Source: Chloroflexota bacterium (GTDB lineage: Bacteria; Chloroflexota; Dehalococcoidia; JACQUD01). Taken from it: 58,691 nt of DNA. The position numbers and the translations under genes are program-made. The notes under the pieces are model-generated. The model was not told the DNA's origin and did not search any database. It saw nothing but the letters and a program-made list of their open reading frames with translations. Positions within the stretch are counted from its first letter, which is position 1. Each line of letters starts with the position of its first letter. This document shows positions 1-58,691 of the stretch, one piece after another. Location of the stretch: contig JACQUD010000061.1 in assembly GCA_016210485.1 (NCBI GenBank), forward strand, positions 1 to 58,691, written 5' to 3'.

Positions 1-1675
1 CGTTAGCCAGGGCCTCCTGGATGATGCGTATCACCTGGATCTCAACCTCGGCGCTCAGTCTTACAGAGGTGTTCTCAGGGACGATGGTCAAGCTCACGGG
101 GATTCCGCTCAACTGCTGGAACTTGTCCAGATATTCCTGCAACGCGGCGATGAAACCGTCTCGAGGCGAGATAGTGCTGCGCAGCCCCAGGATCGCCTCC
201 CGGGTGTCAGCGTACACGTCCTTGGCCGCCCTCTCGAGTTCGGAAAGCTCGGAGCGTGCCGTAGCTGGATCGCCGATGTCCAGGAACCGCCTTACGGTCA
301 GGGTCTTGGCGTTGACATAGGCCAGGACCTGGGCAACTCCATCATGGATCTCACGGGCGATGCGCCCCCTCTCCTCGGCCACCGCCAGGCTTTGCACCCT
401 CTGGTACAACAGCACGTTCTCCATGGCAACCCCTACTTGATTGCCGACAGCGGTCATCAGTTGCAGCTCCCGGGGGGTAAAGCGCCGGGACTCTCTGGAA
501 GCTAGGTCCATTGCACCCACCACTTTGCCTTTGGCGTGCAAAGGAATACAAACGAACAACCGGAAGCCCGCTTTCTTCACGCCAGCGCGAAGGAAAGAGT
601 CTTCAGTGGAGATATCCGGGCAAATGACAGGCTCCCCTGTCAGCGCCACCTTGCCCGGGAAGCCCTCTCCCTTCTTGAATTTGGTTATCTCACGGAAGGC
701 CTCTGGGAAAAGCCCGGAGTGAGTGAGCAAGACCATCTCCTGGGCCTCATCGTCCCAGAGCCAGGCTTCACCAGCCTCCATGCCGGATAGCTCCATCGCT
801 CTGTCCAGCGCCGCCTTTACGATTTCTTTCAAGTTCAGGCTGCTGTTGAGGGCCGCCGAGAGCTCGTTCAGGGCGGCCAGCTCGCGGGTCCGTCGGGCGC
901 CCTCCTCGAAGAGAGATGCCCGTTCTACCGCTGTGGCCACCTGGTTGGCGATCCCGGAGACCAGGCGGGCCGCGGAGTCATCGAAGGTCCCGGCCCGTCG
1001 AGCGATCAAGGCCATGACACCGACTACCCTTCCCTGGGTAGTCAAGGGCAAGGACATCGTAGAGCCGAAACCTTCCCGGCGTGCTATCTCCTGCAGGCTG
1101 GGGGTACCCTCCTTGAGGACATCCGATAAAACAACGGGCGACCCGGTGGTCACTACCTTGGTGCCTATGGGCGCATCGGCCAGCTTCTGGCGGCGGATGC
1201 GCTCTAGCATTCGCGGTGAAATCCCGGTATACGTTTCCGAGAAGAGCTCTGTCCTGTCCGGGGTGAGCAGGCAGATGGCCCCCGAGTCGGCGTGCACCAG
1301 GCGCATGACCCGGTCCAACGCATCGCGCATGATGACGTTCACGCTGAGGGAAAGCCCCAGAGACTCGGCGATCTCGCTTACGGCCGTTAGCTCCTCGTTT
1401 TGCCGTTTCACCTTGTCCTGGGTCCGCTGCACCAGGTGAAAGATCAGGTTGGCGAAGGTGGAAACCCCAACCAGGAACATGGAATATACTACTAGGAAGC
1501 CGCTGCGGGTGTGCAGGAACCATCCCCAGGAAACGAAATGGCGGACATAGTCCACAGCCAGCAGAAATGCCATGGGCAGCAGGATGGCCAGCCACTTGAG
1601 ATGGCGAAGTTCCATCCGACCCAGGTCAGCGCGGATCCTCTTAATCATATCTTTATGATATAGCTTTCCAGCCAT
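1..1675 (-). CDS. Sensor histidine kinase with 2 TM helices, tandem GAF-like domains and a HisKA_3 H-box. The 3' part (ATPase domain) runs off the window edge.
   Basis: Absent from the ORF track because it has no stop in the window. The reverse-complement reading from the ATG at 1675 gives MAGKLYHKDMIKRIRADL..., then two hydrophobic helices and two GAF-like blocks. It continues with 'ERGRIAREIHDGVAQVLAYV' (NarX/LiaS-type H-box) and '...VIRIIQEALAN' at position ~1. I saw no in-frame stop. Confidence 0.85.
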   Translation of the reverse strand, partial: MAGKLYHKDMIKRIRADLGRMELRHLKWLAILLPMAFLLAVDYVRHFVSWGWFLHTRSGFLVVYSMFLVGVSTFANLIFHLVQRTQDKVKRQNEELTAVSEIAESLGLSLSVNVIMRDALDRVMRLVHADSGAICLLTPDRTELFSETYTGISPRMLERIRRQKLADAPIGTKVVTTGSPVVLSDVLKEGTPSLQEIARREGFGSTMSLPLTTQGRVVGVMALIARRAGTFDDSAARLVSGIANQVATAVERASLFEEGARRTRELAALNELSAALNSSLNLKEIVKAALDRAMELSGMEAGEAWLWDDEAQEMVLLTHSGLFPEAFREITKFKKGEGFPGKVALTGEPVICPDISTEDSFLRAGVKKAGFRLFVCIPLHAKGKVVGAMDLASRESRRFTPRELQLMTAVGNQVGVAMENVLLYQRVQSLAVAEERGRIAREIHDGVAQVLAYVNAKTLTVRRFLDIGDPATARSELSELERAAKDVYADTREAILGLRSTISPRDGFIAALQEYLDKFQQLSGIPVSLTIVPENTSVRLSAEVEIQVIRIIQEALAN

Positions 1676-1725
1676 GTTGCCAATGGGCGTCTTTTCCGCT
1701 CCCTCTGGTAGAGCATCTTCTGACA

Positions 1726-2727
1726 TTATCTGACCTTGGCAACGGGCTCGGTCTCAACCGGCGTGTCGGTCCGGTTGTTCCATTCCGCCATCGAGCCGTC
1801 GTAGTTGGTCACCTTGTCGAAGCCCATGAGTCTCAAGGTGAAATAACCGTGAGCCGCCCGCACCCCGGTCTGGCAATAGACGGCGACAGTATCATTCTGT
1901 GTCAGCCCTTTGCCGACGAACATGGCGGCCAGCTCTCCGGCAGGTTTCCAGACTCCAGCGTCCCCAGGTGTCATGGTATCCTCCCAGTTAACGTTCACGG
2001 CGCCCGGGACATGCCCACCCTTCATGTTGCCCCGAAGATCCTGGCCGACGTATTCGGCCAGGCTGCGGGTGTCCATCACCGTGAAGCCTGGTTTGCCGAG
2101 GTTCCCCAGGAGCGCGTCTCCGGTGATGAGAAGACGGCCCTCGGGGCGGGCGGTGAACTGCGCCGGCGTGACTTCGGGGACCGCCTGGGTGATGGGCCTG
2201 TTTTCTTGCTGCCACTTGGGGAAACCGCCATTCAGAATGGCGACCTTATCCCTGAGGCCGAAGTATTCCAGAGTCCAGAAGACTCGCGCCGCAACCATGC
2301 CCCGGTTCTCGTCATACAGCACCACCTTGACCGTATCGTCACCGATGCCCAACTCAGCGAGGGCCGTCTCTATTTGCGAGACCGGCGGCAGCTCGTTGGG
2401 GAAAGGTTGGTTGACGGAGATCCGGGAGAGTGGCAGGTTGAGGGCGTCCGGCAAATGTCCGGCAGCATATCTGTCGGGGGACCTGACGTCCAGGAGCCGC
2501 ATTCCAGGGGCGTCCAGGTTCGCCTGGAGCCATGAGGTCTCCACCAGGAGATGGGCGTTGGGGTAGGCCGAGACAGGCGCGGGTGTTGCCGTCGGAGTCG
2601 GAGTGGCCTCCCGGGCGCAAGCTGTTAGAACTAGCAGGGCTGCCAGGAGCCACAAGACTATCCACTGGCGCTGCAACCTAATACGGGACACAGGGGCCCT
2701 TTCATCCTTGGAGACATCTTCTAACAT
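1726..2727 (-). CDS. Exported (lipoprotein-type signal) tandem-rhodanese sulfurtransferase (thiosulfate/3-mercaptopyruvate sulfurtransferase family)
   Basis: 333-aa ORF. It has the signal 'LLAALLVLTAC', two rhodanese-like repeats and the C-terminal catalytic loop 'VYCQTGVRAAH'. Confidence 0.85.
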   Translation of the reverse strand: MLEDVSKDERAPVSRIRLQRQWIVLWLLAALLVLTACAREATPTPTATPAPVSAYPNAHLLVETSWLQANLDAPGMRLLDVRSPDRYAAGHLPDALNLPLSRISVNQPFPNELPPVSQIETALAELGIGDDTVKVVLYDENRGMVAARVFWTLEYFGLRDKVAILNGGFPKWQQENRPITQAVPEVTPAQFTARPEGRLLITGDALLGNLGKPGFTVMDTRSLAEYVGQDLRGNMKGGHVPGAVNVNWEDTMTPGDAGVWKPAGELAAMFVGKGLTQNDTVAVYCQTGVRAAHGYFTLRLMGFDKVTNYDGSMAEWNNRTDTPVETEPVAKVR

Positions 2728-2739
2728 CGTGTCGGCGCC

Positions 2740-4755
2740 CTACTTCTCGGATACGACGATGGTGCCCATCATCTCAGGATGAAGCGGACATGTCATGGTG
2801 AAGGTACCGGTATCGGGTGGCACAAAGGAAATAGCCAGCCAGCCACCTGCCCTGGCATGCAGGTGCACATCTATTCCGGTGGGGCATATCCCCGATTCGG
2901 AGTCACACACGTGGTAAGGTAGAAACAAAGCAGAGCGGAGGCTGTTGATGTCCGATGGCATGGGTCCCGTATCTTGTGATGAGAGCCAGAGAATGTCCTG
3001 GGCCGGCATCTGACGGGCATGGAAGTGATGCTCCACACTTCCGGTGTTCTCAAAGACCAGGACCACCCGCTGCCCCTTGACCAGCGACAGGCTGGCTGGC
3101 TCGAAGCCAGAATCGCTGCCCTTGACCTGAATGACGCGAGCATCGGCCAGGGAGACCCGCGTCAGTGTTTGCGAGGGGGTAGACGGAGATATGGGCAGGT
3201 GCCATACCAGAGGCGCTATAACTGCTTCAACGCAGTCATCGTCGGAAGCTACGGACAGCGTCAACACCTGATGTCCCCCTTTTATGAGAGGCGAGCCGCT
3301 CCCATCCTTCGATGGAAACAGGTAGTGCGTTGTGCGGTGATGACCATCGGAGAGCAGTGGCCTCACCCTGACAGGGGCAAACGGGCCTCTGCCGTCCACG
3401 GTAAGAACAAGGTTGAGCGCATCTTCAGGAAGGTCCGAGGCGTGAATCGACTGGGTCACCGTGAAAGAGATGCCGATGCCTCCTGACTCGATCTCTGGAG
3501 ACATGCGCCCGGTTAACTCAAACAGGAGGGGGGCCTCGTATATAGCCTCCAGGTCGCTGTCGCCCGGCCCCTGGCCAGCGCGGGTTAGCAGAGGTATCAA
3601 CTCCCTGACCATGGCAGCGGTCCTGAGGCTTCTTTGGACATCGTCCTCGGTGACTCCAGCTTTCGCTGTGGGAGGAGGCTCCTGTGTCGCGGGCCCCTCG
3701 GAAAAGACGGTCATCTTCCCCCGGATTTGGGGGTGAAGGGGGTCTTGCACGGCGAACGTTCCACTCCCAGCGGCAGAAAAGGACATGGCATCCAGCCCGC
3801 CCCCTTCGGCATAAAGATGGACCTCGTCAGCTCTGGGACAAACGCCGGCGGCCGAGGTGCACATGGTCAACAGAGCAAGGTCGGAATCTACAAAACTGGC
3901 GCTATGATCGTGCTCGTCGCTGCCCTCGGCGCCTAGTGTGTCATGATTCCCCCTGGACAGCCACCTGGGGTCTATCGGTGTCAACCCTATGACTTGATAG
4001 TGACGTTCGTCAGCGGTTTGATTTCGCAGTACTAGACTTATGGTCCATCCTGCAGGGATGAGGACCAACGCTGGCTGGATGCCGCCCTCTGTCATGTCCA
4101 CGTTTATGGTCATGTACCCGGCAGGGGCAAGGGACAGCGTGAGGTCACTCGTTTCAACGGGGACGACTGCGGTGGGCTCGCTTCCAGGCGCAGCGGCCTC
4201 ATCTTGACCAAACGTGCCAGCGCCGCCGGAGCGAGCAACCTGGAGCAGCCCCAGCAGCACTAAAGTGGCGACTACGCTCACCGATGTCATCCCAGCTAGC
4301 CTCAGGCGATGGGCCACGGCCTTTTTGGACACCTGCCTCCAGAACAGCAACACGCTCAGCGCCGCCACGATGCCCAACTCTAACGTCTTGGAGGCCACAT
4401 CTAGGATGCCCAAACCTTCCACGTGGCCAGCGTGCGCACCAAACAGGGGTATGCCCACGGTGCGGGTCACCACGTAGAAGCCAGCCATCCACAGATTGAG
4501 GGAGATGCCGGTGATCAAGTACCAGGGCGCTGCAAAGAGCCGCCTCCTGGGCGCCACGAGCCCCACTGCGTAGAGGCTCTGGAGCCCCGCTACCAAGAGG
4601 AAGAACCACCCATAGCCCCACCACTCTCTGAAATGCTCCGGGGCAAACGCCAGATGGATAGCAGAGGCGCCAAGGGAGAACAGGGCCGCCGAAGCTCTAA
4701 GGGTGAGCTGTTTCGTGACCCTGTAACGTATCTGGCCAACCCTCATCTTCTCCAC
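2740..4755 (-). CDS. Membrane-anchored protein with two paralogous cupredoxin-like domains, one with an intact Cys-His-Met pattern and one degenerate
   Basis: 671 aa, with about 5 N-terminal hydrophobic helices. The C-terminal domain ends 'FTMTCPLHPEMMGTIVV' (Cys-x2-His-x2-Met). Its internal paralog has 'FAVQDPLHPQIRGKMTVF', with Asp in place of Cys. Both carry a C-x6-C pair ('MCTSAAGVCP', 'VCDSESGICP') and His-rich strands ('EHHFHA', 'DVHLHA'). Confidence 0.7.
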   Translation of the reverse strand: MEKMRVGQIRYRVTKQLTLRASAALFSLGASAIHLAFAPEHFREWWGYGWFFLLVAGLQSLYAVGLVAPRRRLFAAPWYLITGISLNLWMAGFYVVTRTVGIPLFGAHAGHVEGLGILDVASKTLELGIVAALSVLLFWRQVSKKAVAHRLRLAGMTSVSVVATLVLLGLLQVARSGGAGTFGQDEAAAPGSEPTAVVPVETSDLTLSLAPAGYMTINVDMTEGGIQPALVLIPAGWTISLVLRNQTADERHYQVIGLTPIDPRWLSRGNHDTLGAEGSDEHDHSASFVDSDLALLTMCTSAAGVCPRADEVHLYAEGGGLDAMSFSAAGSGTFAVQDPLHPQIRGKMTVFSEGPATQEPPPTAKAGVTEDDVQRSLRTAAMVRELIPLLTRAGQGPGDSDLEAIYEAPLLFELTGRMSPEIESGGIGISFTVTQSIHASDLPEDALNLVLTVDGRGPFAPVRVRPLLSDGHHRTTHYLFPSKDGSGSPLIKGGHQVLTLSVASDDDCVEAVIAPLVWHLPISPSTPSQTLTRVSLADARVIQVKGSDSGFEPASLSLVKGQRVVLVFENTGSVEHHFHARQMPAQDILWLSSQDTGPMPSDINSLRSALFLPYHVCDSESGICPTGIDVHLHARAGGWLAISFVPPDTGTFTMTCPLHPEMMGTIVVSEK

Positions 4756-4848
4756 CTTACGGCCGCTGGGTCAGATACTGTAGATAAGCCGCCACCGCTG
4801 TCTCCTTTTGATTTCCCGCCTGTTTCCTAATTGTCAGGCTTTGCCGTT

Positions 4849-4887
4849 GGATGTGCGCCCGAGCCTTTGCAGGCCGGGCGCACATCC
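4849..4887 (-). terminator. Perfect 13-bp GC-rich hairpin between the beta-propeller gene stop and the next gene. It may be a terminator or an mRNA-stabilising stem.
   Basis: The arms ggatgtgcgcccg (4849-4861) and cgggcgcacatcc (4875-4887) flank a 13-nt loop. There is no clean T-tract on the minus strand, so its function as a terminator is uncertain. Confidence 0.4.
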
Positions 4888-4895
4888 TCGTACTG

Positions 4896-6464
4896 TTATT
4901 TCTTCGCGGCTGCGAGCTCCGCGACCTTGGCCCTTACGATGGCCCAGATGGATTCTGACTTGGGACCGCCCTGGTCGAGCAGCACCTCGCCAGTCCAGTC
5001 CGCGTTGTACCGAACGAATCCACCCGAGTGGGTATCCCCGCCATTGGGAGTCGGGATATAGGCCTTGGTCTTGTTCGTGTTCAGGTCCAGGACTATGGTC
5101 TCCCAGCCGTTCTGGTCGCTTATCCAGAGCTCGTTCACCGCCGGGTCCGGGTGTAGGATACCATGGTCTATGCTGGAGGCCGACCCACCCAGGGTGATCG
5201 GCAGTTGGGTAAACGTGCGGTCCTGCCTGAACAGGTTCGTGTCGATGACGCCCACCACGCCACCCTTGTTGTGGCTGCCCTCGCCCTTGCCAATGACGTA
5301 AAGGCGTGTCTCATCCCAGTTCAGGGCCAGCCCATAAGGCCCTGCCACCCCAGCACTGGTGCGAGCGACGACAGTGTTTGTGGTGTTGTCAATCTTGACA
5401 GTCTGGCTGGTCTCGGCATCGTTAACGTAGGTGAACTTGCCGTCCGCAGTGTGGGTGATGCCGATGGGGTGGTGTCCCACGTTCGGGATGACCGTCACCG
5501 CGCCGGTCTCCAGATTGAGCTTGGCTATCCCTGCCGCTGGAAACTCGGAACGCGTGATCTCTGGTGAATCCATGGAGATGTAGAGGAACTTGCCGTCGGG
5601 ACTGGGCGTCGTGAACGGATGGCCCATGGGCTTCACGTCGTCATACGTTATCGCCTTCACAACTCTGTTGTCATCCTTGGGGTCGAGTATGACGTGAGGG
5701 CCGCCGTCGGATCCGAAGCCGAACGTCAGGACCACCCGGTCCTGTCCCTTGGAATCTTTGAACGACTGGATGTGATGGAGATACTGCCTGCGCATCTTCC
5801 CCTGATAGTAGCTCTCCTGCTTGAGGAGCTTGTCTATCTTCAAGGTCCTCATATTGACGATGGCCACCACGGACTCGTCTTTGCCGGCAGCGTCCTTCTG
5901 TCCCCAGCCCACGTACGCCCACTTCCCATCCGGCGAGACCATGACGCCATGAGGATAGCGTATGATCTCCTGTCCCACGTTGAAAAGGGCCGACTTCACG
6001 ACTTCCTTGGTGTTGGCGTCTATGAGGTGGAAGCCGGCGAAGAACGGCGCGCTCTTGTCGTACTTGGGGCTAATGGACAGAGTGCCCTCGCTGCTAATGT
6101 ATATCAGGGGGTGGTCCTTGGCGCTCCAGGCATCGGGCCCGCTGGAGTCGTAAGTAGCCACCAGCTTTAACCCCGCTCGGATGGACTCCGCCGTGTCCCA
6201 TCCCGTGGGCTGGGCCGCCGCTGGGACAGGCTGGAGTTGGCCGGCCTGGACCATGGTAACAGGCGCCAGCCCCTTTATTTCCGCTTGAAGCTGCGAGACC
6301 TCGGACTCCTTCTCGACCACCTTGGCTTCAGCTACGGCCGCCCTGGCCTTGGCATCGTCCAGGTCTTTTTGAGACACGCCTCCACCGCAGGCCACAAGCA
6401 GCCCGACCAGCGCCACTAGGCCAGCGAGGAGGAGAAAGCGTTTTCTCGCTCGTGTTGACGGCAT
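4896..6464 (-). CDS. Lipoprotein with a charged coiled-coil-like linker and a His-rich beta-propeller (YVTN/cd1-like repeats)
   Basis: 522 aa with lipobox 'GLLVACGG'. Blade-like repeats include 'VMVSPDGKWAYVGWG', 'TTPSPDGKFLYISMD', 'GITHTADGKFTYVNDAETSQTVKIDNTTNTVV' and 'LALNWDETRLYVIGKG'. There are many conserved-looking His residues ('YLHHIQ', 'VGHHPIG', 'GDTHSGG'). Confidence 0.7.
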   Translation of the reverse strand: MPSTRARKRFLLLAGLVALVGLLVACGGGVSQKDLDDAKARAAVAEAKVVEKESEVSQLQAEIKGLAPVTMVQAGQLQPVPAAAQPTGWDTAESIRAGLKLVATYDSSGPDAWSAKDHPLIYISSEGTLSISPKYDKSAPFFAGFHLIDANTKEVVKSALFNVGQEIIRYPHGVMVSPDGKWAYVGWGQKDAAGKDESVVAIVNMRTLKIDKLLKQESYYQGKMRRQYLHHIQSFKDSKGQDRVVLTFGFGSDGGPHVILDPKDDNRVVKAITYDDVKPMGHPFTTPSPDGKFLYISMDSPEITRSEFPAAGIAKLNLETGAVTVIPNVGHHPIGITHTADGKFTYVNDAETSQTVKIDNTTNTVVARTSAGVAGPYGLALNWDETRLYVIGKGEGSHNKGGVVGVIDTNLFRQDRTFTQLPITLGGSASSIDHGILHPDPAVNELWISDQNGWETIVLDLNTNKTKAYIPTPNGGDTHSGGFVRYNADWTGEVLLDQGGPKSESIWAIVRAKVAELAAAKK

Positions 6465-6506
6465 TTGATTTGTCTCCTTATCTCAAAGATTCCTCTTTGG
6501 TCCAAG

Positions 6507-6518
6507 TACCCTTGGGTA
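6507..6518. promoter_or_regulatory. Candidate operator, an inverted repeat TACCC-TT-GGGTA that resembles CsoR-type copper-repressor sites
   Basis: tacccttgggta lies about 45 nt upstream of the 6464 start codon, in the divergent spacer between two copper-protein gene sets. Confidence 0.3.
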
Positions 6519-6947
6519 GACCAACGTTCTCTCGTTACATTCCACCTCCCGCCGGTTGCCGGCAGCACCCCAGGGCCAGGGATTCTCCTGCCTAGCGTCG
6601 CCCATATGTGAGACTCATCACGATATACACCGACCATACTCTATGGCAGTCCTGCCGCCAATTGAACACCACAAATGGTAGTCCCGCAGCCAGAAGAGGG
6701 TAGGGTGGCGCTGTGTCCGCCTACCAGAACGGGTGGGCGGAGCTTTGGGAATAGCGAGTAGTGCTGGCACCGCGGAGTCAGCGGGCCACCCGAAGGCAAA
6801 AGGCGTTTGCTGGTGCCCACCCTCTGGGGCCGATAGGCGCTGGAGCACGACTACGAATAATGGTAGGGCATCGCGCCCCGAATCCCACCTCTTATGGTGG
6901 TGATTATCGCCCATCTCATGCCATATACTCGTGCCCAAAGGAGTCAA

Positions 6948-7499
6948 ATGAAGTTACTGCGTGTGCGCTACCTGATACTCGGCCTCGCTGGCGTTTCCGT
7001 CCTTCTGGCAGCGTGCTCGTCCGGCGCGGGAGAAAAAGAACAGCCGCAAGCGACGGCCACGCCTACCCCGACGGCGGTCCGGGCTGTCGCGCCCACGGCA
7101 ACGGCGACCGCCGCGAGGACCCCCACCGCCCCGCCGCTGGCTGCCACTCCTACTCCGACGGCGACGGCAGGCAAGACTCCAACCTCTGTTGTACAGACGC
7201 CGTCATCGTCGGCATCGGGACAGGAGATCCAGGTGCTCATGAGAAACAACGTGTTTCCCGAAGAGATCCACGTGAAAGCGGGGACAAAAGTTGTCTTCGT
7301 GGTCATCAACGAGTCTGATAACGATGAGCACAGCTTCGAGTTTCCAGATTTCGGGCTCACCTATAAGGTGCAAGCCGGTGAGACCATAAGGATCGAGTGG
7401 CAGGCCCCCAACAGCAAGGGTGTGTGGGACGCGGGGTGCTTTCTTACCCAGCCTGGCGGGGTGCACGACGGGATGGAAGGTCTCTTGATCATCGAGTAG
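6948..7499 (+). CDS. Cupredoxin (type-1 copper) lipoprotein with a Thr/Pro/Ala-rich linker
   Basis: ORF track gives 6894..7499. I trimmed it to the ATG at 6948, which is preceded by AAGGAG and gives 'MKLLRVRYLILGLAGVSVLLAAC'. The C-terminus 'EHSFEF...GCFLTQPGGVHDGMEG' fits the His/Cys/His/Met ligand pattern. Confidence 0.75.
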   Translation: MKLLRVRYLILGLAGVSVLLAACSSGAGEKEQPQATATPTPTAVRAVAPTATATAARTPTAPPLAATPTPTATAGKTPTSVVQTPSSSASGQEIQVLMRNNVFPEEIHVKAGTKVVFVVINESDNDEHSFEFPDFGLTYKVQAGETIRIEWQAPNSKGVWDAGCFLTQPGGVHDGMEGLLIIE

Positions 7500-7518
7500 C
7501 AAGATAGGAGGGTGTTGA

Positions 7519-7911
7519 GTGAAGAGCATGAGATCTGTCGTTGGACTGCTGTCGCTTGCAGGACTTCTAGCGTTGGCTGCGTGCGGTTCCGGTGGGGGCG
7601 AGGCCAAGAACCCGCCGCCCCAGGCCCAGGGGATGGCGCAGGAGGTCAAGGTAGATATGGGCGACTATTTCTATGAGCCAAGCCAGCTCACCATCAAGGC
7701 GGGGCAGGTGCATTTCGTCCTGACCAACGTGGGCAAGACGGCCCACCGCTTCGCCATTACCGGAAATGGCGTGAAAGTGAGCAGTCGGAACGTGGGCGCC
7801 GGACGGGAAGGGACCCTGGATGTGGAACTGGCCCCGGGCACATACAAGATGGGGTGCACCCTTGGCGACCACGAGGCGCGGGGCTCGGTTGGACAGATCG
7901 TTGTCCAGTAG
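7519..7911 (+). CDS. Small cupredoxin (plastocyanin/azurin-like) lipoprotein with Ser at the expected axial-Met position
   Basis: 130 aa with lipobox 'LLALAAC'. It contains 'KTAHRFAI' and 'YKMGCTLGDHEARGSVGQIVV' (Cys-x4-His, then Ser where related proteins have Met). An AGGAGGG lies upstream of the GTG start. Confidence 0.8.
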   Translation: MKSMRSVVGLLSLAGLLALAACGSGGGEAKNPPPQAQGMAQEVKVDMGDYFYEPSQLTIKAGQVHFVLTNVGKTAHRFAITGNGVKVSSRNVGAGREGTLDVELAPGTYKMGCTLGDHEARGSVGQIVVQ

Positions 7912-8404
7912 CCGGGTCCCGGCCGCCCCGGCCCGCAGTCAACCCTATAAAGGGCGAGGAACAGGCAAAGCGCAGGCGCCCGGGTCCGGCGACGGATGGG
8001 GGGTCCAGGACATCCGCTGGCCAGCTATCTGGGCAGGGTACGCAGTCGCAACGCTGGTCACTCTGGCCGCCGGATTGCCCTTGCTGGCAGCCAAAGACAG
8101 CACCTGGCTCCTGGCCGCCTCAGGCTCGGCGGGCCTGCTGGCAGGCGGACTGGTTACAGGAAAGCGAGCAGGTCGGCAATTGGCCCTTCTCAACGGGGCT
8201 CTCCTTTGCGTGATGTACAACGTAAGCGTGGCAGGGGCGTTCTTCATCGGGTCCATACTCCAACTGCTTCCTGAACCGCTGCCTGGGCTCCCCCAGGGGG
8301 ACTCCACGTTCTTCTTCGCTTGGCCGCTGGCCCAGTTCGTGTTGGCGGTCGCGGGCGCCGCCGTAGGCAGCCGTATGTCAGTGAAGCGGAAGACGGGAGG
8401 GTAG
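7889..8404 (+). CDS. Small 4-TM membrane protein of unknown function
   Basis: The ORF is open from 7820 (ATG inside the upstream gene). In-frame TTG codons at 7889 and 7901 are more plausible starts, so the start is uncertain. Four hydrophobic segments are present ('WAGYAVATLVTLAAGLPLLAA' ... 'WPLAQFVLAVAGAAVG'). Confidence 0.5.
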   Translation: MDRSLSSSRVPAAPARSQPYKGRGTGKAQAPGSGDGWGVQDIRWPAIWAGYAVATLVTLAAGLPLLAAKDSTWLLAASGSAGLLAGGLVTGKRAGRQLALLNGALLCVMYNVSVAGAFFIGSILQLLPEPLPGLPQGDSTFFFAWPLAQFVLAVAGAAVGSRMSVKRKTGG

Positions 8405-8408
8405 GCAA

Positions 8409-9809
8409 GTGCCCCCAGATGTTCCCCTGATAAACGACCGCCTGGTATTGTGGGTGGTGGCAGAGCTTCATCTGCTGTTTGCGGCCTTCGTCCTGGGGGC
8501 GCCCATCTTCATCGTTATCTGTGAATATCTGGGCCTCAAGACCAGGGATGAACGATACGAGAGGCTGGCCAAGGAGACAATGAAGATTGTGGCCATCGCC
8601 TACAGTCTCACAGCCTTGTTTGGTGGCGCTATGACCTTCGTGCTGGTGGGGAAGTACCAGGAGTTCTCTAACTTCATCTTTCAGCGTTTCTATCCGATCT
8701 TCGGCCTCTATGCTTTGCTGTTGCTCGCGGAGTCCGGCCTTATGTATGTCTACTGGTACACCTGGGACGCCCTGGCAGGGCGAAAGCGCTGGCACATCAG
8801 CATCGGCGTTCTCCTCAATGTCCTGGGTACGCTGGTCATGTTCTTGATGAATGGGGTGGGCAGCTTCATGCTGACGCCTCCCGACTCTCCGGCGACGGCT
8901 ACTGTCTGGCAGTCGCTCAACAACGCCACCTGGACCGGACTGAACCTGCACCGGTTCGTGGCCAACATTTCGTTCGGCGGGTTCATGGTGGCGCTGTTCG
9001 CCGCCCTCATGTTCCTCACCAGCAAGAAAGAAGACGACAGGGCGTTCTACGATTGGATGGGCTACATCGGAAATTTCATCGGCGTAGCGGCCCTGGTAGT
9101 CCTGCCAGTGGCAGGGTATATCTACACCAAGGAGATATTCGCCTATGACGCCACCATAAGCACGCTTCTGATGGCGGACAAGCTGGCCTGGTTCTTCGTG
9201 ATGCAAGGTATCCTGGTGGGCTTCCTGTTCCTCGGAGCAGTGTACTACATGTGGTTGAGCATCCAGCGCATCGAAGGGGGCGCCCGCTTCCGCACCTATA
9301 TCCGCGGCGCCATCTGGGCCTGCCTGGTGGGACTCGCCGTCTGGCTGGTACCGCAGAGCTTCCTGCCATCCCTTACCGCCGAGCCAAGCGGCCCCATATC
9401 GGAGGTGACCATCCCCGAAAAGACGATCTTCCTGGGACTGATGCCGGCCAAGGGTCTGGCGGTGAGCGCAATAGTGGTGGTGACCGCCTTTGTGTATTTT
9501 CTGTATCGGCAGGCCATCGCTACCGGCAAGATGGCGTGGGGGCGCATAGATGTCAAGGCGCAACTTGTCCTTACGTTCCTGCCGGCCGTAGCGGTCTTCA
9601 CTATGGCCTTCATGGGCCCCATCCGTGAGATGGCCAGAGGCCAGTGGCACATCTTCCAGTTCATGCCCGACAAGACTCCTTACTCCTTCATCACGCCGCT
9701 AGGGTACACAGCTATCGTGGCCGGGGCCATAACCATTATTTTCTTTCTGCTGATGGGCGCCATCTTCTGGTTGGGCTTCAAGGTCGGCCACCAGAAGGAA
9801 ACTACGTAG
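8409..9809 (+). CDS. Cytochrome bd oxidase subunit I (CydA)-like polytopic membrane protein, with no CydB partner nearby
   Basis: 466 aa with about 12-14 hydrophobic segments. The N-terminus 'LVLWVVAELHLLFAAFVLGAPIF' resembles CydA helix 1 with its heme-ligand His. The GTG start follows GGGAGGG. This family call is made from memory of CydA sequences and has not been checked with an HMM. Confidence 0.65.
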   Translation: MPPDVPLINDRLVLWVVAELHLLFAAFVLGAPIFIVICEYLGLKTRDERYERLAKETMKIVAIAYSLTALFGGAMTFVLVGKYQEFSNFIFQRFYPIFGLYALLLLAESGLMYVYWYTWDALAGRKRWHISIGVLLNVLGTLVMFLMNGVGSFMLTPPDSPATATVWQSLNNATWTGLNLHRFVANISFGGFMVALFAALMFLTSKKEDDRAFYDWMGYIGNFIGVAALVVLPVAGYIYTKEIFAYDATISTLLMADKLAWFFVMQGILVGFLFLGAVYYMWLSIQRIEGGARFRTYIRGAIWACLVGLAVWLVPQSFLPSLTAEPSGPISEVTIPEKTIFLGLMPAKGLAVSAIVVVTAFVYFLYRQAIATGKMAWGRIDVKAQLVLTFLPAVAVFTMAFMGPIREMARGQWHIFQFMPDKTPYSFITPLGYTAIVAGAITIIFFLLMGAIFWLGFKVGHQKETT

Positions 9810-9822
9810 AGGAGACAGCGGG

Positions 9823-10413
9823 TTGCGTATTATCCTAATAGTAGTTGCGGTTATCGCGGCCATTTGGGTCGCTCCCGTTCTTATCTCTGAGGACTCAGGG
9901 CTTAAGTTCGGTGTCTCCTACCGGGTGCTGTTCACCCTGTTCGTCTTGTTTGCCGGCTTCCTGTTCTATCTGCTACGCGCTCCAGAGTGGAAGCCATTCA
10001 AATCGACGCCAAGGGCGGTGGGAAGCGTGGGGTTGGTCTTCGTCGCTGTCATCGGAGCTATCGTCCTCCTGGCCAACGTGTCTCCCCAGTTTGCCTCTGA
10101 GGGCCAGGCGTCCACGGGAGCATCCTCTGGGGAAAGGGGAAAGGCGGCGTTCTTCGACCCCGGCGTGGGCTGTTTTCTGTGCCACACGGTGGCGACTTCT
10201 GGTGGAACCAGGGGCCCCGATCTCACCCATGTGGCCACAGTGGCAGCCAACCGGCGGCCGGGCCTATCCGTCGAGGACTATTTGAAGGAATCTCTCTTCA
10301 GCCCCGGCGCCTACGTGGTGGCTACGTTCGATAACATCATGCCGCCCTTTGGCGATAGGCTGTCCCCCGAGCAACTCAAGGATATCCTGGCGTACCTGAT
10401 GTCATTGAGATAG
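9823..10413 (+). CDS. Membrane-anchored monoheme c-type cytochrome
   Basis: 196 aa with three N-terminal hydrophobic helices. It has a single 'CFLCH' heme-binding motif and a downstream 'NIMPPFG' (Met-Pro typical of class I cytochrome c sixth ligand). Confidence 0.8.
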   Translation: MRIILIVVAVIAAIWVAPVLISEDSGLKFGVSYRVLFTLFVLFAGFLFYLLRAPEWKPFKSTPRAVGSVGLVFVAVIGAIVLLANVSPQFASEGQASTGASSGERGKAAFFDPGVGCFLCHTVATSGGTRGPDLTHVATVAANRRPGLSVEDYLKESLFSPGAYVVATFDNIMPPFGDRLSPEQLKDILAYLMSLR

Positions 10414-10434
10414 GTCCCCTTTTCGGAAGGCAAG

Positions 10435-11622
10435 ATGTACCGACGCATCCTGGTCCCGGTGGACAATTCCCCTTACTCCGATTTTTCGGTGAGGCTGGCC
10501 GTGGACCTCGGCCGGAAGTTGGGGGCGCACCTAGTGGGCTGCCATGTATATGCCGCCCGCTTGCATGACGACCGGTTCCGGCAGATGGAAACGGGCTTGC
10601 CAGGCCGGTACCAGGAGAAGGACGAGCTCCGGCGGCAACGACAGGTGCACGACTCCCTCATCACCAAAGGGCTGCAGCTCATCTCTGATTCTTACCTCGA
10701 CCCCTTTGAGGCAAGGTGCCGGCAGGCCGGCGTCCCCTGCCAGCGCCGCGTGGTGGAGGGGACTAATTACGTAGAGCTGGCAAAGGAGGTCGAAAACAGC
10801 GGCTGCGACCTCGTCACGATGGGCATCCGGGGCCTGGGGGCGGTGGAAGAAAGCGTCATCGGCAGCGTGTGCGAACGCGTGGTGAGGAGGATCCGGTGCG
10901 CTGTGCTAGTAGCGAAGAACGACTCGCCCCTGGGCGGAAACATCGTGGCGGCCGTGGATGGTAGCTCGCGCTCCCTATCAGGCCTGAGGGCGGCCATAGC
11001 TCTGGGGAAGGTTTTTGGCGCTTCGGTAGAGGTGGTGGCCGTCTTCGACCCGTACTTTCACGGCATGGCATTCCGCAGCCTGGCCGGCGTCCTCTCGGAG
11101 GAGGCGGGTAAGGTATTCCGGTTCCGCGAGCAGGAGCGCCTCCACGACGAGATCATTCACGATGGGCTGCGCAAGTTGTACGAGTCTCACCTGGAGACGG
11201 CCGTGACGTTCGCCCGGTCGCAGGGCCTGGTGGTCACGTCCGCTCTTCTTCCGGGGAAGCCATTCCAGAAGGTGCTCCACTATATTCGGGAGCGGCGGGC
11301 CTCTCTTCTGGTGGTAGGACGGTTCGGTGCTCACTGCACAGGCACTACTGATATAGGTAGCACCGCAGAGAACCTGTTGCGGCTGGCTCCTTGCCACGTG
11401 CTCATCGCAAACGGGGACGAGCAGCCGGCTGTCGCCGACCTGCTTGTGAAGGAGGCTTCTCCCATACCTTGGACCGGGGAAGCTGAGGCGAAGTTGCAAC
11501 ACGTGCCTCCCTTCGCCCGAGGCATGGCCCGCAACGCCATAGACGACTACGCGAGACGCCATGGGCACGCCGAGGTGACGCCGGAAGTGATGGACAAAGC
11601 CCGAGGGGAAATGGGGATGTGA
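10435..11622 (+). CDS. Tandem universal stress protein (USP) domains fused to a C-terminal PCP_red-like (BchB C-terminal) domain
   Basis: 395 aa. 'MYRRILVPVDNSPYS...' and 'NIVAAVDGSSRS...' are the two USP cores. The tail 'IPWTGEAEAKLQHVPPFARGMARNAIDDYARRHGHAEVTPEVMDKAR' matches the W-T-x-E-A-E-x-x-L-x-x-(I/V)-P-F-F-V-R pattern of the ChlB/BchB C-terminus. Confidence 0.8.
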   Translation: MYRRILVPVDNSPYSDFSVRLAVDLGRKLGAHLVGCHVYAARLHDDRFRQMETGLPGRYQEKDELRRQRQVHDSLITKGLQLISDSYLDPFEARCRQAGVPCQRRVVEGTNYVELAKEVENSGCDLVTMGIRGLGAVEESVIGSVCERVVRRIRCAVLVAKNDSPLGGNIVAAVDGSSRSLSGLRAAIALGKVFGASVEVVAVFDPYFHGMAFRSLAGVLSEEAGKVFRFREQERLHDEIIHDGLRKLYESHLETAVTFARSQGLVVTSALLPGKPFQKVLHYIRERRASLLVVGRFGAHCTGTTDIGSTAENLLRLAPCHVLIANGDEQPAVADLLVKEASPIPWTGEAEAKLQHVPPFARGMARNAIDDYARRHGHAEVTPEVMDKARGEMGM

Positions 11623-11705
11623 CGTCGGTCCTGGTCCTGGCAGCGGGCTCGGCCAAGGGACTTTGGACAGGCGCGGCAACGGAATATGTGGAGGAGGGCA
11701 GACCT

Positions 11706-12602
11706 ATGGCAAGGAAGCACAGAGGCATTGCGGCTGATGGCGGCTCTGATATCGTGGCCCAGGTAGTCGCTCAGGGCGACCGCCTGGGGTCGCGGATGGC
11801 GCTCGTTCGGCACAAGATCGCGGTCATGAGCGGGAAGGGAGGGGTGGGCAAGAGCTCCATAACCGCCAACCTGGCGGCAGTCCTGGCCTCCCAGGGATAC
11901 CAGGTGGGAATTCTGGACGCCGATATCAACGGCCCTGCTATAGCCAAGATGCTGGGCGTGCGTGCGCAAAACCTGTCCCTAAGCGAGAACGCCATCCTAC
12001 CGGCCCTCGGGCCCCGCAGCATCAAAGTCATGTCCATGGACCTGCTCTTGCCCGGGGACAAGACGCCGGTGATCTGGGAAGCTCCCACCCAACAGAACTC
12101 GTTCGTCTGGCGAGGGACGATAGAGGCGAGCGCCTTGAGGGAGTTCCTGGCCGACACCGCTTGGGGCGAGTTAGACTTCCTGCTGGTAGACCTACCACCT
12201 GGAACGTACACTTTTCCGACCCTGGAGCAACTGGTGCCTGACCTTGTGGGCATCATTGTTACCATTCCGTCCGAAGTTTCACATCTGGTGGTCAAGCGAT
12301 TCATCAGCCTGGCTCAGGAGTTGGGGACTCTGCTGGCGGGTCTGGTGGAGAACATGGCCGGCTATACTTGCCCGCACTGTGGCAAGGTGGGCGAGCTTTT
12401 CTCTGCCGCAGGCGATGGCGAGAGAATGGTGGCGGAGATGGGCATATCTTACCTGGGCAGCATACCCTTCGACGCCAGGCTTTCGGCATCCGCTGACTGG
12501 GGCATCCCTTTTGCCCTGGAGCATGGCGGGTCTCCTGCGGGACAGGCCCTGGCCCATGTGGCAGCCAAAGTCAAGGAGTTCGTTGGAGAGTCCCGAAGAT
12601 GA
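11706..12602 (+). CDS. Mrp/NBP35 (ApbC) family P-loop ATPase / Fe-S cluster carrier
   Basis: It contains 'KIAVMSGKGGVGKSS' (deviant Walker A) and 'YTCPHCG' (the CxxC of the family). The ATG at 11706 is preceded by GGAGGAGGG. A longer form from the GTG at 11619, overlapping the upstream stop as GTGA, is also possible. Confidence 0.85.
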   Translation: MARKHRGIAADGGSDIVAQVVAQGDRLGSRMALVRHKIAVMSGKGGVGKSSITANLAAVLASQGYQVGILDADINGPAIAKMLGVRAQNLSLSENAILPALGPRSIKVMSMDLLLPGDKTPVIWEAPTQQNSFVWRGTIEASALREFLADTAWGELDFLLVDLPPGTYTFPTLEQLVPDLVGIIVTIPSEVSHLVVKRFISLAQELGTLLAGLVENMAGYTCPHCGKVGELFSAAGDGERMVAEMGISYLGSIPFDARLSASADWGIPFALEHGGSPAGQALAHVAAKVKEFVGESRR

Positions 12603-13039
12603 AGCTTTCTTGCGGCAATTGCGCACAGGCGATGCAACTCGTGAAAGCGACAGATCTGGCCGATGGATCGATGTCCATCATCTTCGGTTGTGCTTCCTGC
12701 GGGAATCGCGTCTCCCTTTTGACCAATCCAGGAGAGACTCAACTGGTCAGAGCCCTCGATGTCCAGATCGGTGGCCGGACTGTGCCCCCAGAACCGATGG
12801 GACTAGTGAGGAGCGCTCTTGCTCGACAGCGTGACGACGCCTTTGTCTCGCAGTCGGACGTTCCCCAGCCCAAGGAAGGGGTTATCTGGACCGAGGACGC
12901 TTTGAGGCGGCTGGAGAATGTGCCCGCTTTCGTTAGGGATATGGCGCGGAAGTCCATCGAGAGATACGCTATGGAAAAGGGCTGTCATCAGATCACCCCT
13001 GAGGTGATGGACCTGGCCAGGAAGGCGACCGGCGGATGA
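12599..13039 (+). CDS. Small zinc-ribbon protein with a C-terminal PCP_red-like domain
   Basis: 146 aa. The motifs 'CGNC...CASCGN' form a 4-Cys ribbon. The tail is 'VIWTEDALRRLENVPAFVRDMARKSIERYAMEKGCHQITPEVMDLAR'. It has ATGA overlaps with both neighbouring genes. Confidence 0.75.
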   Translation: MKLSCGNCAQAMQLVKATDLADGSMSIIFGCASCGNRVSLLTNPGETQLVRALDVQIGGRTVPPEPMGLVRSALARQRDDAFVSQSDVPQPKEGVIWTEDALRRLENVPAFVRDMARKSIERYAMEKGCHQITPEVMDLARKATGG

Positions 13040-14316
13040 GAGATTCCTCGTTGGGGAAGAGCGGGTCGGTTGAGCGCGGACCAGACTCACCGTCGTACCA
13101 TGGATTGCCCGAAGTCCCCACGCGTCCCGAGATCGTCTCCTGGAACGTTACCAGGCGATGCAATCTATCGTGTCCCCATTGCTACCTGAACGCCGGTCTG
13201 CCAGCGGAGCGGGAACTGACAACCCAGGAGGGCCTGCGATTAGTAGACGAGATGGCTGCCATCGGCACCAGGATGCTCATCCTCAGCGGGGGCGAGCCTC
13301 TGTTGAGAAGCGACCTCTTCCAGATCGCGGCGCGAGCCTCCGGGGTGGGGATGTCCGTGGTTCTGGGGAGCAACGGGACCCTGCTCTCTCTGGAGGTAGC
13401 TCGGCATCTCTCGGCCGCCGGGGTGAAGGGGGTTGGGATCAGCCTTGATTCATTAACTCCCGAACGGCATGATGCCTTCCGTGGGGTTGCCGGGGCCTGG
13501 AAGGCAGCGCTGAAAGGATTGGACTCTTGCCGCCAGGCGGGTCTGCCAGTGCTCATTCAAATGTCCTTGTTTGACTGGAATTACAGCGAGATTGACGACA
13601 TGGTCCGTTTCGCGCACGATCGCGGTGCTGCGGGTTTCAATCTCTATTTCCTGGTTTGCTCGGGCAGAGGGGAAGCTCTTACCGACATCGGTCCCGACCA
13701 GTACGAAGAAGCGTTGGAGACCGTGGTGAAAGCCCAGGCTCGAAACCCTCAGATCATGGTGAGAGTCCGCTGCGCTCCCTATGTGACCAGAGTGGCACAT
13801 CAACTAGGTCATCCCTCGTCTGCCGGTTTCGGATGCATGGCTGGGATCAGCTACGGTCGGATAACCCCGGAGGGCGATCTGACTCCCTGCCCTTACTTGC
13901 CTCTATCTGTTGGCAACGTCGGGCAGCAGCCGCTCGCCCATCTGTGGTGGGATTCCAGTCTGCTGGGAGACTTGAGATTGGGTGGACTGAGGGGCCGTTG
14001 TGGCCACTGCCAGTATGGCGACTCTTGCCGAGGATGTCGGGCCAGGGCCTGGTCCGACACCGGTGACTTGCTCCAGGAAGATCCCTGGTGTCGCTACGAT
14101 GGACAAACTGCCCCATCGCCGTTGCTCGGAGGAGTGGTCTGGAGCAGTGAGGCTGAGGAGCGACTGAAGCGGGTGCCCTTTTTCCTGAGGAATGGGATCA
14201 GAGCAGCGGTAGCGGCCTACGCCAAGAGACAGGGGCAGGCCACCATAACTGTCGGCCTGATGGAGGAGGTACGCGCCAAGATGCGGCCAGGAGGCCCCAC
14301 TCAGACAGTTCAGTAG
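13036..14316 (+). CDS. Radical SAM/SPASM enzyme of NirJ/AhbC/AhbD-like type with a C-terminal PCP_red-like domain
   Basis: 426 aa. 'VSWNVTRRCNLSCPHCY' is the CX3CX2C motif, and 'CGHCQYGDSCRGCRARA' is the SPASM/twitch Cys cluster with a NirJ-family-like 'GCRARA'. The tail is 'VVWSSEAEERLKRVPFFLRNGIRAAVAAYAKRQGQATITVGLMEEVR'. Confidence 0.8.
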   Translation: MRDSSLGKSGSVERGPDSPSYHGLPEVPTRPEIVSWNVTRRCNLSCPHCYLNAGLPAERELTTQEGLRLVDEMAAIGTRMLILSGGEPLLRSDLFQIAARASGVGMSVVLGSNGTLLSLEVARHLSAAGVKGVGISLDSLTPERHDAFRGVAGAWKAALKGLDSCRQAGLPVLIQMSLFDWNYSEIDDMVRFAHDRGAAGFNLYFLVCSGRGEALTDIGPDQYEEALETVVKAQARNPQIMVRVRCAPYVTRVAHQLGHPSSAGFGCMAGISYGRITPEGDLTPCPYLPLSVGNVGQQPLAHLWWDSSLLGDLRLGGLRGRCGHCQYGDSCRGCRARAWSDTGDLLQEDPWCRYDGQTAPSPLLGGVVWSSEAEERLKRVPFFLRNGIRAAVAAYAKRQGQATITVGLMEEVRAKMRPGGPTQTVQ

Positions 14317-14622
14317 GCGAAGCTTTTTGCCCGGCTTGGCGCTGCGTTGTCGAACGCGAGCATCCCGGTGAAGCTCTAGGGGCGGTGAAGGAGCAGGCTG
14401 TTCGCTTCAACACCCTGCACAGGGAGTGCGGGAACAGCATCCAGATGCCCAAGTGGTGTGCCCAGTGCGAGTTGCGGCGAGTAGAAGGAGGTGAACATAG
14501 GGCTGGCGATATCAGACAGACAGCGAGTGGCTTCACCCCAAGTCGCTACCTCAGACGTAACGGCGATGAGGCTGCCACTCACCAATGCCGCCCCAGACTG
14601 CTAGCTGGAGGCTGAGTTCAAA

Positions 14623-14662
14623 GGTAGCGCGGGTTCTGTCTATTGTTACCGATGCTCCACCA
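14623..14662 (+). repeat. Copy 1 of a 40-nt repeat ending in GCTCCACCA
   Basis: ggtagcgcgggttctgtctattgttaccgatgctccacca. It is 29/40 identical and of equal length to the copy at 15466-15505 (hand alignment). Confidence 0.6.
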
Positions 14663-14681
14663 GGGAAGGACTCGAACCTTC
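14657..14681 (-). pseudogene. tRNA 3'-end fragment (T-arm plus acceptor 3' strand) with no matching 5' half
   Basis: The minus strand reads GAAGG-TTCGAGT-CCTTC-CCTGGTG-G. I found no complementary CACCAGG within 120 nt upstream. Confidence 0.45.
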
Positions 14682-14730
14682 ATGACGGCGACTAAATACT
14701 GAGATTGAAGGTCAGGTCAAAGTCCTTGAG

Positions 14731-14758
14731 AGTTCTACTTATTGATACCCTAGCTCCA
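14731..14758 (+). repeat. 28-nt partial copy of the 40-nt repeat
   Basis: agttctacttattgataccctagctcca is 26/28 identical to 15475-15502. It is followed by a degenerate restart, 'agttctaccttta'. Confidence 0.6.
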
Positions 14759-14890
14759 GTTCTACCTTTATTCCACCGTTGATTTCCAAAATTGTCCACA
14801 AAAATGTTTGCTAAGTTGCAAATGAGCAACCCAACCCAAGGCAATATTGTTTATTAATTTTTGCGAATGACTGAGCCAAAAGGAAGCAAT

Positions 14891-14917
14891 TTGACCGTGA
14901 AACCAGCACCGTATAAT
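14891..14917 (+). promoter_or_regulatory. Sigma70-like promoter of the islet gene
   Basis: TTGACC (14891-14896), a 15-nt spacer and TATAAT (14912-14917), about 40 nt upstream of the ATG at 14959. The spacer is short. Confidence 0.35.
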
Positions 14918-14958
14918 ATTTGTAGCATGTCAATAAATCACACGACGAGGAGAATGGT

Positions 14959-15399
14959 ATGAAGAAGAGATTTGTCTTGTCTGCGCTGGCCAGCGCCGTG
15001 ACGGTGCTCATTCTCAATGGAGTCATCTACGCTCTGTTTTATGGTGACTTCTTGAAAAACAATTCCGGACTGTCTGTAGAATTGTTTGAAAAGGTGCAAA
15101 GACCTGTAGACCAAACCAATATTCCTGCCACCATTCTTTCGATGCTCGTTATCGGATGCCTTATTACTACCGTTGTCCATTGGGTAAAAGCAAAAACGTT
15201 TATCAATGGTTTAAAGTTCGGGTTCATTTTCGCTGTCCTCATGGTTGGCTCTGTAAATCTCGGGCTGCTCGCCACCACCTATTATTACTCAACTAAATCA
15301 GGCATCATCGATATTTTCGTGGGGGCGGCGACAATTGCAATCGGCGGCGGGGTTGCCGCCTTGATAATGGGTGGGGGCACAAAGCCTGCAAAGGCCTGA
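14959..15399 (+). CDS. Small 4-TM membrane protein (possibly DUF1761-like) encoded in low-GC DNA
   Basis: 146 aa with a GAGGAG RBS. Hydrophobic segments include 'LSALASAVTVLILNGVIYALFYG', 'ILSMLVIGCLITTVV', 'FIFAVLMVGSVNLGLL' and 'FVGAATIAIGGGVAALIMG'. Confidence 0.7.
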   Translation: MKKRFVLSALASAVTVLILNGVIYALFYGDFLKNNSGLSVELFEKVQRPVDQTNIPATILSMLVIGCLITTVVHWVKAKTFINGLKFGFIFAVLMVGSVNLGLLATTYYYSTKSGIIDIFVGAATIAIGGGVAALIMGGGTKPAKA

Positions 15400-15465
15400 A
15401 CATAACCGGAACATTACCCCACCGTAACGGAGACGAACCAGTGGTCAAGAGACGATAGTAAACGT

Positions 15466-15505
15466 GGTAGAAAAAGTTCTACCTATTGATACCCTGGCTC
15501 CACCA
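15466..15505 (+). repeat. Copy 2 of the 40-nt repeat ending in GCTCCACCA
   Basis: ggtagaaaaagttctacctattgataccctggctccacca. It starts with a 7-bp hairpin, GGTAGAA/TTCTACC. Confidence 0.6.
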
Positions 15506-15586
15506 CTCGCAACGCGAATGCTGTCTGGTCAGGTATTATGCGGAGAGGTCTAGGGCGAGCTCAAAAGTTCTTGCTTCTGTACGGTA

Positions 15587-15611
15587 TGGTGGGCCAGACG
15601 GGATTCGAACC
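15587..15611 (-). pseudogene. tRNA 3'-end fragment with encoded CCA
   Basis: The minus strand reads GGTTCGAATCCCGTCTGGCCCACCA. The upstream sequence (GAAGG) does not pair with the CCCGT T-stem strand, and no GGGCCAG 5' acceptor strand is present. Confidence 0.5.
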
Positions 15612-15739
15612 TTCGGTTACCCCATGGTTATACAATAGTCCTTATCAATAGGGGCCGGGCACCCTCAAGGTTTCCAAATACCTGCAAGCCGCGCAATGTC
15701 GGGATCCAATAAGAGATCGTTGCCGAGTTTACATAGTGA

Positions 15740-15919
15740 CTAGCGGAGTAGCCGGGGAAGGACGAATAGCGAGGAGATGACTAAAATCCCGCCCAGGGCC
15801 ATGAGGGCTAGGCCCAGGAGAGGCTGGCGGCTCTCGGCAGCGCCCACCCAGACCCTCCACCCGGCTAGGCCCGCCGCTATCCCCAGGGGGAACAAGGCCC
15901 CGATTAACCACCTCTTCAT
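15740..15919 (-). CDS. Unlisted 59-aa two-TM mini-protein
   Basis: It is below the ORF-track length cut-off. The reverse complement gives MKRWLIGALFPLGIAAGLAGWRVWVGAAESRQPLLGLALMALGGILVISSLFVLPRLLR*. A GAGGAGG lies about 12 nt upstream, and an extended -10 (TGCTATAAT, 15950-15955) sits further upstream. Confidence 0.5.
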   Translation of the reverse strand: MKRWLIGALFPLGIAAGLAGWRVWVGAAESRQPLLGLALMALGGILVISSLFVLPRLLR

Positions 15920-16128
15920 GAGTGGAACTTGCCTCCTCGCTTTTGCCCCATTATAGCACGGGCGAGTGACGCTATGTATAGTTACTACGGCTGCGGTAAG
16001 GTTCGACGAGCTTAGTCGAGCCGCTCAGGATGAGGCATCAGAGTTAGTCAGGATTTCTCACTCCTGGTGATCCTGTATAGACAGGTGATGAGATAGAAAA
16101 ACGTTACTAAAATCCTGCCTAAGTGGTC

Positions 16129-16156
16129 TTGACAGCCCGATGGAAAGCCTTATAAT
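16129..16156 (+). promoter_or_regulatory. Near-consensus sigma70 promoter
   Basis: TTGACA (16129-16134), a 16-nt spacer and TATAAT (16151-16156). Confidence 0.6.
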
Positions 16157-16164
16157 TATGCGGA

Positions 16165-16248
16165 ATGGCTACGATATTCAGATCAGCCTTGAGCCACCCT
16201 GACGCTGGGGTGGCTTTTTTGTGTTCGGTATCTAGAAAGGTGGTATAG
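16165..16248 (+). CDS. Candidate leaderless 27-codon uORF spanning the leader terminator
   Basis: The ATG lies 8 nt after the -10 box. It encodes MATIFRSALSHPDAGVAFLCSVSRKVV*, and its TAG ends 1 nt before the ATG at 16250. Confidence 0.25.
   Translation: MATIFRSALSHPDAGVAFLCSVSRKVV
16192..16220 (+). terminator. Intrinsic terminator-like hairpin in the leader of the DUF47/PiT operon
   Basis: The 8-bp stem AGCCACCC / GGGTGGCT has an 8-nt loop and is followed by TTTTTT. Confidence 0.6.
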
Positions 16249-16249
16249 C

Positions 16250-16876
16250 ATGGTTGGGCATTTCTTACACCAGCGCGTCAATTTCTTCGATTTGCTGGAG
16301 AAGAGCTCGACTAATCTGCTCCAAGCCGCCAAGACACTTGTCGATTTAATGGAAGACTATCCCAGCCTTCAGCTGAAAGTGGCCGAGATCATGGAGCTGG
16401 AGCATCGTGGCGATACGCTGACACACCAGATTATGGAGCAACTTCATCTGATCTTTGTTACCCCCATAGATCGAGAGGACATCGTGTTGCTGACACAGCG
16501 GCTGGACGATGTCTTGGATGCCATCGAGGCAGGTGTTCAACTCTTGATCCTCTATAAAATTGAGCGACCCACAGAGCGGGCCAGGGAGCAGGCACGGCTC
16601 ATTCTCCGAGTGGTGGAGGCAGTCACCCTGGCTATGCAGCAGCTCCGTCAGCATCGCAAGTTGCGCCAGCTCCTGACTCACTGTGTAGAGATCAATACCC
16701 TGGAAAACGAGGCCGACCAGACCTATCGCCAGGCCCTGGCCGAGCTTTTCCAGGACTCCATGCCCATCATCGACATTATCAAGTGGCGGGAGATTTATGA
16801 GCTGTTCGAATCGGCGGTGGACAGGGCCGAGGACGTGGCCGATGTCCTGGAGGGCGTGGTCTTGAAGTATGCCTGA
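16250..16876 (+). CDS. DUF47 (PhoU-like, TIGR00153-type) phosphate-transport accessory protein
   Basis: 208 aa and all-helical. 'ELEHRGDTLTHQI...TPIDREDI' and 'LENEADQTYRQAL...' are the duplicated PhoU-like motifs. It is paired with a PiT transporter, which is the usual arrangement. Confidence 0.8.
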   Translation: MVGHFLHQRVNFFDLLEKSSTNLLQAAKTLVDLMEDYPSLQLKVAEIMELEHRGDTLTHQIMEQLHLIFVTPIDREDIVLLTQRLDDVLDAIEAGVQLLILYKIERPTERAREQARLILRVVEAVTLAMQQLRQHRKLRQLLTHCVEINTLENEADQTYRQALAELFQDSMPIIDIIKWREIYELFESAVDRAEDVADVLEGVVLKYA

Positions 16877-17056
16877 GTCCAGAGAACCAGAGCGTACACG
16901 CTTCCATAATGGGTGAGCTATCTGTTCTTCGCCGAGCCGTCGCCGTCCTGCTCTCGAGCGCTCGTTTTTGTGCCTCGCTAGCGCTTGGCACTGCTCTCGT
17001 GGCAAGAACGCCTATTGACTCTCAGCCGGTGAAGCTCGAAGCTGGGGGAGGAGTAC

Positions 17057-18067
17057 ATGGATACTAACAGTCTGTTCTTTATTGTCTCCATCATCATTGT
17101 GGCGTTGGTCTTTGACTTCACCAACGGTATGCATGATGCCGCGAACTCTATTTCCACCATTGTCTCCACCAAAGTGCTAACACCGCGTCAAGCTGTCCTG
17201 TGGGCCGCATTCTTTAACTTCGTCGCGTTTTTGATATTCGGCACTGCGGTGGCCAAGACGATCGGCAGTGGAATGATAAACATTCAGATGGTGACCACAA
17301 CGGTGGTCCTTGCCGGACTCCTGGGCGCTATAGCCTGGAACATCATTACCTGGTACTTGGGGCTTCCCAGCAGCTCGTCCCACGCCCTGATCGGAGGCTA
17401 TGCCGGAGCGGCCGTGGCCAAGGGTGGGTTGGAAGTTATCATCGCCGCTGGCTGGTACAAGACGTTGGTCTTCATTGTCCTGGCGCCCGTGATTGGGCTG
17501 ATCCTGGGAGCTCTGCTCGCGACTACAGTCACATGGATCTTATACTGGCGAAAAGTCAGCTTTGCCGCTGTGAACAAGTGGTCGAGAGTCGTGCAGCTAT
17601 TCTCCGCCGCGCTGTACAGCCTGGGGCACGGGGGGAACGATGCGCAGAAAACTATGGGCATCATCACCAGCCTACTTTTCGCCGGGGGGCTGATAACTGA
17701 GTTCAAAATACCTTTGTGGGTTGTTTTGAGTGCGCACGCCGCAATCGCTTTAGGCACCCTAAGCGGCGGCTGGAGAATCGTCAAGACAATGGGTCAGAAG
17801 ATCACCAAGTTGAGGCCGGTTGACGGTTCTTGTGCGGAGACGTCCGCTGCTGCCAGTATTTTCCTGGCCACGCATTTGGGTATTCCGGTTAGCACCACCC
17901 ATGTCATAACTGGAGCCATATCGGGGGTAGGTTCGGCCAGACGCTTGAAGGCAGTGAACTGGGGTGTGACTCGTCGTATTGTATGGGCCTGGGTCCTCAC
18001 CATACCCATGGCTGCCCTCATAGGTAGCGTCATATATACACTTATCAGGATTCTGGCCCAAGCCTGA
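17057..18067 (+). CDS. Inorganic phosphate transporter, PiT family
   Basis: 336 aa. 'FDFTNGMHDAANSISTIVST' and 'GHGGNDAQKTMGII' are the duplicated PHO4 signatures. Confidence 0.9.
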   Translation: MDTNSLFFIVSIIIVALVFDFTNGMHDAANSISTIVSTKVLTPRQAVLWAAFFNFVAFLIFGTAVAKTIGSGMINIQMVTTTVVLAGLLGAIAWNIITWYLGLPSSSSHALIGGYAGAAVAKGGLEVIIAAGWYKTLVFIVLAPVIGLILGALLATTVTWILYWRKVSFAAVNKWSRVVQLFSAALYSLGHGGNDAQKTMGIITSLLFAGGLITEFKIPLWVVLSAHAAIALGTLSGGWRIVKTMGQKITKLRPVDGSCAETSAAASIFLATHLGIPVSTTHVITGAISGVGSARRLKAVNWGVTRRIVWAWVLTIPMAALIGSVIYTLIRILAQA

Positions 18068-18184
18068 AAACCCGCGATGCATGGTTCAGACTCGGCCGGG
18101 TGTCGGCATGACCATTCGGATACCGCGAGTCACTGCAAACGCGCGGCTCTTCGGCAAGCTCGCCTGAACTGCTGCGCCCGAGTG

Positions 18185-20371
18185 CTACCCCAGCTTCTCT
18201 AGCTTGGCATAGCTCTGGAGGAGCCGTTTGACGCCGGCACCCTGGAAGGCCACCGTCACCTCCTGGTCATCTCCGGCGGGGAATACCGCCACCACCATCC
18301 CATCGCCGAAACGGCTATGGCGCACCCTATCTCCGGGTTTCAGTTCTGGTTCTGGTGGCGGTCTTTTGGGCTCTGGCTCCGCCAGCCCGGGCAGGGTCTT
18401 GGGGGAGGCCATCAAGTGGCGAGGGATGTCGGCCAGAAAGCGGGAAGGGGGATTGGGGGCGCTGCGCCCCTGGAAGGAGCGGCGGAAGACCCGTATCAGA
18501 TAGAGCCTCTCCCTGGCCCGGGTCATCCCCACGTAGCACAGCCGGCGCTCTTCCTCCATCTGAGCTGGGTCATCTAAGGAGCGTATGTGGGGCAGCAATC
18601 CCTCCTCCATGCCCACTATGAACACCACGGGGAACTCCAGGCCCTTGGCCTGGTGCAAGGTTATCAGGGTAACGGCCTCGGCCCGCTGGTCCAGGTCATC
18701 CACGTCGGAGACCAAGGCCACCCCCTCCAGGAAGGCGGCCAGGCCCTCCTCCGGGGCCAGATCACGGTGCTCTCCGGCCACGGTGCGCAGCTCCAGCACG
18801 TTCTCCCACCTCTCTTCCCCTTCCTTCTCGGCCTCGGATTCCAGGAGGTAGTCCTTGTAGCCCGTCTTCTTCAGGACCAGGTCCAGCAGAGAGACTGCGT
18901 CCAGCTCTTTGGAACTGGCTCTGAGATCTTCCATGAGATGCAGGAAATTCTCCAGGGCGCGCTTGGTGCGGGTCTGGAAGGGGAGGGGGGTATCGCCTCT
19001 CTCCAAGGCCTGGATGGCTGCGTAGAGGGAGAGGCCCTGGTTCTGTGCCCACAGGGATAGCTCCTCCACGGTGCGCTGCCCGATGCCCCGGCCCGGGACG
19101 TTGATGATGCGGGCCAGGCTGACGCTGTCAGCAGGGTTGTGGATGACCCGAAGATAGGCCAGGGCGTCCTTGACCTCGCGGCGCTCATAGAAGCGGGTGG
19201 CTCCTACCAGGCGGTAGGACATCCCGTAGCGCAGGAAGGTTTCCTCCAGGGCCCGGGACTGGGCGTTGGTGCGATACATCACGGCGCAGTCGCCAGCTTT
19301 GTAGTGCTCTTGGCTCATGAGCCTCTCCACCTCGGCCACCACGAAGTGGGCCTCCTCGCCCTCGTCATAGACCTCGACCGCAACGATGGGTACGCCCTCC
19401 GGGTTAGCTGTCCAGAGCTGGGTGGGTTTGCGCTCCAGGTTGAGGGAGATGACATGGCTGGCCGCCTCTAGGATGGTCTTGGTGGAGCGATAGTTCTGCT
19501 CCAGATAGACCACCTTGGCCTCGGGGTAGTCTCGCTCGAAGCTCAGAATATTCCGGAGGTCGGCGAAGCGCCAGGAGAAGATGGACTGGTCGGGGTCGCC
19601 CACCACGCAGATGTTGCGGTGTTTGGCCGCTAGGAGCTTGGCTAGCTCATACTGAGCGATATTGGTATCTTGGAACTCGTCTATGAGAAGGTGAACGTAG
19701 CGGCCCTGATACTGGGCGGCGATGTCGGGATGCTGGCGGAAGAGGAGGACAGGAAGCATGATGAGGTCGTCGAAGTCCACAGCCTTGGCCTCCTGGAGGC
19801 GGCCTTGGTAGCGCTCATAGACTCGATTATAGACTTCCTCCGTGTGAGAGCAGACCAGGCTGGAGGCATCTCCAGGGGTGAGGAGACGGCTCTTGGCCTC
19901 GGAGATGTGGCTCTGGGCAGCCCGGGGTGGGTAGCGCTTGGGGTCCAGGCTCAATTCCTGGAGGCAGGCTTTAAGGAGACGTATTTGGTCGTCGTCATCG
20001 TAGATGGTGAAACTTTGGTCTAGACCGATAGCAGTGCCATCCATACGGAGAAGCTTGGCGCCGAAGGCGTGAAATGTGGTCACTGTTAGACCCTGGTTTC
20101 GTACCTCCCATCCAAGAAGTGGAGCGGACTGGTCTTTTTCGCTCATGCCGAAAAGCCGGTTCTTCATTTCCTGGGCTGCCTTGTTAGTGAAGGTAACGGC
20201 CAGAATGTGCCAGGGATTCACATGCCGTTGGCGCACCAGGTAGGCGATGCGGTGGGTGATGGCCCGGGTCTTGCCGCTGCCTGGCCCGGCCAGGATGAGG
20301 AGGGGGCCATCGGGGGCTTGCACGGCCTCTCGCTGAGGGGGATTCAGACTGTTAATAACGTCAGCGACCAT
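18185..20371 (-). CDS. pcrA: ATP-dependent DNA helicase PcrA/UvrD
   Basis: 728 aa. Motifs seen are 'LNPPQREAVQAPDGPLLILAGPGSGKT', 'DEFQDTN' and 'VTLITLHQAKGLEFPVVF'. Confidence 0.9.
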   Translation of the reverse strand: MVADVINSLNPPQREAVQAPDGPLLILAGPGSGKTRAITHRIAYLVRQRHVNPWHILAVTFTNKAAQEMKNRLFGMSEKDQSAPLLGWEVRNQGLTVTTFHAFGAKLLRMDGTAIGLDQSFTIYDDDDQIRLLKACLQELSLDPKRYPPRAAQSHISEAKSRLLTPGDASSLVCSHTEEVYNRVYERYQGRLQEAKAVDFDDLIMLPVLLFRQHPDIAAQYQGRYVHLLIDEFQDTNIAQYELAKLLAAKHRNICVVGDPDQSIFSWRFADLRNILSFERDYPEAKVVYLEQNYRSTKTILEAASHVISLNLERKPTQLWTANPEGVPIVAVEVYDEGEEAHFVVAEVERLMSQEHYKAGDCAVMYRTNAQSRALEETFLRYGMSYRLVGATRFYERREVKDALAYLRVIHNPADSVSLARIINVPGRGIGQRTVEELSLWAQNQGLSLYAAIQALERGDTPLPFQTRTKRALENFLHLMEDLRASSKELDAVSLLDLVLKKTGYKDYLLESEAEKEGEERWENVLELRTVAGEHRDLAPEEGLAAFLEGVALVSDVDDLDQRAEAVTLITLHQAKGLEFPVVFIVGMEEGLLPHIRSLDDPAQMEEERRLCYVGMTRARERLYLIRVFRRSFQGRSAPNPPSRFLADIPRHLMASPKTLPGLAEPEPKRPPPEPELKPGDRVRHSRFGDGMVVAVFPAGDDQEVTVAFQGAGVKRLLQSYAKLEKLG

Positions 20372-20392
20372 GGGAAAAGTAGGTCAGTAAAT

Positions 20393-21307
20393 TCAGTAAA
20401 TATAGAACGGCCTATCGTCGGCGATGACCGTCTTCTCTTGGGCCAGCCGCTCTCGATGGCACTTGGGTAGGTGAAACATCCCACGATGGGCCAGGCCATC
20501 ATAGAATCGTAAGGGGTGAGACAGGCGCGCCTCCAGGCGAGCGTCTACCTCCTGGGGCGAGAGGGACAGGGGGTCCGGCCCCAGGGAGGCCAGAGTAAAG
20601 CCCCACAGCCCCCCGAAGGAGGGCACCTCGGCGGCATAGGGATAGACCTGGGGGAAGATGCTCCTCAGGGTGCTGGCGATGGCGGTGAAGCATTCTATTC
20701 GGCCATAGGAAGCGCCGCCGGACTGGACTACAACGATGCCGCCCAGCTCCAGCCTCTCCCGGACCAGGGCGTAGAACTCCCTGGTGAAGAGCTTGTAGGC
20801 CGGCCCCGCCTCCACAGGCTCGGGGAGGTCCAGTATGATAGCGTGGAACCGCTCCTTCGTCTGTTCCAGATAGCCCCGGGCATCTTCTAATCGTAGCTCC
20901 AGGCGTGGGTCATCGAAGGCACCCCGGTGGTGATTGGGGAGGAGGCGACGGCACAGGTCCACCACCTCGCCATCTATGTCCACCATGATGGCCCGGCGCA
21001 CCGAGCGGTGAGCCAGCACCTCCCGGATGGTGGCCCCCTCCCCACCTCCGGCCACGAAGACCTTCTCCGGCCGCGGGTGGCAAGCCAGGGCGGGGTGGAC
21101 CAACGCCTCGTGGTAGATGAACTCGTCGGCCTCGCTGCTCTGGAGCTTGCCGTCCAAGATCAAACAACGCCCGAAGCTGCCCGTCTCGATGACCTCAGCC
21201 TCCTGGTAGCGAGTTCGTATGGCATAGACAATGCCCTTGAGGCTATGCAATTGGGTGAAGTCAGGGGTTATGGGGTCGTGGAACCAATTATGCTTGGCCT
21301 CTGTCAT
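20393..21307 (-). CDS. speE: Spermidine synthase
   Basis: ORF track extends to 21487. I trimmed it to 'MTEAKHNWFHDP...', which overlaps the speH stop as ATGA. Motifs seen are 'LDGKLQSSEADEFIYHEALVHP' and 'VAGGGEGATIREVL'. Confidence 0.85.
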   Translation of the reverse strand: MTEAKHNWFHDPITPDFTQLHSLKGIVYAIRTRYQEAEVIETGSFGRCLILDGKLQSSEADEFIYHEALVHPALACHPRPEKVFVAGGGEGATIREVLAHRSVRRAIMVDIDGEVVDLCRRLLPNHHRGAFDDPRLELRLEDARGYLEQTKERFHAIILDLPEPVEAGPAYKLFTREFYALVRERLELGGIVVVQSGGASYGRIECFTAIASTLRSIFPQVYPYAAEVPSFGGLWGFTLASLGPDPLSLSPQEVDARLEARLSHPLRFYDGLAHRGMFHLPKCHRERLAQEKTVIADDRPFYIY

Positions 21308-21693
21308 GGCATTCGCTTCGGCTGTATGAGTGCTCTCTCGGCGGAAGGTATCACCCCCCGGCTCATCTCGATGGCGGCGGGGTTCTTCGCCCGTAGCTCC
21401 TCGATGATGAGCTGGGCCGCCGCCTCGAAGTGAACAGAATCGCCGCAAGTGAAAATATCCACCGCGGCGTAGCCGTGCTCCGGCCAAGTGTGGATAGCCA
21501 AATGGGATTCGGCGACGAAGAGGATGCCACTCACTCCCTGGGGCTCGAAGCGGTGGAAAGACTCGCCCAGTACAGTAACCCCTAGCTCCTGGGCTGCCCG
21601 GTGAAGCGCCCTCCTGAGAAAAGGCTGGTCATCCAGGACGGCCCGGTCGCAATCCCTGAGCTCCAATACCAAATGCTTAGCTAGCGCATACAA
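21304..21693 (-). CDS. speH: S-adenosylmethionine decarboxylase proenzyme (pyruvoyl type, SpeH)
   Basis: 129 aa. 'VAESHLAIHTWPEHGYAAVDIFTCG' contains the ES/H self-cleavage site. Confidence 0.85.
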   Translation of the reverse strand: MYALAKHLVLELRDCDRAVLDDQPFLRRALHRAAQELGVTVLGESFHRFEPQGVSGILFVAESHLAIHTWPEHGYAAVDIFTCGDSVHFEAAAQLIIEELRAKNPAAIEMSRGVIPSAERALIQPKRMP

Positions 21694-21801
21694 TCACCCG
21701 CCTCCCTATGTAGTAGCCAGCCTTGAATACTGGCCCACCACATTTTATCCGTCTTTTTATTATGGGGTCAAGGGAGAGGCAGAAATCCTCCTGCTTTTTC
21801 C

Positions 21802-21831
21802 TTGACACTCGTATCCTCCTTCCGCTAGAAT
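21802..21831 (+). promoter_or_regulatory. Sigma70-like promoter of rplU-rpmA-rpmE
   Basis: TTGACA (21802-21807), an 18-nt spacer and TAGAAT (21826-21831). Confidence 0.5.
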
Positions 21832-21865
21832 AGGTTAGTTGTCTGAAGATTAACAGGAGGGTGCT

Positions 21866-22210
21866 ATTTACGCCATCGTTGAGGCCAGCGGGAAGCAGTT
21901 CAAAGTGGCCCCTGGCGATGTTATAGATGTGGATATCCCAGCCCAGGAGGGGGACACCCTGGAGTTGGACAGGGTTTTGCTGGTATCCGATGACAAGGGA
22001 GTCCGGATGGGCACCCCCACCCTTTCTGGGGCCAGGGTGGTGGCCTCGGTGGTGGGGCGGGTCAAGGGAGAGAAAATCCAGGTTATGAAGTTCAAGGCCA
22101 AGGTGAGGTATCATAAGAAGACAGGGCACCGTCAGTCCTATACCCGGCTGGAGATCAAGGACATCAAGCTAGCCCCGGCACGGGGAAGGAAAAAAGAGGA
22201 TGGCGCATAA
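21866..22210 (+). CDS. rplU: 50S ribosomal protein L21, apparently initiating at ATT
   Basis: The ORF track starts at the GTG at 21905 ('APGDVIDVD'). The 13 codons upstream encode '(I)[13 protein letters not shown]', the conserved L21 N-terminus. An in-frame TAA at 21851 leaves no ATG/GTG/TTG available, and AGGAGG lies 5 nt before the ATT at 21866. Confidence 0.75.
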
Positions 22211-22466
22211 GAAGGGCGGAGGCTCAAGCCATTTAGGCCGAGATAGCCAGTCCAAGCGACTGGGGGTGAAGCGTTTTGACTCCCAACTAATTCGAGCCGG
22301 GACTATCATCGTCCGTCAGAGGGGGACTCGCATTGAGCCTGGCACCAACGTGGGCTTGGGCAAGGACCATACCCTGTTCGCCCTGGTGGACGGAAGGGTC
22401 AAGTTCCAAATTGCGGCCAAGACGGGCAAGAAAAGGGTGAACATCCTGGCTGAGCAAACGGGATAG
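22200..22466 (+). CDS. rpmA: 50S ribosomal protein L27
   Basis: '[10 protein letters not shown]...[15 protein letters not shown]'. Confidence 0.95.
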
Positions 22467-22469
22467 GAT

Positions 22470-22679
22470 ATGAGAGAGAAGATTCATCCCGCTTATTATC
22501 CTGAAGCCAGAGTTACTTGTGCCTGCGGCAACACCTTCGTCACCGGGGCCACCAAGCCCCTCATCAAGGTGGAGGTGTGTTACAAATGCCACCCCTTCTT
22601 CACCGGAGAGCAGCGCCTGATGGACACCGCAGGCCAGGTGGAGCGCTTCGAACGGCGCTATAAGAAAATGGCTCGCTGA
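22470..22679 (+). CDS. rpmE: 50S ribosomal protein L31 (Cys-containing form)
   Basis: 'MREKIHPAYY...CACGNTF...CYKCHPFFTG'. Confidence 0.95.
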   Translation: MREKIHPAYYPEARVTCACGNTFVTGATKPLIKVEVCYKCHPFFTGEQRLMDTAGQVERFERRYKKMAR

Positions 22680-22745
22680 GGGCGCTGCCAGTGGATGGGT
22701 ATGGAGCGGGCTGCCCCGCTCCTTTTCTATTATTGGAGATAGAGT

Positions 22746-23726
22746 TTGGCTAAGCCTTTCTTCTACGGGGGGCAGGCGGTCCTGGAAGGGGTGATGATCC
22801 GGGGCCGCCGGGCCATGGTGGTGGCGGTGCGCTGCCCCGATGGCAGCATCGGCCTGCACCGGGAACCCCTGGCCCCCTGGGCCGTGGGCCGGTTTAGGGA
22901 GATCCCTCTAGTTCGGGGCGTCATTGTCCTGGCCGAGACCCTGGTCCTGGGCACCAAGGCCCTTTTCTACTCGGCCAACGCTGCCTTGGGAGAGGGAGAG
23001 GAACTAAAGCCAGTAGCCCTCTGGCCCATGCTCGTCATGGCCCTGGCCCTGGTGGTGGGCCTTTTCTTTGTGGTGCCCCTATTTGTGGTGAGCCAACTCG
23101 ACCGGCATATCGCCTCCGACGTAACCAGCAACTTGGCGGAGGGAGGCCTGCGACTGGCCATCTTCCTGCTCTACCTCAAAGCCATAAGCCTCGTCCCCGA
23201 CATTAAAAGGGTCTTCGCCTATCACGGGGCGGAGCACAAAGCCGTCAACGCCTTTGAGGGCGGGGCTAACCTGGACGTGACGGAGGTGCAGAGATATTCG
23301 ACGGCCCACCTGCGCTGCGGCACTGCCTTTCTGCTCATCGTCCTGGTGGTGGCCCTCCTGGCCTTCGCCTTCCTGGGCCGACCTCCCCTCTGGCTCCGTC
23401 TCCTCTCCAGGGTGGCACTTCTCCCCGTCATCGCCGCTGTGAGCTACGAGCTTCTGCGCCTCAGCGCCAGCCTGGGGAGGCAGCGCCTGGTGAGGCTAAT
23501 CATGGCCCCCGGCCTTCTCCTCCAGAGTCTGACCACCCGCCAGCCCGATGATGCCCAGGTGGAGGTGGCTTTAAGGGCGCTCAGGGGCGCCCTGGAGGCC
23601 GACGGCCTAGCGCCGGCGGGCTCGCAGCTCCCGCCAGACGGCCTCGGGGTCGAGGCCCCGGGCGGCCAGCAAGATGAGGGCGTGAAAGAAGAGGTCGGCG
23701 GCCTCGGCGGCCAGGCGCTCCGGTGA
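22746..23726 (+). CDS. DUF1385 family membrane protein
   Basis: TTG start. '[16 protein letters not shown]' and '[15 protein letters not shown]' are DUF1385 signatures. The last ~40 codons run antisense into hisIE. Confidence 0.8.
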
Positions 23727-24218
23727 CTCGTCCTTGGCCAGGGCCACCTCCCCCGCCTCCTCGATGACTTTCTGAGCGACTTTGCTCACCCCTGACTCCA
23801 GCAGGGAGGCCACGTAGCTCCCCTGGGGCTTCAGCGCCTTCCGCTCCAGGATGACCCGGTATATCTCGTCCAGGATGTCTGGCCCCCGGGCCTCTCCTTT
23901 TTCGGCCTCGGCGGACTTCACCTCGTTGAAGAAGCAGCTTTGCGCCCCGGTGTGGCACACGGGACCGGAAGGCTCCACCTGGAGGAGGAGGGCGTCCTGG
24001 TCGCAGTCGGCGACGATGCCCTTGAGGTGGAGGTAGGAGCCGGAGGTGGCGCCTTTGTGCCAGAGCTCCTGACGGCTGCGGCTGTAGAACCAGACCTGGC
24101 CCTGCTCCAGGGTGCGGCGCAATGCCTCGGCGTCCATGTAGCCCAGCATGAGCACCTGATGCGTCCTGGCGTCCTGGATTATGGCTGGGATGAGGCCGTT
24201 TTCAGCGAGTTTAAGCAT
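23607..24218 (-). CDS. hisI: Bifunctional phosphoribosyl-AMP cyclohydrolase / phosphoribosyl-ATP pyrophosphatase
   Basis: 203 aa. '[22 protein letters not shown]...[10 protein letters not shown]' is the HisI part, followed by a HisE-like helical C-terminus. Confidence 0.9.
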
Positions 24219-24221
24219 AGG

Positions 24222-25475
24222 TCACCCCTTCAATTGAATCCGGGCCAAGCGTGGCAGAATGCCCTGACAGCCCACGCCGAGGAAAGTTCGGTATGTCCAC
24301 TCTACATCTTGAGCCTGAACTACCTCACCCTCTCGCGGGTGCACAGATTTTCTTCTTAGCGAGTTCAGCTTACCCAAATGCCTGTCAATACTGGAAAGAA
24401 AATCCTTGTCATCTTTGGAAACTTGATGTGACCTCATGAAAGAGTCGAAACAGGACTCTTTGAACATGAGGTGGAGAAAGTCTCCCAGGCTAGGCTCCCA
24501 CGAAGGCTTTTTCTGAAGTTCGTCCAGTTTCAGCATCAGAAGCTCTTCCCTGGGATGGGAACGCACATGCTCAACGAAGGGAGCCCACAGGGTTTCCCTG
24601 ACTATCTCGACTGTAGCCTTCCACAAGTTCTCAATCACCGCGCTCTTAGTTGACCTGTCCCTAGACCACCAGACCACGTCAGCCTGGGTAAGCGCATCCC
24701 TGACAGCCTCAGGCAATTGTTTCCACTGGCCCGGGAAGAAAAGCGTCTCCATGTGCCTGTCTGCGTGCTCTTGCTCCTCACTCTCTTTCCAAGAGCGCAA
24801 CTGATCAGGGGTAAGTCTTGATGTAGCAAAACCGGTCGCAAATCCCCAGAACAGCCTGTGGGACCACCATTTATTGCCTTGGCTATCAATTAGTGGGACA
24901 TCTAGGTCGGGGCCTATGTCCCACTCGCCTATCCAGTCTCCGGCAGCCCTGCAATTCTGGGCAACCCGCTTCCAATCTGTCACAATGTGTGGCTGCTGTC
25001 GAATCCTTTCGAAGCAGTCAACGGCATCCTGAGGCTTGAGGTACCCTAAGTCGCGCTCGACTGAACCTAATTCAAAGTATGTCTTGCTAAAGTGCCATAA
25101 GGCATCTTCATATCTACCTTCTATGAACCTGAGATTAAACAATTCGCCGTTGATGATAGCACCCATGATCCTAATCTCTTCTTTGATCCACTGGAAGTTC
25201 TCATCATCCGCTCCGTCAGGAGCTTCCCTGGGGAAAAGCAAGATAGATCTTTGAGCATACTCCAGCAGCTCCTGAAAGCGCTCAGTATAGCTCTGGGATG
25301 TCCTCCTTTTCTCCAGAGCCGCAAGAGCACAGCAAAACGCTGTGTGTAGATGAAGAGCAGATGGACTAAGCTTTACTTCGGCACCTGGCATATACCATTG
25401 GCGAAATTGCTTCTCCCCGAGCTCTAGGAGTTCCTCCGAGCATTCATCTATAAGCATCTCGTAAAGTGCTGCCAC
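24222..25475 (-). CDS. Hypothetical 417-aa protein with a HEPN-like C-terminal domain (Rx4H), encoded in low-GC DNA inside the his operon
   Basis: I recognise no family for the N-terminal ~250 aa. The C-terminal helical region ends 'FLSSIDRHLGKLNSLRRKSVHPREGEVVQAQDVEWTYRTFLG', which contains an R-x4-H motif in an L..LR....H context. Hand-counted lines are 40-50% GC, against about 63-65% in the neighbours. Confidence 0.75.
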   Translation of the reverse strand: MAALYEMLIDECSEELLELGEKQFRQWYMPGAEVKLSPSALHLHTAFCCALAALEKRRTSQSYTERFQELLEYAQRSILLFPREAPDGADDENFQWIKEEIRIMGAIINGELFNLRFIEGRYEDALWHFSKTYFELGSVERDLGYLKPQDAVDCFERIRQQPHIVTDWKRVAQNCRAAGDWIGEWDIGPDLDVPLIDSQGNKWWSHRLFWGFATGFATSRLTPDQLRSWKESEEQEHADRHMETLFFPGQWKQLPEAVRDALTQADVVWWSRDRSTKSAVIENLWKATVEIVRETLWAPFVEHVRSHPREELLMLKLDELQKKPSWEPSLGDFLHLMFKESCFDSFMRSHQVSKDDKDFLSSIDRHLGKLNSLRRKSVHPREGEVVQAQDVEWTYRTFLGVGCQGILPRLARIQLKG

Positions 25476-25494
25476 AGTTTCTCCTCCTCCCCTC

Positions 25495-26271
25495 CTACAG
25501 CCTCACCGGTATGCCCCTCTCCTGGAGGTAGACCTTGGCCTGGCGGATGGAGTAGGTGCCGAAGTGGAAGATAGAGGCCGCCAGGACGGCATCCGCCTTG
25601 CCCTCCACTATAGCATCGTAGAGGTGGGAGAGGCGACCCGCCCCCCCGGAGGCGACCACAGGCACGGGCACCGCCTCAGAGATGGCCCGCAACAGCTCCA
25701 GGTCGTAGCCCTCCTGAGTCCCGTCGGCGTCCATGCTGTTGACCACGATCTCCCCCACCCCCAGCTCCACCGCCCTGACGGCCCACTCCACGGCGTCCAG
25801 CCCGGTGGGCCGTCCCCCGGCCCGGCCGGTGTGGGTGCGCACCTCCCAGCGAGTCGGCGAGCTGCCCGGCACCCTCATGGCGTCCATGCCCAGCACGATG
25901 CACTGGCTGCCGAACCGCTCGGCCCCCTCTCGAATGAGGTTGGGGCTCTGGACGGCGGCGGTGTTGATGGACACCTTGTCGGCCCCCGCCTTCAGCATCC
26001 GGTTCATGTCCTCGACGCTGCGCAGCCCTCCCCCGACGCACAGCGGTATGAAGACCTGGTCGGCGGTGCGGGACACCACCTCCAGCATGATGTGGCGCTC
26101 GTCGGTGGAGGCGGTGATGTCATAGAAGACCAGCTCATCGGCGCCCTCTCGGTTATAGAAGGCGGCCAGGGCCACGGGGTCGCCGGCGTCCCGGTGGTCG
26201 AGGAAGCGGACCCCCTTGACCACCCGGCCCCCCGTTACGTCAAGGCAGGGGATGATGCGCTTGGTTAGCAT
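25495..26271 (-). CDS. hisF: Imidazole glycerol phosphate synthase, cyclase subunit
   Basis: ORF track extends to 26331. I trimmed it to '[20 protein letters not shown]'. Confidence 0.9.
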
Positions 26272-26279
26272 ACCTGATC

Positions 26280-27308
26280 TCACTCCCCATACGCCGCTTT
26301 GAGCGCCCGGAGCGCCCGCAGGGTCACCCACTTGCTTGGCCGCCCCTTGGCCTCAATGTCGGCCCACATCTTGCCGTTGTAGCTATACTCCAGCTTCCAG
26401 CGGCCCTGAGCGTCCTGCTTGGACTCCACCAGGGCCAGGGCGTTGGCCAGGCGCTTGTCCTTAGCAGACCCCAGGGCGGCCAGGGCCTCCAGGTTTTGCA
26501 AGACATCGGTGACGTAGCCGATGGGGTAGCCGAGCTTGAACCAGCTAGAGCTGGGCTTGGCGCTCCAGCCCGAGGGATAGTCCGCAACCGCCGGGTCTCG
26601 GCCCAGCAGGAACTTCGCCCCGTGTTCGATGGCTGCCCGCATCCGGGGCGTGCGCTGGGCGGGAGGAACCTTGCCCAGGGCCAGCATGGCCTTCACCGCT
26701 CCCCAGGCGCAGGGCAGGCCGGCGTTGCCGGAGCAAGCGAAGGTCGGGCCGCAGGTGCCCGACTTGTAGTAGCGCTCCGCCGTGTCTGTAGCCTCCGGGC
26801 CGGCGATCCCGTCCCCGGTGACCATCCGCGCCTGCCACTCCACCGCCCTCTGGAGCCGTTGGTCCTCCAGATAGCCCAGGTCTATCAGGGCCGCCGCCAG
26901 GTTCCCAGCCTCGCAGTGGCCGAAGGTCGAGAGTGTCCTGTTTACAGTGAAGCCGCCGTGCTGGGCGAGGGCGTGAGAAAGGAGATATTCGCACCCGGCC
27001 CGGACCCGGGGATGGTTGCCATCGGCCCCAAGCTGGGCCAGGAAGATAATCTGCCACACGGTGCCGGTATATTTGGGGGCGTAGCCCGGCCCCGGCTTGA
27101 CCCAGTAGCCCTCGGGGGCCTGGGCGGCCAGGATGGCGGGCACGGGGCCGCTCTGCATGATAGCCGCCTTCGCCACCTTCACTTCCCCATCGCCCTCGGG
27201 TCGGCTCAGCAAGTCTCGCAGGGCGAAATAGCGAACGGCGGACTGGGACGGGTCCGGCTCCAGCAGCCAGGGCAAGGGGTCTCCCCTCAGCCTATCTCTC
27301 CATCTCAT
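26280..27308 (-). CDS. Prenyltransferase/terpene-cyclase-like alpha-alpha toroid repeat protein
   Basis: ORF track extends to 27506. I trimmed it to '[16 protein letters not shown]', which is preceded by GAGGAGG. A QW-type motif 'QDAQGRW' and repeated 'A..ALL/ G.W' helical pairs are present. The family call is tentative. Confidence 0.6.
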
Positions 27309-27313
27309 GGTCG

Positions 27314-28639
27314 CTACCTCCTCGAATCGCCCCCTGTTGGCCTGTGCGCCAGCAGGAAGTAGTACTTGTCTCCTAACCCTTCCTCCCTCACCACCTTCAA
27401 GCCGACCTTCTCCGCCAAGGCCTCTGTCTCCTCCTGGGAGAGGCGGTCGGCCCGGGGCGGGCCGTCGCCTGTGCTGGCCTTGACCCACTCCACTATCGCC
27501 AGCCATCCCCCCGGCTTGAGGAGGGCAGCCGCTATCTTCAAGAACTCCTCAGCCCTCTCCTTCATCTCGTGGAGGACGAAGGTCAGGAGCATGCCGTCCA
27601 GGCCCCCCAGCTCCAGGGGGAACTCCACCTCCCCACACTTCATTATATCGATATTCTTTATCCTGGCCCGCTTTGCCCGCTCCCGCAGTCGGGCCAGCAT
27701 CTCCGGCTGGACATCCAGGGCTACCACCTGGCCCTGGGGAAGTCGCCGAGCCAGGGGCAGGCTGAAGTAGCCGGGGCCGCAGCCGATGTCCGCCACTCTC
27801 TGCTGAGGCTCCAGGGGCAGGAGGTCGAACACTTTCTCCGGGTTCAGCTCCCTTCGCCGTGTCACGTCCTCCAGAAGACTCAGCCGACGGACATCGAAGC
27901 GATGGTGGGGAGGTGGAGGCATAGGCCGGGAGGCCACAGCAATTGCCTCCTTCAGGTCGAGCTGCCCGGTATACAGCGCCCGGCCCAGGATGGCCCCCTC
28001 AACCCCCAGGTCCCGGAGGCGGGCCACGTGCTCCAGGGTGGAGATGCCTCCCGAGGCGATGACGGAAAAACCGGGCAGGGCCAAGAGGCGAGCTATATCT
28101 TGGAAGCCGGGGCCGGCCAGGGTGCCGTCTTGGGCGATATCAGTGGAGACGATGCTCTTCACTCCCATTCCCCCAAGCCGCTCCGCCAGTTCGAGGGCTG
28201 ACATCGAGGTCTGCTTCTCCCAGCCCCGGGCCGCCACCATGCCATCCCTGGCGTCGATGCCCACCACCACCCTCTCCCCAAACTTCTGGCAGGCCTTCTT
28301 CACCAGCTTCGGTTCCTCCACCGCCGCCGTCCCCAGGACGGCTCGCTCCGCTCCCAGGGACAGCACCTCGGCCACCGCCTCCAAAGAGCGCAGGCCACCC
28401 CCCACTTGGAGGGGTATCTTCATTGCCCTTGCGATGTTGCCGATGACCTCACCGTGGATCAGGTGACCGGCCCGCGCCCCATCCAGGTCGACGATGTGCA
28501 ATCGAGGCGCGCCTAGCTCAGCCCAGCGCCGGGCCACGGCCACGGGGTCGTCGGAGAAGACCATCTCCTGGGAGAAGTCGCCCTGGTAGAGGCGGACACA
28601 CTTGCCGCCTCGCAGGTCTATGGCCGGGATGATTTCCAT
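27314..28639 (-). CDS. hisA: HisA (ProFAR isomerase) fused to a C-terminal class I SAM-dependent methyltransferase domain
   Basis: 441 aa. 'MEIIPAIDLRGGKCVRLYQGDF...' is HisA (about 240 aa). After a PPPP linker comes 'VADIGCGPGYFSLPLARRL...LKPGGWLAIVEW', the methyltransferase motifs I and post-I. Confidence 0.85.
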   Translation of the reverse strand: MEIIPAIDLRGGKCVRLYQGDFSQEMVFSDDPVAVARRWAELGAPRLHIVDLDGARAGHLIHGEVIGNIARAMKIPLQVGGGLRSLEAVAEVLSLGAERAVLGTAAVEEPKLVKKACQKFGERVVVGIDARDGMVAARGWEKQTSMSALELAERLGGMGVKSIVSTDIAQDGTLAGPGFQDIARLLALPGFSVIASGGISTLEHVARLRDLGVEGAILGRALYTGQLDLKEAIAVASRPMPPPPHHRFDVRRLSLLEDVTRRRELNPEKVFDLLPLEPQQRVADIGCGPGYFSLPLARRLPQGQVVALDVQPEMLARLRERAKRARIKNIDIMKCGEVEFPLELGGLDGMLLTFVLHEMKERAEEFLKIAAALLKPGGWLAIVEWVKASTGDGPPRADRLSQEETEALAEKVGLKVVREEGLGDKYYFLLAHRPTGGDSRR

Positions 28640-29275
28640 TCAATCCCTTCTCAGGCCGGACAGAAAGTTCTTATATATCAGAAGCCCCGTCTCGCCACTC
28701 TTCTCAGGATGGAACTGGGTGGCTATCAAGTTGTCTCGGGCGATAGCGCTGGCGAAGGTGACGCCGTAGTCCGTCTTCGCCACCACGATGTCAGGGTCAT
28801 CCGGCTCAGGATAATAGCTATGGACGAAGTAGAAATTGGAGCCGTCGGGGATGCCCTGGAAAACGGGATGGTTCTTGGCGAAGCGCACCTGGTTCCAGCC
28901 CATGTGGGGCACCTTGAGGCCCGGAGGCAGCCTCCTCACCCGACCGGGGAGGATGCCCAGGCAGGGACCGCCACCCCCTTCTTCGGTGGAGTCGAAGAGG
29001 AGCTGGAGACCCAGGCACACCCCCAGGAAGGGCTTGCCCTCAGCCACCGCCTCTTTCAGGGCCGGGATAAGGCCCAGGCGCTCCAGGCTGGCCATGGCAT
29101 CGGCGGCGGCACCCACCCCGGGGAGAATGAGGGCGGGGGCCTCTCTCATCTCCTGGGGACTGCTGGTGACCCTGACCTCATACCCCAGGTGCTGGATGGC
29201 CTTGACCACGCTTCTGAGGTTCCCAGCCCCGTAATCTACTACGGCGATCATAGATTGCTCCACATTTGGCTTCAT
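28640..29275 (-). CDS. hisH: Imidazole glycerol phosphate synthase, glutamine amidotransferase subunit
   Basis: 'IAVVDYGAGNLRSVVKA...GVCLGLQLL...HSYY'. Confidence 0.9.
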   Translation of the reverse strand: MKPNVEQSMIAVVDYGAGNLRSVVKAIQHLGYEVRVTSSPQEMREAPALILPGVGAAADAMASLERLGLIPALKEAVAEGKPFLGVCLGLQLLFDSTEEGGGGPCLGILPGRVRRLPPGLKVPHMGWNQVRFAKNHPVFQGIPDGSNFYFVHSYYPEPDDPDIVVAKTDYGVTFASAIARDNLIATQFHPEKSGETGLLIYKNFLSGLRRD

Positions 29276-29332
29276 TTTATCATAGCTCCCTCATCTCCAG
29301 CGAACTCGGTGATATACTTATTCTTGAGATAG

Positions 29333-31378
<2,046 letters not shown>

Positions 31379-31418
31379 GACCGAACTCAGCCGGTCGCCG
31401 CCCTACTCGGCGGCGAAG

Positions 31419-31940
31419 CTAGGGGTAAACCTTATCGGTTATCTGCCAGTCGATGAGGTCCAGCAGGCAGATGTATTGGTTCCAAATGGAAGGTGTCAGA
31501 GGATGCTCATCGCCGTTGATCTGGTTTTGTTTAACCCTTAAGGCATAGTAGGGGCCATCTTCGGCGCCGGTGTTGCTCCATATCTCTACAATCCTCTCCG
31601 TATCATCGACTACCACGGTGCGCGTAGGGAGAACTGTTACCGAGGCAGTCACGCTCCCGTTCTGAATAGACGCCTGTCCGCTGCCCGGAGATGCGGTGGG
31701 AGCAGGTCTCTCTGGCAATGTTGTAGCCAGGATGCCGCCGTCTAACACGAAGACGAGGCCAGAGAGTTCAGTGTCCAAGGAACTGAAAGACACTGAATGT
31801 TGCAGCCTTTGCGATTCCACCGACCCCTCTGCCCCTGATGCCTCTCCGGGAGTAGGAGACAAAAAATTAGGGGAATTCAAGGCCAACAGGGCCACAGCTA
31901 ACATCGTCCAATTTCTCGCGATATAGATGAGCTTTGCCAT
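31419..31940 (-). CDS. Hypothetical secreted protein
   Basis: 173 aa with an N-terminal signal-like 'WTMLAVALLALNSP'. I recognise no motif. Its GC is lower than in the flanking genes. Confidence 0.55.
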   Translation of the reverse strand: MAKLIYIARNWTMLAVALLALNSPNFLSPTPGEASGAEGSVESQRLQHSVSFSSLDTELSGLVFVLDGGILATTLPERPAPTASPGSGQASIQNGSVTASVTVLPTRTVVVDDTERIVEIWSNTGAEDGPYYALRVKQNQINGDEHPLTPSIWNQYICLLDLIDWQITDKVYP

Positions 31941-32207
31941 GGTTTCCGTCTCCCCGCTGGTCTATTGCTGGGCTCAATCTTTCCATATCTCAGGCTAGAT
32001 TGGAGATGGTGGCTAAACAAGCTCAGAAACGGCCACTTAAACGCCCCCAAAAGCGCCAATTTTTGAGCCATAGGGTTCATCATATGGACATGTTGCCTTA
32101 GGCGATAAACATAGCTTTGCGATAAAGCTGAAACGAGGGTGAGTATGAAGGGGTGGCCAGTAAAAACAAAGGCCTCTACACTATAGGGTTACTGCTCATC
32201 TGGAGCG

Positions 32208-32293
32208 ATTTGAGCCGAAAGTCCGCTATTTTGAGCCGAAAAGTCCTCGATTCTGAACCAAATAGGCCTCGTTTTTGAGACTAAAGTCATCTA
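32208..32293 (+). repeat. Four imperfect tandem repeats of 21-23 nt with core TTGAGCC(G)AAA
   Basis: The core TTGAGCCGAAA occurs at 32210 and 32231. Degenerate copies CTGAACCAAA (32253) and TTGAGACTAAA (32275) follow. An isolated TTGAGCCA is at 32063. Confidence 0.6.
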
Positions 32294-32871
32294 TGTTAAT
32301 TTCCATGGAAGGGTCGACTACCATGGCTCAGGATGACCTGGTCTCTGAGATAGCCCGGTTGCCCTTCCCCGAGATGCTCAACCGGACCTTGGCTCTGGAA
32401 TATCGGTTCATCGTCAGCTATCCGCGGCTTATCGATCGGATGGTAGATGTAGAGAAAACCGTAGACAAAGAGAGCGAGGTAGTGAAGATTCTGAAGCAAC
32501 TGGGGCAGGAGTCCGTTTATCACTGCGATTATGTGATGCGAATCATCAGGGCCCTCGGCGGGGAACCCACCTTCAATTTTGAAATTATCGCCGATATGCC
32601 AGACATAGTCCATCATTGCGAGGAGCAGCTAGAGAGGGAGATGCTGACCCTGGCGATATATCGGCGAGCCAAGAGCTTGGCCGAGGATAGAATTCGAGCA
32701 AATGTTTGGCATAGGGTAGCAAACAGGTTGGCATCCCTGCTATTCAGACGAGCTAGTCAGCCAACAACCAAGGGTCCGATTCTTGAGCTGCTGGAAAAGC
32801 TGATAGCTGCTGAGCGGAGCCACGTAGAAAAGATGGACAAGGTAATCAGAATTCTCCAATTGCAGCGTTAG
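32275..32871 (+). CDS. Ferritin-like four-helix-bundle protein; start uncertain
   Basis: 198-aa ORF from a TTG that lies inside the repeat array. In-frame ATGs at 32293, 32305 and 32323 are alternative starts. E/ExxH-like pairs are present ('LALEYRF', 'QESVYH', 'LEREML', 'AAERSH'). Confidence 0.6.
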   Translation: MRLKSSMLISMEGSTTMAQDDLVSEIARLPFPEMLNRTLALEYRFIVSYPRLIDRMVDVEKTVDKESEVVKILKQLGQESVYHCDYVMRIIRALGGEPTFNFEIIADMPDIVHHCEEQLEREMLTLAIYRRAKSLAEDRIRANVWHRVANRLASLLFRRASQPTTKGPILELLEKLIAAERSHVEKMDKVIRILQLQR

Positions 32872-32909
32872 CTTGTAGCCCCTCCTGTCTTTCTTTGTAG
32901 TATATCTCG

Positions 32910-32939
32910 TTGACAAGCCTTCCCCATCCGATGTAAACT
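32910..32939 (+). promoter_or_regulatory. Sigma70-like promoter upstream of glyA
   Basis: TTGACA (32910-32915), an 18-nt spacer and TAAACT (32934-32939). Confidence 0.4.
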
Positions 32940-33006
32940 ACTCTCCAGATATCGAAATCTGGGCCGTGCCCTGGTGACTGTTTAGCCAAGGGCTACGGAG
33001 CAACCA

Positions 33007-33047
33007 AGGCCACGGCGGGGAAACGTGGCCTTTCCTGTTTATCTTTT
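33007..33047 (+). terminator. Terminator-like hairpin 17 nt upstream of the glyA start
   Basis: The stem AGGCCACG / CGTGGCCT has a 9-nt loop and is followed by the U-rich TTTCCTGTTTATCTTTT. Confidence 0.5.
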
Positions 33048-33063
33048 GAGAACGGGGCTATAG

Positions 33064-34311
33064 GTGCTGAAGAAAACTGACCCTGAGCTGGCTAAGATAA
33101 TCCAGGCCGAGGTGGAGCGCCAGCGCCGGAATATCGAGCTCATCGCTGCCGAGAACTACGTCTCCAGGGCCGTGCTGGAGGCCCAGGGCTCCGTCCTTAC
33201 CAACAAGTATGCTGAGGGTTATCCGGGGCTTCGCTACTACGGAGGCTGCCAGGAGGTGGACAAGGCTGAGGAGTTGGCCATCCAGCGAGCTTGTCAGCTC
33301 TTCGGCGCGGAGCATGCCAATGTTCAGCCTCACAGCGGCTCCCAGGCCAACATGGTCGCCTATTTCACTCTGCTGAAACCAGGCGACACCGCTCTGGGTA
33401 TGAGTCTAGACCACGGGGGGCATTTAACTCACGGCAGCCGGGTGAACTTCTCCGGCAGATGGTACCGGTTCATCCCTTACGGTGTGCGCCAGGATAACGA
33501 GCTCCTAGACTACGATGAGATGGCCCGGCTGGCCAGGGAGCACCACCCCAAACTCATTGTAGCCGGGGCTTCAGCCTATCCTCGAATTATAGATTTCGCC
33601 AGAATCAGGGCCATCGCCGACGAGGTGGATGCCAAGGTGATGGTAGATATGGCCCACATCGCTGGCCTGGTGGCTGTTGGGTTGCACCCCAGCCCCATAC
33701 CCCACTCCCATGTAGTTACCTCCACCACCCACAAAACCATGAGAGGCCCCAGAGCCGGCTTCATCCTCTGTACTCAAGAGCTGGCCTCGGCTATAGATAA
33801 AGCTGTCTTTCCGGGAATCCAGGGCGGGCCCTTGATGCACATTATCGCCGCCAAGGCGGTGGCCTTCGCCGAGGCTATGAGACCGGAGTTCGCCCAGTAC
33901 CAGAAGAGGGTGCTGGAGAACGCCCAGACCATGGCCGAGGAGTTGACTCGGGGCGGGTTGAGGCTCGTCTCCGGAGGCACCGATAATCACCTGGTCCTGG
34001 TGGACCTCACCGCCGTCGGCATCACTGGCAAAGAAGCGGAGGTGGCCCTGGATGAGGTAGGCATCTCAGTGAACAAAAATACCATCCCCTTTGACCCGCG
34101 CCCTCCTGCCATCACCAGCGGCATTCGCGTGGGCACTCCTGCCATCACCACCCGAGGCATGGGCACCGCCGAGGCCAAGAGCATCGCCCATCTCATGGTA
34201 GAGGTCCTGAGGCACCGGGGGGATGTGGCAGTGGCCCGCCGGGTCAAGAAGGAGGTGGTCGAGATAACCTCCCGCTTCCCCCTCCCCGGCGTGAATCAAG
34301 AGATAGCTTGA
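33064..34311 (+). CDS. glyA: Serine hydroxymethyltransferase
   Basis: 415 aa with a GTG start. Motifs seen are '[10 protein letters not shown]', '[13 protein letters not shown]' and '[13 protein letters not shown]' (the PLP Lys). Confidence 0.95.
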
Positions 34312-34336
34312 GCCTGCCATCTCCCCATGCTATAAT
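34308..34336 (+). promoter_or_regulatory. Sigma70-like promoter of rpsF-ssb-rpsR
   Basis: TTGAGC (34308-34313), a 17-nt spacer and TGCTATAAT (extended -10, TATAAT at 34331-34336). Confidence 0.5.
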
Positions 34337-34362
34337 GGCGGCGACGAAAGGAGAGTCAATCT

Positions 34363-34734
34363 GTGCCTCAATATGAGATGGTCTTCATTCTGAGCCCGGA
34401 GGTGCCCGAGGAGCAGGTGGAGTCAGTCATGGAGAAAGTCACTCAATCCATCGCCGGCCGGGGCGGCAGTGTCCAGGAGGTGGAGCGTTGGGGAAGGCGG
34501 CGCCTGGCTTATCCCATAAAGAGTTTCGTCGAAGGCAACTATGTGTTAGCCCGGTTTCAAGTGGAGCCCCGGGCGATAGCGGAGTTAGAGGCCCAGCTGA
34601 GGGTATCCGAGGAAGTTATCCGCCATCTGGTGGTCAGGATGGAGCGTCGCCAGATCCAAAGATTGGCTGAACAAGCGAAAGAAAAGGAGATAGAAGAGAG
34701 CCAGGAGGCGGGGGAGCCAAAGGAGGAGGAGTGA
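34363..34734 (+). CDS. rpsF: 30S ribosomal protein S6
   Basis: 'PQYEMVFILSPEV...RRLAYPIK' with an acidic tail. Confidence 0.95.
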   Translation: MPQYEMVFILSPEVPEEQVESVMEKVTQSIAGRGGSVQEVERWGRRRLAYPIKSFVEGNYVLARFQVEPRAIAELEAQLRVSEEVIRHLVVRMERRQIQRLAEQAKEKEIEESQEAGEPKEEE

Positions 34735-35141
34735 TGGCGAGCCTGAATAAGATAATGGTCATAGGCAACTTGGGCAGCGACCCGGAGATGCGCTATACTC
34801 CTAACGGAAACCCCGTCACTTCCTTCCGCCTGGCCACCTCACGTGCCTTCACCACCTCCTCAGGAGAGCGGCGCCAGGAGACGGAATGGTTCGATGTCAT
34901 TACCTGGAACCGGCTGGCTGAGACGTGCAACCAGTTCCTGAGTAAGGGCCGTCGGGCTTTCGTAGAGGGGCGGTTGCGCACCAGCTCCTGGGAAGGCCCC
35001 GACGGGCAGCGCCGGCAACGCCTGGAGATAGTGGCTAACCGTGTCCTGTTCCTGGACCGGCAGGCACCTTCATCTTCAGGGGAACCCGCCGAGGAGACAG
35101 ACCAGATGACCGTCGGAGACTCGGATGAGGCACCCTTTTGA
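34734..35141 (+). CDS. ssb: Single-stranded DNA-binding protein
   Basis: 'MASLNKIMVIGNLGSDPEMRYTPNGNPVTSFRLA', with a C-terminal 'DEAPF' tip. The ATG overlaps the rpsF TGA. Confidence 0.95.
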   Translation: MASLNKIMVIGNLGSDPEMRYTPNGNPVTSFRLATSRAFTTSSGERRQETEWFDVITWNRLAETCNQFLSKGRRAFVEGRLRTSSWEGPDGQRRQRLEIVANRVLFLDRQAPSSSGEPAEETDQMTVGDSDEAPF

Positions 35142-35187
35142 GAGCTTCCGGCCGAACGAATTCTAGTAGAAAAGGATAGGCGAAGAT

Positions 35188-35526
35188 ATGCCCCAGCAAG
35201 CTAGGCCCCGCAGGGAAGGAACCAGGAAGAAGTTCATCCCCAAGAAAAGGTTCTGCTCCTTTTGTGCGGACAAAGTAGTCTACATAGATTACAAAGATAC
35301 AGCCAGGCTCCAGCGCTTTATCTCCGAGCGCGCCAGGATAGATCCTAGGAGGAGAACAGGGGTCTGCGCTAAGCACCAGAGAAGCCTGAGCCAGGCTTTG
35401 AAGCGTGCCCGTCACATAGCCTTGCTACCCTTCACTCCGGAGCATGTCCGCCTGAGCGGAGGGGCTGGCCTGCGCAGGGAGCAGGCTGGAGCATCCTCAC
35501 CGCAAGCCGGGCCAACAACTCTTTAG
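35188..35526 (+). CDS. rpsR: 30S ribosomal protein S18 with a C-terminal extension
   Basis: '[30 protein letters not shown]...RHIALLPF'. Confidence 0.9.
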
Positions 35527-35529
35527 AGC

Positions 35530-36840
35530 GTGCCATTGTCCCCAAAGAAGCCTGCCGGTAGAGGCCGAACTGGCCCTCTGCCCTCAGCGGTACGGCGCCA
35601 GGCCCGGTGGCAGAGAGAGCGTCGCGGGCAGCGCATCATCATCTCCCTGGGTGCCATAGGGATTGCTCTGGTCTTGGCTCTCACCGCCGTTGGCATATAT
35701 TCGGCACGCGTCGCCCCACAGCGGGAGGTGGCGGTGCGGGTGGGGGATGTGACCTTCAACATGAGCTACTTCGCCACTATGCTGAAGCGCTTGTCCAAAG
35801 AGACCACGGACACCCCGGAACAAATAGCTAATAGTTTGCCCGATGCCATAATCAACCAGGAGCTAGTCCGCCAGGAGGGCATCCGACTGGGGCTGATGCC
35901 CTCCCCGGAAGAGGTGGAGGCCGAGATTCGAAGTCGGGTGCTTAAGCTCCACCCTGAAGCGGAGGGGGATGAGGAGCAGGTAAAGCAGGGATACAAAGCG
36001 CTTCTCAAGGACAGCGGCGTCTCAGATAGCCAGTATCGGACGGAGGTTGCTGTCTTCCTGATCAAGCCTCGCCTGATGGACTACCTCTGGAATCAGTCCG
36101 GCCTCAGCCATGTCCAGCCCCACGTCCATCTCCGAGCCATCGTCCTGGACACCCCGGAAAAGGTGGCCCAAGTTGAGGCTCGTTTGGGGGTCGGGGAGGA
36201 CTTCGTCGCTCTGGCTCAGGAGATGTCTCTGGATGAGGCCTCCAAAGGGCAGGGTGGAGACATGGGATGGATACCCAAGGGAGGCCGTCCCCTGCGGGCA
36301 CTGGCGCAGGTGCACCTGCGCCTCCTTCTCCTGGACTCGGAGGAGGCAGCCAAGGCGGCTCAGGCCCGCTTGGCCGGCGGGGAGGACTTCGTGGCCTTGG
36401 TTCGGGAGCTGTCCAAGGATGAAACTACCAAAGCCAAGGACGGAGATCTGGGCTGGCTGCTCCGAGATTATCTCAGGCCTGAGCTGTCAGCAACAGCCGA
36501 CCTGGAGCCGGGCCAGACCAGCCAGCCCATTTCCACTACCGGCGGCTATGCTCTATTTCAGATGGTGGGCAAAGCCCCCGGCGGCCAGATATTCGATGAG
36601 ATAGCTCTCCAGATGGAGCCGGGGCAGGTAAGCCCGCCCCTCTTCGGTGTGGATGGGCATTTCTACTTTTTACAGGTGTTGGGTCAGGAGGACCGCGAGG
36701 TGGCGCCGGAGTATGTGCCTGTGCTCCAGGAGCAGCTTCTGGCCGAGTGGCTTTCAGAGCAACGGCAACCTGAGGTAAACTTGGTGCAGAACTTTCTGGA
36801 CGAGAAGAAGATAAGCTGGGCTCTGGCCCAAGTGGAGTGA
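35530..36840 (+). CDS. Membrane-anchored SurA/PrsA-like peptidyl-prolyl isomerase (parvulin type) with an internal partial duplication
   Basis: 436 aa with one N-terminal TM helix. The parvulin signatures 'GGDMGWIPKG' and 'DGDLGWLLRD' are both present. Confidence 0.8.
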   Translation: MPLSPKKPAGRGRTGPLPSAVRRQARWQRERRGQRIIISLGAIGIALVLALTAVGIYSARVAPQREVAVRVGDVTFNMSYFATMLKRLSKETTDTPEQIANSLPDAIINQELVRQEGIRLGLMPSPEEVEAEIRSRVLKLHPEAEGDEEQVKQGYKALLKDSGVSDSQYRTEVAVFLIKPRLMDYLWNQSGLSHVQPHVHLRAIVLDTPEKVAQVEARLGVGEDFVALAQEMSLDEASKGQGGDMGWIPKGGRPLRALAQVHLRLLLLDSEEAAKAAQARLAGGEDFVALVRELSKDETTKAKDGDLGWLLRDYLRPELSATADLEPGQTSQPISTTGGYALFQMVGKAPGGQIFDEIALQMEPGQVSPPLFGVDGHFYFLQVLGQEDREVAPEYVPVLQEQLLAEWLSEQRQPEVNLVQNFLDEKKISWALAQVE

Positions 36841-36850
36841 AGCTAAGTAG

Positions 36851-38134
36851 ATGGAAGCCATAGGAGTGGGCCTTTTGGGCCTGGGAGTAGTAGGCGGAGG
36901 GGTAGCCCAGGTCCTCCGGGAACGCCGTGAGGCCATCACCGCTCTCATCGGGACGCCCGTGGTCCTGCGCCACGCCCTCGTCCGGCACCGGGAGAAGCCT
37001 CGCGTGCTCTCTCCAGACCTCCTCACCACCCAACCTAAGGACATCCTGTACGACCCCCAGGTGCACATCGTGGTGGAGGTCATGGGTGGAGAGCTCCCGG
37101 CCCTGAACTATATCCGCCAGGCCCTGGAGGCGGGGAAATACGTTGTTACCGCCAACAAAGAGGTCATGGCCAAGCACGGGCCGGAGCTCCTGGCCCTGGC
37201 CCGGGAGCGTGGGGTGGACATCCGCTACGAGGCCAGCGTGGGTGGCGGCATCCCCCTGATAACACCCTTTCGCCAGGACTTCTTAGCCAACCACATAGCT
37301 GCTATCTACGCCATCATAAACGGCACCACCAACTTCATCCTCACCCGTATGGCCCAGGAGGGCCAGGACTTCGCCTCGGCCCTGTCCCAGGCCCAGAAGC
37401 TGGGCTACGCTGAGGCCGACCCTTCCAACGACATCGAGGGCATCGACGCTGCCTATAAGCTGGCTATCCTGGCCACCCTGGCCTTCCACACCCGGGTCCG
37501 ACCCCAGGACGTGCATCGCGAGGGCATCTCCCACCTCTCGGCCAGAGACTTCCGCTACGCCCGAGAGTTGGGCTACACCATCAAACTCTTGGCCATCGGC
37601 AGGGCGGAGGAGGAGGGGGTGCAGGTGCGGGTCCATCCTACCTTCCTTCCCCAAGATAGGCTCCTGGCCAAGGTGGATGGAGTCTTCAACGCCGTCCAGG
37701 TGGAGGGGGACCTGACGGGTCCTGTGCTCTTCTACGGGCAGGGGGCGGGCTCCCAACCCACCTCCAGCGCCGTGGTGGCCGACATCATAAACCTGGCCCA
37801 GGACCTGGCATTCGGGCCTCGCCGCCGCCCCCCCCTGCTTCTAGAGCCGCCGATCCCTTTGAAGCCCATGGCTCAGCTCCGTACTCGCTACTATCTTAGA
37901 ATGAGCGTGGCCGACCGGCCCGGGGTGCTGGCTCAGATCGCCCGAGTGCTGGGGGACAATCAAATCAGTATTGCCTCTGTTATCCAGAAAGAGGTGGACG
38001 AGGCGGCGCAGACGGCGGAGATAGTTATTATGACTCACCTGGCCCTAGAAGAAGCCATGCAGCGTGCCCTGGCGGAGATGGCCCGGCTGCCCAAGGTGGC
38101 CGAGGTCAGCAATTTCGTCCGTGTGGAGGGCTGA
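36851..38134 (+). CDS. hom: Homoserine dehydrogenase
   Basis: 427 aa. 'VGLLGLGVVGGGV', 'ANKE' and a C-terminal ACT domain are present. Confidence 0.9.
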   Translation: MEAIGVGLLGLGVVGGGVAQVLRERREAITALIGTPVVLRHALVRHREKPRVLSPDLLTTQPKDILYDPQVHIVVEVMGGELPALNYIRQALEAGKYVVTANKEVMAKHGPELLALARERGVDIRYEASVGGGIPLITPFRQDFLANHIAAIYAIINGTTNFILTRMAQEGQDFASALSQAQKLGYAEADPSNDIEGIDAAYKLAILATLAFHTRVRPQDVHREGISHLSARDFRYARELGYTIKLLAIGRAEEEGVQVRVHPTFLPQDRLLAKVDGVFNAVQVEGDLTGPVLFYGQGAGSQPTSSAVVADIINLAQDLAFGPRRRPPLLLEPPIPLKPMAQLRTRYYLRMSVADRPGVLAQIARVLGDNQISIASVIQKEVDEAAQTAEIVIMTHLALEEAMQRALAEMARLPKVAEVSNFVRVEG

Positions 38135-38135
38135 G

Positions 38136-39191
38136 ATGCCCAGGCCCCGCCTGCTGGAGCGCTACCGCGACCTCCTCCCCGTGACCCCTCACACCCCCAT
38201 CTTCTCCCTGGGTGAGGGCGATACCCCCCTGGTCCGCTCCCACCGGCTGGAGAAAGAGGTCGGGTGTGGGGAGCTCTACTTCAAGACGGAGGGATGTAAC
38301 CCCACCGGATCCTTCAAAGACAGGGGCATGGTGGTGGCCGTGGCCAAGGCACTGGAGGCGGGCACACGGGCACTGGTTTGCGCCTCTACAGGCAACACCT
38401 CGGCCTCGGCTGCCGCCTATGGTGCTAATCGAGGCGTGAAGGTGGTGGTGCTAGTGCCCCGAGGCAACATCGCCCTGGCCAAGCTGGCCCAGGCCCTGGG
38501 CATGGGCGCCCAGGTCATGCCAGTGGAGGGAAACTTCGACCAGGCCCTGGAAATAGTGCGCGCCCTGGCCAAGCGTCACCCCGTCACTCTGGTCAACTCC
38601 ATCAACCCGCACCGCATCCAGGGACAGATGACCGCTGCCTACGAGGTCGTGGATGAGTTGGGTGATGCTCCAGACTACCTGTTCATCCCTGTGGGCAATG
38701 CCGGCAACATCACCGCCTACTGGCGGGGCTTCAAAGAGTATCACAAGCGAGGCCAGGCCAAACAGACTCCTAAGATGATGGGCTTCCAGGCCGAGGGGGC
38801 GGCCCCTATCGTCCAGGGGCATGTAGTGGAGAACCCACAGACAGTGGCCTCCGCTATCCGTATTGGCAACCCCGCCTCCTGGCAGGCGGCCCTGGCGGCC
38901 CGGGACGAGTCCGAGGGCACTATTGAGGCCGTCAGCGACCAGGCAATCCTGGAGGCCCACGGCCTCCTGGGAATCTGGGAAGGTATCTTCGGCGAGACTG
39001 CCTCGGCGGCCTCCGTAGCTGGACTCCTCAAGCTGGTTCATGCCGGCCTGGACCTCTCCGGCAAACGAGTGGTGTGTGTCATCACTGGCTCTGGGCTAAA
39101 GGACTCGGAGGTGACACTGGATCGCACGGGGGAGCTGCCCCGCTACCCGCTCCAGGTGACCGCTATCGAGGCTGCCCTTGGCTGGGCCTAA
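38136..39191 (+). CDS. thrC: Threonine synthase
   Basis: ORF track starts at 38064. I trimmed it to the ATG at 38136, 1 nt after the hom stop. 'NPTGSFKDRG' contains the PLP Lys. Confidence 0.9.
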   Translation: MPRPRLLERYRDLLPVTPHTPIFSLGEGDTPLVRSHRLEKEVGCGELYFKTEGCNPTGSFKDRGMVVAVAKALEAGTRALVCASTGNTSASAAAYGANRGVKVVVLVPRGNIALAKLAQALGMGAQVMPVEGNFDQALEIVRALAKRHPVTLVNSINPHRIQGQMTAAYEVVDELGDAPDYLFIPVGNAGNITAYWRGFKEYHKRGQAKQTPKMMGFQAEGAAPIVQGHVVENPQTVASAIRIGNPASWQAALAARDESEGTIEAVSDQAILEAHGLLGIWEGIFGETASAASVAGLLKLVHAGLDLSGKRVVCVITGSGLKDSEVTLDRTGELPRYPLQVTAIEAALGWA

Positions 39192-40197
39192 CCCCCTTCC
39201 CCTGTCCACACCCGCTACGGGCTACCCCGTTGCCGAGGAGACCTTCGATGCTCTGGAGATAGAGTGGCTGGAGCTCCTGTCTCAGGCCATCGTCAACACC
39301 CCCTTCTCCTTGCCTCTGTGGAAGAAGTTGTGGTGGCAGGCCTTTGGAGGGGGGCGAGAGCTGTTGCTCCTTTCAGTGCGGGAAGGGGGGAAGCTAGTGG
39401 GCGTAGCCCCCCTCCTTCGGGAGGGTGGTCGGGCCCAGTTTCTGGGGGACACCCGGACTGCCGATTACTCCGATTTCGTAGTGGCTCGGGGGCACGAGGG
39501 CCTTTTCTACCACTCCCTCTTAGACTACCTAGAGGCAAAGAATATAGCCAGCTTATATTTGGAGTCGGTGCCCAGTACCTCTCCAACTCTGACTGAGCTC
39601 CTGGGGCAAGCCAAGCTGCGGGGCTATACAGTGAGCGCTGATGTGGAGGATGTCTGCCCCAGGATAGAGCTTCCCGCCACCTGGGATGATTATCTCTCCT
39701 TTCTATCCAAGAAGGACCGCCATGAGCTGCGGCGAAAGATCCGCCGCCTGCTGGACCGCCGCCAGGTCAGGTGGTATGGCCTGGAGTGCTCCCAGATCCG
39801 GGACAATGATCTGGACGACTTTTTCCGCCTCTTTCGTCTGAGCCGAGACGAGAAGGCGCGGTTCCTGGACGCGGAGATGGAGAAGTTCTTTCGGGAGATG
39901 GCGGCGGCTATGGTCTCGGCCAGTCACCTCCGCCTTTTTTTCATGGAGCTGGAGGGGACCAGGATGGCCACGTCTCTGTGCTTCGATTATAGGGGCGAGC
40001 TGCTTCTCTACAATAGTGGCTTCGACCCGGCCTACGGCCCGCTCAGCGTGGGCCTTCTGCTCAAGGCTTTTTGCATCAAGGAGGCCATTGAAGCTGGCAG
40101 GAAGGCCTTCGACTTCCTCCGGGGAAGCGAGGCATATAAGTATGACCTGGGGGGCCAGGACCGGGCCATCCACCGCTGCATCATCGAGAGGGGTTGA
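39178..40197 (+). CDS. CelD/BioF2-like GNAT acetyltransferase (Acetyltransf_6 type)
   Basis: 339 aa. The motif 'FDFLRGSEAYKYDLG' is characteristic of the family. The TTG start overlaps the end of thrC. Confidence 0.7.
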   Translation: MAGPNPLPLSTPATGYPVAEETFDALEIEWLELLSQAIVNTPFSLPLWKKLWWQAFGGGRELLLLSVREGGKLVGVAPLLREGGRAQFLGDTRTADYSDFVVARGHEGLFYHSLLDYLEAKNIASLYLESVPSTSPTLTELLGQAKLRGYTVSADVEDVCPRIELPATWDDYLSFLSKKDRHELRRKIRRLLDRRQVRWYGLECSQIRDNDLDDFFRLFRLSRDEKARFLDAEMEKFFREMAAAMVSASHLRLFFMELEGTRMATSLCFDYRGELLLYNSGFDPAYGPLSVGLLLKAFCIKEAIEAGRKAFDFLRGSEAYKYDLGGQDRAIHRCIIERG

Positions 40198-40217
40198 CCT
40201 CCCACAGCTTCCCTGAA

Positions 40218-41417
40218 ATGCGCATTGCCATGCTCTGTCTCCACGGATGTCCCCTGGTCACCCCGGGGCAGCGGGAGGCGGGGGGAATGCAGGTCTATGT
40301 CAGGGAGCTCTCCCTGGCCCTGGGCCGCCTGGGTGTCGAGGTGGACATTTTCACCGTGGAGCATCCCCCTCATCCCATCGGCGCTCAGCCGTTGGGGCCA
40401 GGCGTCAGGGTCATCCACTTGGAGAGCGTTTCAGATATTCCAGGCTTAAGCTTGGGGTATCCGAAGCCTATCACTGACTCCCTCCTGCGTTTCCAGGAGA
40501 TGGAGGGCTCCCCTTATCACTTAGTGCACAGCCACTACTGGCTCTCCGCCCAGGTGGGGGGCGAGGTCGCCCGGCGCTGGGGGGTGCCCCACGCGGTCAT
40601 GTTCCACACCCTGGCCCTGGTGAAGATGGGGGCCGGGGCCGGGCCGGAGCCTGCTGAACGCGTGGAAGCCGAGAGACAGGCCATATCTCAGGTCCAGGCC
40701 ATAATGGCCGCCACTGGGGAAGAGAAGAAGCTTCTGACTCGCCTCTACGGCGCCGACCCGGCCCGGGTGCGGGTGATCCCCTGCGGCCTGGACCTGGAGC
40801 TATTCCAGCCCGTAGATAAGATCAAGGCCCGCCAAAGGCTGAGGTTGCCCCCGGGGCGCATCGTCCTCTTCGCCGGGCGGCCCGACCCCATAAAACGCCT
40901 CGACCTGGCTCTGAGGGCCGTAAGTTATCTGGTCCGCCGACAAGGGATAAAAGAGCTGAGCTTTATTGTGGTGGGGGGGGAGCCAGCGAGCACTCAGGTG
41001 AAAGACCTTCAAGCCCTGGCCCGAAACCTGCGCCTGGGCGGTAGAATTCACTTCCGCCAGGCTTGCCCCAGGGAGAGAATGCCTCTCTACTACAGCGCTG
41101 CCGACATCTTCCTCATCCCCTCCCTCTACGAGAGCTTCAGCTTGGCCACTGCCGAGGCCCTGGCCTGCGGCACCCCTGTGGTGGCCACCAGGGCTGGCGG
41201 GCTCAAAACCCTGGTGAAGCACCGGAGAAACGGCCTGCTGGTATCGGGGGGCACACCTCGCAGCTTCGCCCGGGCGCTGGGGCGGGTCATGAGGGACAAG
41301 GCCCTGTCCCGGCGCCTTTCGGAGGCTGCCAGGAGCTCTGTCCAGGCTCTGGACTGGGGGCTGGTGGCAGGAAGAGTGCTGGAGGTATATCGGTGGCTCA
41401 TAGCCCAGGCGAGATAG
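40218..41417 (+). CDS. Family 4 glycosyltransferase (MshA-like)
   Basis: The ORF is open from a TTG at 40194, which overlaps the upstream stop. 'MRIAMLCLHGCP' is the usual N-terminus of this family. 'E..SLATAEALACGTPVVAT' is the GT4 EX7E region. Confidence 0.85.
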   Translation: MRIAMLCLHGCPLVTPGQREAGGMQVYVRELSLALGRLGVEVDIFTVEHPPHPIGAQPLGPGVRVIHLESVSDIPGLSLGYPKPITDSLLRFQEMEGSPYHLVHSHYWLSAQVGGEVARRWGVPHAVMFHTLALVKMGAGAGPEPAERVEAERQAISQVQAIMAATGEEKKLLTRLYGADPARVRVIPCGLDLELFQPVDKIKARQRLRLPPGRIVLFAGRPDPIKRLDLALRAVSYLVRRQGIKELSFIVVGGEPASTQVKDLQALARNLRLGGRIHFRQACPRERMPLYYSAADIFLIPSLYESFSLATAEALACGTPVVATRAGGLKTLVKHRRNGLLVSGGTPRSFARALGRVMRDKALSRRLSEAARSSVQALDWGLVAGRVLEVYRWLIAQAR

Positions 41418-41526
41418 TCAAAAGGCATTTTCCCTGCCCCTCCACCCCAGGGTGCTGCTACCTAACCAATGGCCTGCCCCCGTCGTTATATAGGATGAAG
41501 ACAGGGAAACCAAAAGGAGGAACACC

Positions 41527-42615
41527 ATGAAGAAACTTATCATCGTCCTGGTTGCCATAGTTGTGCTGGGCCTAGCGGGCTTTATACTCCCTGCGGCCGC
41601 CCAGGAAGGAACTCCAACCCCTACTTCTACGCCGACACCCACGCCCTGGCTGGGCCTGGAGGTGGCTGACGTCAATGCAAAGCTAGCTCAAGAGCTGGGC
41701 CTCAACCTGGGGGTCATAGTGCTCAAGGTGGTGGAGGGAGGCCCCGCAGCCCAGGCCGGAATGCTGGCCAAGGATATTATCCTGACGGCGAGCCAGAAGC
41801 CGGTTAACTCTGTGGCCGACCTCCTGGCTATTGTCAAGGCATCCAAGGTGGGCGATGTCTTAGCGCTAACGGGGCGGCGCGGCGATGCCCCCATGACCTG
41901 GAAGGTGACCGTGGGAGAGAAGCCCCAGCCGGAGCCGCAGAGCTTGATTCCAGGTATTCCTGAGCTGGCCGGCATTGCCCGAGGTCAGCTCTTCGGCCAT
42001 ATCCTCGGCGGCCAGATAAATATGACGGACAAAGACGGCAATCCCCTGACCATCCAACTTCTGGCTGGAACGGTGGCAGCTCTGGCCGAGGGGTCGGTGA
42101 CGGTCAAACCCAACGACGGCTCCGCCAATGTAACCTACAACACCAACGAAGTCAAGGTCATCGGCAAGCTAGAGGTCGGGGCGCCAGTGGTGGTAGTCTC
42201 TGTGAACAACCAACCTCGCCTCATCGCCAGGGCAGGGGCCCGGCGACTCCTTCAGGAGCTTAATCAATCCGTCCCCAAGCCCGCCCTCCATTCTCTGAGG
42301 GGCGAGGTCAAGGAGGTCAGCGCCCAAGGCATTACTCTTGTCTATGGTGACAAAGAGGTGAAGGTGGTCTTCTCTCAGGACTTGAAGGTTCGCCCGGATA
42401 AGGCTCAGCTCGTGGCGGGTGCCAAGGTGATGGTTGTGGGCCAGAAACAGGAGGAAGGAACGCTCCTCGCCTCCCAGATAGTGGTGCTGCCTCAAAAGAT
42501 AGCTCCCAAGGCGTTAATGGACAAAGTGAATCGCTTGCGGACGAAGTTGCAGCAAGGGCGGAGCTTTACTCCTCACCCCTCCCAGCCTACACCATTGAGA
42601 CTTCCCCAGACGTAG
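41527..42615 (+). CDS. Secreted PDZ-domain protein
   Basis: 362 aa with a signal peptide and a TPTPTSTPTPTP linker. 'GVIVLKVVEGGPAAQAGMLAKDIIL' is the PDZ core. Confidence 0.75.
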   Translation: MKKLIIVLVAIVVLGLAGFILPAAAQEGTPTPTSTPTPTPWLGLEVADVNAKLAQELGLNLGVIVLKVVEGGPAAQAGMLAKDIILTASQKPVNSVADLLAIVKASKVGDVLALTGRRGDAPMTWKVTVGEKPQPEPQSLIPGIPELAGIARGQLFGHILGGQINMTDKDGNPLTIQLLAGTVAALAEGSVTVKPNDGSANVTYNTNEVKVIGKLEVGAPVVVVSVNNQPRLIARAGARRLLQELNQSVPKPALHSLRGEVKEVSAQGITLVYGDKEVKVVFSQDLKVRPDKAQLVAGAKVMVVGQKQEEGTLLASQIVVLPQKIAPKALMDKVNRLRTKLQQGRSFTPHPSQPTPLRLPQT

Positions 42616-42638
42616 CTATCTAGGTTTTGAACATTTAC

Positions 42639-42680
42639 AGGGCTGGCCCAAAGCGAGGCGCCGGGCCAGCCCTAGTTTTT
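42639..42680 (+). terminator. Intrinsic terminator between convergent genes
   Basis: The 11-bp stem AGGGCTGGCCC / GGGCCAGCCCT is followed by AGTTTTT. Confidence 0.65.
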
Positions 42681-42691
42681 GATATCGAGCA

Positions 42692-44275
42692 TCATCTCTG
42701 GCCCTCTCTTCGCAACAGCCAGTACTCCAGGCTGTCGGAGAGGGCAACCCAGCTTGCCTCTATGATGTTGGCCGAGCAGCCCACTGTATGCCACTCCTCC
42801 ACGCCATCGGTGGACTCGATGAGCACCCGGACTTGGGAGCCTGTCCCCCCCACTTCGTCAATAATGCGGACCTTGTAGTCGGTGAGGCGGACGGCGGCCA
42901 GGCTGGGGTAGAACGTCAGCAATGCCTGGCGCAGAGCGGCATCCAGGGCATTCACCGGGCCGACCCCCTCAGCCACGGTGTGCCTCACCTCATCCCCTAC
43001 CCGCACTTTCACCGTGGCCTCGGTGAGCATCTCCTCCTCGTTATCGTCGGTTGGGGGTCGGCGGTGCTTCTCCACCAGCACCAGAAAGTCCACCAGATGA
43101 AATGGGGGCTGATAGTTTGGGCTGGCGCGGCGCAATAGAAGCTCGAAGGAGGCCTCGGCCCCCTCGAAATGATAGCCCTCGCTCTCCAGGCGTTTGATCT
43201 TCTCGGCCACGCCCCGTGCCTGCTCCGAGTTCAGCTCCAGCCCTAGCTCCCGAGCTTTATACAGGATGTTGCTCCGTCCGGAGAGCTCCGAGACCAGCAC
43301 CCGCTGCCAGTTCCCCACCGTCTCGGGGTCTATGTGCTGATAGCTCTCCTCCACTTTCATGAGGCCAGAGACATGGAAGCCGCCCTTATGGCCGAAGGCG
43401 CTGGAGCCGACGTAGGGGAGGTGGGCATCAGGTATGAGGTTGGCCACCTCGGCGACGAAATGGGAGACCTCGGTGAGCTTGCCTAGCTGCTCCGAGGAGA
43501 GGCAAGCGATGCCCATCTTGAGCTGAAGGTTGGCGATAACGGAGGCGAGGTTGGCATTGCCGCAGCGCTCCCCGTAGCCGTTGATGGTGCCCTGGACCTG
43601 GGTGGCCCCGGCCCGCACCGCAGCCAGGGTATTGGCCACAGCCAGCTCGGAGTCGTTGTGGGCGTGGATGCCCAAGGGGACTTTAGCCGCCTTGGACGCC
43701 TCTATGCCGACCACCACCTCCGTAGGGAGGGCGCCGCCGTTGGTGTCACACAGAATGACAGCGTCGGCCCCGGCCTTGGCCGCGGCGGCCACCGTCTTCA
43801 GGGCATACTCTTTGTTCGCCTTGAAACCGTCGAAGTAGTGCTCGGCATCGAAGAAGACGGCCAGGCCCCTGGCCTTGAGGAAGGCTACGGAGTCGGCAAT
43901 CATAGCCAGGTTTTCCTCCAGGGTGGTCTCCAGGACCTGGAGGACGTGGAGGTCCCAGGACTTGCCCACGATGGTGGCCACTGCCGTCCCCGACTCCACT
44001 ATGGCCTGGAGGTTGGGGTCGTCCTGGGCCTTGATGCCTGGGCGGCGGGTGGAGCCGAAGGCGGCCAATTTAGCGTGCTTCAGCTTGAGCGTGCGCGCCT
44101 CGGCGAAGAACTCGATGTCCTTGGGGTTGGAGCCGGGCCAGCCGCCCTCTATATAGTGGATGCCCAGCTCGTCCAGCTTCTGGGCGATGAGGAGCTTGTC
44201 CTTGACGGAGAAGGAGATGCCCTCTCGCTGGGCACCGTCCCGGAGGGTGGTGTCATAAAGGTAGATGCCAGACAT
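42692..44275 (-). CDS. cimA: (R)-citramalate synthase (LeuA-related, CimA type)
   Basis: 527 aa. '[23 protein letters not shown]...[12 protein letters not shown]'. Confidence 0.8.
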
Positions 44276-44282
44276 GGACGTT

Positions 44283-45374
44283 TTATATCCGCCCCGCCAC
44301 CAGGTCCCCCATCTCTCTCGTCCCCACAGACGTTTTCCCCGGCTCCACTATGTCATAGGTGCGGTGTCCAGCCTCCAGCACTCCCAGGACCGCCTTCTCC
44401 ACCGCCCTCGCCTCGGCCTCTAGGCCCAGGGAGTAGCGCAGCATCATAGCCCCAGAGAGGATGGTGGCGATGGGGTTAGCCAGGTTCTGGCCGGCCCGTC
44501 TAGGGGCCGAGCCGTGGATGGGCTCGTAGAGGCCAAAGGAGGCCCCGGAGGATAGACCCCCGGAGAGGCTGGCCGAGGGCAACATCCCCATGGAGCCCGC
44601 CAGCATAGAGGCCTCGTCAGTGAGGATGTCTCCGAAGGTATTCTCGGTGACTACTACGTCCAGGTCAGCGGGCCGCTGAATGAGGCGCATGGCGCAGGAG
44701 TCCACCAGCATGTGCTCCAGCTCCACATCGGGATACCGAGGGGCCATCTCTATGGCCACCTGACGCCATAGGCGGGAGGACTCCAGGACATTGGCCTTAT
44801 CCACGGAGGTCAGCTTCTTGCGACGGCTCCGGGCCAGCTCGAAGCCGACCTGCAAGATACGCTCTATCTCCTGCTCCGAGTAGGCCAGGGTGTCCACGGC
44901 CCGGCGGCCCCGGGTGGTGCGCCACTGGCGCTTGGGCTTGCCGAAGTAGAGGCCTCCTGTGAGCTCCCGAACCACTACCAGGTCAACCCCCGTCACTATC
45001 CCAGGCTTGAAGTTGGTGGAGTCCACCAGCATGGGCAAGACCTTGACCGGGCGCAGGTTGGCAAAGAGGCCCAGGCCTTTCCGCAACCCCAGGAGGCCGT
45101 CCTCGGGGCGGGTCTTGGCTTTGGGGTCGTCCCACTTCGGCCCTCCCACCGCCCCCAGGAGGACGGCATCGCTTTTTTTACAGGTCTTCAGGGTGTCATT
45201 GGGCAGGGGAGTGCCATGGCGGTCTATGGCGATGCCCCCCATATCCCGATAGTGCCAGGCGAACTGGTGGCCGAATTTTTGACCTACCTTGTCCAGCACC
45301 TTTATGGCCTCGGTCATCACCTCGGGGCCGATGCCATCGCCGGACAGGACTGCGATGTTGTAATTCATCCTCAC
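44283..45374 (-). CDS. leuB: 3-isopropylmalate dehydrogenase
   Basis: 363 aa. '[13 protein letters not shown]' and 'NLFGDILSDE'-like '[12 protein letters not shown]'. Confidence 0.9.
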
Positions 45375-45528
45375 CCCCTGTGTCCTCCTCTTCCTATAAG
45401 GGAGAGGAGGCGATTAGAAATTCTGGGGGAACCCCCCAGACCCCCAACCGGGAACCTTGGTTCCTCGCGCCCTCCTTGGCCTCGACCAGGCAGTGGAACC
45501 TCCTGGTCACCCCTTTTTCAGTATCGAA

Positions 45529-46038
45529 TCACTGGGCCCTGGGGCCCGTGGCCAGCCTCCTCTTGGTATACTCCACCAGCCCTCCAGCCTGGATAAGCTC
45601 CATCATGAAAGGGGGATAGGGCTTGGCCTTGAAGACCGTGTCCCGGGTCAGGTTCCTTATCTCCCCGCTCTCCAGGTCCACCTCCAAAGTGTCGCCCATT
45701 TGGCAGCCGGATGGAGCATCGTCGGCCTCCAGAATGGGCAGGCCAATGTCGATGGCATTGCGAAAGAAGATGCGAGCGAAGGAGGTGGCCACGATGCAGG
45801 AGATGCCCGCCGCTTTGAGGGCGATGGGGGCGTGCTCCCGGGAGGAGCCGCAGCCGAAATTGGACTCGGCGACGATGATGTCGCCGGGGCGCACCCGCTT
45901 CAAGAAGTCGGCGTCCAGGTCCTCCATACAGTGCTTGGCCAACTCTGCCGGCTCCGAGAACTTGAGGTAGCGAGCCGGGATGATGACGTCAGTATCTACG
46001 TTAGTGCCGTAGCGGTGAACCTTGCCTGTAAGCTTCAT
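45529..46038 (-). CDS. leuD: 3-isopropylmalate dehydratase small subunit
   Basis: 169 aa. 'GTNVDTDVIIPARYL' and 'GCGSSREHA'. Confidence 0.9.
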   Translation of the reverse strand: MKLTGKVHRYGTNVDTDVIIPARYLKFSEPAELAKHCMEDLDADFLKRVRPGDIIVAESNFGCGSSREHAPIALKAAGISCIVATSFARIFFRNAIDIGLPILEADDAPSGCQMGDTLEVDLESGEIRNLTRDTVFKAKPYPPFMMELIQAGGLVEYTKRRLATGPRAQ

Positions 46039-46132
46039 AGGCCTGTCCTTTCTGCAGAAGTATCAGGAGGAATTATACCACGAGCCCGGCAAAGCGATGG
46101 ATTGTAACGGCGGGGTTTTAGCGCTTGAGAGG

Positions 46133-47386
46133 CTAGGAAATCTCCTCTGGGCTAGCGATCCTACCCAGCACGGCGGAGGCGGCGGCCACCGCTGGGCCGG
46201 CCAGATAGACCTCGGACTTGGGGCTGCCCATGCGCCCCACGAAGTTGCGGTTGGTGGTAGAGACGGCCCGCTCCCCCATCGCCAGCACCCCCATATGCCC
46301 CCCCAGGCATGGCCCGCAGGTGGGAGTGCTCACCACTGCCCCTGCCCACACCAGCGCCTCAATGATGCCCTCCCTCAGAGCGCGCAGATAAACCTCCTGG
46401 CTCCCCGGGATGACCACACAGCGCACCCGGGGGTGGACCTGCCGCCCCCGCAGGACCTGCGCCGCCACCCTCAGGTCCTCCAGGCGACCGTTGGTGCAAC
46501 TGCCGATGACCGCCTGGTCTATCTCCACACCCTTTACTTGACTCACCGGGGCCACGTTGGAGGGGAGGTGAGGGGCCGCCACCTGGGGCTCCAGAGAGGA
46601 GACATCATACTCGTGGACGGCCAGATACTGGGCGTCGCGGTCGGGCACATAGGCGGTGTAGGGACGACTGGTTCGCCCCTTGAGGTAAGTTCGAGTCTTG
46701 CGGTCCACCCGGAACAGGCCAGCCTTGGCTCCAGCCTCGATGGCCATGTTGGCCATGGTGAAGCGCCCCTCTATGGGCAAGGCGTCTATGGCCTCGCCCA
46801 CGAACTCCATGGCGGCGTAACGTGCACCATCCACCCCGATCTGGCCTATGGTGTAGAGGATGAGGTCCTTCCCCCCCACCCAGGGCTGGAGTCGACCGTG
46901 GTAGACGAACTTTATAGTTGGAGGGACCCGCATCCAGATGTCGCCGGTGGCCATAGCGCAGGCGATGTCTGTGGAGCCCATGCCCGTAGCAAAGGCCCCC
47001 AGAGCGCCGTAGGTACAAGTGTGGGAGTCGGCGGCCACCACCACCTCGCCGGGGAGCACCAGGCCCTTCTCCGGCAAGAGGACGTGCTCGATGCCCATGG
47101 CCCCTACCTCGAAATAGACGATGCCCTGCTCCCGGGCGAAGTCCCGGATCAGCTTGGCCTGCTCCGCCGACTCGATGTCCTTAGCCGGGACGAAGTGGTC
47201 GGGGATCATAACCACCTTGGAAGGGTCGAAGACCCTTTTCACTCCCAGTCGACGGAACTCCCGAATGGCGATGGGGGCGGTGATATCGTTGGACATGACC
47301 AGGTCTGCCCGGACGTTGATGAGCTCGCCGGGAGAGACTTTGTCACGGCTACAATGAGCAGCTAATATTTTTTCAGCTAGAGTCAA
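46133..47386 (-). CDS. leuC: 3-isopropylmalate dehydratase large subunit
   Basis: 417 aa. 'DSHTCTYGALGAFATG' and 'GSCTNGR' are the aconitase-family Cys ligands. Confidence 0.9.
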   Translation of the reverse strand: MTLAEKILAAHCSRDKVSPGELINVRADLVMSNDITAPIAIREFRRLGVKRVFDPSKVVMIPDHFVPAKDIESAEQAKLIRDFAREQGIVYFEVGAMGIEHVLLPEKGLVLPGEVVVAADSHTCTYGALGAFATGMGSTDIACAMATGDIWMRVPPTIKFVYHGRLQPWVGGKDLILYTIGQIGVDGARYAAMEFVGEAIDALPIEGRFTMANMAIEAGAKAGLFRVDRKTRTYLKGRTSRPYTAYVPDRDAQYLAVHEYDVSSLEPQVAAPHLPSNVAPVSQVKGVEIDQAVIGSCTNGRLEDLRVAAQVLRGRQVHPRVRCVVIPGSQEVYLRALREGIIEALVWAGAVVSTPTCGPCLGGHMGVLAMGERAVSTTNRNFVGRMGSPKSEVYLAGPAVAAASAVLGRIASPEEIS

Positions 47387-47442
47387 GTTCGTCCCCTCCT
47401 GAAAATCTCGATGCCTCTCTTAATAATAGCGCCAGGCCAAAG

Positions 47443-48993
47443 CTACTTCTCTTCTTTCTGGTCCTTCCTGCTTCTCTGGGCAGTGAGGAGGCGGTTCAGG
47501 GCATTAACGTAGGCTCGGGCCGAGGCTACGATGATGTCGGTGTGAGCGCCCCGGCCGGTGTAGATGCTTCCCTCGCTCTCGATGCGGATAGTGACCTCGC
47601 CCAGGGCCTCGGTGGTCTCTGTGATGGATTTGACACTGAACTCCACCAACTTGTTGGATACGTCCACTACCTGGCCTATGGCCCGGTTTATGGCATTGTA
47701 GACGGCGTCTACGGGGCCGTTCCCCAGGGCGGCGTCGGCCAAGGGCTCCCCTTGAGGCCCGGTGAGGCGCACCGAGGCGGTGGGTACGCCAGGGTCGCCA
47801 CTGGAGACCTGCACGTGGTCCAGCTTATACAGGTCTGATACGTGGCGCATCTCCTCAGCCACCAGGGCCTCGATATCCCGGTCGTCCACGGCCTTCTTCT
47901 TAGTCGCAAGCTCCTGGAAGGCGGTGAAGGAGCGGCTGAGCGCCTCGTCGCTCAGAGTGTAACCCATCTCCAAGAGGTGCTCTCGAAAGGCATGGCGGCC
48001 GCTGAGCTTGCCCAGGGATAGAATAGTGCCCGGCACGCCGATGTCCCGTGGGTTCATGATCTCATAGGTAGCGCGCTCCTTTATGATGCCGTCTTGGTGG
48101 ATGCCAGACTCGTGGCGGAAGGCGTTGCCCCCTACGATGGCCTTGTTGAGTTGTACGGCGATGCCGGTGAGCTCGCTGACCAGCCGGCTAATTTGGTAAA
48201 TTTGAGTAGTATCGATATTCGTGATGAAGTTGAAGAAGTCCTGGCGAGTGCGCAGGGCCATGACGATCTCCTCCAGAGAGGCGTTGCCGGCCCTCTCCCC
48301 CAGGCCATTGATGGTGCACTCCACCTGCCTGGCCCCAGCCCGAATAGCGGCAAGGCTATTGGCCACCGCCAGGCCCAGGTCATCGTGGCAGTGTACGCTG
48401 ACCACCGCTTTGTCGATGTTAGGCACGTTCTGGAAGACCCCCCGGATCAGCTCGCCGAACTCCTCGGGGGTGGAGTAGCCCACCGTATCGGGGATGTTCA
48501 CTGTGGTGGCTCCTGCCTCGATACAGGCCTTTATAAGCTGATATACATAGGCCGGCTCGGAGCGGCTAGCGTCCATGGGGGAGAACTCCACGTCGTCCAC
48601 ATAGGTTTTGGCCCGCTTCACCGCCTCCACCGCCATCATCAGCACTTGCTCCCGGTCCTTCTTGAGCTGGTGCATGAGGTGGATGTCGGAACTGGAGAGG
48701 AACGTGTGGATGCGAGGGTGGGTCGCCATCTCCACGGCCTTGGCCGCGGCCTCCACATCCTGGGGCAAGGCCCTGGCCAGGCCACAGATGATGGGTCGGC
48801 GCACCTCTCGGGCGATGAGGCTCACTGCCTCCATCTCGATGGCGGAGTTGACGGGGGTGCCGGCCTCGATGACATCCACCCCCAACCGGTCGAGCTGCCA
48901 AGCAATCTCCAGCTTCTCTTGAACGTTAAGAGTGGCGCCGGGGGTCTGCTCCCCGTCCCGAAGGGTAGTGTCAAAGATGATGACCTTGTCCAT
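47443..48993 (-). CDS. leuA: 2-isopropylmalate synthase
   Basis: ORF track extends to 49008. The ATG at 48993 ('[16 protein letters not shown]') has a GAGGGGA 6 nt upstream. Confidence 0.9.
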
Positions 48994-49008
48994 GCTGGTT
49001 CCCCTCAT

Positions 49009-49030
49009 ACCCCAGGTTTAAACCTGGGGT
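49009..49030. repeat. Perfect 22-nt palindrome between ilvC and leuA
   Basis: accccaggtttaaacctggggt lies immediately 5' of the leuA RBS on the minus strand. Confidence 0.7.
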
Positions 49031-49041
49031 GTAGCCCCGAC

Positions 49042-50030
<989 letters not shown>

Positions 50031-50031
<1 letters not shown>

Positions 50032-50588
50032 TAGCTACCTCCTTCTTGTTTCCGTCCCTTGCCTCGGCTAGGGCGGCTCTCAGCCTCCACCCCCAATGTC
50101 CCGGCTGGCCCCCGGGCCATGGCGAGGCGCCCGGTGCGGGATAGCTCCCTCACGCCAAAGCCTTTGAGGAGGCGGAACAGGGAGTCCACCTTATCCGTAT
50201 CTCCGGTGACCTCGATGATGAGGGAATCCGGGGCGACATCTATGATGTTGGCCCGGAAAATATCGGCTATCTGGATGATCTCACCCCTGGTGGAGGGCGT
50301 GGCCTTGACCTTTATGAGGGCCAGCTCTCGGGCTACCAACTCGGACTCGGCGAAGTCCGAGACCTTTACCACATCCACTATCTTGTAGAGCTGCTTGGTC
50401 ACCTGGTCCAGGACGGCGGTGGCCCCATCCACAACGATGGTCATCCGGGAGACGCCGGCCTGCTCGCTATGCCCCACGGCCAGGCTCTCGATATTGAAGC
50501 CCCGGCGACGGAACATGCTGGCCACTCGATTGAGGACGCCGGGTTTGTCCTCCACCAGGGCCACTATGGTGTGCTTCGTCGTGGCCAT
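50031..50588 (-). CDS. ilvN: Acetolactate synthase small (regulatory) subunit
   Basis: 185 aa. '[31 protein letters not shown]' is the ACT domain. Confidence 0.9.
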
Positions 50589-52279
50589 CCTCTAGCTACC
50601 GCCTCTCTTTTAGGCTCTTTTATGAACTCCGCCAGGGTTGCCCCCGGGGGAACCATGGGGAAGACGCACTCCTCCGGCTCCACGTGGAAATCTATAAGGA
50701 ATGGGCCAGGGCAGTCCTTGGCCTGCTGGATGGCTGGGACCACCTCCTCCCTGCGGGTCACTTTGCAGCCCTCGATGCCATAGGCGTGGGCGATGGCTAC
50801 GAAGTCGGGGCCGGAGAGGGGGGTGGCCACATACCGCTTGCCGTAGAAAAGCTCCTGCCACTGGCGCACCATTCCCAGGAAGCTGTTGTTCATGATGGCC
50901 ATCTTCACATCCAGCTTCTCTTGGGTCAAGATAGCCAGCTCCTGAATGGTCATCTGGAAGCCACCATCACCGCAGATGGCCCACACCGCCTCCTGGGGGC
51001 AGCCCACCTTGGCACCGATGGCTGCCGGCAGCTCGAAACCCATAGTCCCCAGGCCCCCAGAGGAGATGAGGCTGTTTGGCTTGTGGAAGCGGTAATGAAG
51101 GGCCGTCCACATCTGGTGCTGGCCCACGCCGGTGACGATGATGGCTTCGCCTTTGGTGGCCTCCCAAATTTGGGATATGACGTATTGAGGGAGGAGATGC
51201 TCTCCGCCGGGGTCGGAGTCCAGGGGATACTGGCGCCGCCATTCCTCGATCTGTCGCAGCCATTCGCTATGGGCTTTCGCCTCAACCAAGGGGTTCAGAC
51301 TCTGGAGCACATTCTTCACATCCCCCACGATAGGAACGGTGGCCGGCACGTTCTTGCTTATCTCCGCGGGGTCGATGTCAATATGGACTATCCTCGCCTG
51401 GGGAGCGAAGCCGCTGACCCGGCCCGTGGCCCGGTCGTCGAACCGCATCCCGATGGCCACGATGACATCGGCGTGGGAGACAGCCAGGTTGGCATAGGCC
51501 GTGCCATGCATGCCCAGCATGCCCAGGTGCAGGATATGGTTGTGGGGGAAGGAGCTGAGGCCCAGGAGGGTATTGACCACCGGCATCTGCGCCTTCTCCG
51601 CTAGCTCCCTGAGCTCGGCGTAGGCTTGAGAAACAATGACACCCCGGCCAGCGATGATGAGAGGCCGCTGGGCCTCATTGATGAGTTGGGCCGCTTTCTT
51701 TATCTGGGCGGGGTGGCCCTGGAGGGTGGGCTTGAAGCCAGGCAGCTCTATCTTATCGGGATAGTGGAAATTCGCCTCTTCGTCGAAGACATCCCTGGGG
51801 ATATCCACCAGCACCGGCCCGGGGTGGCCAGTTTGGGCGATGTAAAAAGCCTCAGCCATGACCTCGGCCAAGTCCTCGGCCCTCATCACCAGGTAGTTGT
51901 GCTTGGTGATAGGGAGGGTGATGCCGGTGATGTCTGCCTCCTGAAAGGCATCCTTGCCGATGAAGGGCCGGGCCACCTGGCCGGTGATGGCCACCATAGG
52001 TACAGAGTCCATATAGGCGTTGGCGATGCCGGTGACCAGATTGGTAGCCCCTGGCCCCGAGGTGGCGAAGCAAACGCCGACCTTGCCCGTGGCCCGGGCG
52101 TAGCCGTCGGCAGCGTGGGCCGCACCCTGCTCGTGGCGCACCAGGATGTGTCGGAGCTGAGGGTAGCTGGGCAGGGTGTCGTATAGGCGGATGACGGCCC
52201 CGCCGGGGAAGCCGAAGATGGTATCCACCCCCTCTTTGAGGAGGGATTCGCAGACTATTTGAGCGCCTCTGATTTTCAT
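50564..52279 (-). CDS. ilvB: Acetolactate synthase large subunit
   Basis: 571 aa. 'GFPGGAV' is present, and '[16 protein letters not shown]...GDGGFQM' is the ThDP motif. Confidence 0.95.
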
Positions 52280-53937
52280 CTCGTTGTCTCCAGCACCGCG
52301 CCCCGGCTGGCGCTGCCCACCTGCTGAATATACCTGAGGAGGTAGCCATCCTTGACCCTGGGCTGGAAGGGGAGAAGCTTGGCCAGACGGGCTTTAATCT
52401 CCCTCTGGGTCAATTCCACCTCCAGCTTCTGAGCAGGTATATCAATCTTGATTATATCGCCGTCTCTCAAGGCAGCTATGGGGCCGCGGGATGCCGCCTC
52501 GGGGGAGACGTGGCCTATGGCTGCCCCCCTACTAGCGCCCGAAAAACGGCCGTCGGTGACCAGGGCCACTTGCCCCTCCAGGCCCATCCCGCTGATAAGG
52601 GAGGTGGGGGTGAGCATCTCCGGCATCCCCGGCCCGCCTTTCGGCCCTTCGTAACGGATGACCACCACCTCTCCAGGCCGAACGTGCCCGGCCATGATGC
52701 CTCTGGTAGCCTCCTCCTCAGAATCGAAGATACGGGCCGTCCCTCGGCGCACCTGGGACTCTTTGTCCACCGCTGCCGCCTTGACCACGGCCCCCTCCGG
52801 GGCCAGGTTGCCGAAGAGGACGGCGATGCCTCCAGTAGCCGAGTAAGGCTGGGATATGGGCCGAATCACCCGGCGGTCCCTGGCCTTCACCCCGGCCAGG
52901 TCCTGTCTCAGAGTTCTGCCTGTGGCGGTCTTCACCTTCAGATTCAGTTTGTCCTTCACCTCAGCCATGACAGCGGGGATGCCCCCGGCCAGATCGAGGT
53001 CCTCCACATGGTGCTCCCCCGCCGGGCTGAGGCGGCAGAGGTGAGGGGTGCCCAGGCTGAGGCGGTTTATCTCGGCTAGGGGGAAATCGGCGCCTAGCTC
53101 GTGGGCCAGAGCCATGAGGTGCAGCACCGAGTTAGTGGAGCCCCCCAGGGCCATGTCCACCACGAAGGCGTTGGCGATAGAATCCCGGGTGACGATGTCC
53201 CGGGGCCGCAGGTCGCTCCTTAGCAAAGCCATGACCTGGTGTCCGGCATCCTTGGCCAGGCGGATGCGACGGGCATCTACCGCGGGGATGGTGCCGTGGC
53301 CGGGGAGGCCCATTCCCAGGGCCTCGGTGAGGCAGTTCATGGTGTTGGCGGTGAACATACCAGCGCAGGAGCCGCAGCCGGGGCAGGCTACTTCCTCCAG
53401 AGCCGAAAGCTCTTCCTGGGATATGGCCCCCGCCACCACCTTCCCTACCGCCTGGAACACGGTGCTCAGGTCTACCTTCTGGCCCTCCCAGGTGCCGGCC
53501 AGCATAGGCCCGCCCGAGACGAAGATGGTGGGGAGGTTGAGGCGCACCGCGGCCATGAGCATTCCAGGGATAATCTTATCGCAGTTGGGGATGAGCACCA
53601 GGGCATCGAAGCCGTGGCCTCGGGCCAGCACCTCCACGCTATCGGCGATGAGCTCCCGGCTGGGCAAGCTAAAGCGCATGCCGGGATGGTTCATAGCCAG
53701 GCCGTCGCACACCCCGATGGTGTTCACCTCGAAGGGGGTACCGCCGGCGGAGCGGACGCCGTCCTTGACGGCCTGGGCCACCTCCCGCAAATGCCGGTGC
53801 CCGGGGATGACCTCGCTATAGGTGTTGACCACCCCGACGAAAGGCTGGTCTATCTCCCACTGGGAGAGACCCAATGCCCGCAGCAGGGAGCGGTGCGGCG
53901 CTCGCTCTATTCCTTTCTTGACAGCATCGCTTTGCAT
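52276..53937 (-). CDS. ilvD: Dihydroxy-acid dehydratase
   Basis: ORF track extends to 54042. I trimmed it to '[19 protein letters not shown]'. 'CDKIIPGM' and '[10 protein letters not shown]' are present. Confidence 0.9.
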
Positions 53938-53944
53938 CGTTCCC

Positions 53945-53983
53945 CTACCAAAAAGTCCGTCCACCCCAGGCGGACGGACACAT
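53945..53983 (-). CDS. Candidate 12-codon uORF spanning the ilv leader hairpin
   Basis: The minus strand reads AGGGGAAca-ATG TGT CCG TCC GCC TGG GGT GGA CGG ACT TTT TGG TAG ([12 protein letters not shown]). It ends 7 nt before the ilvD ATG, which has the same AGGGGAAC box. Confidence 0.25.
53950..53979 (-). terminator. Intrinsic terminator-like hairpin in the ilv-leu leader
   Basis: On the minus strand the stem GTCCGTCC / GGACGGAC has a 9-nt loop and is followed by TTTTT. It lies between the promoter-like element and the ilvD start. Confidence 0.55.
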
Positions 53984-54013
53984 TGTTCCCCTGATTCAGG
54001 TGGAATCCAGTTA

Positions 54014-54042
54014 AAGCTATCACAGGGCCAAGCTATTGTCAA
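54014..54042 (-). promoter_or_regulatory. Sigma70-like promoter of the ilv-leu operon
   Basis: On the minus strand: TTGACA (54042-54037), a 17-nt spacer and TAGCTT (54019-54014). Confidence 0.45.
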
Positions 54043-54094
54043 GGCAGGAGGGCCTGCCGGTAGTGTCCTAATTTGAGAGGGGGTTTTAGGTGTG

Positions 54095-54301
54095 TCAGTT
54101 TGAAAGCTGACGATGCTGTGATAACCACCAGCGTTGACCTGTGGCCCTGAAGAAGTGACCCTTCGTGCCGCCCTTGTTCAATAACCGCCAACACGGATTA
54201 CAGACGTACTCAAAAACCTCTTTCTGTTTTCCTGCTTCGTCCACAACCACTAGGTAACGTCCGGCAGGGCGGCGATGACCACACATTCTACATTCCGGCA
54301 T
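54095..54301 (-). CDS. Small CxxC...CxxC zinc-ribbon-like protein
   Basis: 68 aa. 'ECRMCGH' and 'VCNPCWRLL' are the two Cys pairs. Confidence 0.55.
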
Positions 54302-54317
54302 TGAGTAGTGTCCTAGT

Positions 54318-54497
54318 CTAACGTCCAGGACGGGAAGGGCGCAACGTAGACTCTATTACTTCCAAACCATCAGAGGTGTCACAGTTAGGACAATCCAATG
54401 TTGCCTCAAGCGCTTCTGCCCGTGTCATGTTGTCTAGACCTCTAGACTCATCAATATACCCACAGTTCCTACACTTCATATCGGTAGTCCAGTTCAC
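54318..54497 (-). CDS. 59-aa zinc-ribbon mini-protein
   Basis: ORF track gives a 101-aa form. I trimmed it to the GTG at 54497, 6 nt after AGGAGG. This gives MNWTTDMKCRNCGY...LDCPNCDTSDG (CxxC...CxxC). Confidence 0.55.
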   Translation of the reverse strand: MNWTTDMKCRNCGYIDESRGLDNMTRAEALEATLDCPNCDTSDGLEVIESTLRPSRPGR

Positions 54498-54656
54498 TTT
54501 GGGCCTCCTGACGAACGGTATTCTTGAACGATAGCCGCATTCACCGCCTTCTCCGGCGAGTCCACAGGCCTTTGGTGGAGCACCGCTAGCTTGTCGGTAA
54601 TGTGGCACTTTGCCTTGGCGCACCGCTTGCCTTCTTATGGTGCGCCCGCTCCCATT

Positions 54657-54890
54657 TCAAGGCGTCCGTTCGAAGGTTAGCTGAAGATATCCCTTTCGGA
54701 TCGCAAAGTCCAGCGCCTGGGGAAGAGCCTCAACTGGCAACTCGCCCCCGCGCGCGGCCTTCCCATTTTTATCGAACCAGGTGTATTTTACTGACTTGGC
54801 TGTGCCGGTCCCATCATCCCACGATGCGACTCCCAAGCGAATTTCGCAATTCGAATCATATTTCGCAGGCTCGCTAAAAGCTGCGCGCAT
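54657..54890 (-). CDS. Small hypothetical protein (possibly PC4/YdbC-like ssDNA-binding fold)
   Basis: 77 aa. 'EIRLGVASWDDGTGTAKSVKYTWFDKNGKAARGGELPVEAL'. A GGAGGA RBS is present. The fold guess is weak. Confidence 0.55.
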   Translation of the reverse strand: MRAAFSEPAKYDSNCEIRLGVASWDDGTGTAKSVKYTWFDKNGKAARGGELPVEALPQALDFAIRKGYLQLTFERTP

Positions 54891-54902
54891 TGCTGTGTCC
54901 TC

Positions 54903-54930
54903 CTATAAGTGAGTGCCAGCATACTTATAG
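54903..54930. promoter_or_regulatory. 8-bp inverted repeat abutting the RBS of the 54890 gene
   Basis: The arms ctataagt (54903-54910) and acttatag (54923-54930) flank a 12-nt spacer. On the minus strand the 3' arm is directly followed by GAGGA and then the ATG. Confidence 0.4.
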
Positions 54931-55087
54931 CACACTCCGAGCACAGTGTCAAGTATTCCTTAAGTCAATTCGCGGGTTCAAACTGACCCCACTACCGGCT
55001 CGCCCTTACGAGCCAGGCGTATGCCAGCAGTTCAAATTTATAGAGGCTAATCGCCTTCGCCCGCTTCGAGCAGATTGATACAGGGCC

Positions 55088-55369
55088 TTAAGCCACCTCG
55101 TAGCGCTCCGCAACCGGATTGCCCTCACGCAGGTGGCCGTATGGGGAAGGCTTTGACCGGAGGAGTGTGATGTGGTCATCCAGGGATTTACTGTCCTTCC
55201 AGCGCTCCAACAGCACGAAACGGTCGGGGTTATCGATGCTGCGGAGCAGGTGATACTCCTCGCAGCCTGGCTCCTTGAGCACGCCGGGTATAACTCCGGT
55301 GAATAGGCGTGCGAACTCGCCACCCTTGCCCTTGGCAGCCATCATATTTACCACCATACGTATCGCCAT
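55088..55369 (-). CDS. Antibiotic-biosynthesis-monooxygenase (ABM) domain protein
   Basis: 93 aa. 'EPGCEEYHLLRSIDNPDRFVLLERWKDSKSLDDH' is a typical ABM core. Confidence 0.75.
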   Translation of the reverse strand: MAIRMVVNMMAAKGKGGEFARLFTGVIPGVLKEPGCEEYHLLRSIDNPDRFVLLERWKDSKSLDDHITLLRSKPSPYGHLREGNPVAERYEVA

Positions 55370-55427
55370 GATTTCCTCCTCTCTGGTGGAGACGAGATCC
55401 CCATCTCCGAGCCTTGTAGGGTGTTTA

Positions 55428-55444
55428 TAACCTATAATAGGTTA
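55428..55444. promoter_or_regulatory. Perfect 17-bp palindrome, a candidate operator upstream of the ABM gene
   Basis: taacctat-a-ataggtta lies about 60 nt upstream of the ATG at 55369 and overlaps TATAAT-like sequence on both strands. Confidence 0.4.
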
Positions 55445-55578
55445 CCAGGCCTGTCAAGACAAGCTGCCCGGGGTTCCCTGGAAACGCCTCTCTCCTCCTG
55501 CCCATACCCTCAGGCTGCGCTGCGTCCACATTCAGCGTATCGCCGTGCCTTTCTCAAAGTCCCGGCGAAGGAGAGCCT

Positions 55579-56358
55579 TCAGGACCCGGAGTAACGCCCC
55601 TCCACGCCGGTGAGTGTATTGAGGGCGATGCTATTAGCCTTGACCTCCTCCCCACGCGGCTCATTTAGGAATTCGTAGCTTTGCTTCTTGATGAACTCCG
55701 AAAGCAGTTGCCCAACACTCTGGAGGTGGCTTATCTCCGTTCCCATGAGAGCCAAGGCCACCTCCCCGGAGTTAGCCAGAGAAGTTTGGCTCAGAAGACT
55801 AAAGGCCGAGGCAAAATGGGGGAGACAAAGCCCCAGGGAGGACCGGAAATCGCCTCGGAAATCCTCGTCATCCAGCATCCGCAGCAGCGTATTCAGGTGT
55901 GCTCTATCCGAGGCCTCCAGGGATTGGCATGCCGGGCAGGCTTGTTTTCCCTGTATGGCCTTCGACACCCCGGAACTAAGGTTGGAGAAGTCAAGCCGTC
56001 GTTTTCTGATTCGAGAGGTAGTACCGCCCCTTTTCGGGGTTTCTCTGGTGTAGCTGGAGATAGTCACTAACTCGTCTAGCACAGCATCGGCGATGCCTTG
56101 GAAATAGAGGGCCAGTCCAAGGCTATCCTCTCTAAAGTCCGTGTAGATAGCTTTGAATAGCTTATGGCTATGGTAACTGCAGAAACCCTTGGCCAGGAGA
56201 ACCTTGTCCCTGAAACCGGGGTCCATCACTACCTCGTTGCTGAGGAGATGCCCTATCTCTCGCTCCTCATCCTTTTCCCAGAGGTGGCACAAAGGGCATT
56301 TCTCCGAGTTTCCCATAGCATTGAGGATAGCTATCGTATGCGAAGTGTGTTTAAGCAT
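55579..56358 (-). CDS. Cys-rich protein with an internal duplication of a CPxC...G(F/L)CxxH module (DUF6062-like)
   Basis: 259 aa. The first half has 'EKCPLCHLWEKDEEREIGHLL...KGFCSYHSHKLF'. The second has 'QACPACQSLEASDRAHLNTLL...LGLCLPHFASAF'. The family name is from memory and unverified. Confidence 0.7.
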   Translation of the reverse strand: MLKHTSHTIAILNAMGNSEKCPLCHLWEKDEEREIGHLLSNEVVMDPGFRDKVLLAKGFCSYHSHKLFKAIYTDFREDSLGLALYFQGIADAVLDELVTISSYTRETPKRGGTTSRIRKRRLDFSNLSSGVSKAIQGKQACPACQSLEASDRAHLNTLLRMLDDEDFRGDFRSSLGLCLPHFASAFSLLSQTSLANSGEVALALMGTEISHLQSVGQLLSEFIKKQSYEFLNEPRGEEVKANSIALNTLTGVEGRYSGS

Positions 56359-56436
56359 ATTTTCTCACCGCAATTTGGGCCATGTTATCGCCAAATGTCT
56401 CCTGAGTCAAGGAATTTAGCAGTGCGTTGAACTACC

Positions 56437-57615
56437 TCAATTCTCGATGTCCACCCGGCCCTGGGCTATCCTGAAGATGGAGGCCTTCTCCAGAAAGGAG
56501 GGTAAGAAGGGATGAAGGTCTGGGGTGGTGAGGAGCACCTGCCCCCGGCCTTGGATGGAATCCAGCACAAGAGAGCGATGGCGTTCGTCCAGCTCAGAGA
56601 GGGCGTCGTCCAGAAGGAGCACCGGCTCCTGGCTCCGGCCCAAGCGCAGCAGCTCGGCCTCTCCCAGGCGAAGGCTGAGGGCGATGAGGCGTTGTTCCCC
56701 CCGGGAACCGTAACGACCCATATCCTGTCCTTTTACCCTGAAATGGAGGTCGTCCCGGTGGGGGCCCACCAGGGTCATGGCCATGCGGACCTCTCTGTCC
56801 CGCAGGCGCTGGAGCTGGCTGCGGAAGGCTTTGGCCAGCTCCGCCTCCTCCATAGACGAGGCGTTGAAAGTGGCCTTATAGTCTAGGGAGAGCCCTCCAT
56901 CGCCCGTCAGGCGTCGGTGCTCATTCTGGGCAAGGGACTCCAGGGCCTTCAGGCACTCCAGCCGACGGGCCAGGATAGGAGAGCCGTTGGCCACCAGCTC
57001 CTCATCCCAGGCTTCCATCCCCTGGCCTCGCGCCCCGGAGCCTCCCACCTTGAGCAGGTGGTTGCGCTGGGCTAGGACTCGCTGATAGCGCTGCAGGGTC
57101 TTGTAGTAAAGAGGGCTCAGTTGGGAGCCCAGGATATCCAAGAAGCGGCGGCGCAGGGCCGGAGGGCCACCTATGAGGTCTATGTCCTGGACGCCGAACC
57201 ACACCGCCAAGAGCAACCCCACCACATCCCCCGCCCTCCGGGGAGCACCGTTGACCAGGAAGCGCCTCTCCACCGCAATGGAGCCAGGGTTGGAGATGGC
57301 CTGGGGCCGGGCCTGGAGCACCTGGGAAACCCGAAGAGGCTGTCCCCCCTGCTGGATATCAGCATCCACCCGTGTGAAGGCCAGAGGCTCCTCCAGGGCA
57401 TCCCAATGGATAAGCTCGGCCTCGCCCCCGGCCCTGGGGGAGCGGGTGGTAGCCAAGAGGTAGATAGCCTCCAGCAGATTGGTCTTGCCCTGGCCGTTCT
57501 CCCCTCGGAAGAGGGAGATGCCCGGGGGCAGGGACAGGTCCAGGTCTCTGAAGTTGCGGAAATTGGTCAACCTGAGACGGGTGAGGAAAATGCTGGCCTC
57601 CTTAATCTTTCGCAC
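56437..57615 (-). CDS. recF: DNA replication and repair protein RecF
   Basis: 392 aa. 'LTNFRNF...FRGENGQGKTNLLEAIYLL' is the Walker A region and 'LLLDDALSELD' is Walker B. Confidence 0.9.
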   Translation of the reverse strand: MRKIKEASIFLTRLRLTNFRNFRDLDLSLPPGISLFRGENGQGKTNLLEAIYLLATTRSPRAGGEAELIHWDALEEPLAFTRVDADIQQGGQPLRVSQVLQARPQAISNPGSIAVERRFLVNGAPRRAGDVVGLLLAVWFGVQDIDLIGGPPALRRRFLDILGSQLSPLYYKTLQRYQRVLAQRNHLLKVGGSGARGQGMEAWDEELVANGSPILARRLECLKALESLAQNEHRRLTGDGGLSLDYKATFNASSMEEAELAKAFRSQLQRLRDREVRMAMTLVGPHRDDLHFRVKGQDMGRYGSRGEQRLIALSLRLGEAELLRLGRSQEPVLLLDDALSELDERHRSLVLDSIQGRGQVLLTTPDLHPFLPSFLEKASIFRIAQGRVDIEN

Positions 57616-57639
57616 TTATTTTAAAGGGGGCTGGGGGCC

Positions 57640-57669
57640 TTGACAATGCCGATATTATGTGCCTATAAT
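57640..57669 (+). promoter_or_regulatory. Near-consensus sigma70 promoter upstream of the 23S rRNA gene
   Basis: TTGACA (57640-57645), an 18-nt spacer and TATAAT (57664-57669). A second TTGACG box is at 57695. Confidence 0.55.
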
Positions 57670-57852
57670 GCAATTCACCAAGGAGAGAATAAAGCTTGAC
57701 GAAAAGGACAGCTCTGGTTACTTAAAGATAATCCTGGGTAGATTCTCCAGCGGCGGCTGGGAACACCCCAGCCGCCGCTTCATGTGAGCCGGATTTAAGA
57801 AGACCGGTGTCGCACCTTAACAAGAGAATATTTCTGAGCGGGCTTTAATGTA

Positions 57853-58691
57853 GGTCAAGCAAATAAGGGCCTACGGTGGATGCCTTGGCGCTTGGGGCCG
57901 ATGAAGGGCGTGGCAAGGCTGCGATAAGCCTCGGCTTGCTGCCTAGCGAGCTTAGCCGGGGATTCCCGAATGGGGCAACCCAACAGGGCGAAACCCTGTT
58001 ACCCCTGGCTGCACTTAAGCCAGGGGGGGCCAGCGGGGGAACTGAAACATCTAAGTACCCCGAGGAAGAGAAATCAACCGAGATCCCCTTAGTAGTGGCG
58101 AACGAACGGGGGAAAGCCCAAATTCCCAGGGCTTAGTGGCCTTGAGGCCTATGCTCTGGGGAAGTTGCAAGGCCCGGCATGGAGGGCTCAAGACCTCCGA
58201 GGGAGTTACCAACCGAACCCTAGCCAAAGGTCCCTGGAAAGGGCCGTCATAGAAGGTGAAAGCCCTGTAGGCGAAAGGGGTAGGCTCCTGCCGGTGTCCT
58301 TAAGTACCACGGGACACGAGGAATCCTGTGGGAATCTGGGGGGACCACCCTCCAAGGCTAAATACCCCAAGCGACCGATAGCGGATAGTACCGTGAGGGA
58401 AAGGTGAAAAGCACCCCGGGAGGGGAGTGAAATAGATCTGAAACCGTGGGCCTACGAACGGTCGGAGCCCCGAGCAATCGGGGTGACGGCGTGCCTATTG
58501 AAGAATGAGCCGGCGACTTGATCTTCGTGGCTGGGTTAAGCAACTTGAGTTGCGGAGCCGCAGCGAAAGCGAGTCCGAATAGGGCGGTCCCCCGATTCGT
58601 CGGGGGAAGGTCGCGGAGATCAGACCCGAAACCTGGTGATCTACCCATGGCCAGGGTGAAGCTTCGATAACATCGGAGTGGAGGCCCGAAC
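57853..58691 (+). rRNA. rrl: 23S ribosomal RNA, 5' ~840 nt (continues beyond the window)
   Basis: GGTCAAGCAAATAAGGGCCTACGGTGGATGCCTTGGCG...GATGAAGGGCGTGG...CCGAATGGGGCAACCC matches the universally conserved 5' domain I of 23S rRNA. Confidence 0.95.

Follow-up and report, generated by a model that had tools for sequence, protein, structure and literature searches.

A putative extracytoplasmic copper redox locus in a Chloroflexota bacterium, with an exported beta-propeller as its probable catalytic subunit

What redox process is served by a cluster of exported copper-type proteins in a Chloroflexota bacterium, and which of these proteins is likely to carry out the chemistry? The cluster belongs to a groundwater-type Chloroflexota genome and lies at one end of the window, by which we mean the whole stretch of 58,691 nucleotides analysed (contig JACQUD010000061.1, assembly GCA_016210485.1). 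A sequence-only reading of positions 1,726 to 7,911 had described five exported proteins in two divergent sets, and had suggested a periplasmic copper-dependent oxidation pathway feeding a bd-like protein and a cytochrome c. All five genes were located in the ORF list in this arrangement (Table 1). We propose that the interval encodes a single extracytoplasmic copper redox system, with a propeller as the likely catalytic subunit, cupredoxins as the electron path and a 671-aa protein as accessory, a reading to which we give about an even chance.

Table 1 Features of the locus, in window positions
Feature	Position	Strand	Basis or remark
Sensor histidine kinase, GAF-GAF-HisKA_3	2..1726	-	Pfam; truncated by window edge; final gene of minus-strand set
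333-aa lipoprotein, two rhodanese domains	1726..2727	-	ORF, Pfam
671-aa membrane-anchored protein, four parts, apparent accessory	2740..4755	-	ORF, Pfam, structure model, alignments
671-aa protein: cupredoxin domain 2, C656-x2-H659-x2-M662	2743-3177	-	
671-aa protein: His-bearing beta-sandwich (mid) domain	3178-3699	-	
671-aa protein: cupredoxin domain 1, Asp338 at Cys position	3700-4170	-	
671-aa protein: 4-helix N-terminal membrane domain	4276-4755	-	
522-aa lipoprotein beta-propeller	4896..6464	-	ORF; candidate catalytic subunit
Divergent intergenic region separating the gene sets	6465..6947	none	Simple promoter/terminator scan
201-aa lipoprotein cupredoxin (ORF)	6894..7499	+	Probable true start 6948, behind AAAGGAG
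130-aa lipoprotein cupredoxin	7519..7911	+	Pfam, family and profile alignments
Small membrane protein	about 7994-8404	+	Outside the interval first read; co-conserved with it
Cytochrome bd-like subunit I homolog	8409-9809	+	Pfam; co-conserved with the interval
Membrane cytochrome c	9823-10413	+	Pfam; co-conserved with the interval

Four of the five exported proteins carry a predicted lipobox (LLVAC, LLAAC, LALAAC, LVLTAC), and the 671-aa protein, without lipobox, is predicted to begin with four hydrophobic helices. In the direction of transcription, 12 nt separate the 671-aa gene from the following rhodanese gene, whose end shares 1 nt with the beginning of the kinase gene; a simple scan of the divergent intergenic region recognised neither a sigma-70-like promoter nor a terminator. 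The small membrane protein, the bd-like protein and the cytochrome c probably serve the module as electron sink or source. Gene neighbourhoods were compared across 77 related propeller loci, or 78 with the window included, and relatives carry the whole set of propeller, two cupredoxins, 4-TM protein, bd-like protein and cytochrome c. The bd-like link is kept in three of the 77 loci (L012, L013, L064) besides the window, and in L013 the genes for the bd-like protein and the cytochrome c precede the propeller gene, all on one strand.

The 522-aa protein consists of a lipobox (Cys26), a long helix (residues 32-64) and a beta-propeller at about residues 99-500, modelled with pLDDT 90.8 and pTM 0.85, and it matches no Pfam family. 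Each of its eight sequence repeats carries conserved His or Tyr at one position (H118, H172, H230/H231, H282, H331/H332, Y377, H434, H479), which in the structure model precedes the first strand of the repeat, and two further conserved histidines, H398 and H438, stand outside this series. The propeller assignment of the earlier reading was correct, although the protein is not His-rich by composition (14 of 522 residues, 2.7%); its distinguishing feature is instead that nine histidines (H118, H172, H230, H231, H282, H398, H434, H438 and H479) are invariant in all 26 sequences of the subfamily. Across a wider sample of 48 family members, down to 26% identity, conservation remains nearly complete for H172 (47), H230 (47), H231 (46), H434 (48), H479 (48) and Y377 (45). 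The propeller represents a large uncharacterised family, with at least 605 proteins at E <= 1e-5 in a scored set of 8000 candidates and 2135 representatives at E <= 1e-3. A His-lined propeller may also be a metallochaperone, and one of the 48 family members weakly matches AztD. Among the best 120 propeller matches listed, many relatives of about 580-600 aa align with a C-terminal cytochrome c domain, which argues for redox chemistry. As the comparative data thus identify the propeller as the conserved element, with invariant residues and with cytochrome c fusions elsewhere, we place it at the centre; it, rather than the cupredoxins, is probably the catalytic subunit at the heart of the system, and the comparison does not support the earlier picture of a cupredoxin pathway with the propeller as one listed component.

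The best sequence and fold relatives of the propeller are metal-free YVTN/lactonase propellers (1l0q, E 3.4e-45, Z 32.3), and since these closest relatives are metal-free, the similarity to L-NosZ may be mostly a similarity of repeats; the best fold matches, and NosZ itself, have seven blades as against the eight sequence repeats here. By alignment, the protein is distantly related to the propellers of NosZ and L-NosZ, but its scores fall short of both curated cut-offs (21.1 bits against 625 for TIGR04246, 19.7 against 700 for L-NosZ). With four true L-NosZ sequences hhalign gave probabilities of 98.8% (global) and 97.6% (local), aligning LHHI of the propeller with VHHI, and with seven NosZ sequences a probability of 49% (E 1.7e-4), H434 and H479 falling on the histidines of NosZ THH and SxHGG; the model superimposes on NosZ 2iwf with Z 24.4 and rmsd 3.2 over 320 residues. 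Like NosZ of clades I and II and the clade III L-NosZ, this is an extracytoplasmic propeller with histidines placed where the inner strand of successive blades begins; it shares with L-NosZ the HH pair within a hydrophobic strand, its PHGV..SPDG parallels PHGVDVTP.GDY of NosZ, and its partner cupredoxin is related to the NosZ C-terminal domain. Repeat position and alignment to NosZ-type motifs suggest that the conserved histidines face the propeller hub.

Such likeness invites an alternative in which the propeller acts as a terminal reductase for N2O or a similar oxidant and is a pared-down nitrous-oxide reductase relative that has lost the fused CuA domain. Its electrons would come from a fused cytochrome c or from separate cupredoxins, and the bd-like protein and the membrane cytochrome c would then supply electrons instead of taking them up. 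We consider this unlikely. It draws on the remote homology, with HH and two more histidines aligned, on the match of the 201-aa cupredoxin to the NosZ C-terminal (CuA) region (E 5.3e-8), in which the H-x2-M spacing of the CuA loop is kept, and on locus L073, where genes for Fer4(Tat), NrfD and dihaem cytochrome c proteins lie directly 3' of the propeller gene; a Tat-type 4Fe-4S protein occurs beside the propeller in 6 of the 77 loci and NrfD in 3. This arrangement is familiar from quinol dehydrogenases that feed reductases, and of the pathway first suggested we keep a copper-type redox module that lies outside the cytoplasm and is linked to the bd-like protein and cytochrome c, but not its designation as an oxidation. 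The propeller-family taxa, which we take to overlap known N2O reducers that are not denitrifiers, also count for a reductase. Against it stand the scores far below both cut-offs and the absence of a two-Cys CuA site from the whole cluster and of a fused CuA domain from the propeller, whereas none of the four true L-NosZ sequences has lost CxxxCxxxHxxM. Only five putative hub histidines are conserved across the family, whereas CuZ has seven ligands, and the accessory genes are of other kinds, with modules of the cupredoxin-like, mid and DsbD_TM types; among the window genes scanned with Pfam we noticed no accessory gene of the nos type. Moreover, up to four family loci occur in the records of one assembly (L072, L082, L097, L102), which is unusual for N2O reductase, and an operon shared with an oxidase-like protein suits electron disposal better.

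A further parallel for a copper redox system centred on the propeller is the thiocyanate dehydrogenase (TcDH) of Thioalkalivibrio, described in PMC9456337 as a stand-alone, periplasmic, His-lined propeller with trinuclear copper and no CuA, whose electrons pass to cytochrome c. The propeller studied here likewise stands alone without CuA, appears His-lined and may hold copper; its profile matches to TcDH chains are weak (E about 1e-3, over 69 profile columns). Here the 333-aa lipoprotein hints at a connection with sulfur: the rhodanese noticed earlier is evident in it from two Rhodanese domains (129.8 bits, Pfam) and a catalytic-loop Cys within YCQTGVRA (residues 284-291, second domain). However, this protein is not conserved with the propeller family: it accompanies the propeller in only two of the 78 loci, the window and L064 (61% identity), which weakens the basis for a sulfur substrate, and in our explanation it is a lineage-specific addition.

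In the two small lipoproteins, the proposed electron path, the His, Cys and His ligands occupy positions aligned to those of solved blue-copper proteins. The 201-aa protein (Cupredoxin_1, 35.9 bits) combines a long Pro/Thr/Ala linker with a type-1 ligand set (H146, C182, H190 and M193; C-x7-H-x2-M) that is kept in three relatives. Its nearest match (E 0.001) is AcoP, encoded in the iron-oxidation operon of Acidithiobacillus; the two share a GCFL...GM loop, although the loop His of the 201-aa protein sits two residues later than in AcoP. In the 130-aa protein (Cupredoxin_1, 44.5 bits; Copper-bind, 24.6 bits) the ligands are H76 and C113-x4-H118, the last two within GCTLGDHEARGSVG (residues 112-125), and Ser123 takes the place of the axial Met, as had been noted; the family profile aligns rGSvG with aGMvG of plastocyanins, Cys with Cys and His with His, and the position holds Ser in 19 and Ala in 2 of 21 close homologs. 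This protein resembles the EfeO-type N-terminal domain (E 6.4e-12; 7wgu, E 1.1e-9) and gives weak profile matches to rusticyanin (E 0.003-0.007), with which it shares the C-x4-H spacing.

With membrane-tethered proteins beside a terminal-oxidase-like operon, a rusticyanin-like chain as in Acidithiobacillus ferrooxidans gains a little from the AcoP match, although the oxidase here is bd-like rather than of aa3 type, the axial ligand of the 130-aa family is Ser or Ala rather than Met, and the window shows no outer-membrane cytochrome of the Cyc2 kind. The corresponding alternative, that the cupredoxins themselves form an oxidation pathway for Fe(II)/Cu(I) or, through the rhodanese, for a sulfur compound, while the propeller is a scaffold or binding protein, appears very unlikely to us. 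The AcoP and EfeO similarities favour it, as do the structural proximity of domain 2 of the 671-aa protein to FtrB, the rhodanese within the same operon and the long-linker lipoproteins, which could contact external substrates. The rarity of the rhodanese weighs against it, the conserved element with invariant residues and cytochrome c fusions is the propeller, and only 4 proteins have exactly the four-part architecture of the 671-aa protein. The metal site is variable as well: the ligand position holds Cys in 8 and Asp in 6 of 14 cupredoxin-like domains compared, one of which has also lost the His.

The 671-aa protein seems to be an accessory, composed of modules that accompany the propeller in other loci. 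Structure prediction and alignment confirmed much of what had been said of it, namely two cupredoxin folds, Asp in place of Cys in domain 1 (QDPLHPQIRGKM, residues 337-348), TCPLHPEMM in domain 2 (residues 655-663) and C-x6-C pairs at 299/306 and 617/624, and placed the quoted motifs at cupredoxin metal-ligand positions of solved structures; the HxH-like strands are only half right, with HHFH and VHLH in domain 2 but RHYQ and VHLY in domain 1. Domain 2 scores 51.9 bits with Cupredoxin_1 and domain 1 19.8 bits (E 8e-4, below the cut-off). In phmmer alignments Cys656 and His659 coincide with the equivalent pair in nitrosocyanin (FTIWCQLHP) and 4hcf. The fold of domain 2 matches those of 4hcf (Z 13.1, rmsd 1.0, 86 residues), nitrosocyanin (Z 11.0, 32% identity) and FtrB (Z 11.5); for domain 1 the top structural neighbour is AcoP (Z 11.4), and CupA is another neighbour (Z 10.9). 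The nearest known proteins are small copper proteins of the Cupredoxin_1 type (4hcf of Bacillus anthracis, nitrosocyanin, FtrB, EfeO N-domain, CopI, CupA), which differ in lacking the tandem arrangement around a His-bearing beta-sandwich, the inserted His-rich loop and Cys pair, the frequent Asp and the obligate propeller neighbour.

Among the 77 loci, a cupredoxin-like domain of the 671-aa type occurs in 21 by strict and 28 by loose count, the mid domain in 24 and DsbD_TM in 27, at least one of these modules lying beside the propeller in 37. Many of these domains are fused to a DsbD-type membrane domain, fusions of cupredoxin-like, mid and DsbD_TM parts being found in Acidobacteria, and a single-domain form of the cupredoxin adjoins the propeller gene in five further genomes; four genomes (G016, G020, G022, G027) have the propeller without the cupredoxin-like accessory. 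Fusion to or proximity of DsbD_TM, together with thioredoxin-like (7 loci) and SCO1 (6 loci) genes nearby, recalls the DsbD/CcdA-TlpA-Sco systems for thiol relay and CuA copper insertion, although the 671-aa protein has a different, 4-helix anchor without DsbD_TM, no DsbD_TM gene was found in its own genome (69% complete), and in the fused membrane domain the second motif with Cys (GCMTCFG) differs from what we take to be the CcdA motif.

These genes also bear on the least probable of the explanations considered, copper homeostasis or storage, in which copper in the periplasm would be bound or moved by the propeller and the 671-aa protein, as by CopI, CupA or AztD, and their place beside the oxidase operon would help to metallate the oxidase. 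Weak CopI matches (domain 2, E 1.3e-3; 130-aa protein, E 2.4e-8), the CupA and AztD similarities, and SCO1, CopC/D-like (4 loci) and MbnB-like genes at some loci are consistent with it. The many cytochrome c fusions and the pairing with Fer4/NrfD indicate catalysis rather than storage. Homologs of the sensor kinase at the window edge occur in the loci of five relatives and in 18 of the 77 loci, and sigma-54-type regulators in 24; GAF sensor kinases and regulators of this type are not known as typical copper regulators.

In the copper redox system that we propose, the histidines at the first-strand entry of the blades would point into the propeller hub and hold a multinuclear copper site, akin to the copper clusters with His ligands in nitrous-oxide reductase and thiocyanate dehydrogenase; a small inorganic substrate would be turned over at this site. 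Electron flow in this genome would most likely run from the propeller by way of the two lipoprotein type-1 cupredoxins to the membrane cytochrome c and on to the bd-like oxidase, and the non-coordinating axial Ser of the 130-aa cupredoxin should raise its potential. The 671-aa protein would assist the propeller rather than carry the main flow of electrons. Its mid domain and its cupredoxin-like domains, the latter with their His-rich loop, Cys pair and Cys/Asp-variable site, would handle the copper needed to build or maintain the propeller site, and in other genomes a DsbD-type thiol relay may join these accessory domains.

The redox genes of the window form an island in its left 14 kb, and housekeeping genes make up the remainder. 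Four genes are arranged as a set on the minus strand, with gaps of 140, 12 and -1 nt, and a second set runs divergently from it; a simple scan of the divergent intergenic region returned neither a sigma-70-like promoter nor a terminator. For the small membrane protein, the ORF opens within the 130-aa cupredoxin gene but relatives align from residue 59 only; the true start is therefore probably near 7994. The host genome comprises 1.24 Mb in 76 contigs, and its closest proteins are labelled Chloroflexi or Dehalococcoidales by their sources. It is rated 69% complete, carries a single copy of the propeller gene and, in the part assembled, yielded no DsbD_TM match and nothing over the cut-off for NosZ. 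We propose that the conserved unit is the propeller together with a modular accessory protein that has copper-chaperone-like traits.

Features of the redox island in the window and of selected loci with propeller relatives
Feature	Position (nt)	Strand	Remark
GAF-GAF-HisKA_3 sensor kinase (Pfam)		-	gene cut by the window edge
333-aa lipoprotein, two rhodanese domains	1726-2727	-	
671-aa membrane protein	2740-4755	-	
4-helix domain of the 671-aa protein	4276-4755	-	residues 1-160
522-aa lipoprotein (propeller)	4896-6464	-	
201-aa lipoprotein cupredoxin	ORF 6894-7499	+	divergent; start with good ribosome site at 6948
130-aa lipoprotein cupredoxin	7519-7911	+	
Small membrane protein	ORF 7820-8404	+	downstream of cupredoxins
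Cytochrome bd-like protein, membrane cytochrome c, cofactor cassette		+	follow the small membrane protein in this order
Beta-sandwich/DsbD-type fusion, locus L011	7598-9991		SPHHR motif
Beta-sandwich/DsbD-type fusion, locus L012	6424-8700		SPHHR motif
Beta-sandwich/DsbD-type fusion, locus L077	6519-8255		SPHHR motif
Beta-sandwich/DsbD-type fusion, locus L100	9284-11557		SPHHR motif
Propeller locus L073 (Chloroflexota)	3480-13767		propeller between two radical-SAM genes
Genes adjoining propeller locus L076 (acidobacterial)	4481-5254 and 5622-6994		MbnB/TglH/ChrH-type RiPP-modifying enzyme and ECF sigma/NrsF pair

The propeller matches no Pfam family and has weak, repeat-level matches only in NCBIfam. 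Its own family is large, with at least 605 proteins at E <= 1e-5 among 8000 candidates scored and 2135 representative clusters at E <= 1e-3, 49 of these at E <= 1e-30. The members come from Chloroflexota (including SAR202 and Limnocylindria), Acidobacteriota, Trueperaceae, Acidimicrobiia and marine Alphaproteobacteria, and are labelled hypothetical, YVTN or YncE by their sources. Many are about 590 aa long and end in a cytochrome c domain, and two of 48 match plastocyanin or halocyanin models. The literature searches returned neither a name nor a study for the family, and the passages covered of PMC13477213, PMC13122619, PMC13502197 and bioRxiv 10.1101/2024.06.05.597523 do not describe it.

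The propeller was modelled with a pLDDT of 90.8 and a pTM of 0.85, and its best fold matches are seven-bladed YVTN/lactonase propellers at Z 28-32 (1l0q, Z 32.3, rmsd 2.4 over 298 residues), with NosZ 2iwf at Z 24.4 (rmsd 3.2, 320 residues); Foldseek returned generic propellers only, among them cd1 nitrite reductase, NirF and NirN. The sequence holds eight repeats, the first strand of each opened by His or Tyr, namely DH118P, PH172G, LH230H231I, GH282P, H331H332P, PY377G, DH434G and TH479S in repeats 1 to 8. Nine His are invariant across all 26 close relatives, and five are conserved throughout the family: H172, H230, H231, H434 and H479 are kept, as is Y377, in 45-48 of 48 sequences, down to 26% identity. 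The sole Cys is the lipobox Cys26, which carries the lipid anchor, and in the model a helix follows the last blade. Between the anchor and the blades lies a 33-residue helix (residues 32-64, pLDDT 64-90), far longer and Ala/Gln-rich in some relatives, which looks like a stalk keeping the propeller off the membrane.

The hub His of NosZ and L-NosZ stand in motifs (PHGVDVTP, THHPAL and GVHHI) of the same kind as those at the repeat entries of the propeller. NosZ has seven CuZ His ligands on the inner strands of seven blades; in the propeller, His or Tyr stands at the entry of eight sequence repeats, which may form seven or eight blades. Against the NosZ models TIGR04246 / TIGR04244 the propeller scores 21.1 bits for a cut-off of 625, with residues 447-490 alone matched, and hhalign with the NosZ profile gives a probability of 49% and matches two His motifs of NosZ to H434 and H479. 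The L-NosZ model NF052460 gives 19.7 bits for a cut-off of 700, compared with 701-779 bits for true L-NosZ sequences; it is matched by 34 of 48 family members (best E 2.9e-19), all under the cut-off. A profile of the 48 sequences aligns with four true L-NosZ by hhalign at a probability of 98.8% (E 7.7e-16) with the HH pairs aligned, a likeness that is common to metal-free YVTN proteins too, and the strongest relatives of the family are metal-free YVTN repeats. The CuA motif C-x3-C-x3-H-x2-M is absent from the propeller protein, and the loop of the 201-aa cupredoxin has a single Cys. Membership of NosZ or L-NosZ was rejected on the curated scores and the missing CuA. True L-NosZ exceeded the cut-off in none of 301 sampled Chloroflexota genomes, a count that rests partly on the unpublished genomes G504 and G335, and in none of five genomes with distant members of the propeller family, compared with 5 of 301 genomes from another phylum. 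Thiocyanate dehydrogenase (6sji, 6uwe, 5oex, 5f75) is matched by the profile at E 8e-4 to 1.2e-3 over 69 columns only. A nearby radical-SAM gene of NirJ2/AhbD-like type raised the idea of a haem-d1-type cofactor, which was set aside since the cassette with this gene follows the bd-like gene and the His are, in our judgement, too many for a haem pocket.

The 671-aa protein, which consists of the 4-helix anchor, two cupredoxin domains and a His-bearing beta-sandwich (mid) domain between them, was one of the five exported proteins of the sequence-only reading, and every motif string quoted there was found in its place. The AlphaFold model of residues 190-671, from an alignment of 25 rows, has a mean pLDDT of 77.9 and a pTM of 0.46, and comprises three beta-sandwich domains, between which the linkers are disordered. 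The model and Cupredoxin_1 (PF13473) together bear out a cupredoxin fold in both quoted domains, domain 2 scoring 51.9 bits and domain 1 alone 19.8 bits, under the cut-off. The structural neighbours of domain 2 are 4hcf (Z 13.1, rmsd 1.0, 86 residues), FtrB (Z 11.5) and nitrosocyanin (Z 11.0, 32% identity), and those of domain 1 are AcoP (Z 11.4), the CupA copper chaperone (Z 10.9), the EfeO N-domain (Z 10.5) and the CuA domain of NosZ (Z 10.0). In domain 2, H576, C656, H659 and M662 stand at aligned positions; by phmmer, the ligand Cys and His of both nitrosocyanin and 4hcf correspond to Cys656 and His659, and the N-terminal ligand position corresponds to the first His of EHHF. In domain 1, Asp338 replaces Cys and Ile replaces Met. 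The quoted residues thus align at a cupredoxin metal site, contrary to the placement that would have refuted the sequence-only reading, but the Cys position itself is variable, with Cys in eight and Asp in six of 14 domains of this type. The N-terminal His is kept in all 14, the second His (after the Cys position) and the His of the VH motif in 13 each, and the Cys pair in 10, with a variable His-rich loop, disordered in the model, between the conserved motifs. A cupredoxin domain family that exchanges its ligand Cys for Asp is of interest to bioinorganic chemistry.

A word-based search recovered the full 671-aa architecture in only four proteins, of which three lack the 4-helix anchor and are lipoproteins, and wider relatives were gathered by genome searches with a domain alignment and with purpose-built HMMs. 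Single-domain versions of the cupredoxin-like domain adjoin the propeller gene in five further genomes; in genomes G020 and G022 the same anchor and two mid domains are fused to a DsbD-type membrane domain, and in Acidobacteria cupredoxin-like, mid and DsbD_TM domains occur in one protein. Neither the 4-helix nor the mid domain has a Pfam match, even at E <= 5. In the Atlas the mid domain belongs to no named family, and is linked by structure to a cluster of 935 members of about 474 aa, 86% of which have DsbD_TM. The 4-helix domain carries conserved His/Trp motifs (AIHLAFAPEHF..WWGYGWFF and GAHAGHVE) and may bind a metal or cofactor. Fusions of a His-bearing beta-sandwich with the SPHHR motif to a DsbD-type membrane domain occur at four related loci; the DsbD-type part has WPC and GCMTCFG motifs, the latter of which we take to be unlike CcdA, and the fusion protein could serve as a thiol relay or copper transporter. 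Complex prediction for propeller residues 80-522 with domain 1, run without controls, gave a score of 0.00 against a mark of 0.32, which speaks neither for nor against a complex.

The neighbourhood comparison covered 77 related loci in named public genomes; the flanks reached at most 8 kb and were often cut by contig ends. At least one of the accessory modules is present at 37 loci: the cupredoxin-like domain of the 671-aa type at 21 (strict) to 28, the mid domain at 24 and DsbD_TM at 27. An accessory gene lies within two genes of the propeller gene in at least 22 of 64 cases, such counts being lower bounds because the greedy ORF caller predicts spurious ORFs where the GC content is high. Regulators recur as well, with GAF/PAS-type kinases like that of the window at 18 loci and sigma-54-type regulators at 24; less frequent neighbours are thioredoxin-like proteins, cysteine desulfurase and DUF6152 (seven each), SCO1 and a Tat-type 4Fe-4S protein (six each), SufU-like proteins (five), CopC/D-like proteins (four) and NrfD (three). 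Pfam analysis of 116 neighbours at 13 loci bore out these names and also turned up cytochromes c and another, divergent propeller. We consider it very unlikely that the role of the system is copper homeostasis.

The set of cupredoxins and bd-like protein accompanies the propeller at three of the 77 loci (L062, L064 and L096) and in the window. The sequence-only reading had placed the cupredoxins at the centre of a periplasmic copper-dependent oxidation chain feeding the bd-like/cytochrome c pair, with the propeller as one member of the set; we regard such a cupredoxin-centred chain as quite improbable. The rhodanese, on account of which a sulfur substrate had been entertained, lies beside the propeller in L064 and the window only. 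It matches PF00581 with 129.8 bits in two stretches, i.e. tandem domains, and has its catalytic Cys in the C-terminal domain (loop CQTGVRA, residues 285-291); it scores 137.8 on the 3-mercaptopyruvate sulfurtransferase equivalog, under the cut-off of 250.

Both small cupredoxins keep His, Cys and His at ligand positions. The 130-aa protein scores 24.6 bits on PF00127, over the cut-off of 21.2, and the profile of its family (27 aligned members out of 55 matches, which also underlie the axial-residue counts) can be aligned to solved plastocyanins from end to end, with His76 on the first His ligand, Cys113 on the Cys and His118 on the His; all three are nearly invariant in the 27 sequences. Ser123 falls on the axial Met (rGSvG versus aGMvG), as had been noticed from the motif, and among 21 close homologs with the loop the residue is Ser in 19 and Ala in two, compared with Met in five distant homologs of the same alignment. 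The alignment thus bears out the lack of an axial Met as a genuine, conserved trait, and the position is probably non-coordinating because Ser interchanges with Ala. In axial-ligand variants of blue copper a non-coordinating residue should raise the potential, and a family of about 50 homologs, 27 of them aligned, with Ser or Ala for the axial Met would offer bioinorganic chemistry a natural blue copper of this kind. In three relatives as in the window, the 201-aa protein keeps His146, Cys182, His190 and Met193, the last three in a C-x7-H-x2-M loop. Among solved structures AcoP is its closest relative (E 0.001), with GCFL...GM common to both, and it matches the C-terminal CuA region of Sec-type NosZ (NCBIfam, E 5.3e-8). 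Having one Cys, it is predicted to hold a mononuclear site within a CuA-like frame.

Individual loci differ widely in their surroundings. At L073 a mid-DsbD_TM gene lies upstream of the propeller, and a Tat 4Fe-4S protein, NrfD and a dihaem cytochrome c lie downstream; no bd-like gene was found within positions 2741-13767, and we interpret this locus as a quinol-linked version of the system. The RiPP-modifying neighbour at L076 may hint at a link to a copper-binding peptide. Four propeller-family loci (L072, L082, L097 and L102) lie in records of one Rhodobacteraceae assembly and have unrelated neighbourhoods, with ribosomal genes, PhoX, or a DsbD_TM gene and a second propeller; so many loci in a single assembly speak against one dedicated respiratory role for the family.

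Across the family, the electron partners of the propeller depend on the lineage: some have a fused cytochrome c, others Fer4/NrfD, and others cupredoxins together with a bd-like oxidase. A conserved propeller with lineage-dependent partners is what one would expect of a catalytic subunit whose wiring can be exchanged, and because of this pattern we take the propeller for a copper redox enzyme, a reading to which we give an even chance. In the host of the window, electrons would pass from a substrate to the propeller, then to the cupredoxins and cytochrome c, and on to the bd-like oxidase, a direction favoured because one relative has the propeller in an operon with an oxidase-like protein and because the cupredoxins look high-potential. 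That the propeller instead acts as a reductase, as its resemblance to NosZ could be taken to mean, we think unlikely.

His-lined copper propellers carry out rare chemistry, such as N2O reduction and thiocyanate oxidation. Of these, N2O reduction is the only biological process known to remove this major greenhouse gas. Each new lineage, the latest being L-NosZ, has shifted estimates of who performs these reactions. A bolder and rather doubtful reading is that the propeller family constitutes a novel class of enzymes with a copper cluster, possibly a copper-sulfide one, which would add a fourth lineage to NosZ I/II, L-NosZ and thiocyanate dehydrogenase. The electron-entry domain would here be split off into free cupredoxins or exchanged for cytochrome c; maturation would follow a line of its own, served by a cupredoxin-like chaperone with a site that varies between Cys and Asp, an Ig-like domain that bears His, and a thiol relay of the DsbD type; and sulfur would come from the periplasmic rhodanese in the window and from SufS/SufU-like genes elsewhere. 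Such a class might perform a hitherto unassigned nitrogen- or sulfur-cycle step in abundant groundwater, soil and marine bacteria such as SAR202, Vicinamibacterales and Trueperaceae.

Follow-up and report, generated by a model that had tools for sequence, protein, structure and literature searches.

A bd-like oxidase locus without a Q-loop, genomically linked to a putative heme-maturation set with PCP_red-tagged proteins

Genes for a Q-loop-less bd-like oxidase and genes for a radical SAM-centered set of PCP_red-tagged proteins stand side by side in the window analyzed here, a 58,691-nucleotide stretch of DNA from a Chloroflexota bacterium (contig JACQUD010000061.1), as nine closely packed ORFs (g1 to g9) on the + strand between positions 6948 and 14316. 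We documented the gene content, motifs and folds of this block and its linkage across phyla, and on balance we lean towards reading it as a dedicated heme maturation or insertion system together with its bd-like oxidase, one functional unit made of two halves. The first-pass annotation had already treated the electron carriers and the PCP_red/radical SAM genes as one unit, and conserved synteny now lends this strong support: of 30 core loci, in which the CydA-like protein reaches 50% identity or more and the sequence extends 3 kb or more downstream, 28 have a radical SAM-PCP_red gene and 29 a Usp-PCP_red gene (g6).

Layout of the nine-gene block

That the genes are co-directional and tightly packed was borne out, and re-reading the junctions returned the spacers reported before (19, ≤0, 4, 13 and 21 nt). 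Gene g1 starts at ATG 6948, preceded by an AAGGAG ribosome binding site, and lies 19 nt upstream of g2. The frame of g3 contains no ATG, GTG or TTG between 7911 and 8075, so its start is placed at TTG 7901 or earlier, and the overlap of at least 11 nt between g2 and g3 agrees with the earlier "≤0". The g3-g4, g4-g5 and g5-g6 spacers are 4, 13 and 21 nt. Both ATGA stop/start overlaps that had been proposed (12599-12602 and 13036-13039) were found. The possible GTGA overlap at 11619-11622 is probably unused, as judged from the sequence: the Mrp gene (g7) more likely starts at ATG 11706, which has GGAGGAGGG directly upstream, and similarity of the long ORF to orthologs begins only at residues 25-32. 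With this start, the g6-g7 gap becomes 83 nt. The start of g9 is ambiguous between ATG 13036 and 13105, the latter being used in the called 403-aa product (P0121).

A scan for intrinsic terminators inside the block returned none that was convincing (nine weak 5-10-bp stems, with 7.3 expected by chance), matching the earlier reading that it holds no hairpin followed by a T-tract. The composition change previously set after ~14.66 kb is seen as a GC drop from ~0.61 to ~0.41 at roughly 14.5-14.65 kb. Spacing and the absence of terminators are consistent with co-transcription of all nine genes. Pfam domain calls agree with the two cupredoxins, CydA-like protein, cytochrome c and PCP_red-tagged genes first recognized, giving in full two cupredoxins, Cyt_bd_oxida_I, cytochrome c, two Usp domains with PCP_red, ParA/NUBPL (Mrp), PCP_red, and Radical_SAM with SPASM and PCP_red.

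The membrane and periplasmic proteins

The CydA-like gene g4 (8409..9809) encodes 466 aa with ~11 predicted transmembrane helices and no Q-loop. Pfam PF01654 (Cyt_bd_oxida_I) covers residues 11-246 only, the N-terminal half (~240 aa), which in a profile search also matches the CydA structures 9r2g and 5doq. The AF2 model (pLDDT 78) has no long periplasmic loop, and its top 10 Foldseek matches are all CydA (TM 0.47-0.59). Residues H21, Y101, E108, Y115, Y117, H129 and H181 are invariant in the alignment, where H21, E108, H129 and H181 align with CydA H19(H21), E107(E108), H126 and H186, and a Tyr occupies the E99-equivalent proton-channel position. This signature agrees with the OR-N2 listing in Table S6 of Murali et al. 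On sequence and predicted fold, g4 is a CydA-like subunit of an OR-N-type "bd-like" complex.

Four further genes surround it. Both cupredoxin genes encode predicted lipoproteins. The first, g1 (6948..7499; Cupredoxin_1, 6.6e-09; lipobox LAAC), carries a full type-1 copper ligand set (His ... C164-x8-H173-x2-M176), and g2 (7519..7911; Cupredoxin_1, 1.6e-11; Copper-bind, 3.4e-05) conserves His76, Cys113 and His118 among 40 orthologs, with the axial Met absent. In most related loci g2 is the conserved partner directly upstream of the CydA-like gene. The small membrane protein g3 (7901..8404, start uncertain; 3-4 TM helices by hydropathy), present in 28/30 core loci and lacking any match in Pfam or NCBIfam, has an invariant LPxPLPGLPxGDSTFFFxWPL motif without a conserved His in 36 orthologs and probably serves as a structural subunit. 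The monoheme cytochrome c, g5 (9823..10413; Cytochrom_C, 2.4e-08), is conserved in 29/30 core loci and is predicted from motif and hydropathy to be anchored in the membrane by ~3 TM helices; CFLCH occupies residues 117-121, and an MPP is conserved.

The first-pass annotation could name no characterized system of this composition. None is indeed characterized, but the electron-carrier half belongs to a described, unstudied kind, the OR-N "bd-like oxidases" of the cytochrome bd superfamily found in Nitrospira, Nitrospina and Ca. Manganitrophus (Murali, Gennis & Hemp 2021). Shared features are a Q-loop-less CydA-like subunit with N-terminal heme/O2-site helices, co-occurring cytochrome c donors and, as in OR-N2, Y/E at E99/E107, Y/Y at F114/F116 and His at H126 and H186. 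The window protein differs in having ~11 rather than 14 helices, and its neighbors are one monoheme cytochrome c, cupredoxins and the 3-4-TM subunit instead of multiple cytochromes c and an EbdC-like heme b subunit; partners of the radical SAM, cupredoxin or PCP_red type go unmentioned in that paper and in its supplements. By description only, the block also resembles gene clusters for NXR in Kuenenia, Nitrospira and Nitrospina (PMC3578206), where a Q-loop-less bd-like protein is accompanied by cytochromes c with one or two hemes, a pair of cupredoxin-like proteins and a putative zinc-finger protein. In those clusters, however, the bd-like protein has 14 TM helices and no radical SAM/USP/PCP_red set is described, whereas the window has no nitrite oxidoreductase or other molybdoenzyme. 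The fold of g4 is that of subunit I in the canonical quinol oxidase CydAB(X), and the His and Glu residues that surround the hemes are shared too, at an identity of 11-16%, but the window system lacks the Q-loop/quinol site and CydB, and its donors would be periplasmic cytochrome c and cupredoxin.

The radical SAM enzyme and the PCP_red proteins

The last gene, g9 (13036..14316, alternative start 13105), encodes a radical SAM/SPASM protein with a C-terminal PCP_red domain (Pfam Radical_SAM, 1.2e-30; SPASM; PCP_red, 6.5e-14). It has the radical SAM motif CX3CX2C, an auxiliary-cluster motif, CX2CX5CX2CX17C, that is an exact match to that of AhbD, and eight conserved Cys in the SPASM domain. It scores 342 bits against the NirJ2 profile and 277 against AhbD, both under the cutoff of 500, and at most 133 against peptide-maturase profiles (MftC, PqqE, others); because the first two fall under trusted cutoffs, its substrate may differ from those of AhbD and NirJ2. 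In the tree, PCP_red-tailed radical SAM enzymes are monophyletic, and their tail-less neighbors pass the AhbD or NirJ2 cutoffs. The AF2 model, compared using Foldseek, adopts a SPASM radical SAM fold closest to the solved peptide maturases PqqE, SkfB, SuiB and anSME, matches that are uninformative on substrate class since the PDB holds no AhbD or NirJ structure. By sequence and model, g9 is a member of a distinct AhbD/NirJ2-like clade, similar over its full length to these enzymes of the siroheme-dependent heme pathway, but set apart by the extra PCP_red domain and by a genomic partner that is a bd-like oxidase, not ahbABC. AhbD itself acts on coproheme or a related heme, turning propionate into vinyl through oxidative decarboxylation. 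A HemY-type proto/coproporphyrinogen oxidase gene directly follows the radical SAM gene in two loci (L060 and L077; 304 and 261 bits on TIGR00562, cutoff 98) and was found by tblastn in L087, L090, L092 and L119, six loci altogether; small ferredoxin and Mrp genes also recur beside the tailed enzyme. The earlier proposal of a cofactor or Fe-S maturation set can be refined: the set looks heme-directed rather than generic.

Upstream, g6 (10435..11622) joins tandem Usp domains (1e-40), both with the ATP-type motif G-x2-G-x9-G-S (130-144 and 295-309), to a C-terminal PCP_red domain (1.4e-15). The Mrp/NBP35/ApbC-type P-loop Fe-S cluster carrier g7 (11706..12602, ORF opening at GTG 11619; ParA/NUBPL, 2.1e-74) has GKGGVGKS and CPHC motifs and scores 256 bits against the MrpORP profile, under its cutoff of 450. 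The small zinc-ribbon-like protein g8 (12599..13039; C-terminal PCP_red, 1.6e-17) has an N-terminal CxxC...CxxC and a conserved LTNPxETQLV in 27 orthologs. Found in 11/30 and 13/30 core loci, g7 and g8 are variable accessories rather than core components, as is g1, which among the compared loci is confined to the closest relatives (L001-L003 and L006). The PCP_red tag is common to g6, g8 and g9; conservation in the domain is limited to W, A, P, R and A, with no conserved His, Cys, Met or Tyr able to ligate heme iron.

Conserved linkage and proposed function

A neighborhood search anchored on the CydA-like protein found the linkage conserved, and the reverse anchors, radical SAM and PCP_red proteins, agree. 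The core loci come from Chloroflexota, Actinomycetota, Bipolaricaulia, Fraserbacteria, Betaproteobacteria and Acidobacteria, and radical SAM-anchored loci in Polyangiales and Rhodothermales also contain Cyt_bd_oxida_I. In a metagenome scan, a CydA-like gene lay near 7/21 PCP_red-tailed radical SAM loci and 0/59 tail-less ones (AhbD/NirJ2 homologues; Fisher p = 4e-5). All five standalone PCP_red proteins picked at random, with a long contig as sole criterion, lie in clusters of bd-like oxidase genes: Cyt_bd_oxida_I is called in four of them, and the remaining locus (L170), which is fragmented, has cytochrome c and EB_dh with no called CydA. Among more distant OR-N loci (36-49% identity), many lack any PCP_red gene within 10 kb, and a few module loci (L089, L090, L111) have no CydA-like gene nearby, so the dependence is not universal or the genes can be unlinked. 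Conservation across phyla places the arrangement far beyond chance. Two unrelated operons abutting without functional meaning is a highly improbable account: the 83-nt g6-g7 gap could hold an internal promoter, but the pairing outlasts gene-order shuffling over many phyla, with the module preceding cydA, following it or lying on the other strand in some loci (L006, L008, L077, L166), and this linkage together with the tailed and tail-less counts effectively refutes it.

In the functional unit that we favor, the membrane/periplasmic half would be an OR-N-type "cytochrome bd-like" oxidoreductase whose CydA-like subunit has retained the residues that bind heme and form the O2 site in CydA, without the quinol-binding Q-loop or a CydB partner. 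Its electron donors would most likely be the cupredoxin lipoprotein(s) and the monoheme cytochrome c anchored in the membrane, and, judged by its family, the complex would most likely reduce O2. As a universal role, O2 reduction is questioned because strictly anaerobic anammox bacteria have bd-like genes (PMC3578206). The cytoplasmic half would be a dedicated cofactor-maturation set around g9, which most likely modifies side chains of an iron tetrapyrrole, presumably heme, in the manner of AhbD; its product would make, tailor or hand over the heme(s) needed by the bd-like subunit. Mrp/NBP35 (g7) would load the Fe-S clusters of g9, and PCP_red may be a common docking or cofactor-carrier tag of g6, g8 and g9. 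Such a carrier role has analogies, without sequence relationship to the window proteins, in NifB-NifX (PMC13474568) and HemW (PMC10114771), where a radical SAM protein is coupled to a cofactor-carrier or chaperone function; here the small domain fused to the radical SAM enzyme is found in standalone proteins of the same cluster as well. The literature holds no experiment on any OR-N enzyme, nor on PCP_red outside DPOR (PMC10839748). Points against the maturation reading are that PCP_red offers no conserved residue for ligating heme iron and that no further heme-synthesis gene turned up among the larger window ORFs scanned.

Two other readings concern g9. It could be the heme b synthase of a coproporphyrin-type pathway, decarboxylating coproheme without oxygen as a general function, its oxidase neighbor reflecting only shared low-oxygen expression and the USP protein a hypoxia/stress regulator. 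The exact AhbD motifs, the adjoining HemY in six loci, the prediction that an AhbD-like enzyme carries out anaerobic coproheme decarboxylation (PMC10114771) and the ATP-binding motifs in both Usp domains fit this picture. Yet a housekeeping enzyme would hardly track one oxidase family over about a dozen phyla or carry, like two further proteins of the cluster, a special C-terminal tag; bona fide tail-less homologues never lay near CydA-like genes, and the larger window ORFs scanned include no other heme-synthesis gene (no hemE/hemH/hemQ type). We regard it as unlikely. Doubtful to a greater degree is a protein or peptide maturase that modifies, for example cross-links, an oxidase subunit or the small PCP_red protein, with PCP_red as substrate recognition. 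The eight SPASM Cys, the nearest solved folds and the small conserved g8 directly upstream in many loci are compatible with it, but the profile scores favor NirJ2 and AhbD, the cluster motif is AhbD-specific, HemY is adjacent in several loci, the fold matches do not discriminate, and g8 is missing from over half of the core loci.

A further reading, covering the membrane half only and compatible with a maturation module, is an alternative-complex-III-like enzyme that, rather than reducing O2, moves electrons between the quinone pool and periplasmic cytochrome c/cupredoxin (reverse electron transport). This was proposed for the bd-like proteins of Nitrospina, Nitrospira and Kuenenia, with their cytochromes c, two cupredoxin-like proteins and zinc-finger protein (PMC3578206), and the Tyr at the E99-equivalent position of g4 would suit it. 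It seems improbable to us, since g4 has no Q-loop or other recognizable quinone site and keeps the O2-site heme His ligand and the E107, H126 and H186 equivalents, the window ORFs scanned include no NXR, other molybdoenzyme or other quinone-linked partner, and both Murali et al. (2021) and PMC10839748 favor cytochrome c-dependent O2 reduction.

The bd-like electron-carrier half is of the described OR-N kind; its link with a heme synthase-like maturation set, for which we found no description in the searchable literature, recurs in about a dozen bacterial phyla.

Linkage of the bd-like oxidase and the PCP_red module

The block at 6948-14316 (genes g1-g9) joins electron carriers to a PCP_red/radical SAM set. 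That these two groups belong together had been suggested in the first-pass annotation, and neighborhood checks from both anchors agree that the pairing is conserved. For the CydA-like anchor (g4), 80 loci from one-genome-per-species contigs were searched for homologs of every window protein. Within the core set, defined by a CydA-like protein at least 50% identical and at least 3 kb of downstream sequence (n = 30), the cytochrome c (g5) and the Usp-PCP_red protein (g6) are each found at 29/30 loci, the 3-4-TM protein (g3) and the radical SAM-PCP_red enzyme (g9) at 28/30 each, the Zn-ribbon PCP_red protein (g8) at 13/30, and Mrp (g7) at 11/30. The core set spans Chloroflexota, Gaiellaceae, Bipolaricaulia, Fraserbacteria, Betaproteobacteria, and Acidobacteria, and more distant versions of the cluster are found in Caldilineales, Nitrospirae, Gammaproteobacteria, and one Clostridiales MAG. 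The genes are not always in the same order or even on the same strand (as in L006, L008, and L077), a pattern that favors selection for the linkage over common descent from a single operon.

Viewed from the radical SAM anchor, close homologs of g9 all combine Radical_SAM, SPASM, and PCP_red domains, and examples from Polyangiales and Rhodothermales adjoin Cyt_bd_oxida_I genes. A metagenome scan returned 21 matches with a PCP_red tail and 59 without. A CydA-like gene is adjacent to 7/21 of the tailed matches, many of which lie on short contigs, versus 0/59 of the tail-less ones (Fisher p = 4e-5), and 17/22 tailed loci encode a second PCP_red protein. In a neighbor-joining tree of the catalytic core, 56/56 tailed enzymes fall into one clade, whose only two "tail-less" members (L004 and L012) have the tail off the reading frame: the radical SAM gene of L012 runs to the contig end, while in L004 a separate match to PCP_red follows shortly downstream. 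A position on a long contig was the sole criterion for choosing five standalone "PCP reductase family" proteins, and 5/5 reside within bd-like-type clusters, Gemmatimonadaceae included. Cyt_bd_oxida_I was called in 4/5 of these clusters, the fifth (L170) being fragmented with none called, and the clusters also encode cytochromes c and Usp proteins (with or without PCP_red), in many cases an EbdC-like subunit, and usually a radical SAM-PCP_red enzyme.

The linkage is asymmetric, in that PCP_red modules nearly always adjoin a bd-like oxidase, while the reverse is often false. Many distant loci (36-49% identity) of the OR-N family, the quinol-site-less "bd-like" branch of the cytochrome bd superfamily (Murali et al., 2021), lack a module out to 10 kb, for example in SAR202, Nitrospira, and marine Proteobacteria, and three module loci (L089, L090, and L111) have no CydA-like gene nearby. 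In two SAR202/Dehalococcoidia loci, L025 and L034, the cupredoxin-cydA-cytochrome c-3-4-TM core is retained (48-49% identity) and no gene for a PCP_red protein lies closer than about 10 kb; in some lineages the module can thus be dispensed with or encoded elsewhere. The cupredoxin-cydA-cytochrome c core is also present on L035, a MAG contig of Thermaerobacter marianensis. Additional genes recur in the wider family of clusters. An 800-890-aa HEAT-repeat protein with PBS-lyase-like repeats is found in the Gammaproteobacteria-type clusters L077 (6401-9073) and L087 (4323-7483), and a CarboxypepD_reg-like protein of roughly 240 aa is shared by L087 and the Polyangiales cluster L081 (4527-5240).

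Layout of the block and its surroundings

The nine ORFs are co-directional on the + strand throughout, and most of the tight packing first described for them was borne out. The g1-g2 spacer is 19 nt, those of g3-g4, g4-g5, and g5-g6 are 4, 13, and 21 nt, and ATGA overlaps are present at 12599 and 13036. Genes g2 and g3 overlap, since the absence of an in-frame start codon from 7911-8075 places the g3 start at TTG 7901 or earlier. Orthologs of g3 start right after the g2 stop, where the window gene has no canonical in-frame start codon (7911-8075); possible explanations are an N-terminal extension of 31 non-conserved residues beginning at TTG 7901, a non-canonical start, and a sequence error. 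The most likely start of the Mrp gene g7 is ATG 11706 rather than the proposed GTGA overlap at 11619. The ATG is preceded by GGAGGAGGG, ortholog similarity begins at residues 25-32 of the long ORF, and the resulting gap to g6 is 83 nt. The start of g9 may be either 13036 or 13105.

As originally noted, the block has no convincing internal terminator, with terminator-like hairpins at chance level (9 found versus 7.3 expected), and composition shifts only past its end, where GC falls to 0.41 after about 14.6 kb. Internal promoter signals within the block are likewise at chance level, and no Rfam family reaches its gathering score between 6 and 17 kb. The low-GC island directly after the block (14600-15500; GC 0.41 versus about 0.61 in the block) holds a 146-aa hydrophobic ORF (14959-15399) with no family match; the island is possibly inserted foreign DNA.

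Otherwise the 58.7-kb window carries chromosomal housekeeping genes (those of the his, leu, and thr pathways, ligA, uvrD, and one for a phosphate transporter), with no heme-synthesis genes among the larger ORFs scanned, and its closest relatives are Chloroflexi/Dehalococcoidia groundwater MAGs. Copper proteins are unusually abundant around the block. Divergent from it on the - strand is a 522-aa YVTN-type beta-propeller lipoprotein (4896-6464; PDB 1l0q, 5.6e-15; no Pfam family), which also adjoins the block in L001-L003 and L006. Eight His residues (H118, H172, H230, H231, H398, H434, H438, and H479, including an HH pair) are invariant across five orthologs of 34-70% identity. The propeller may contain a multi-His metal site and is a candidate periplasmic partner of the cupredoxins. 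A split N2O reductase made of g1 and the propeller was considered and rejected, as g1 has a single-Cys type-1 site rather than CuA and the propeller has no NosZ match. Also on the - strand are a 671-aa protein with N-terminal TM helices and a cupredoxin-like domain (2740-4755; Pfam Cupredoxin_1, 8e-14), followed by a double-rhodanese protein (1726-2727). The 671-aa protein has at least one Pfam-called cupredoxin domain, with a possible second by eye, and is kept in L002 and L003. An echo of the upstream propeller is seen in the Fraserbacteria locus L026, where YVTN beta-propeller and BNR/sortilin-type propeller proteins (12576-13733; 15470-17530) are inserted within the cluster, among the genes flanked by those for the 3-4-TM protein and the radical SAM enzyme.

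The membrane and periplasmic half

Both g1 and g2 encode cupredoxin lipoproteins with LAAC lipoboxes. The type-1 copper ligand set is complete in g1 (Cys164-x8-His173-x2-Met176), while g2 keeps His76/Cys113/His118 in 40/40 orthologs and lacks the axial Met. The small 3-4-TM protein g3 lacks a conserved His, its motif LPxPLPGLPxGDSTFFFxWPL is invariant, and g5 is a membrane-anchored monoheme cytochrome c (CFLCH). Between them, g4 has a CydA fold: Pfam PF01654 matches residues 11-246 (2e-18) and ends at profile position 240 of 418, the family profile aligns with solved CydA chains across the N-terminal half, and the AF2 model (pLDDT 78, about 11 helices, short loops only) returns CydA chains as all of its top 10 Foldseek matches. 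Neither the extent of the Pfam match nor the loops of the model revealed a Q-loop or quinol-binding site, and no CydB-family match was found among the nine block proteins. In the g4 family alignment, H21, Y101, E108, Y115, Y117, H129, and H181 are invariant and correspond, in that order, to CydA H19, E99 (replaced by Tyr), E107, F114, F116, H126, and H186, as mapped by spacing and profile alignment to 5doq. H21, H181, E108, and H129 thereby align to CydA heme-ligand or site residues, with no mapped equivalents for M393 and E445.

These features place g4, by its sequence, in OR-N, with which it shares the defining pattern of a CydA homolog that has no quinol site but keeps the O2-site helices and His19. 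Its residue signature (Y/E, Y/Y, and the H126 and H186 equivalents) matches OR-N2 (Murali et al., 2021, Table S6). However, OR-N2 proteins have 14 TM helices and operons with several cytochromes c and an EbdC-like subunit, whereas g4 has about 11 helices and the window has a single monoheme cytochrome c and no EB_dh. The family member encoded here is thus OR-N2-like in signature, with a shorter architecture and other partners. EB_dh-type clusters with the same PCP_red module do occur elsewhere (L082, L166, and L167).

Because OR-N bd-like oxidases have been proposed to be cytochrome c-dependent O2 reductases (Murali et al., 2021; PMC10839748), the membrane half is, by analogy, probably a cytochrome c- or cupredoxin-dependent O2 reductase. 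An alternative is a link to quinone resembling alternative complex III, a role that was proposed for the bd-like proteins of NXR clusters, in which cytochromes c, a zinc-finger protein, and a pair of cupredoxin-like proteins are encoded as well (PMC3578206). In two long-contig genomes, an aa3-type heme-copper oxidase operon (COX1, COX2, COX3, and COX4_pro) adjoins the bd-like/PCP_red cluster on the opposite strand (L168, 13177-17171; L170, 13775-17950).

The cytoplasmic half and its possible role in heme maturation

The g6 protein consists of two USP domains followed by PCP_red, and both USP domains carry a G-x2-G-x9-G-(S/T) nucleotide motif (here G-S), which we take to be the ATP-type motif of the UspFG/MJ0577 class. 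An Mrp/NBP35 Fe-S carrier with a deviant Walker A (GKGGVGKS) and a CxxC (CPHC) is encoded by g7; it matches Pfam PF10609 at 250 bits and falls below the MrpORP and ApbC equivalog cutoffs, and membership of the MrpORP/orange-protein complex was rejected on its sub-cutoff MrpORP score. The g8 product is a CxxC...CxxC zinc-ribbon-like protein with PCP_red, and g9 is a radical SAM/SPASM enzyme with the same tail. The cysteines of g9, CX3CX2C (C42/C46/C49) and CX2CX5CX2CX17C (C322...C352), are all invariant in its family alignment, and the second motif exactly matches the auxiliary-cluster motif of AhbD (PMC10114771). The protein scores 342 bits against NirJ2 (TIGR04055) and 277 bits against AhbD (TIGR04545), short of the equivalog cutoff of 500, compared with 133 bits or less for peptide maturases. 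Its tail-less neighbors in the tree reach 506-605 bits, above the AhbD or NirJ2 cutoffs, while g9 remains in a clade of its own. A fold search guided by the g9 model was uninformative, returning generic SPASM enzymes only, because no AhbD or NirJ structure has been solved.

All three PCP_red copies in the block score 52-64 bits (cutoff 32.5), with PDB matches to 2kru, 2l09, and 3aek_B. PCP_red is a C-terminal domain of DPOR subunit B (BchB/ChlB), but the nitrogenase-like catalytic domains of that subunit are absent from the block proteins, and a DPOR or chlorophyll role was rejected, as of the BchB models just the terminal 50-65 residues are matched. The domain sits on three different proteins here and on standalone proteins elsewhere, and is repeated in tandem up to four times on USP proteins and up to three times on radical SAM proteins. 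Copy number differs by lineage, with tandem repeats at L087 (7747-11995), L092 (8312-10384), and L060 (6743-8935). This distribution suits a common docking or cofactor-carrier tag, a role that is putative because the conserved residues of the domain (W, A, P, R, and A) include no heme-iron ligand. A PCP_red profile search for fusion architectures returned short standalone proteins only, though their gene neighborhoods proved informative. Papers on DPOR structure make no statement on the function of this region, and outside DPOR the searchable literature holds only a passing remark on archaeal USP fusions.

Several lines of evidence point the module toward heme. In the cluster versions from Nitrospirae and Gammaproteobacteria (L060, 8937-10325; L077, 118-1584), the gene directly 3′ of radical SAM-PCP_red encodes a HemY-type proto/coproporphyrinogen oxidase, scoring 304 and 261 bits on TIGR00562 (cutoff 98), and tblastn found further HemY homologs in L087, L090, L092, and L119. 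Mrp and small ferredoxins recur near the radical SAM-PCP_red gene, as expected for an Fe-S-rich enzyme in need of reductant. A review expects the oxygen-independent coproheme decarboxylase to be an AhbD-like protein (PMC10114771). Given these observations, together with the scores and AhbD motif of g9, the cytoplasmic half is probably a set for heme maturation or insertion that serves the bd-like enzyme specifically. The reaction of g9 may yield ordinary heme b or a tailored heme. A more specific proposal, which we consider rather unlikely, is that PCP_red is a tetrapyrrole-carrier or docking domain and that g9-type enzymes make a non-standard, side-chain-modified heme specifically needed by OR-N oxidases, possibly yielding a heme d-like cofactor without the use of oxygen. 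If true, the module would be a new heme-tailoring and insertion pathway and would account for the resistance of these widespread enzymes to characterization.

In the searchable literature we found no paper that connects bd-like oxidases with either a radical SAM enzyme or PCP_red, in keeping with the earlier statement that no characterized system of this composition could be named. The accessory module is previously undescribed, while the CydA-like protein is of the known but uncharacterized OR-N kind, for which the subunits, cofactors, and function had yet to be confirmed as of 2024 (PMC10839748). Members of this family have been proposed as the terminal oxidases of important environmental bacteria, namely nitrite oxidizers, manganese oxidizers, and many groundwater lineages. 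The module provides a concrete list of genes to co-express toward an active OR-N enzyme, turning the open question of what these enzymes contain and how they are produced into a direct experiment, and may supply a so far unrecognized step of heme tailoring or heme insertion. It also gives PCP_red its first functional context beyond chlorophyll synthesis, and lets respiratory clusters of this class be recognized in genomes simply by PCP_red outside DPOR.

Follow-up and report, generated by a model that had tools for sequence, protein, structure and literature searches.

A predicted compact OR-N-type CydA-like protein encoded with a membrane cytochrome c, cupredoxins and a four-helix protein in a Chloroflexota operon

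The window, i.e. the whole 58,691-nucleotide stretch of Chloroflexota DNA that was analysed, carries on its plus strand a nine-gene operon (6894..14316) in which the genes are tightly packed, with gaps of -11 to +21 nt. These genes encode two cupredoxins, a four-helix (4-TM) membrane protein, a CydA-like protein, a membrane cytochrome c and four proteins that appear to be related to heme synthesis; four further genes of interest lie upstream, on the opposite strand (Table 1). An earlier reading of the sequence alone (hereafter, the original prediction) had described the central part of this operon as a 466-aa polytopic protein with a CydA-like first helix, a 3-TM protein with a single CFLCH motif 13 nt downstream and a 4-TM protein 4 nt upstream, and all three genes were found as described. 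Promoter and terminator scans gave background-level signals. The locus was found in DNA runs from groundwater metagenomes only, and no RNA run holding it was found.

Table 1. Genes of the CydA-like locus, with coordinates counted from the first letter of the window
Feature	Coordinates	Strand	Basis and remarks
Membrane sensor histidine kinase (GAF-GAF-HisKA_3), N-terminal ~539 aa; gene runs off window start	2..1618	-	
Two-domain rhodanese-like sulfurtransferase (accessory)	1726..2727	-	Pfam Rhodanese, E = 6e-38
671-aa membrane protein with cupredoxin-like domains (accessory)	2740..4755	-	Pfam Cupredoxin_1, E = 8e-14; ~4 TM
522-aa lipoprotein, His-rich beta-propeller of ~8 blades	4896..6464	-	Lipobox LLVAC; model pLDDT 88.3
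cup1, 201-aa lipoprotein cupredoxin, first of the nine operon genes	6894..7499	+	Pfam Cupredoxin_1, E = 8e-9
cup2, 130-aa type-1-like cupredoxin	7519..7911	+	Pfam Cupredoxin_1, E = 1.6e-11; Copper-bind, E = 3e-5
4-TM accessory subunit	7901..8404	+	Start uncertain: ORF opens at 7820, last in-frame candidate TTG at 7901
CydA-like catalytic subunit (predicted OR-N type, compact 11-TM)	8409..9809	+	GTG start, 466 aa; PF01654
Membrane-anchored (3 TM) monoheme His/Met cytochrome c	9823..10413	+	TTG start, 196 aa; Pfam Cytochrom_C, E = 2e-8
Tandem universal stress protein domains with C-terminal PCP_red (Usp-PCP_red)	10435..11622	+	Usp, E = 1e-40 (two stretches); PCP_red, E = 1.4e-15
Mrp/ApbC/NBP35-type Fe-S cluster carrier ATPase	11619..12602	+	Pfam ParA (NUBPL), E = 2e-74
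Small protein, N-terminal CxxC...CxxC, C-terminal PCP_red	12599..13039	+	Pfam PCP_red, E = 1.6e-17
Radical SAM/SPASM enzyme of the AhbD/NirJ group with fused PCP_red, last operon gene	13036..14316	+	Radical_SAM, E = 1e-30; SPASM; PCP_red

The CydA-like first helix corresponds to AELHLLFAAFVLGAPIF, at residues 18-34. A Pfam scan gave a significant match to PF01654 (E = 2e-18; 66.6 bits for a cut-off of 26.2), limited to residues 11-246 of the protein and to positions 3-240 of the 418 of the profile. Geobacillus CydA was matched with E = 4e-6, and identity to E. coli CydA was 21%. The AF2 model (pLDDT 84.9, pTM 0.85) comprised 11 helices, and the ten best PDB matches obtained with it in Foldseek were CydA chains (TM-score 0.46-0.59, E down to 1e-7), with CydB chains ranking lower. 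By sequence and by predicted fold, the 466-aa protein is a true, but very divergent, CydA of the bd superfamily. The periplasmic Q-loop between TM6 and TM7, which holds the quinol-binding residues K252 and E257, was absent from both model and alignment, the model having only short connections there; its place is taken by a two-TM-helix hairpin (residues 257-313), located between the equivalents of H186 and M393 in the AF2 model and the MAFFT alignment. The protein has no CxxCH motif and only two cysteines, C38 and C305.

Residues H21, E108, H129, H181, M345 and R410 were found to be equivalent to H19, E107, H126, H186, M393 and R448 of E. coli CydA, respectively. Together with Y101 and others, they showed no variation among 119 homologues (54-92% identity) and were kept in distant clades, except that H21 was replaced by Met in two distant Nitrospirota copies. 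H21 corresponds to the His ligand of the active-site heme, which is conserved across all cydA clades (His19; Murali et al. 2021, doi 10.1101/2021.01.16.426971), and H181 and M345 to the axial ligands of the low-spin heme b558. The assignment of M345 depends on a single MAFFT multiple alignment that included E. coli CydA; this alignment was used for the C-terminal half because hhalign, comparing the family profile with individual E. coli proteins, reached CydA residues 11-128 only (probability 27%) and nothing in CydB. M255, a candidate for the M393 equivalent based on topology, was rejected since the MAFFT alignment favours M345. E108 and H129, equivalent to residues of the cytoplasmic proton channel, were invariant in the clade of the window, and the N148 equivalent was also kept.

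Of the ligands listed for scoring in the original prediction, those equivalent to His19, His186 and Met393 were thus present, whereas the Glu99 position was occupied by an invariant Tyr (Tyr101). The E445 position was assigned to Phe401 by interpolation, as A400 and F401 fall between M399 (equivalent to V443) and M402 (equivalent to Y446); Glu never occurred there in the alignment and no conserved Glu was found close by, E407 alternating between Glu and Ser. The same loss of E445 and E99 is reported for OR-N1 and OR-N2 proteins (Murali et al. 2021, Table S6, doi 10.1101/2021.01.16.426971). With E99 replaced by Tyr and E445 lost, the set of cofactors in the active site may differ from the canonical one.

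As originally predicted, neither cydB nor cydDC was found within the 58 kb: Pfam scans of the 53 substantial ORFs gave no PF02322 match and no CydDC-type ABC transporter, and a hydropathy screen of all ORFs of at least 60 aa revealed no unexplained polytopic protein. Searching the window by tblastn with E. coli CydA, CydB and CydX gave no match, not even between E. coli CydA and the CydA-like gene, because BLAST is too insensitive at such a distance; CydX, with about 37 aa, is too short to be excluded by homology. In the approximately 80 related loci, cydB was not a recurring neighbour.

The constant partner of the CydA-like protein was the cytochrome c, its gene being located downstream in 64 of the 82 loci, and the pairing was kept down to 36% identity. 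This protein has three N-terminal TM segments followed by a single CFLCH motif (residues 117-121), and its residues C117, C120, H121 and M173 were invariant in 48 orthologues. It matched Kustd1711 (PDB 7zs0) with E = 9e-18, M173 aligning with the distal ligand M116. In two relatives (P0244 and P0286), a homologous cytochrome c domain is fused to the CydA-like domain, and three others (P0256, P0259 and P0289) bear a C-terminal CxxCH. The conserved pairing and these natural fusions support a functional tie between the CydA-like protein and the membrane cytochrome c.

The 4-TM protein matched no Pfam or NCBIfam family. Its ORF stops at 8404, 4 nt ahead of the CydA-like start; at the other end, the listed start (7820) falls within the cupredoxin gene that precedes it. 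Homology to orthologues set in only at about residue 58 of this ORF, in keeping with a product of some 130-167 aa. Orthologues, 40-60% identical, were present in all close loci, their genes either preceding the CydA-like gene or following that of the cytochrome c. They share the motif LPEPLPGLPQGDSTFFF, in which P94, P96, P98, G99, L100, D104, S105, T106 and F107 were invariant, and have no conserved His, Cys or Met. Judged by these sequences, the 4-TM protein is a new, conserved subunit without a cofactor. Among the cupredoxins, cup2 is also a conserved partner, found directly upstream of the CydA-like gene in loci of clade A, the compact 11-helix clade that includes the window protein; its residues H76, C113 and H118 were invariant across 40 orthologues. 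The lipoprotein cup1 weakly resembled the C-terminal domain of NosZ (E = 5e-8), and its residues H146, C182, H191 and M194 were invariant in six orthologues.

The heme-related genes that close the operon, like the sensor kinase upstream, had not been mentioned in the original prediction. The Usp-PCP_red gene was conserved downstream in clade A and also occurred in some distant loci. The Mrp ATPase, whose family was found in 17 loci, scored 256 bits against NCBIfam MrpORP, under the cut-off, and the small PCP_red protein matched, among PDB entries, the C-terminal domain of BchB, a DPOR subunit (E = 1e-5). For the radical SAM/SPASM protein, in which the CxxxCxxC motif reads CNLSCPHC, the best-scoring NCBIfam families were NirJ2 (TIGR04055, 342 bits) and AhbD (TIGR04545, 277 bits), both under the cut-off of 500. 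It differs from AhbD and NirJ2 in its extra C-terminal PCP_red domain and in being accompanied by two further PCP_red proteins and an Mrp ATPase; given these differences and the sub-cut-off scores, its substrate and product are only putative. In ten loci, the radical SAM orthologue is followed by a gene for a CgoX/HemY-type oxidase, which scored 288 and 249 bits against TIGR00562 (cut-off 98) in the two loci L003 and L007. According to the literature, AhbD accompanies CgoX in anaerobes with the coproporphyrin pathway, the two being a known pairing for O2-independent coproheme decarboxylation. No relevant literature was found on PCP_red (PF08369) or on this combination of genes, and the recurring PCP_red/radical SAM module is itself undescribed.

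Among the upstream genes, the kinase (Pfam GAF_2, GAF, GAF_3 and HisKA_3) was 39% and 36% identical to the kinases of loci L004 and L001, respectively (tblastn, E = 1e-109), and 37 of the 82 loci had a kinase of the GAF-GAF-HisKA_3 family in the vicinity of the CydA-like gene. The rhodanese-like protein, with 138 bits against the NCBIfam 3-mercaptopyruvate sulfurtransferase, under the cut-off, was restricted to some relatives, including L001 and L007. Orthologues of the 671-aa protein adjoin the propeller gene in four loci (L001, L004, L010 and L013), and in other loci the propeller gene is followed by one for a cupredoxin-DsbD_TM protein. The propeller lipoprotein, in which H118, H172, H230, H231, H282, H434, H438 and H479 were invariant, is assumed to be an accessory periplasmic redox enzyme of a Chloroflexota subclade only; it was absent from most clade A loci, and many of its homologues bear a fused cytochrome c domain. 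Its weak hits to NosZ, L-NosZ and hydrazine synthase (about 20 bits for cut-offs of 560-700) were traced to generic YVTN repeats, and an identity as NosZ was rejected. Searches by sequence and by fold likewise returned generic propellers only (TM-score ≤0.46), thiocyanate dehydrogenase ranking 29th and NosZ not appearing among the 50 matches listed.

The gene order was kept in about 40 loci, which represent at least eight phyla, so that the association is far beyond chance. At least 170 species-level genomes contained matches to the CydA-like family, which formed 164 clusters at 50% identity (E ≤ 1e-30). In clade A, the cupredoxin, 4-TM, Usp-PCP_red, PCP_red and radical SAM genes were almost always present where the contig reaches, while most clade C and many clade B loci carried the CydA-like/cytochrome c pair without the PCP_red and radical SAM genes. 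In clade B, the pair is preceded by genes for a molybdopterin oxidoreductase, a 4Fe-4S subunit and a NarJ-like chaperone; an assignment of this molybdoenzyme as NXR-type was dropped, as NCBIfam gave only a general similarity to the DMSO-reductase family, without a closer assignment. The family was enriched in organisms of the nitrogen cycle (Nitrospirota, Nitrospinota, Methylomirabilia, anammox clusters and large nitrate-storing sulfur bacteria), and many carriers are members of lineages usually regarded as anaerobic, including groundwater Dehalococcoidia and Bipolaricaulia. In public records, the homologues are labelled "cytochrome ubiquinol oxidase subunit I".

Two families of CydA homologues, OR-C and OR-N, have been defined from genomes (Murali et al. 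2021, doi 10.1101/2021.01.16.426971). In the available part of that account, OR-N comprises CydA homologues without the quinol site and without heme c motifs, co-encoded with alternative electron donors. With no Q-loop, no CxxCH, and a cytochrome c and cupredoxin in its operon, the window protein is assigned, by sequence and model, to OR-N ("bd-like"); its predicted heme c site lies on a separate subunit, which sets it apart from OR-C, where heme c is fused inside CydA. In a neighbour-joining tree, it grouped with Nitrospirota and Nitrospinota proteins, outside canonical CydA and far from that of E. coli, and clade A was the sister of a clade holding an OR-N1-like copy; the OR-N1 (Tyr/Gly) and OR-N2 (Tyr/Glu) members of this tree were recognised by their published signatures. 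The original prediction was right that bd-like clades associated with c-type cytochromes have been described in genomic surveys (Murali et al. 2021) and are biochemically uncharacterised, as papers of 2024 and 2025 agree.

Like the OR-N1/N2 proteins, of which the NIDE0901-like protein of Nitrospira is an example, the window protein has no quinol site and no heme c motif, and its gene adjoins one for a c-type cytochrome. It carries the OR-N2 signature of Table S6, with Tyr at E99, Glu at E107, His at H126 and Tyr-x-Tyr at F114/F116, and its full-length identity to the Nitrospirota and Nitrospinota OR-N1/N2-like proteins was 36-41%, with the same invariant residues. Whereas those proteins have 14 TM segments and about 540-615 aa, the window protein has 11 (AF2 model) and 466 aa, and lacks their N-terminal extension and insertions. 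The operons also differ. Those in the available part of the published descriptions hold several cytochromes c with an EbdC-like heme b subunit (N2), petABD (N1) or an N1+N2 CydAA' pair; the island in the window encodes no second CydA paralogue, EB_dh, Rieske or cytochrome b protein, and its cupredoxin, monoheme cytochrome c, 4-TM and radical SAM/PCP_red/Mrp partners do not appear in that part. Judged by its predicted genes, the operon thus fits none of the OR-N types described there.

Canonical CydAB(X) oxidases (E. coli bd-I and bd-II, Geobacillus; PDB 6rx4, 7ose, 5doq) share the subunit I fold with the window protein (TM-score ≤0.59). The latter differs by two extra helices, by the changes at E99 and E445, by the missing Q-loop and CydB, with no CydDC in the window, and by its predicted donor, which is cytochrome c or cupredoxin instead of quinol. 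For the cytochrome c, the closest known counterpart is Kustd1711, a His/Met-ligated protein of about +350 mV from the anammox nxr cluster of Kuenenia stuttgartiensis, in which blue-copper proteins (PMC11791136) and, according to the literature, a bd-like protein are also encoded. The heme domains are homologous, CxxCH and distal Met align, and both occur among blue-copper and bd-like proteins; however, Kustd1711 is soluble and diheme, with two heme domains and a "nose" domain, whereas the window protein has one heme domain on a three-helix membrane anchor. The potential of Kustd1711 is raised by Ca2+ sites, which may or may not be kept in the window protein.

We propose, with a probability of roughly one half, that the operon encodes a compact OR-N-type oxidoreductase fed by periplasmic one-electron carriers and not by quinol. 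Electrons would pass from cupredoxin to cytochrome c, then to the low-spin heme b and to the active-site heme, where a high-potential acceptor, most likely O2 and possibly NO, would be reduced. Since the protons would come from the cytoplasm, turnover would lead to charge separation across the membrane. The position of CydB is probably filled by the 4-TM protein together with the three membrane helices of the cytochrome c. The Usp-PCP_red, Mrp, PCP_red and radical SAM-PCP_red proteins would most likely supply or finish the heme of the complex without O2, the GAF-GAF-HisKA_3 kinase probably turns the island on, and in the source organism the His-rich propeller and extra cupredoxins may act as a periplasmic redox partner. 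The terminal oxidase or reductase fed by cytochrome c or cupredoxin of the original prediction gains support from the conserved pairing, the fusions and cup2, and is still inferred. Cytochrome c-dependent reduction of O2 has been proposed for OR-N enzymes in the literature; as no such enzyme has been purified or assayed, this acceptor rests on analogy, and papers of 2024 and 2025 describe OR-N function as still lacking experimental confirmation. Several observations speak against the proposal: the carriers often come from lineages usually considered anaerobic, the operon holds an O2-independent type of heme enzyme, homologues occur in anammox bacteria, which do not respire O2, and two residues of the canonical di-heme site (E99 and E445) are altered.

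Genes for heme A and heme O synthases sit beside those of heme-copper oxidases. Here, the radical SAM-PCP_red enzyme and its two PCP_red partners might conceivably build a dedicated modified heme (heme d-like or other) for the altered active site, although we regard this as rather doubtful. In that case, the complex would represent a terminal reductase whose cofactor is new and whose biosynthetic gene is known, and the compact operon, with its four subunits, would offer the easiest access to a first biochemistry of the whole OR-N branch.

The same cupredoxin and cytochrome c input could also serve a reductase of NO, of another N-oxide or of a reactive species, or a detoxifying enzyme. The enrichment of the family in nitrogen-cycle organisms, the largely anoxic or micro-oxic host lineages and the altered active site (Tyr for E99, no E445), which suggests a different chemistry, are consistent with this, as is the reported interaction of canonical bd oxidases with NO. 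Such an enzyme nonetheless seems unlikely, since the island encodes no nitrite- or NO-forming enzyme, known NO reductases show no similarity, and members of the family are also found in aerobes, among them Nitrospira, whose main oxidase they are proposed to be. We hold an equally low opinion of a quinone link, in which the complex would be a cytochrome c/cupredoxin:quinone oxidoreductase resembling alternative complex III, working uphill (reverse flow) or passing quinol electrons downhill to a periplasmic reductase such as the propeller. This idea was put forward by Luecker et al. 2013 with respect to the bd-like proteins of Nitrospina and Kuenenia, which have 14 TM segments, and it would suit the homologues of anaerobes and anammox bacteria, the molybdopterin oxidoreductase, 4Fe-4S subunit and NarJ-like chaperone ahead of the clade B pair, and the redox propeller and extra cupredoxins adjoining in the window. 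Yet the Q-loop and quinol-binding residues are missing with no alternative quinone site evident, a carrier of about +350 mV needs energy input to reduce quinone, and most clade A loci have no propeller; the strictly conserved active-site His and cytoplasmic proton-channel residues fit the reduction of a substrate at the heme.

It is very unlikely that the complex is non-respiratory and serves the co-encoded tetrapyrrole enzymes, as an electron outlet, oxidant or scaffold for anaerobic heme maturation. The translational packing of the nine genes, the adjacent CgoX in ten loci and the co-occurrence of PCP_red and radical SAM genes with the CydA-like gene in different phyla, and in some loci of clades B and C, point in this direction, but most clade C and many clade B pairs do without those genes and periplasmic high-potential carriers are ill-suited to cytoplasmic biosynthesis; an operon joining an enzyme with the synthesis of its cofactor is the simpler view. 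Least credible, to the point of being almost negligible, is an ordinary CydA quinol oxidase subunit with its cydB elsewhere in the genome. The public names and the PF01654 match would agree with it, whereas the missing Q-loop, the 21% identity to E. coli CydA, the restriction of the HMM match to the N-terminal half, the grouping with OR-N1/N2-like proteins far from canonical CydA, and the conserved partners in about 80 loci (cytochrome c, cupredoxin and 4-TM protein, never cydB) all argue against it.

It has been proposed that nitrite oxidisers, manganese oxidisers and many uncultured bacteria have OR-N proteins as their main terminal oxidases. While the OR-N branch was known, the compact clade with its cupredoxin, monoheme cytochrome c, 4-TM protein and radical SAM/PCP_red/Mrp operon appears to be new with respect to the available part of the published descriptions. 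Consisting of a single CydA-like protein with a monoheme cytochrome c, a cupredoxin and a 4-TM protein, it is the smallest bd-like version in our analysis, and this compact subunit set, the cofactor-related genes in the same operon and the wide spread make it a practical object for expression, spectroscopic and cryo-EM studies. The public label "cytochrome ubiquinol oxidase subunit I" is probably wrong for the CydA-like homologues, and skews metabolic reconstructions in which groundwater and marine Chloroflexota are taken for quinol-oxidising aerobes.

All three ORFs described in the original prediction were present exactly as described when their coordinates and features were checked. The 4-TM ORF, listed from 7820 and thus from inside the preceding cupredoxin gene, ends 4 nt ahead of the CydA-like start; TTG at 7901 is its last in-frame start candidate, and orthologue homology runs from about residue 58 of the listed ORF onward. 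A Pfam scan of the 53 substantial ORFs of the window revealed neither CydB (PF02322) nor a CydDC-type ABC transporter, a hydrophobic-segment screen of all ORFs of at least 60 aa left no unexplained polytopic protein, and tblastn searches with E. coli CydA, CydB and CydX returned no matches in the window. The proposed absence of cydB, cydX and cydDC from the 58 kb was therefore borne out for cydB and CydDC, while CydX is too short to be excluded.

Features of the window discussed in the text
Feature	Position	Strand	Description
Kinase	2..1618	-	GAF-GAF-HisKA_3, first 539 residues; from homology to kinases of related loci and Pfam
Membrane cupredoxin protein	2740..4755	-	671 aa, ~4 TM helices, cupredoxin-like domains, C-terminal CPLHPEMMG
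Propeller	4896..6464	-	522-aa lipoprotein, long N-terminal helix, ~eight-blade beta-propeller
cup1	6894..7499	+	cupredoxin
cup2	7519..7911	+	cupredoxin
4-TM protein	~7901..8404	+	
CydA-like protein	8409..9809	+	GTG start, 466 aa, AELHLLFAAFVLGAPIF at residues 18-34
Cytochrome c	9823..10413	+	13 nt after CydA-like gene, 196 aa, three N-terminal TM helices, single CFLCH at 117-121
Usp-PCP_red	10435..11622	+	tandem Usp ending in PCP_red (Pfam)
Mrp	11619..12602	+	Mrp/ApbC-type Fe-S carrier ATPase (Pfam)
Small PCP_red	12599..13039	+	small CxxC...CxxC protein ending in PCP_red (Pfam)
Radical SAM	13036..14316	+	radical SAM/SPASM protein ending in PCP_red (Pfam)
Low-G+C stretch	~14000..18000		53-54% G+C
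146-aa protein	14959..15399		4-5 TM, no family match
His_biosynth gene	25495..26331		
441-aa ORF	27314..28639	-	His_biosynth and methyltransferase domains
DUF6062 protein	55579..56358	-	CxxCH at ~residue 23 (stop-to-stop frame), no TM

The CydA-like protein matched PF01654 (E = 2e-18), as expected, with the match confined to residues 11-246; its sole PDB sequence match was Geobacillus CydA (E = 4e-6, residues 6-158). A confident AlphaFold2 model built with 50 homologues as input (pLDDT 84.9, pTM 0.85) exhibited 11 TM helices. When this model was compared with the PDB using Foldseek, the best ten matches were all CydA chains, with CydB chains ranking lower, and TM-scores reached at most 0.59, against E. 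coli bd-I and bd-II.

Using profile and multiple alignments, we mapped residues H21, E108, H129, N148, H181, M345, R410 and W413 to H19, E107, H126, N148, H186, M393, R448 and W451 of E. coli CydA, respectively. Y101 occupies the position of E99, with a one-residue deletion typical of non-qOR1 families, and Phe401 that of E445 (interpolated between M399 = V443 and M402 = Y446). Among the heme ligands singled out for scoring, the equivalents of His19, His186 and Met393 were thus found and that of Glu99 was not. All mapped residues were invariant in 119 homologues (54-92% identity), and H21, Y101, E108, H129, H181, M345 and R410 were kept, rare exceptions aside, in relatives down to 36% identity; the motif Y214-D215-W216-M217, M255, K348, M399, M402 and R406 are among the other invariant positions. 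The Q-loop of canonical enzymes is absent, and residues 257-313 form two TM helices at its exact site, in agreement with the replacement of the Q-loop by membrane helices in bd-like oxidases (Luecker et al. 2013). Together, the residue map and these helices show that the low-spin heme site, the active-site heme's His ligand and some of the cytoplasmic proton path have been retained, and that the quinol site and two acidic residues at the di-heme site have been lost.

Three families have been distinguished in the bd superfamily: qOR; OR-C, with heme c motifs inside CydA; and OR-N, without a quinol site and with other donors in the operon (Murali et al. 2021, doi 10.1101/2021.01.16.426971). The window protein is not OR-C, because it contains no CxxCH. 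Its signature, namely Tyr at the E99 position, Glu at E107, His at H126 and Tyr-x-Tyr at F114/F116, is the one listed for OR-N2, OR-N1 having Gly at the E107 position (Murali et al. 2021, Table S6).

A scan of one genome per species yielded 170 relatives, which fell into three groups. Clade A, to which the window protein belongs (at least 50% identity, 461-521 aa), includes members from Chloroflexota, Gaiellaceae, Bipolaricaulia, Fraserbacteria, Acidobacteria, Betaproteobacteria, Sulfuricaulis and a Thermaerobacter MAG. Clade B (43-49% identity, ~476 aa) includes Methylomirabilia, Caldilineales and Nitrospirota, and a Nitrospira copy with the OR-N1 signature (Gly at position 108; ~41% identity) also groups with it in the tree. 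Clade C (36-41% identity, ~540-615 aa, with N-terminal extensions) is OR-N2-like and includes Nitrospirota, Nitrospinota, large sulfur bacteria and other Proteobacteria. With E. coli CydA (21% identity) as the root, a neighbour-joining tree showed clades A and B as sisters, and the two together as sister to clade C. Two clade B loci from Nitrospirota MAGs (L055 and L076) exhibited Met in place of the otherwise invariant His21, with the other conserved residues intact. Moreover, a subclade of 517-521-aa proteins (P0046-P0119 class; Dehalococcoidia and SAR202 loci L004, L026, L032, L034, L041 and L047) carries a ~52-residue insertion after residue 45, in the helix 1-2 loop, which is predicted to be cytoplasmic.

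Membership of the window protein in OR-N is supported by its features and gene neighbours. Two descriptors of OR-N1/N2, the 14 helices and the published operon types, do not apply to it. A profile search of 1.84 billion representatives retrieved 164 clusters at E <= 1e-30 and 685 at E <= 1e-10. Homologues are routinely labelled 'cytochrome ubiquinol oxidase subunit I' in public records (P0002, P0008, P0011 and P0097, among others), which is likely a systematic mis-annotation, since they have neither a quinol-binding loop nor CydB.

Gene tables for five distant loci, pairwise comparisons, a partner search in 87 loci and unbiased clustering of neighbourhood ORFs all agreed on the conserved partners. 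Of 82 loci, 64 had a cytochrome c gene following the CydA-like one, with all three clades represented. Moreover, the two are sometimes fused: in P0244 (889 aa), two domains homologous to the window cytochrome c are attached to a CydA-like domain, in P0286 one is, and the CydA-like proteins P0256, P0259 and P0289 bear a C-terminal CxxCH. The heme domain of the window cytochrome is homologous to Kustd1711 (PDB 7zs0, E = 9e-18), with M173 aligned to the distal ligand M116; C117, C120, H121 and M173 were invariant in orthologues. Kustd1711 is His/Met ligated, has a potential of ~+350 mV and is encoded in the Kuenenia nxr cluster with blue-copper proteins (PMC11791136); this cluster also codes for a bd-like protein (Luecker et al. 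2013). From this pairing, we conclude that a bd-like protein, a Kustd1711-type cytochrome c and cupredoxins form an old, reused unit.

In clade A, the cupredoxin gene (cup2) lies just upstream of the CydA-like gene. Its residues H76, C113 and H118 were invariant in 40 orthologues; the axial Met found in many of these is Ser in the window copy. The 4-TM gene was found wherever the contig extends far enough, upstream in the subclade of the window and after the cytochrome c gene elsewhere. Its product matched no known family in Pfam or NCBIfam and showed no conserved His, Cys or Met among orthologues; an invariant motif, LPEPLPGLPQGDSTFFF in the window, is located in a loop for which the positive-inside rule predicts a periplasmic position. 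In clade B, the module lies downstream of genes for a molybdopterin oxidoreductase, a 4Fe-4S subunit and a NarJ-like chaperone (L048-L056). The oxidoreductase (~890-940 aa) gave its best NCBIfam matches, below cut-off, to Fdh-alpha and PhsA-like proteins; no equivalog fits, and it is not assignable to NXR or another named enzyme.

From cup1 to the radical SAM gene, the nine genes form an operon with intergenic spacings of -11 to +21 nt. The genes downstream of the cytochrome are found alongside the CydA-like gene in almost every clade A locus, as well as in some loci of clades B and C. PCP_red terminates three different proteins of one operon (the tandem Usp, small CxxC...CxxC and radical SAM/SPASM proteins; L001-L047). 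This domain forms the C-terminus of the protochlorophyllide reductase (DPOR) subunit BchB, where it helps enclose the tetrapyrrole substrate; the searched literature contained no description of it outside chlorophyll biosynthesis. The best NCBIfam scores of the radical SAM protein were to NirJ2 (342 bits) and AhbD (277 bits), both below the cut-off of 500. In two loci (L003 and L007), the next gene encodes a protoporphyrinogen/coproporphyrinogen oxidase (288 and 249 bits; cut-off 98), a family present in 10 loci according to neighbourhood clustering. In anaerobic and facultative coproporphyrin-pathway bacteria without other AHB enzymes, AhbD is an O2-independent coproheme decarboxylase, according to a 2026 review. 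On the most economical interpretation, the operon itself encodes the final, O2-independent step(s) of heme synthesis. Synthesis of a dedicated modified heme for the CydA-like enzyme is doubtful, and is entertained because of the sub-threshold scores, the unusual PCP_red fusions and the altered active site.

Divergent from the operon are three accessory genes, encoding the propeller lipoprotein, the membrane cupredoxin protein and a rhodanese. The propeller has eight invariant His residues (H118, H172, H230, H231, H282, H434, H438 and H479) and two nearly invariant ones (H338 and H398). It is a member of an unnamed family that is large and tightly conserved (579 hits, many of ~590 aa with a fused cytochrome c domain); fold searches matched generic propellers only (YVTN S-layer protein; cd1 NirS, NirF and NirN; hydrazine synthase beta). 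It is probably a periplasmic metallo- or heme-dependent redox enzyme. Among the non-redundant clade A loci, only 6 have the accessory genes beside the operon; in other settings, the propeller is accompanied by a cytochrome c of its own or by a neighbouring cupredoxin-DsbD_TM protein. The membrane cupredoxin gene always adjoins the propeller gene; this constant adjacency, together with the cupredoxin-DsbD_TM neighbour in an Acidobacteria locus (L090, 10782..12578), suggests a two-gene module. The accessory genes, outside the operon core, are a possible periplasmic partner in the window organism.

A membrane GAF-GAF-HisKA_3 kinase is encoded near the operon in 37 loci. The locus was detected in groundwater metagenome runs; a sequencing-run search found no RNA runs containing it. 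Directly 3' of the redox operon, G+C content falls from the ~60-63% seen elsewhere, in a stretch encoding the 146-aa protein, a PhoU-like DUF47 protein and a PHO4 phosphate transporter. Past 14.3 kb, the window carries housekeeping genes (his, ilv/leu, rpsF-ssb-rpsR, ligA and uvrD). The 441-aa ORF combines a complete His_biosynth domain (HisA/HisF-type, 2-227) with a SAM-dependent methyltransferase (~260-390), and a second, separate His_biosynth gene lies nearby. The DUF6062 protein, the only other product of at least 100 aa with a CxxCH motif, is probably not a cytochrome, since it has no TM segments.

The CydA fold, the conserved ligands, the lack of a quinol site and of CydB, the fusions and the obligatory partnership with cytochrome c and cupredoxin are established. 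We give a probability of about one half to a complex that reduces O2 (or NO) with electrons from cytochrome c and cupredoxin. A periplasmic donor would deliver electrons, at high potential, to the cupredoxin and to the His/Met cytochrome c, from which they would move on to a low-spin heme b ligated by H181/M345 and then to the H21-ligated heme, where a higher-potential acceptor would be reduced with cytoplasmic protons supplied via the E108/H129 path. As in canonical bd, charge separation would build up a membrane potential. The 4-TM protein and the cytochrome c anchor, seven helices together, may occupy the place of the nine-helix CydB.

The acceptor would most likely be O2, whose reduction has been proposed for OR-N enzymes in the literature, with NO as the main alternative. 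The case for O2 is weakened by the many hosts in lineages usually considered anaerobic, by the O2-independent type of the operon's heme enzyme, by the homologues in anammox bacteria and by the changes at the E99 and E445 positions. A dedicated reductase of NO or another substrate is unlikely, and a quinone-linked electron module is equally so. The PCP_red and radical SAM genes notwithstanding, there is only a slim chance that the complex serves tetrapyrrole maturation. An ordinary CydA, with which the protein shares its fold and retained ligands and from which it differs in its partners, is hardly credible.

OR-N-type enzymes have been known from genome surveys since 2010 (2010-2021) and are still uncharacterised. 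What the present analysis adds to this family, and what the searched literature does not describe, is a compact clade with a 4-TM subunit, a cupredoxin as fixed partner and a Kustd1711-type anchor cytochrome c that is fused in some relatives. The foremost addition is the radical SAM/PCP_red/Mrp module (also with CgoX), which is conserved and likewise undescribed in that literature.

What the first reader, a model, noticed from the sequence alone, without database searches (positions are those of the whole stretch)
10435..14316. Three consecutive unrelated proteins share the same C-terminal PCP_red (BchB C-terminal-like) domain around an Mrp/NBP35 ATPase
Seen in sequence: the tails align without gaps. 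They are 'IPWTGEAEAKLQHVPPFARGMARNAIDDYARRHGHAEVTPEVMDKAR' (tandem USP), 'VIWTEDALRRLENVPAFVRDMARKSIERYAMEKGCHQITPEVMDLAR' (zinc ribbon) and 'VVWSSEAEERLKRVPFFLRNGIRAAVAAYAKRQGQATITVGLMEEVR' (radical SAM/SPASM). Established: this W-T-x-E-A-x-x-x-L-x-x-(I/V)-P-F-F-V-R module is the C-terminal domain of the DPOR subunit BchB/ChlB, where it contacts the tetrapyrrole substrate. BchL, the DPOR reductase, belongs to the same SIMIBI ATPase class as Mrp/NBP35, and both use a bridging 4Fe-4S cluster on a Cys pair (here 'CPHC'). NirJ/AhbC/AhbD-type radical SAM enzymes modify tetrapyrroles. Inference: either the shared domain is a docking tag that brings three partners to one hub (the ATPase or a tetrapyrrole carrier), or the module tailors a heme-type cofactor for the adjacent bd-like protein and cytochrome c. 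Heme d of bd oxidases is a chlorin whose biosynthesis is not settled. Both interpretations are speculative.
Basis: partly seen in the sequence, partly recalled or inferred. Interest (0 to 1): 0.8.

Follow-up and report, generated by a model that had tools for sequence, protein, structure and literature searches.

The report
Shared-domain helper cassette for bd-like oxidase
Four neighbouring genes (a radical-SAM enzyme related to haem synthases, an iron-sulfur-cluster ATPase, a zinc-ribbon protein and a stress-protein-like ATP binder), three of them carrying the same small helical domain known from a chlorophyll enzyme, form an undescribed cassette found in many bacterial phyla, usually right beside an enigmatic cytochrome-bd-like membrane protein, and most likely make or deliver its haem cofactor.

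Summary
Three of four consecutive genes (10435-14316, + strand) end in a PF08369 PCP_red domain, scoring 52-64 bits against a cutoff of 32.5. The domain is predicted to fold like the solved standalone PCP_red structures.

The four genes are conserved neighbours across Chloroflexota, Bacteroidota, Rhodothermales, Gemmatimonadota, Vicinamibacteria, Poribacteria, Methylomirabilota and Proteobacteria. Radical-SAM genes with the tail form one clade. 20 of 31 such loci have a cassette partner nearby, against 0 of 49 tail-less AhbD/NirJ2-type loci (p = 2e-11).

In metagenome loci anchored on the zinc-ribbon gene, the usual order is Mrp, ZnR-PCP, ferredoxin, USP-PCP, rSAM-PCP, CydA-like, cytochrome c. 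A CydA-like gene is present in 13 of 13 loci that hold the rSAM. HemY, HemH and HemQ genes sit beside the cassette in several lineages.

My best reading is a dedicated haem-cofactor maturation cassette for an OR-N-type bd-like oxidase, built around an AhbD/NirJ2-like enzyme. I could not determine what PCP_red itself does. The claim that it contacts the pigment in BchB is not supported by what I could read. Mrp as an obligatory docking hub is weakly supported. I found no paper describing the cassette.

The parts
10435..11622 (+). Tandem USP protein with a C-terminal PCP_red domain (USP1 about 10435-10917, USP2 about 10942-11439, PCP_red 11470-11604)
   Evidence: PF00582 scores 140 bits in 2 stretches. 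PF08369 scores 57.5 bits at aa 346-390. Both USP domains keep the G-2x-G-9x-G-S ATP-binding motif. Orthologues occur in L002, L089 and L090.
11619..12602 (+). Mrp/NBP35-type P-loop ATPase and Fe-S cluster carrier. The likely true start is the ATG at 11706 (298 aa).
   Evidence: PF10609 scores 250.5 bits. It has the GKGGVGKS Walker A motif and C251-P-H-C254. Homologues are about 295-300 aa. It scores below the MrpORP and ApbC equivalog cutoffs.
12599..13039 (+). Zinc-ribbon protein (4 Cys) joined by a flexible linker to a PCP_red domain (PCP_red 12887-13021)
   Evidence: PF08369 scores 63.7 bits. C5, C8, C31 and C34 and the motif LLTNPGETQLV are invariant in 28 homologues. In the AF2 model the N-domain has pLDDT 82-88, the linker (aa 56-92) is below 50, and the tail is 87-89. 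Foldseek matches NrdR zinc ribbons and 2KRU/2L09.
13036..14316 (+). Radical SAM / SPASM enzyme of the AhbD/NirJ2 kind with a C-terminal PCP_red domain (PCP_red 14140-14274)
   Evidence: PF04055 scores 107 bits, PF13186 27.5 and PF08369 52.1. NirJ2 scores 342 and AhbD 277 bits, both below the 500 cutoff. C42/C46/C49 and 8 further Cys are invariant. The AF2 model has pTM 0.78. Foldseek matches SkfB, PqqE, SuiB and anSME.
8409..9809 (+). CydA-like membrane haem protein (cytochrome bd superfamily, OR-N-like) with no CydB partner. This is the probable client of the cassette.
   Evidence: PF01654 scores 66.6 bits, but only for the N-terminal half (profile positions 3-240 of 418). About 11 TM segments, with His21 and His181. 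It is adjacent to the cassette in most complete loci.
9823..10413 (+). Membrane-anchored monohaem cytochrome c
   Evidence: PF00034 scores 35.6 bits. It has three predicted N-terminal TM segments and one CFLCH motif. It is conserved after the CydA-like gene.
7820..8404 (+). Small membrane protein (DUF3792-like). The true start is probably further downstream, giving about 146 aa.
   Evidence: phmmer hit of 111 bits to the L001 DUF3792 gene. A gene of 91-146 aa sits at the same position in L089 and L090.
7519..7911 (+). Cupredoxin with a signal or lipoprotein-like N-terminus
   Evidence: PF13473 scores 44.5 bits and PF00127 24.6. Conserved in L001, L089 and L090.
6894..7499 (+). Cupredoxin lipoprotein with weak similarity to the NosZ CuA domain
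   Evidence: PF13473 scores 35.9 bits. TIGR04246 scores 31.6 bits against profile positions 488-576.

Best explanation
The four genes are a conserved accessory cassette, usually with a small ferredoxin as a fifth member in other lineages. It serves the haem protein encoded next to it, here an OR-N-type CydA-like protein with its cytochrome c.

Proposed roles:
- The catalytic core is a distinct clade of AhbD/NirJ2-like radical-SAM/SPASM enzymes. It most likely performs oxygen-independent side-chain chemistry on an iron tetrapyrrole. The simplest case is coproheme to haem b, as AhbD does.
- The Mrp/NBP35 ATPase loads the enzyme's three predicted [4Fe-4S] clusters.
- The zinc-ribbon protein, the ferredoxin where present, and the ATP-binding tandem-USP protein are adaptor, electron-transfer or regulatory partners.
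- The PCP_red domain is an autonomously folding three-helix unit on a flexible tether. It is the common interaction module that holds these proteins together, or brings them to a common partner or ligand.

Shown here: the domain content, the fold prediction, the conserved linkage, the separate rSAM clade, and the adjacency to CydA-like and haem-synthesis genes.

Inferred: the substrate, the role of each partner, and what PCP_red binds.
For: 1. Domains: all domain assignments are significant. The rSAM's best families are NirJ2 (342 bits) and AhbD (277 bits), far above peptide maturases such as the mycofactocin maturase (133) or PqqE (111).

2. Separate clade: tail-bearing rSAMs form one clade, apart from archaeal, Firmicute and deltaproteobacterial AhbD/NirJ2 (NJ tree).

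3. Linkage in 80 species-representative genome loci: 20 of 31 tail-bearing rSAMs have a USP, Mrp or ZnR partner in the flank, against 0 of 49 tail-less ones (Fisher p = 2.4e-11). Counts are USP 15, Mrp 14 and ZnR 13.

4. Linkage in 80 metagenome loci anchored on ZnR-PCP: Mrp is present in 61. Among the 30 loci of at least 8 kb, Mrp is in 25, the ferredoxin in 23 and USP in 21. All 13 loci that contain the rSAM (11 non-redundant) also contain a CydA-like gene. In the 9 with the commonest order it directly follows the rSAM, with gaps of -1 or -4 nt where the start is clear.

5. Whole-operon synteny with the window: L089 (a Dehalococcoidales MAG) and L090. The cassette also lies next to CydA-like plus cytochrome c genes in L001, L002 and L004, and an rSAM-PCP plus USP pair does so in L088.

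6. Haem-synthesis genes: HemY homologues beside the rSAM pass the TIGR00562 cutoff (L010 286, L024 237, L034 223, L004 118, against 97.85). L004 adds ferrochelatase, a HemQ-Rieske fusion and GluTR.

7. Precedent: AhbD is known to replace ChdC in some coproporphyrin-pathway bacteria (PMC13564367).

8. PCP_red outside DPOR: it is fused mostly to exactly these partners. Among the 134 best hits, USP occurs in 36, a rubredoxin-like domain in 15 and SPASM/rSAM in 8/6. Single proteins combine two USP domains, five PCP_red copies and a rubredoxin-like domain.

9. Fold: the PCP_red tail is predicted folded and tethered.
Against: - There is no biochemical evidence. The rSAM is below the equivalog cutoffs for AhbD and NirJ2, so its reaction may differ.
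- The cassette is not always beside a CydA-like gene. Poribacteria and Vicinamibacteria loci lack one within 10 kb. L087 and L049 have haem-copper oxidase genes instead. Anammox and Nitrospinaceae carry the tailed rSAM alone.
- L004 encodes a HemQ/ChdC homologue in the same cluster, so a plain coproheme decarboxylase would be partly redundant there.
- The window itself has no haem-synthesis gene among the ORFs I scanned.
- Nothing shows what USP or the zinc ribbon do.
- The tails group by protein type, not by genome. They are therefore old, specialised paralogues rather than interchangeable tags.
Confidence: 0.5

Rival explanations
1. The cassette makes a modified, non-standard haem (for example a chlorin or haem-d-like cofactor, or a partly decarboxylated coproheme) specific to OR-N-type CydA-like oxidases. 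It would not make ordinary haem b.
For: - In the commonest arrangement the CydA-like gene directly follows the rSAM, and all 13 complete metagenome loci hold one.
- The rSAM is a separate clade below the AhbD/NirJ2 cutoffs.
- L004 already encodes a HemQ/ChdC homologue for the ordinary step.
- The haem types of OR-N enzymes are not known.
Against: - The cassette also occurs beside haem-copper oxidase genes with no CydA-like gene within 10 kb (L087, L049), or beside HemY alone (L010, L024).
- No chemistry is known by which this rSAM family would form a chlorin.
- No additional tailoring enzyme is conserved in the cassette.
Confidence: 0.2
2. PCP_red is a docking tag that brings the three proteins to the Mrp/NBP35 ATPase dimer as a hub. 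One variant has Mrp acting like BchL, as an ATP-driven electron donor.
For: - Mrp and ZnR-PCP are nearly always adjacent and often overlap. Mrp is present in 61 of 80 ZnR-anchored loci.
- Mrp has the P-loop and a CxxC pair suited to a bridging cluster.
- The PCP_red tail of the zinc-ribbon protein sits on a roughly 40-residue flexible tether.
Against: - 17 of 31 tail-bearing rSAM loci have no Mrp in the flank. Anammox and Nitrospinaceae rSAMs carry 1-3 PCP_red copies with no partner nearby.
- No Mrp-PCP_red fusion appears in the top 120 Mrp homologues. The apparent L049 fusion covers only half of the ParA profile and looks like a frameshift.
- The similarity of Mrp to BchL/NifH is confined to the P-loop (19.5 and 22.7 bits).
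- I could not establish where PCP_red sits relative to BchL in DPOR.
Confidence: 0.15
3. PCP_red is a small tetrapyrrole-binding or hand-off (carrier) domain. Its copies pass coproheme or haem from the synthase to the apo-protein, much as HemW acts as a haem chaperone.
For: - The domain occurs in every case beside tetrapyrrole enzymes (BchB, and AhbD-like rSAMs).
- It occurs in 2-6 tandem copies and as PCP_red-only proteins directly after the rSAM (L011), which resembles tandem carrier domains.
- It makes sense for rSAMs that have no partner genes nearby.
- Basic residues are conserved (R22 and R26 in alignment A2).
Against: - There is no conserved His, Cys or Met that could ligate haem iron.
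- The BchB helix that touches the pigment lies upstream of PF08369.
- I found no report of a pigment bound to the solved PCP_red domains.
Confidence: 0.2
4. The rSAM is a peptide- or protein-modifying SPASM maturase. It would act on a small neighbouring protein, on the PCP_red domains themselves, or on the CydA-like protein.
For: - The closest solved structures are peptide maturases: SkfB, PqqE, SuiB and anSME.
- Small conserved proteins of unknown function lie in some loci: a 121-aa protein in L004 and a 145-aa protein in L088.
Against: - No AhbD or NirJ structure exists in the PDB, so the structural hits are biased toward peptide maturases.
- Sequence profiles favour the tetrapyrrole enzymes by more than 140 bits.
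- No small-peptide gene is conserved across the loci.
Confidence: 0.05

Closest known systems
AhbD haem synthase (TIGR04545) / NirJ2 (TIGR04055), radical-SAM enzymes of the alternative haem pathway
   Same: It has the radical-SAM CxxxCxxC motif and a SPASM domain with eight further conserved Cys. These are its best-scoring families. [quoted passage not shown]
   Different: It scores 277 and 342 bits against cutoffs of 500 and forms a separate clade. It carries one to three C-terminal PCP_red domains. Its neighbours are USP, Mrp, ZnR, ferredoxin and a CydA-like gene, not AhbA/B/C.
C-terminal PCP_red domain of DPOR subunit BchB/ChlB, and the standalone PCP_red proteins (PDB 2KRU, 2L09 Asr4154)
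   Same: It is the same Pfam family and has the same three-helix fold: TM 0.78 at rmsd 1.0 Å to 2KRU, and TM 0.69 to 2L09.
   Different: No nitrogenase-like core or BchL/BchN was found among the window ORFs scanned. The domain is attached to USP, zinc-ribbon and rSAM proteins in non-phototroph lineages. Its function is unknown even in DPOR.
Mrp/NBP35/ApbC Fe-S cluster carriers, including MrpORP of Desulfovibrio
   Same: It has the PF10609 ATPase core, the deviant Walker A motif GKGGVGKS and a CxxC pair.
   Different: It is the short form of about 298 aa. It scores 256 bits against the MrpORP cutoff of 450 and matches only model positions 2-250 of 365. It scores 162 bits against the ApbC cutoff of 348. 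It is always paired with the ZnR-PCP_red gene.
Cofactor-synthesis genes embedded in respiratory operons (heme d1 nirDLGHJ genes in the nir operon that also encodes cytochrome cd1; CtaA/CtaB next to cox genes; the HemW haem chaperone)
   Same: The logic is the same: a tetrapyrrole-modifying or tetrapyrrole-delivering enzyme is co-encoded with the respiratory haem protein it serves. NirJ is a paralogue of the rSAM here.
   Different: The enzyme set is different, and a shared PCP_red domain is added. The client is an OR-N-type CydA-like protein. The comparison with CtaA/CtaB and HemW rests on my own knowledge and was not tested here.
OR-N family of cytochrome bd-like proteins (Murali et al., bioRxiv 10.1101/2021.01.16.426971)
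   Same: The CydA-like protein keeps only the N-terminal haem-binding core. It has no CydB partner and is co-encoded with cytochrome c. EbdC homologues occur in L004, L086, L117 and L133, as described for OR-N2 operons.
   Different: I did not determine the subfamily. The paper and its supplements do not mention radical SAM, USP or Mrp neighbours.

Membership tests
PF08369 PCP_red domain | Profile score at or above the gathering threshold (32.5 bits) over the full 45-position model | tested here: met
   The three tails score 57.5, 63.7 and 52.1 bits, each over profile positions 1-45 of 45.
PF08369 PCP_red domain | Autonomous three-helix fold as in 2KRU and 2L09 | tested here: met
   In the AF2 model the ZnR tail has pLDDT 87-89. 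Foldseek gives TM 0.78 at rmsd 1.0 Å to 2KRU and TM 0.69 to 2L09. The rSAM tail is predicted as three helices with pLDDT 65-90.
DPOR subunit BchB/ChlB | Nitrogenase-like core preceding PCP_red, reaching the equivalog score | tested here: not met
   TIGR01278 scores only 38-39 bits against a cutoff of 490 and matches only the last 50-60 model positions. No Oxidored_nitro domain was found in the three proteins.
DPOR reductase BchL / NifH | Equivalog-level similarity of the ATPase | tested here: not met
   TIGR01281 scores 19.5 bits against 345 and TIGR01287 22.7 against 394. Only the P-loop region matches.
AhbD haem synthase / NirJ2 | Radical-SAM CxxxCxxC motif plus SPASM cysteines for auxiliary clusters | tested here: met
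   C42/C46/C49 and C246, C267, C285, C322, C325, C331, C334 and C352 are invariant in 20 homologues.
AhbD haem synthase / NirJ2 | Score at or above the curated equivalog cutoff | tested here: not met
   TIGR04055 scores 342 and TIGR04545 277 bits, against cutoffs of 500. The protein falls in a separate clade in the NJ tree.
AhbD haem synthase / NirJ2 | Genomic association with haem-pathway genes | tested here: inconclusive
   HemY is adjacent in L004, L010, L017, L021, L024, L034 and L162. HemH and HemQ are adjacent in L004, and HemQ in L103 and L105. None was found among the window ORFs scanned.
AhbD haem synthase / NirJ2 | SAM-dependent decarboxylation of coproheme to haem b | not testable with these tools
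   This needs an enzyme assay.
Mrp/NBP35/ApbC Fe-S carrier | PF10609 core, deviant Walker A motif and a CxxC pair | tested here: met
   PF10609 scores 250.5 bits against 27.1. GKGGVGKS is at aa 72 and CPHC at aa 251-254.
MrpORP (NF041136) and ApbC (NF008669) equivalogs | Full-length match at or above the cutoff | tested here: not met
   MrpORP scores 256 bits against 450 and matches only model positions 2-250 of 365. ApbC scores 162 against 348.
Universal stress protein, ATP-binding type | PF00582 match and the G-2x-G-9x-G-S/T motif | tested here: met
   PF00582 scores 140 bits in two stretches. The motif is present at aa 130-144 and 295-309.
Canonical cytochrome bd quinol oxidase (CydAB) | Full-length CydA with the Q-loop region, and an adjacent CydB | tested here: not met
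   PF01654 matches only profile positions 3-240 of 418. No CydB-like or second CydA-like ORF is adjacent.
OR-N2 subfamily of bd-like proteins | Operon with several cytochromes c and an EbdC homologue; 14 TM helices | tested here: inconclusive
   The window has one cytochrome c, no EbdC homologue and about 11 TM segments by a crude hydropathy scan. Related loci L004, L086, L117 and L133 do have EbdC homologues. No phylogenetic placement was done.

The most novel reading that the evidence does not exclude
The cassette is the biosynthesis and insertion machinery for a so-far unidentified haem cofactor of OR-N-type bd-like oxidases. PCP_red would be a previously unrecognised tetrapyrrole hand-off domain, shared between chlorophyll (BchB) and haem enzymes. 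If so, the active-site cofactor of these widespread oxidases could be identified by expressing the CydA-like gene with and without the cassette. The origin of chlorin-type haems in the bd superfamily could be approached in the same way.
Probability: 0.2. Interest if true: 0.85.

Novelty: new variant of a known kind. Interest (0 to 1): 0.68.

Why it matters
Bd-like (OR-N) proteins are widespread in nitrite oxidisers, Chloroflexota, Methylomirabilota and many uncultured phyla. Their cofactors and electron donors are unknown.

A cassette that follows them across phyla and is built round a haem-type radical-SAM enzyme gives a concrete handle on how they are matured. It also suggests which genes to co-express to obtain active enzyme.

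It defines a new clade of AhbD/NirJ2-like enzymes. It also gives the first functional context for PCP_red, a domain whose role is unclear even in DPOR. Outside phototrophs, the PCP_red proteins that best match these tails are mostly fused to the same three partner types.

If the enzyme proves to be an oxygen-independent haem synthase, it extends the known anaerobic bypasses of the coproporphyrin pathway to many Gram-negative and uncultured lineages.

Tried and rejected
- **Literature.** Searches for PCP_red/PF08369, and for combinations of bd-like, radical SAM, NirJ, AhbD, USP and NBP35, found nothing describing the cassette. The M. xanthus NmpRSTU paper was a false lead.
- **DPOR structure papers.** Moser 2013 and Bröcker 2010 are not held in the library. 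I could not establish where PF08369 sits in DPOR relative to BchL or the pigment.
- **Mrp-ZnR-PCP_red fusion.** The one candidate (L049, 470 aa) matches only ParA profile positions 2-118 and is probably a frameshift. I rejected it as evidence. There were no fusions among the top 120 Mrp homologues.
- **Within-genome homogenisation of the tails.** This is not seen. The tails cluster by protein type, with identity 0.31 across types within a genome against 0.35 within a type across genomes.
- **Promoter and terminator scan of 6300-15200.** The counts were no better than in shuffled sequence.
- **Structure search of the rSAM model.** It gives only generic SPASM enzymes. No AhbD or NirJ structure exists for comparison.
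- **Multimer prediction.** It is not available with these tools, so the docking hypotheses remain untested.
- **Bias in the architecture survey.** The survey of PF08369 architectures used a profile built from the three window tails. It is therefore biased toward relatives of these tails.

Full report
**What is in the sequence**

On the + strand, nine or ten genes run head to tail from 6894 to 14316. They encode two cupredoxins, a small membrane protein, a CydA-like protein, a membrane-anchored monohaem cytochrome c, and then the four genes of the finding.

- 10435-11622 is a tandem USP (140 bits, two stretches) ending in PCP_red (57.5 bits).
- 11619-12602 is an Mrp/NBP35 ATPase (PF10609, 250.5 bits).
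- 12599-13039 ends in PCP_red (63.7 bits).
- 13036-14316 is Radical_SAM plus SPASM plus PCP_red (52.1 bits).

The PF08369 gathering score is 32.5, and each tail covers the whole 45-position model. The quoted peptides are present. The tails align with only one edge gap and share 14 invariant columns.

Other sequence features:
- Both USP domains keep the ATP-binding motif G-2x-G-9x-G-S.
- Mrp has GKGGVGKS and C251-P-H-C254.
- The small protein has four Cys (C5, C8, C31, C34).
- The CydA-like protein has about 11 TM segments and His21/His181.

The Mrp gene probably starts at 11706, not 11619, because relatives are 298 aa.

**The tail is a real, folded domain**

The tails hit BchB/ChlB chains and the two standalone PCP_red NMR structures 2KRU and 2L09.

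An AF2 model of the zinc-ribbon protein, built on 28 homologues, shows three parts:
- a beta-ribbon-plus-helix N-domain (pLDDT 82-88);
- a disordered linker at aa 56-92;
- a three-helix tail (pLDDT 87-89).

Foldseek matches the tail to 2KRU (TM 0.78, rmsd 1.0 Å) and to 2L09. It matches the N-domain to NrdR-type zinc ribbons.

The N-domain is more conserved than the tail. It carries an invariant LLTNPGETQLV motif.

The rSAM model has pTM 0.78, with a helical tail joined by a short linker. Its nearest solved folds are SPASM enzymes. No AhbD or NirJ structure exists.

**The four genes are a conserved unit**

Neighbourhoods of homologues from long contigs show the same genes next to a CydA-like gene and cytochrome c (L001, L002, L004).

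L089 (a Dehalococcoidales MAG) and L090 reproduce the window's whole operon gene for gene.

I scanned one genome per GTDB species with a profile of the rSAM family and obtained 80 loci. I annotated them with phmmer and hmmsearch. The results:
- 31 rSAMs carry the tail and 49 do not.
- 20 of the 31 tailed loci have at least one USP, Mrp or ZnR partner in the flank, against 0 of 49 tail-less loci (Fisher p = 2.4e-11).
- The tailed rSAMs form one clade in an NJ tree, apart from archaeal, Firmicute and deltaproteobacterial AhbD/NirJ2.

Carriers include Rhodothermales, Bacteroidota, Poribacteria, Vicinamibacteria, Gemmatimonadota, Methylomirabilota/Rokubacteria, Hyphomicrobiales, Chromatiales, Zetaproteobacteria, Nitrospinaceae and anammox Planctomycetota.

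**What it travels with**

A second scan used metagenome contigs anchored on the zinc-ribbon protein. Results:
- Mrp is present in 61 of 80 loci.
- Among the 30 loci of at least 8 kb, Mrp is in 25, a small ferredoxin in 23 and USP in 21.
- The prevailing order is Mrp, ZnR-PCP, ferredoxin, USP-PCP (usually with two PCP_red copies), rSAM-PCP, CydA-like, cytochrome c, and sometimes an EbdC homologue.

All 13 loci that include the rSAM also contain a CydA-like gene. These are 11 non-redundant loci, with rSAM identity of 37-99%. In most, the CydA-like gene starts at or overlaps the rSAM stop.

Murali et al. describe OR-N2 operons as containing several cytochromes c and an EbdC homologue. Their text and supplements do not mention radical SAM, USP or Mrp.

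Haem-synthesis genes are also recurrent neighbours:
- HemY homologues that pass the TIGR00562 cutoff lie next to the rSAM in L004, L010, L024 and L034. L017, L021 and L162 have partial or unscored copies.
- L004 additionally has ferrochelatase, a HemQ-Rieske fusion and GluTR just upstream.

Exceptions exist:
- L087 and L049 have haem-copper oxidase genes and no CydA-like gene.
- L086 has a Nar/Nxr-type molybdoenzyme together with a CydA-like gene.
- Poribacteria and Vicinamibacteria loci have neither.
- Anammox and Nitrospinaceae carry the tailed rSAM alone.

**What the rSAM resembles**

Its best curated families are NirJ2 (342 bits) and AhbD (277 bits). Then come NirJ (201 bits) and AhbC (185 bits). 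Peptide maturases score at most 133 bits. No equivalog cutoff is reached.

Eleven Cys are invariant: three in the radical-SAM motif and eight more. This fits three [4Fe-4S] clusters, as reported for AhbD (reference cited).

AhbD is already known to stand in for ChdC in some coproporphyrin-pathway bacteria (PMC13564367).

The simplest reading is AhbD-type, oxygen-independent propionate chemistry on an iron tetrapyrrole. The separate clade, and the co-encoded HemQ in L004, leave room for a different product.

**What PCP_red does is unresolved**

An exhaustive HMM search with the three tails found 1709 representative clusters at E <= 0.001. Many have 2-6 tandem copies.

Among the 134 best hits, the co-occurring domains are USP (36), a rubredoxin-like domain (15) and SPASM/rSAM (8/6). 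Single proteins combine two USP domains, five PCP_red copies and a rubredoxin-like domain. So, at least among proteins that match this profile, PCP_red outside DPOR lives mainly in the three contexts seen in the window.

The tails group by protein type, not by genome. The three paralogues are therefore old and specialised.

The BchB helix that covers and contacts protochlorophyllide is residues 398-420. PF08369 aligns to about 480-527 of the 536-residue BchB chain 8VQI_B, and to 459-517 of the 525-residue chain 3AEK_B. The primary DPOR structure papers were not available.

The domain has no conserved His, Cys or Met.

Mrp as an obligatory hub is weakly supported. Mrp pairs tightly with ZnR-PCP, but many tailed rSAMs have no Mrp nearby, and no Mrp-PCP_red fusion was found.

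**Verdict**

The finding is real and is not described in the papers I could search.

My best explanation, at confidence 0.5, is a dedicated haem-cofactor maturation cassette for the adjacent OR-N-type CydA-like protein, and in other lineages for other respiratory haem enzymes:
- Its core is a new clade of AhbD/NirJ2-like radical-SAM enzymes.
- A dedicated Fe-S carrier (Mrp) serves that enzyme.
- Zinc-ribbon, ferredoxin and USP partners are tied together by a tethered PCP_red module.

The substrate, the product and the binding partner of PCP_red are inferred, not shown.

The most novel reading still open is that the cassette makes and inserts a non-standard haem for these oxidases, with PCP_red as a tetrapyrrole hand-off domain. 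I put its probability at about 0.2.

Noticed in passing
window 1726-6464, - strand (4896-6464, 2740-4755, 1726-2727): A divergent operon lies upstream of the bd-like operon. It encodes a 522-aa beta-propeller lipoprotein with weak NosZ, L-NosZ and hydrazine-synthase-beta-like hits, a 671-aa protein with a cupredoxin domain, and a tandem rhodanese. A rhodanese, a cupredoxin-domain protein and a roughly 515-aa protein lie in the same divergent position in the Dehalococcoidales MAG L089. This operon may encode the electron-donating enzyme of the CydA-like/cytochrome c chain.
   Followed up: partly
L004 5720-6760: A HemQ/ChdC (Chlor_dismutase) domain is fused to a Rieske [2Fe-2S] domain. It sits in one cluster with ferrochelatase, HemY and the cassette.
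   Followed up: partly
L009 9941-12031; L015; L008; L011 1397-2353; P0288: PCP_red occurs as tandem arrays. The anammox and Planctomycetota rSAMs carry 2-3 copies. A 318-aa protein made only of four PCP_red copies follows the rSAM in a zetaproteobacterial MAG. P0288 combines two USP domains, five PCP_red copies and a rubredoxin-like domain.
   Followed up: partly
L092-L169 (for example L131 8877-20338): A small ferredoxin of about 81 aa is a regular fifth member of the cassette in most lineages (45 of 80 ZnR-anchored loci). It is absent from the window's version.
   Followed up: partly
L087 12978-13352: A standalone Nitro_FeMo-Co (NifX/NafY-like) gene lies 2 kb from the cassette in a Chloroflexota MAG. 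MrpORP proteins carry this domain at their C-terminus (that point is from my own knowledge).
   Followed up: no
L086 1-8892: In a Chloroflexota MAG, a CydA-like gene and two cytochrome c genes are followed by a Nar/Nxr-type molybdopterin enzyme (1183 aa), NarH-like and NarJ-like genes and an EbdC homologue. A USP gene and the tailed rSAM come after these.
   Followed up: no
window 14000-18000: GC content drops to 0.53-0.54, against about 0.60-0.63 elsewhere, directly after the cassette. The stretch holds a 146-aa membrane protein, a PhoU_div (DUF47) gene and a PHO4-type phosphate transporter.
   Followed up: no
window 11619-11706 and 12599-12640: Gene-start ambiguities. Automatic calls give Mrp 298 aa (start at 11706) and ZnR 132 aa. 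The ZnR call would remove the invariant C5/C8, so the 146-aa start at 12599 is preferred.
   Followed up: yes
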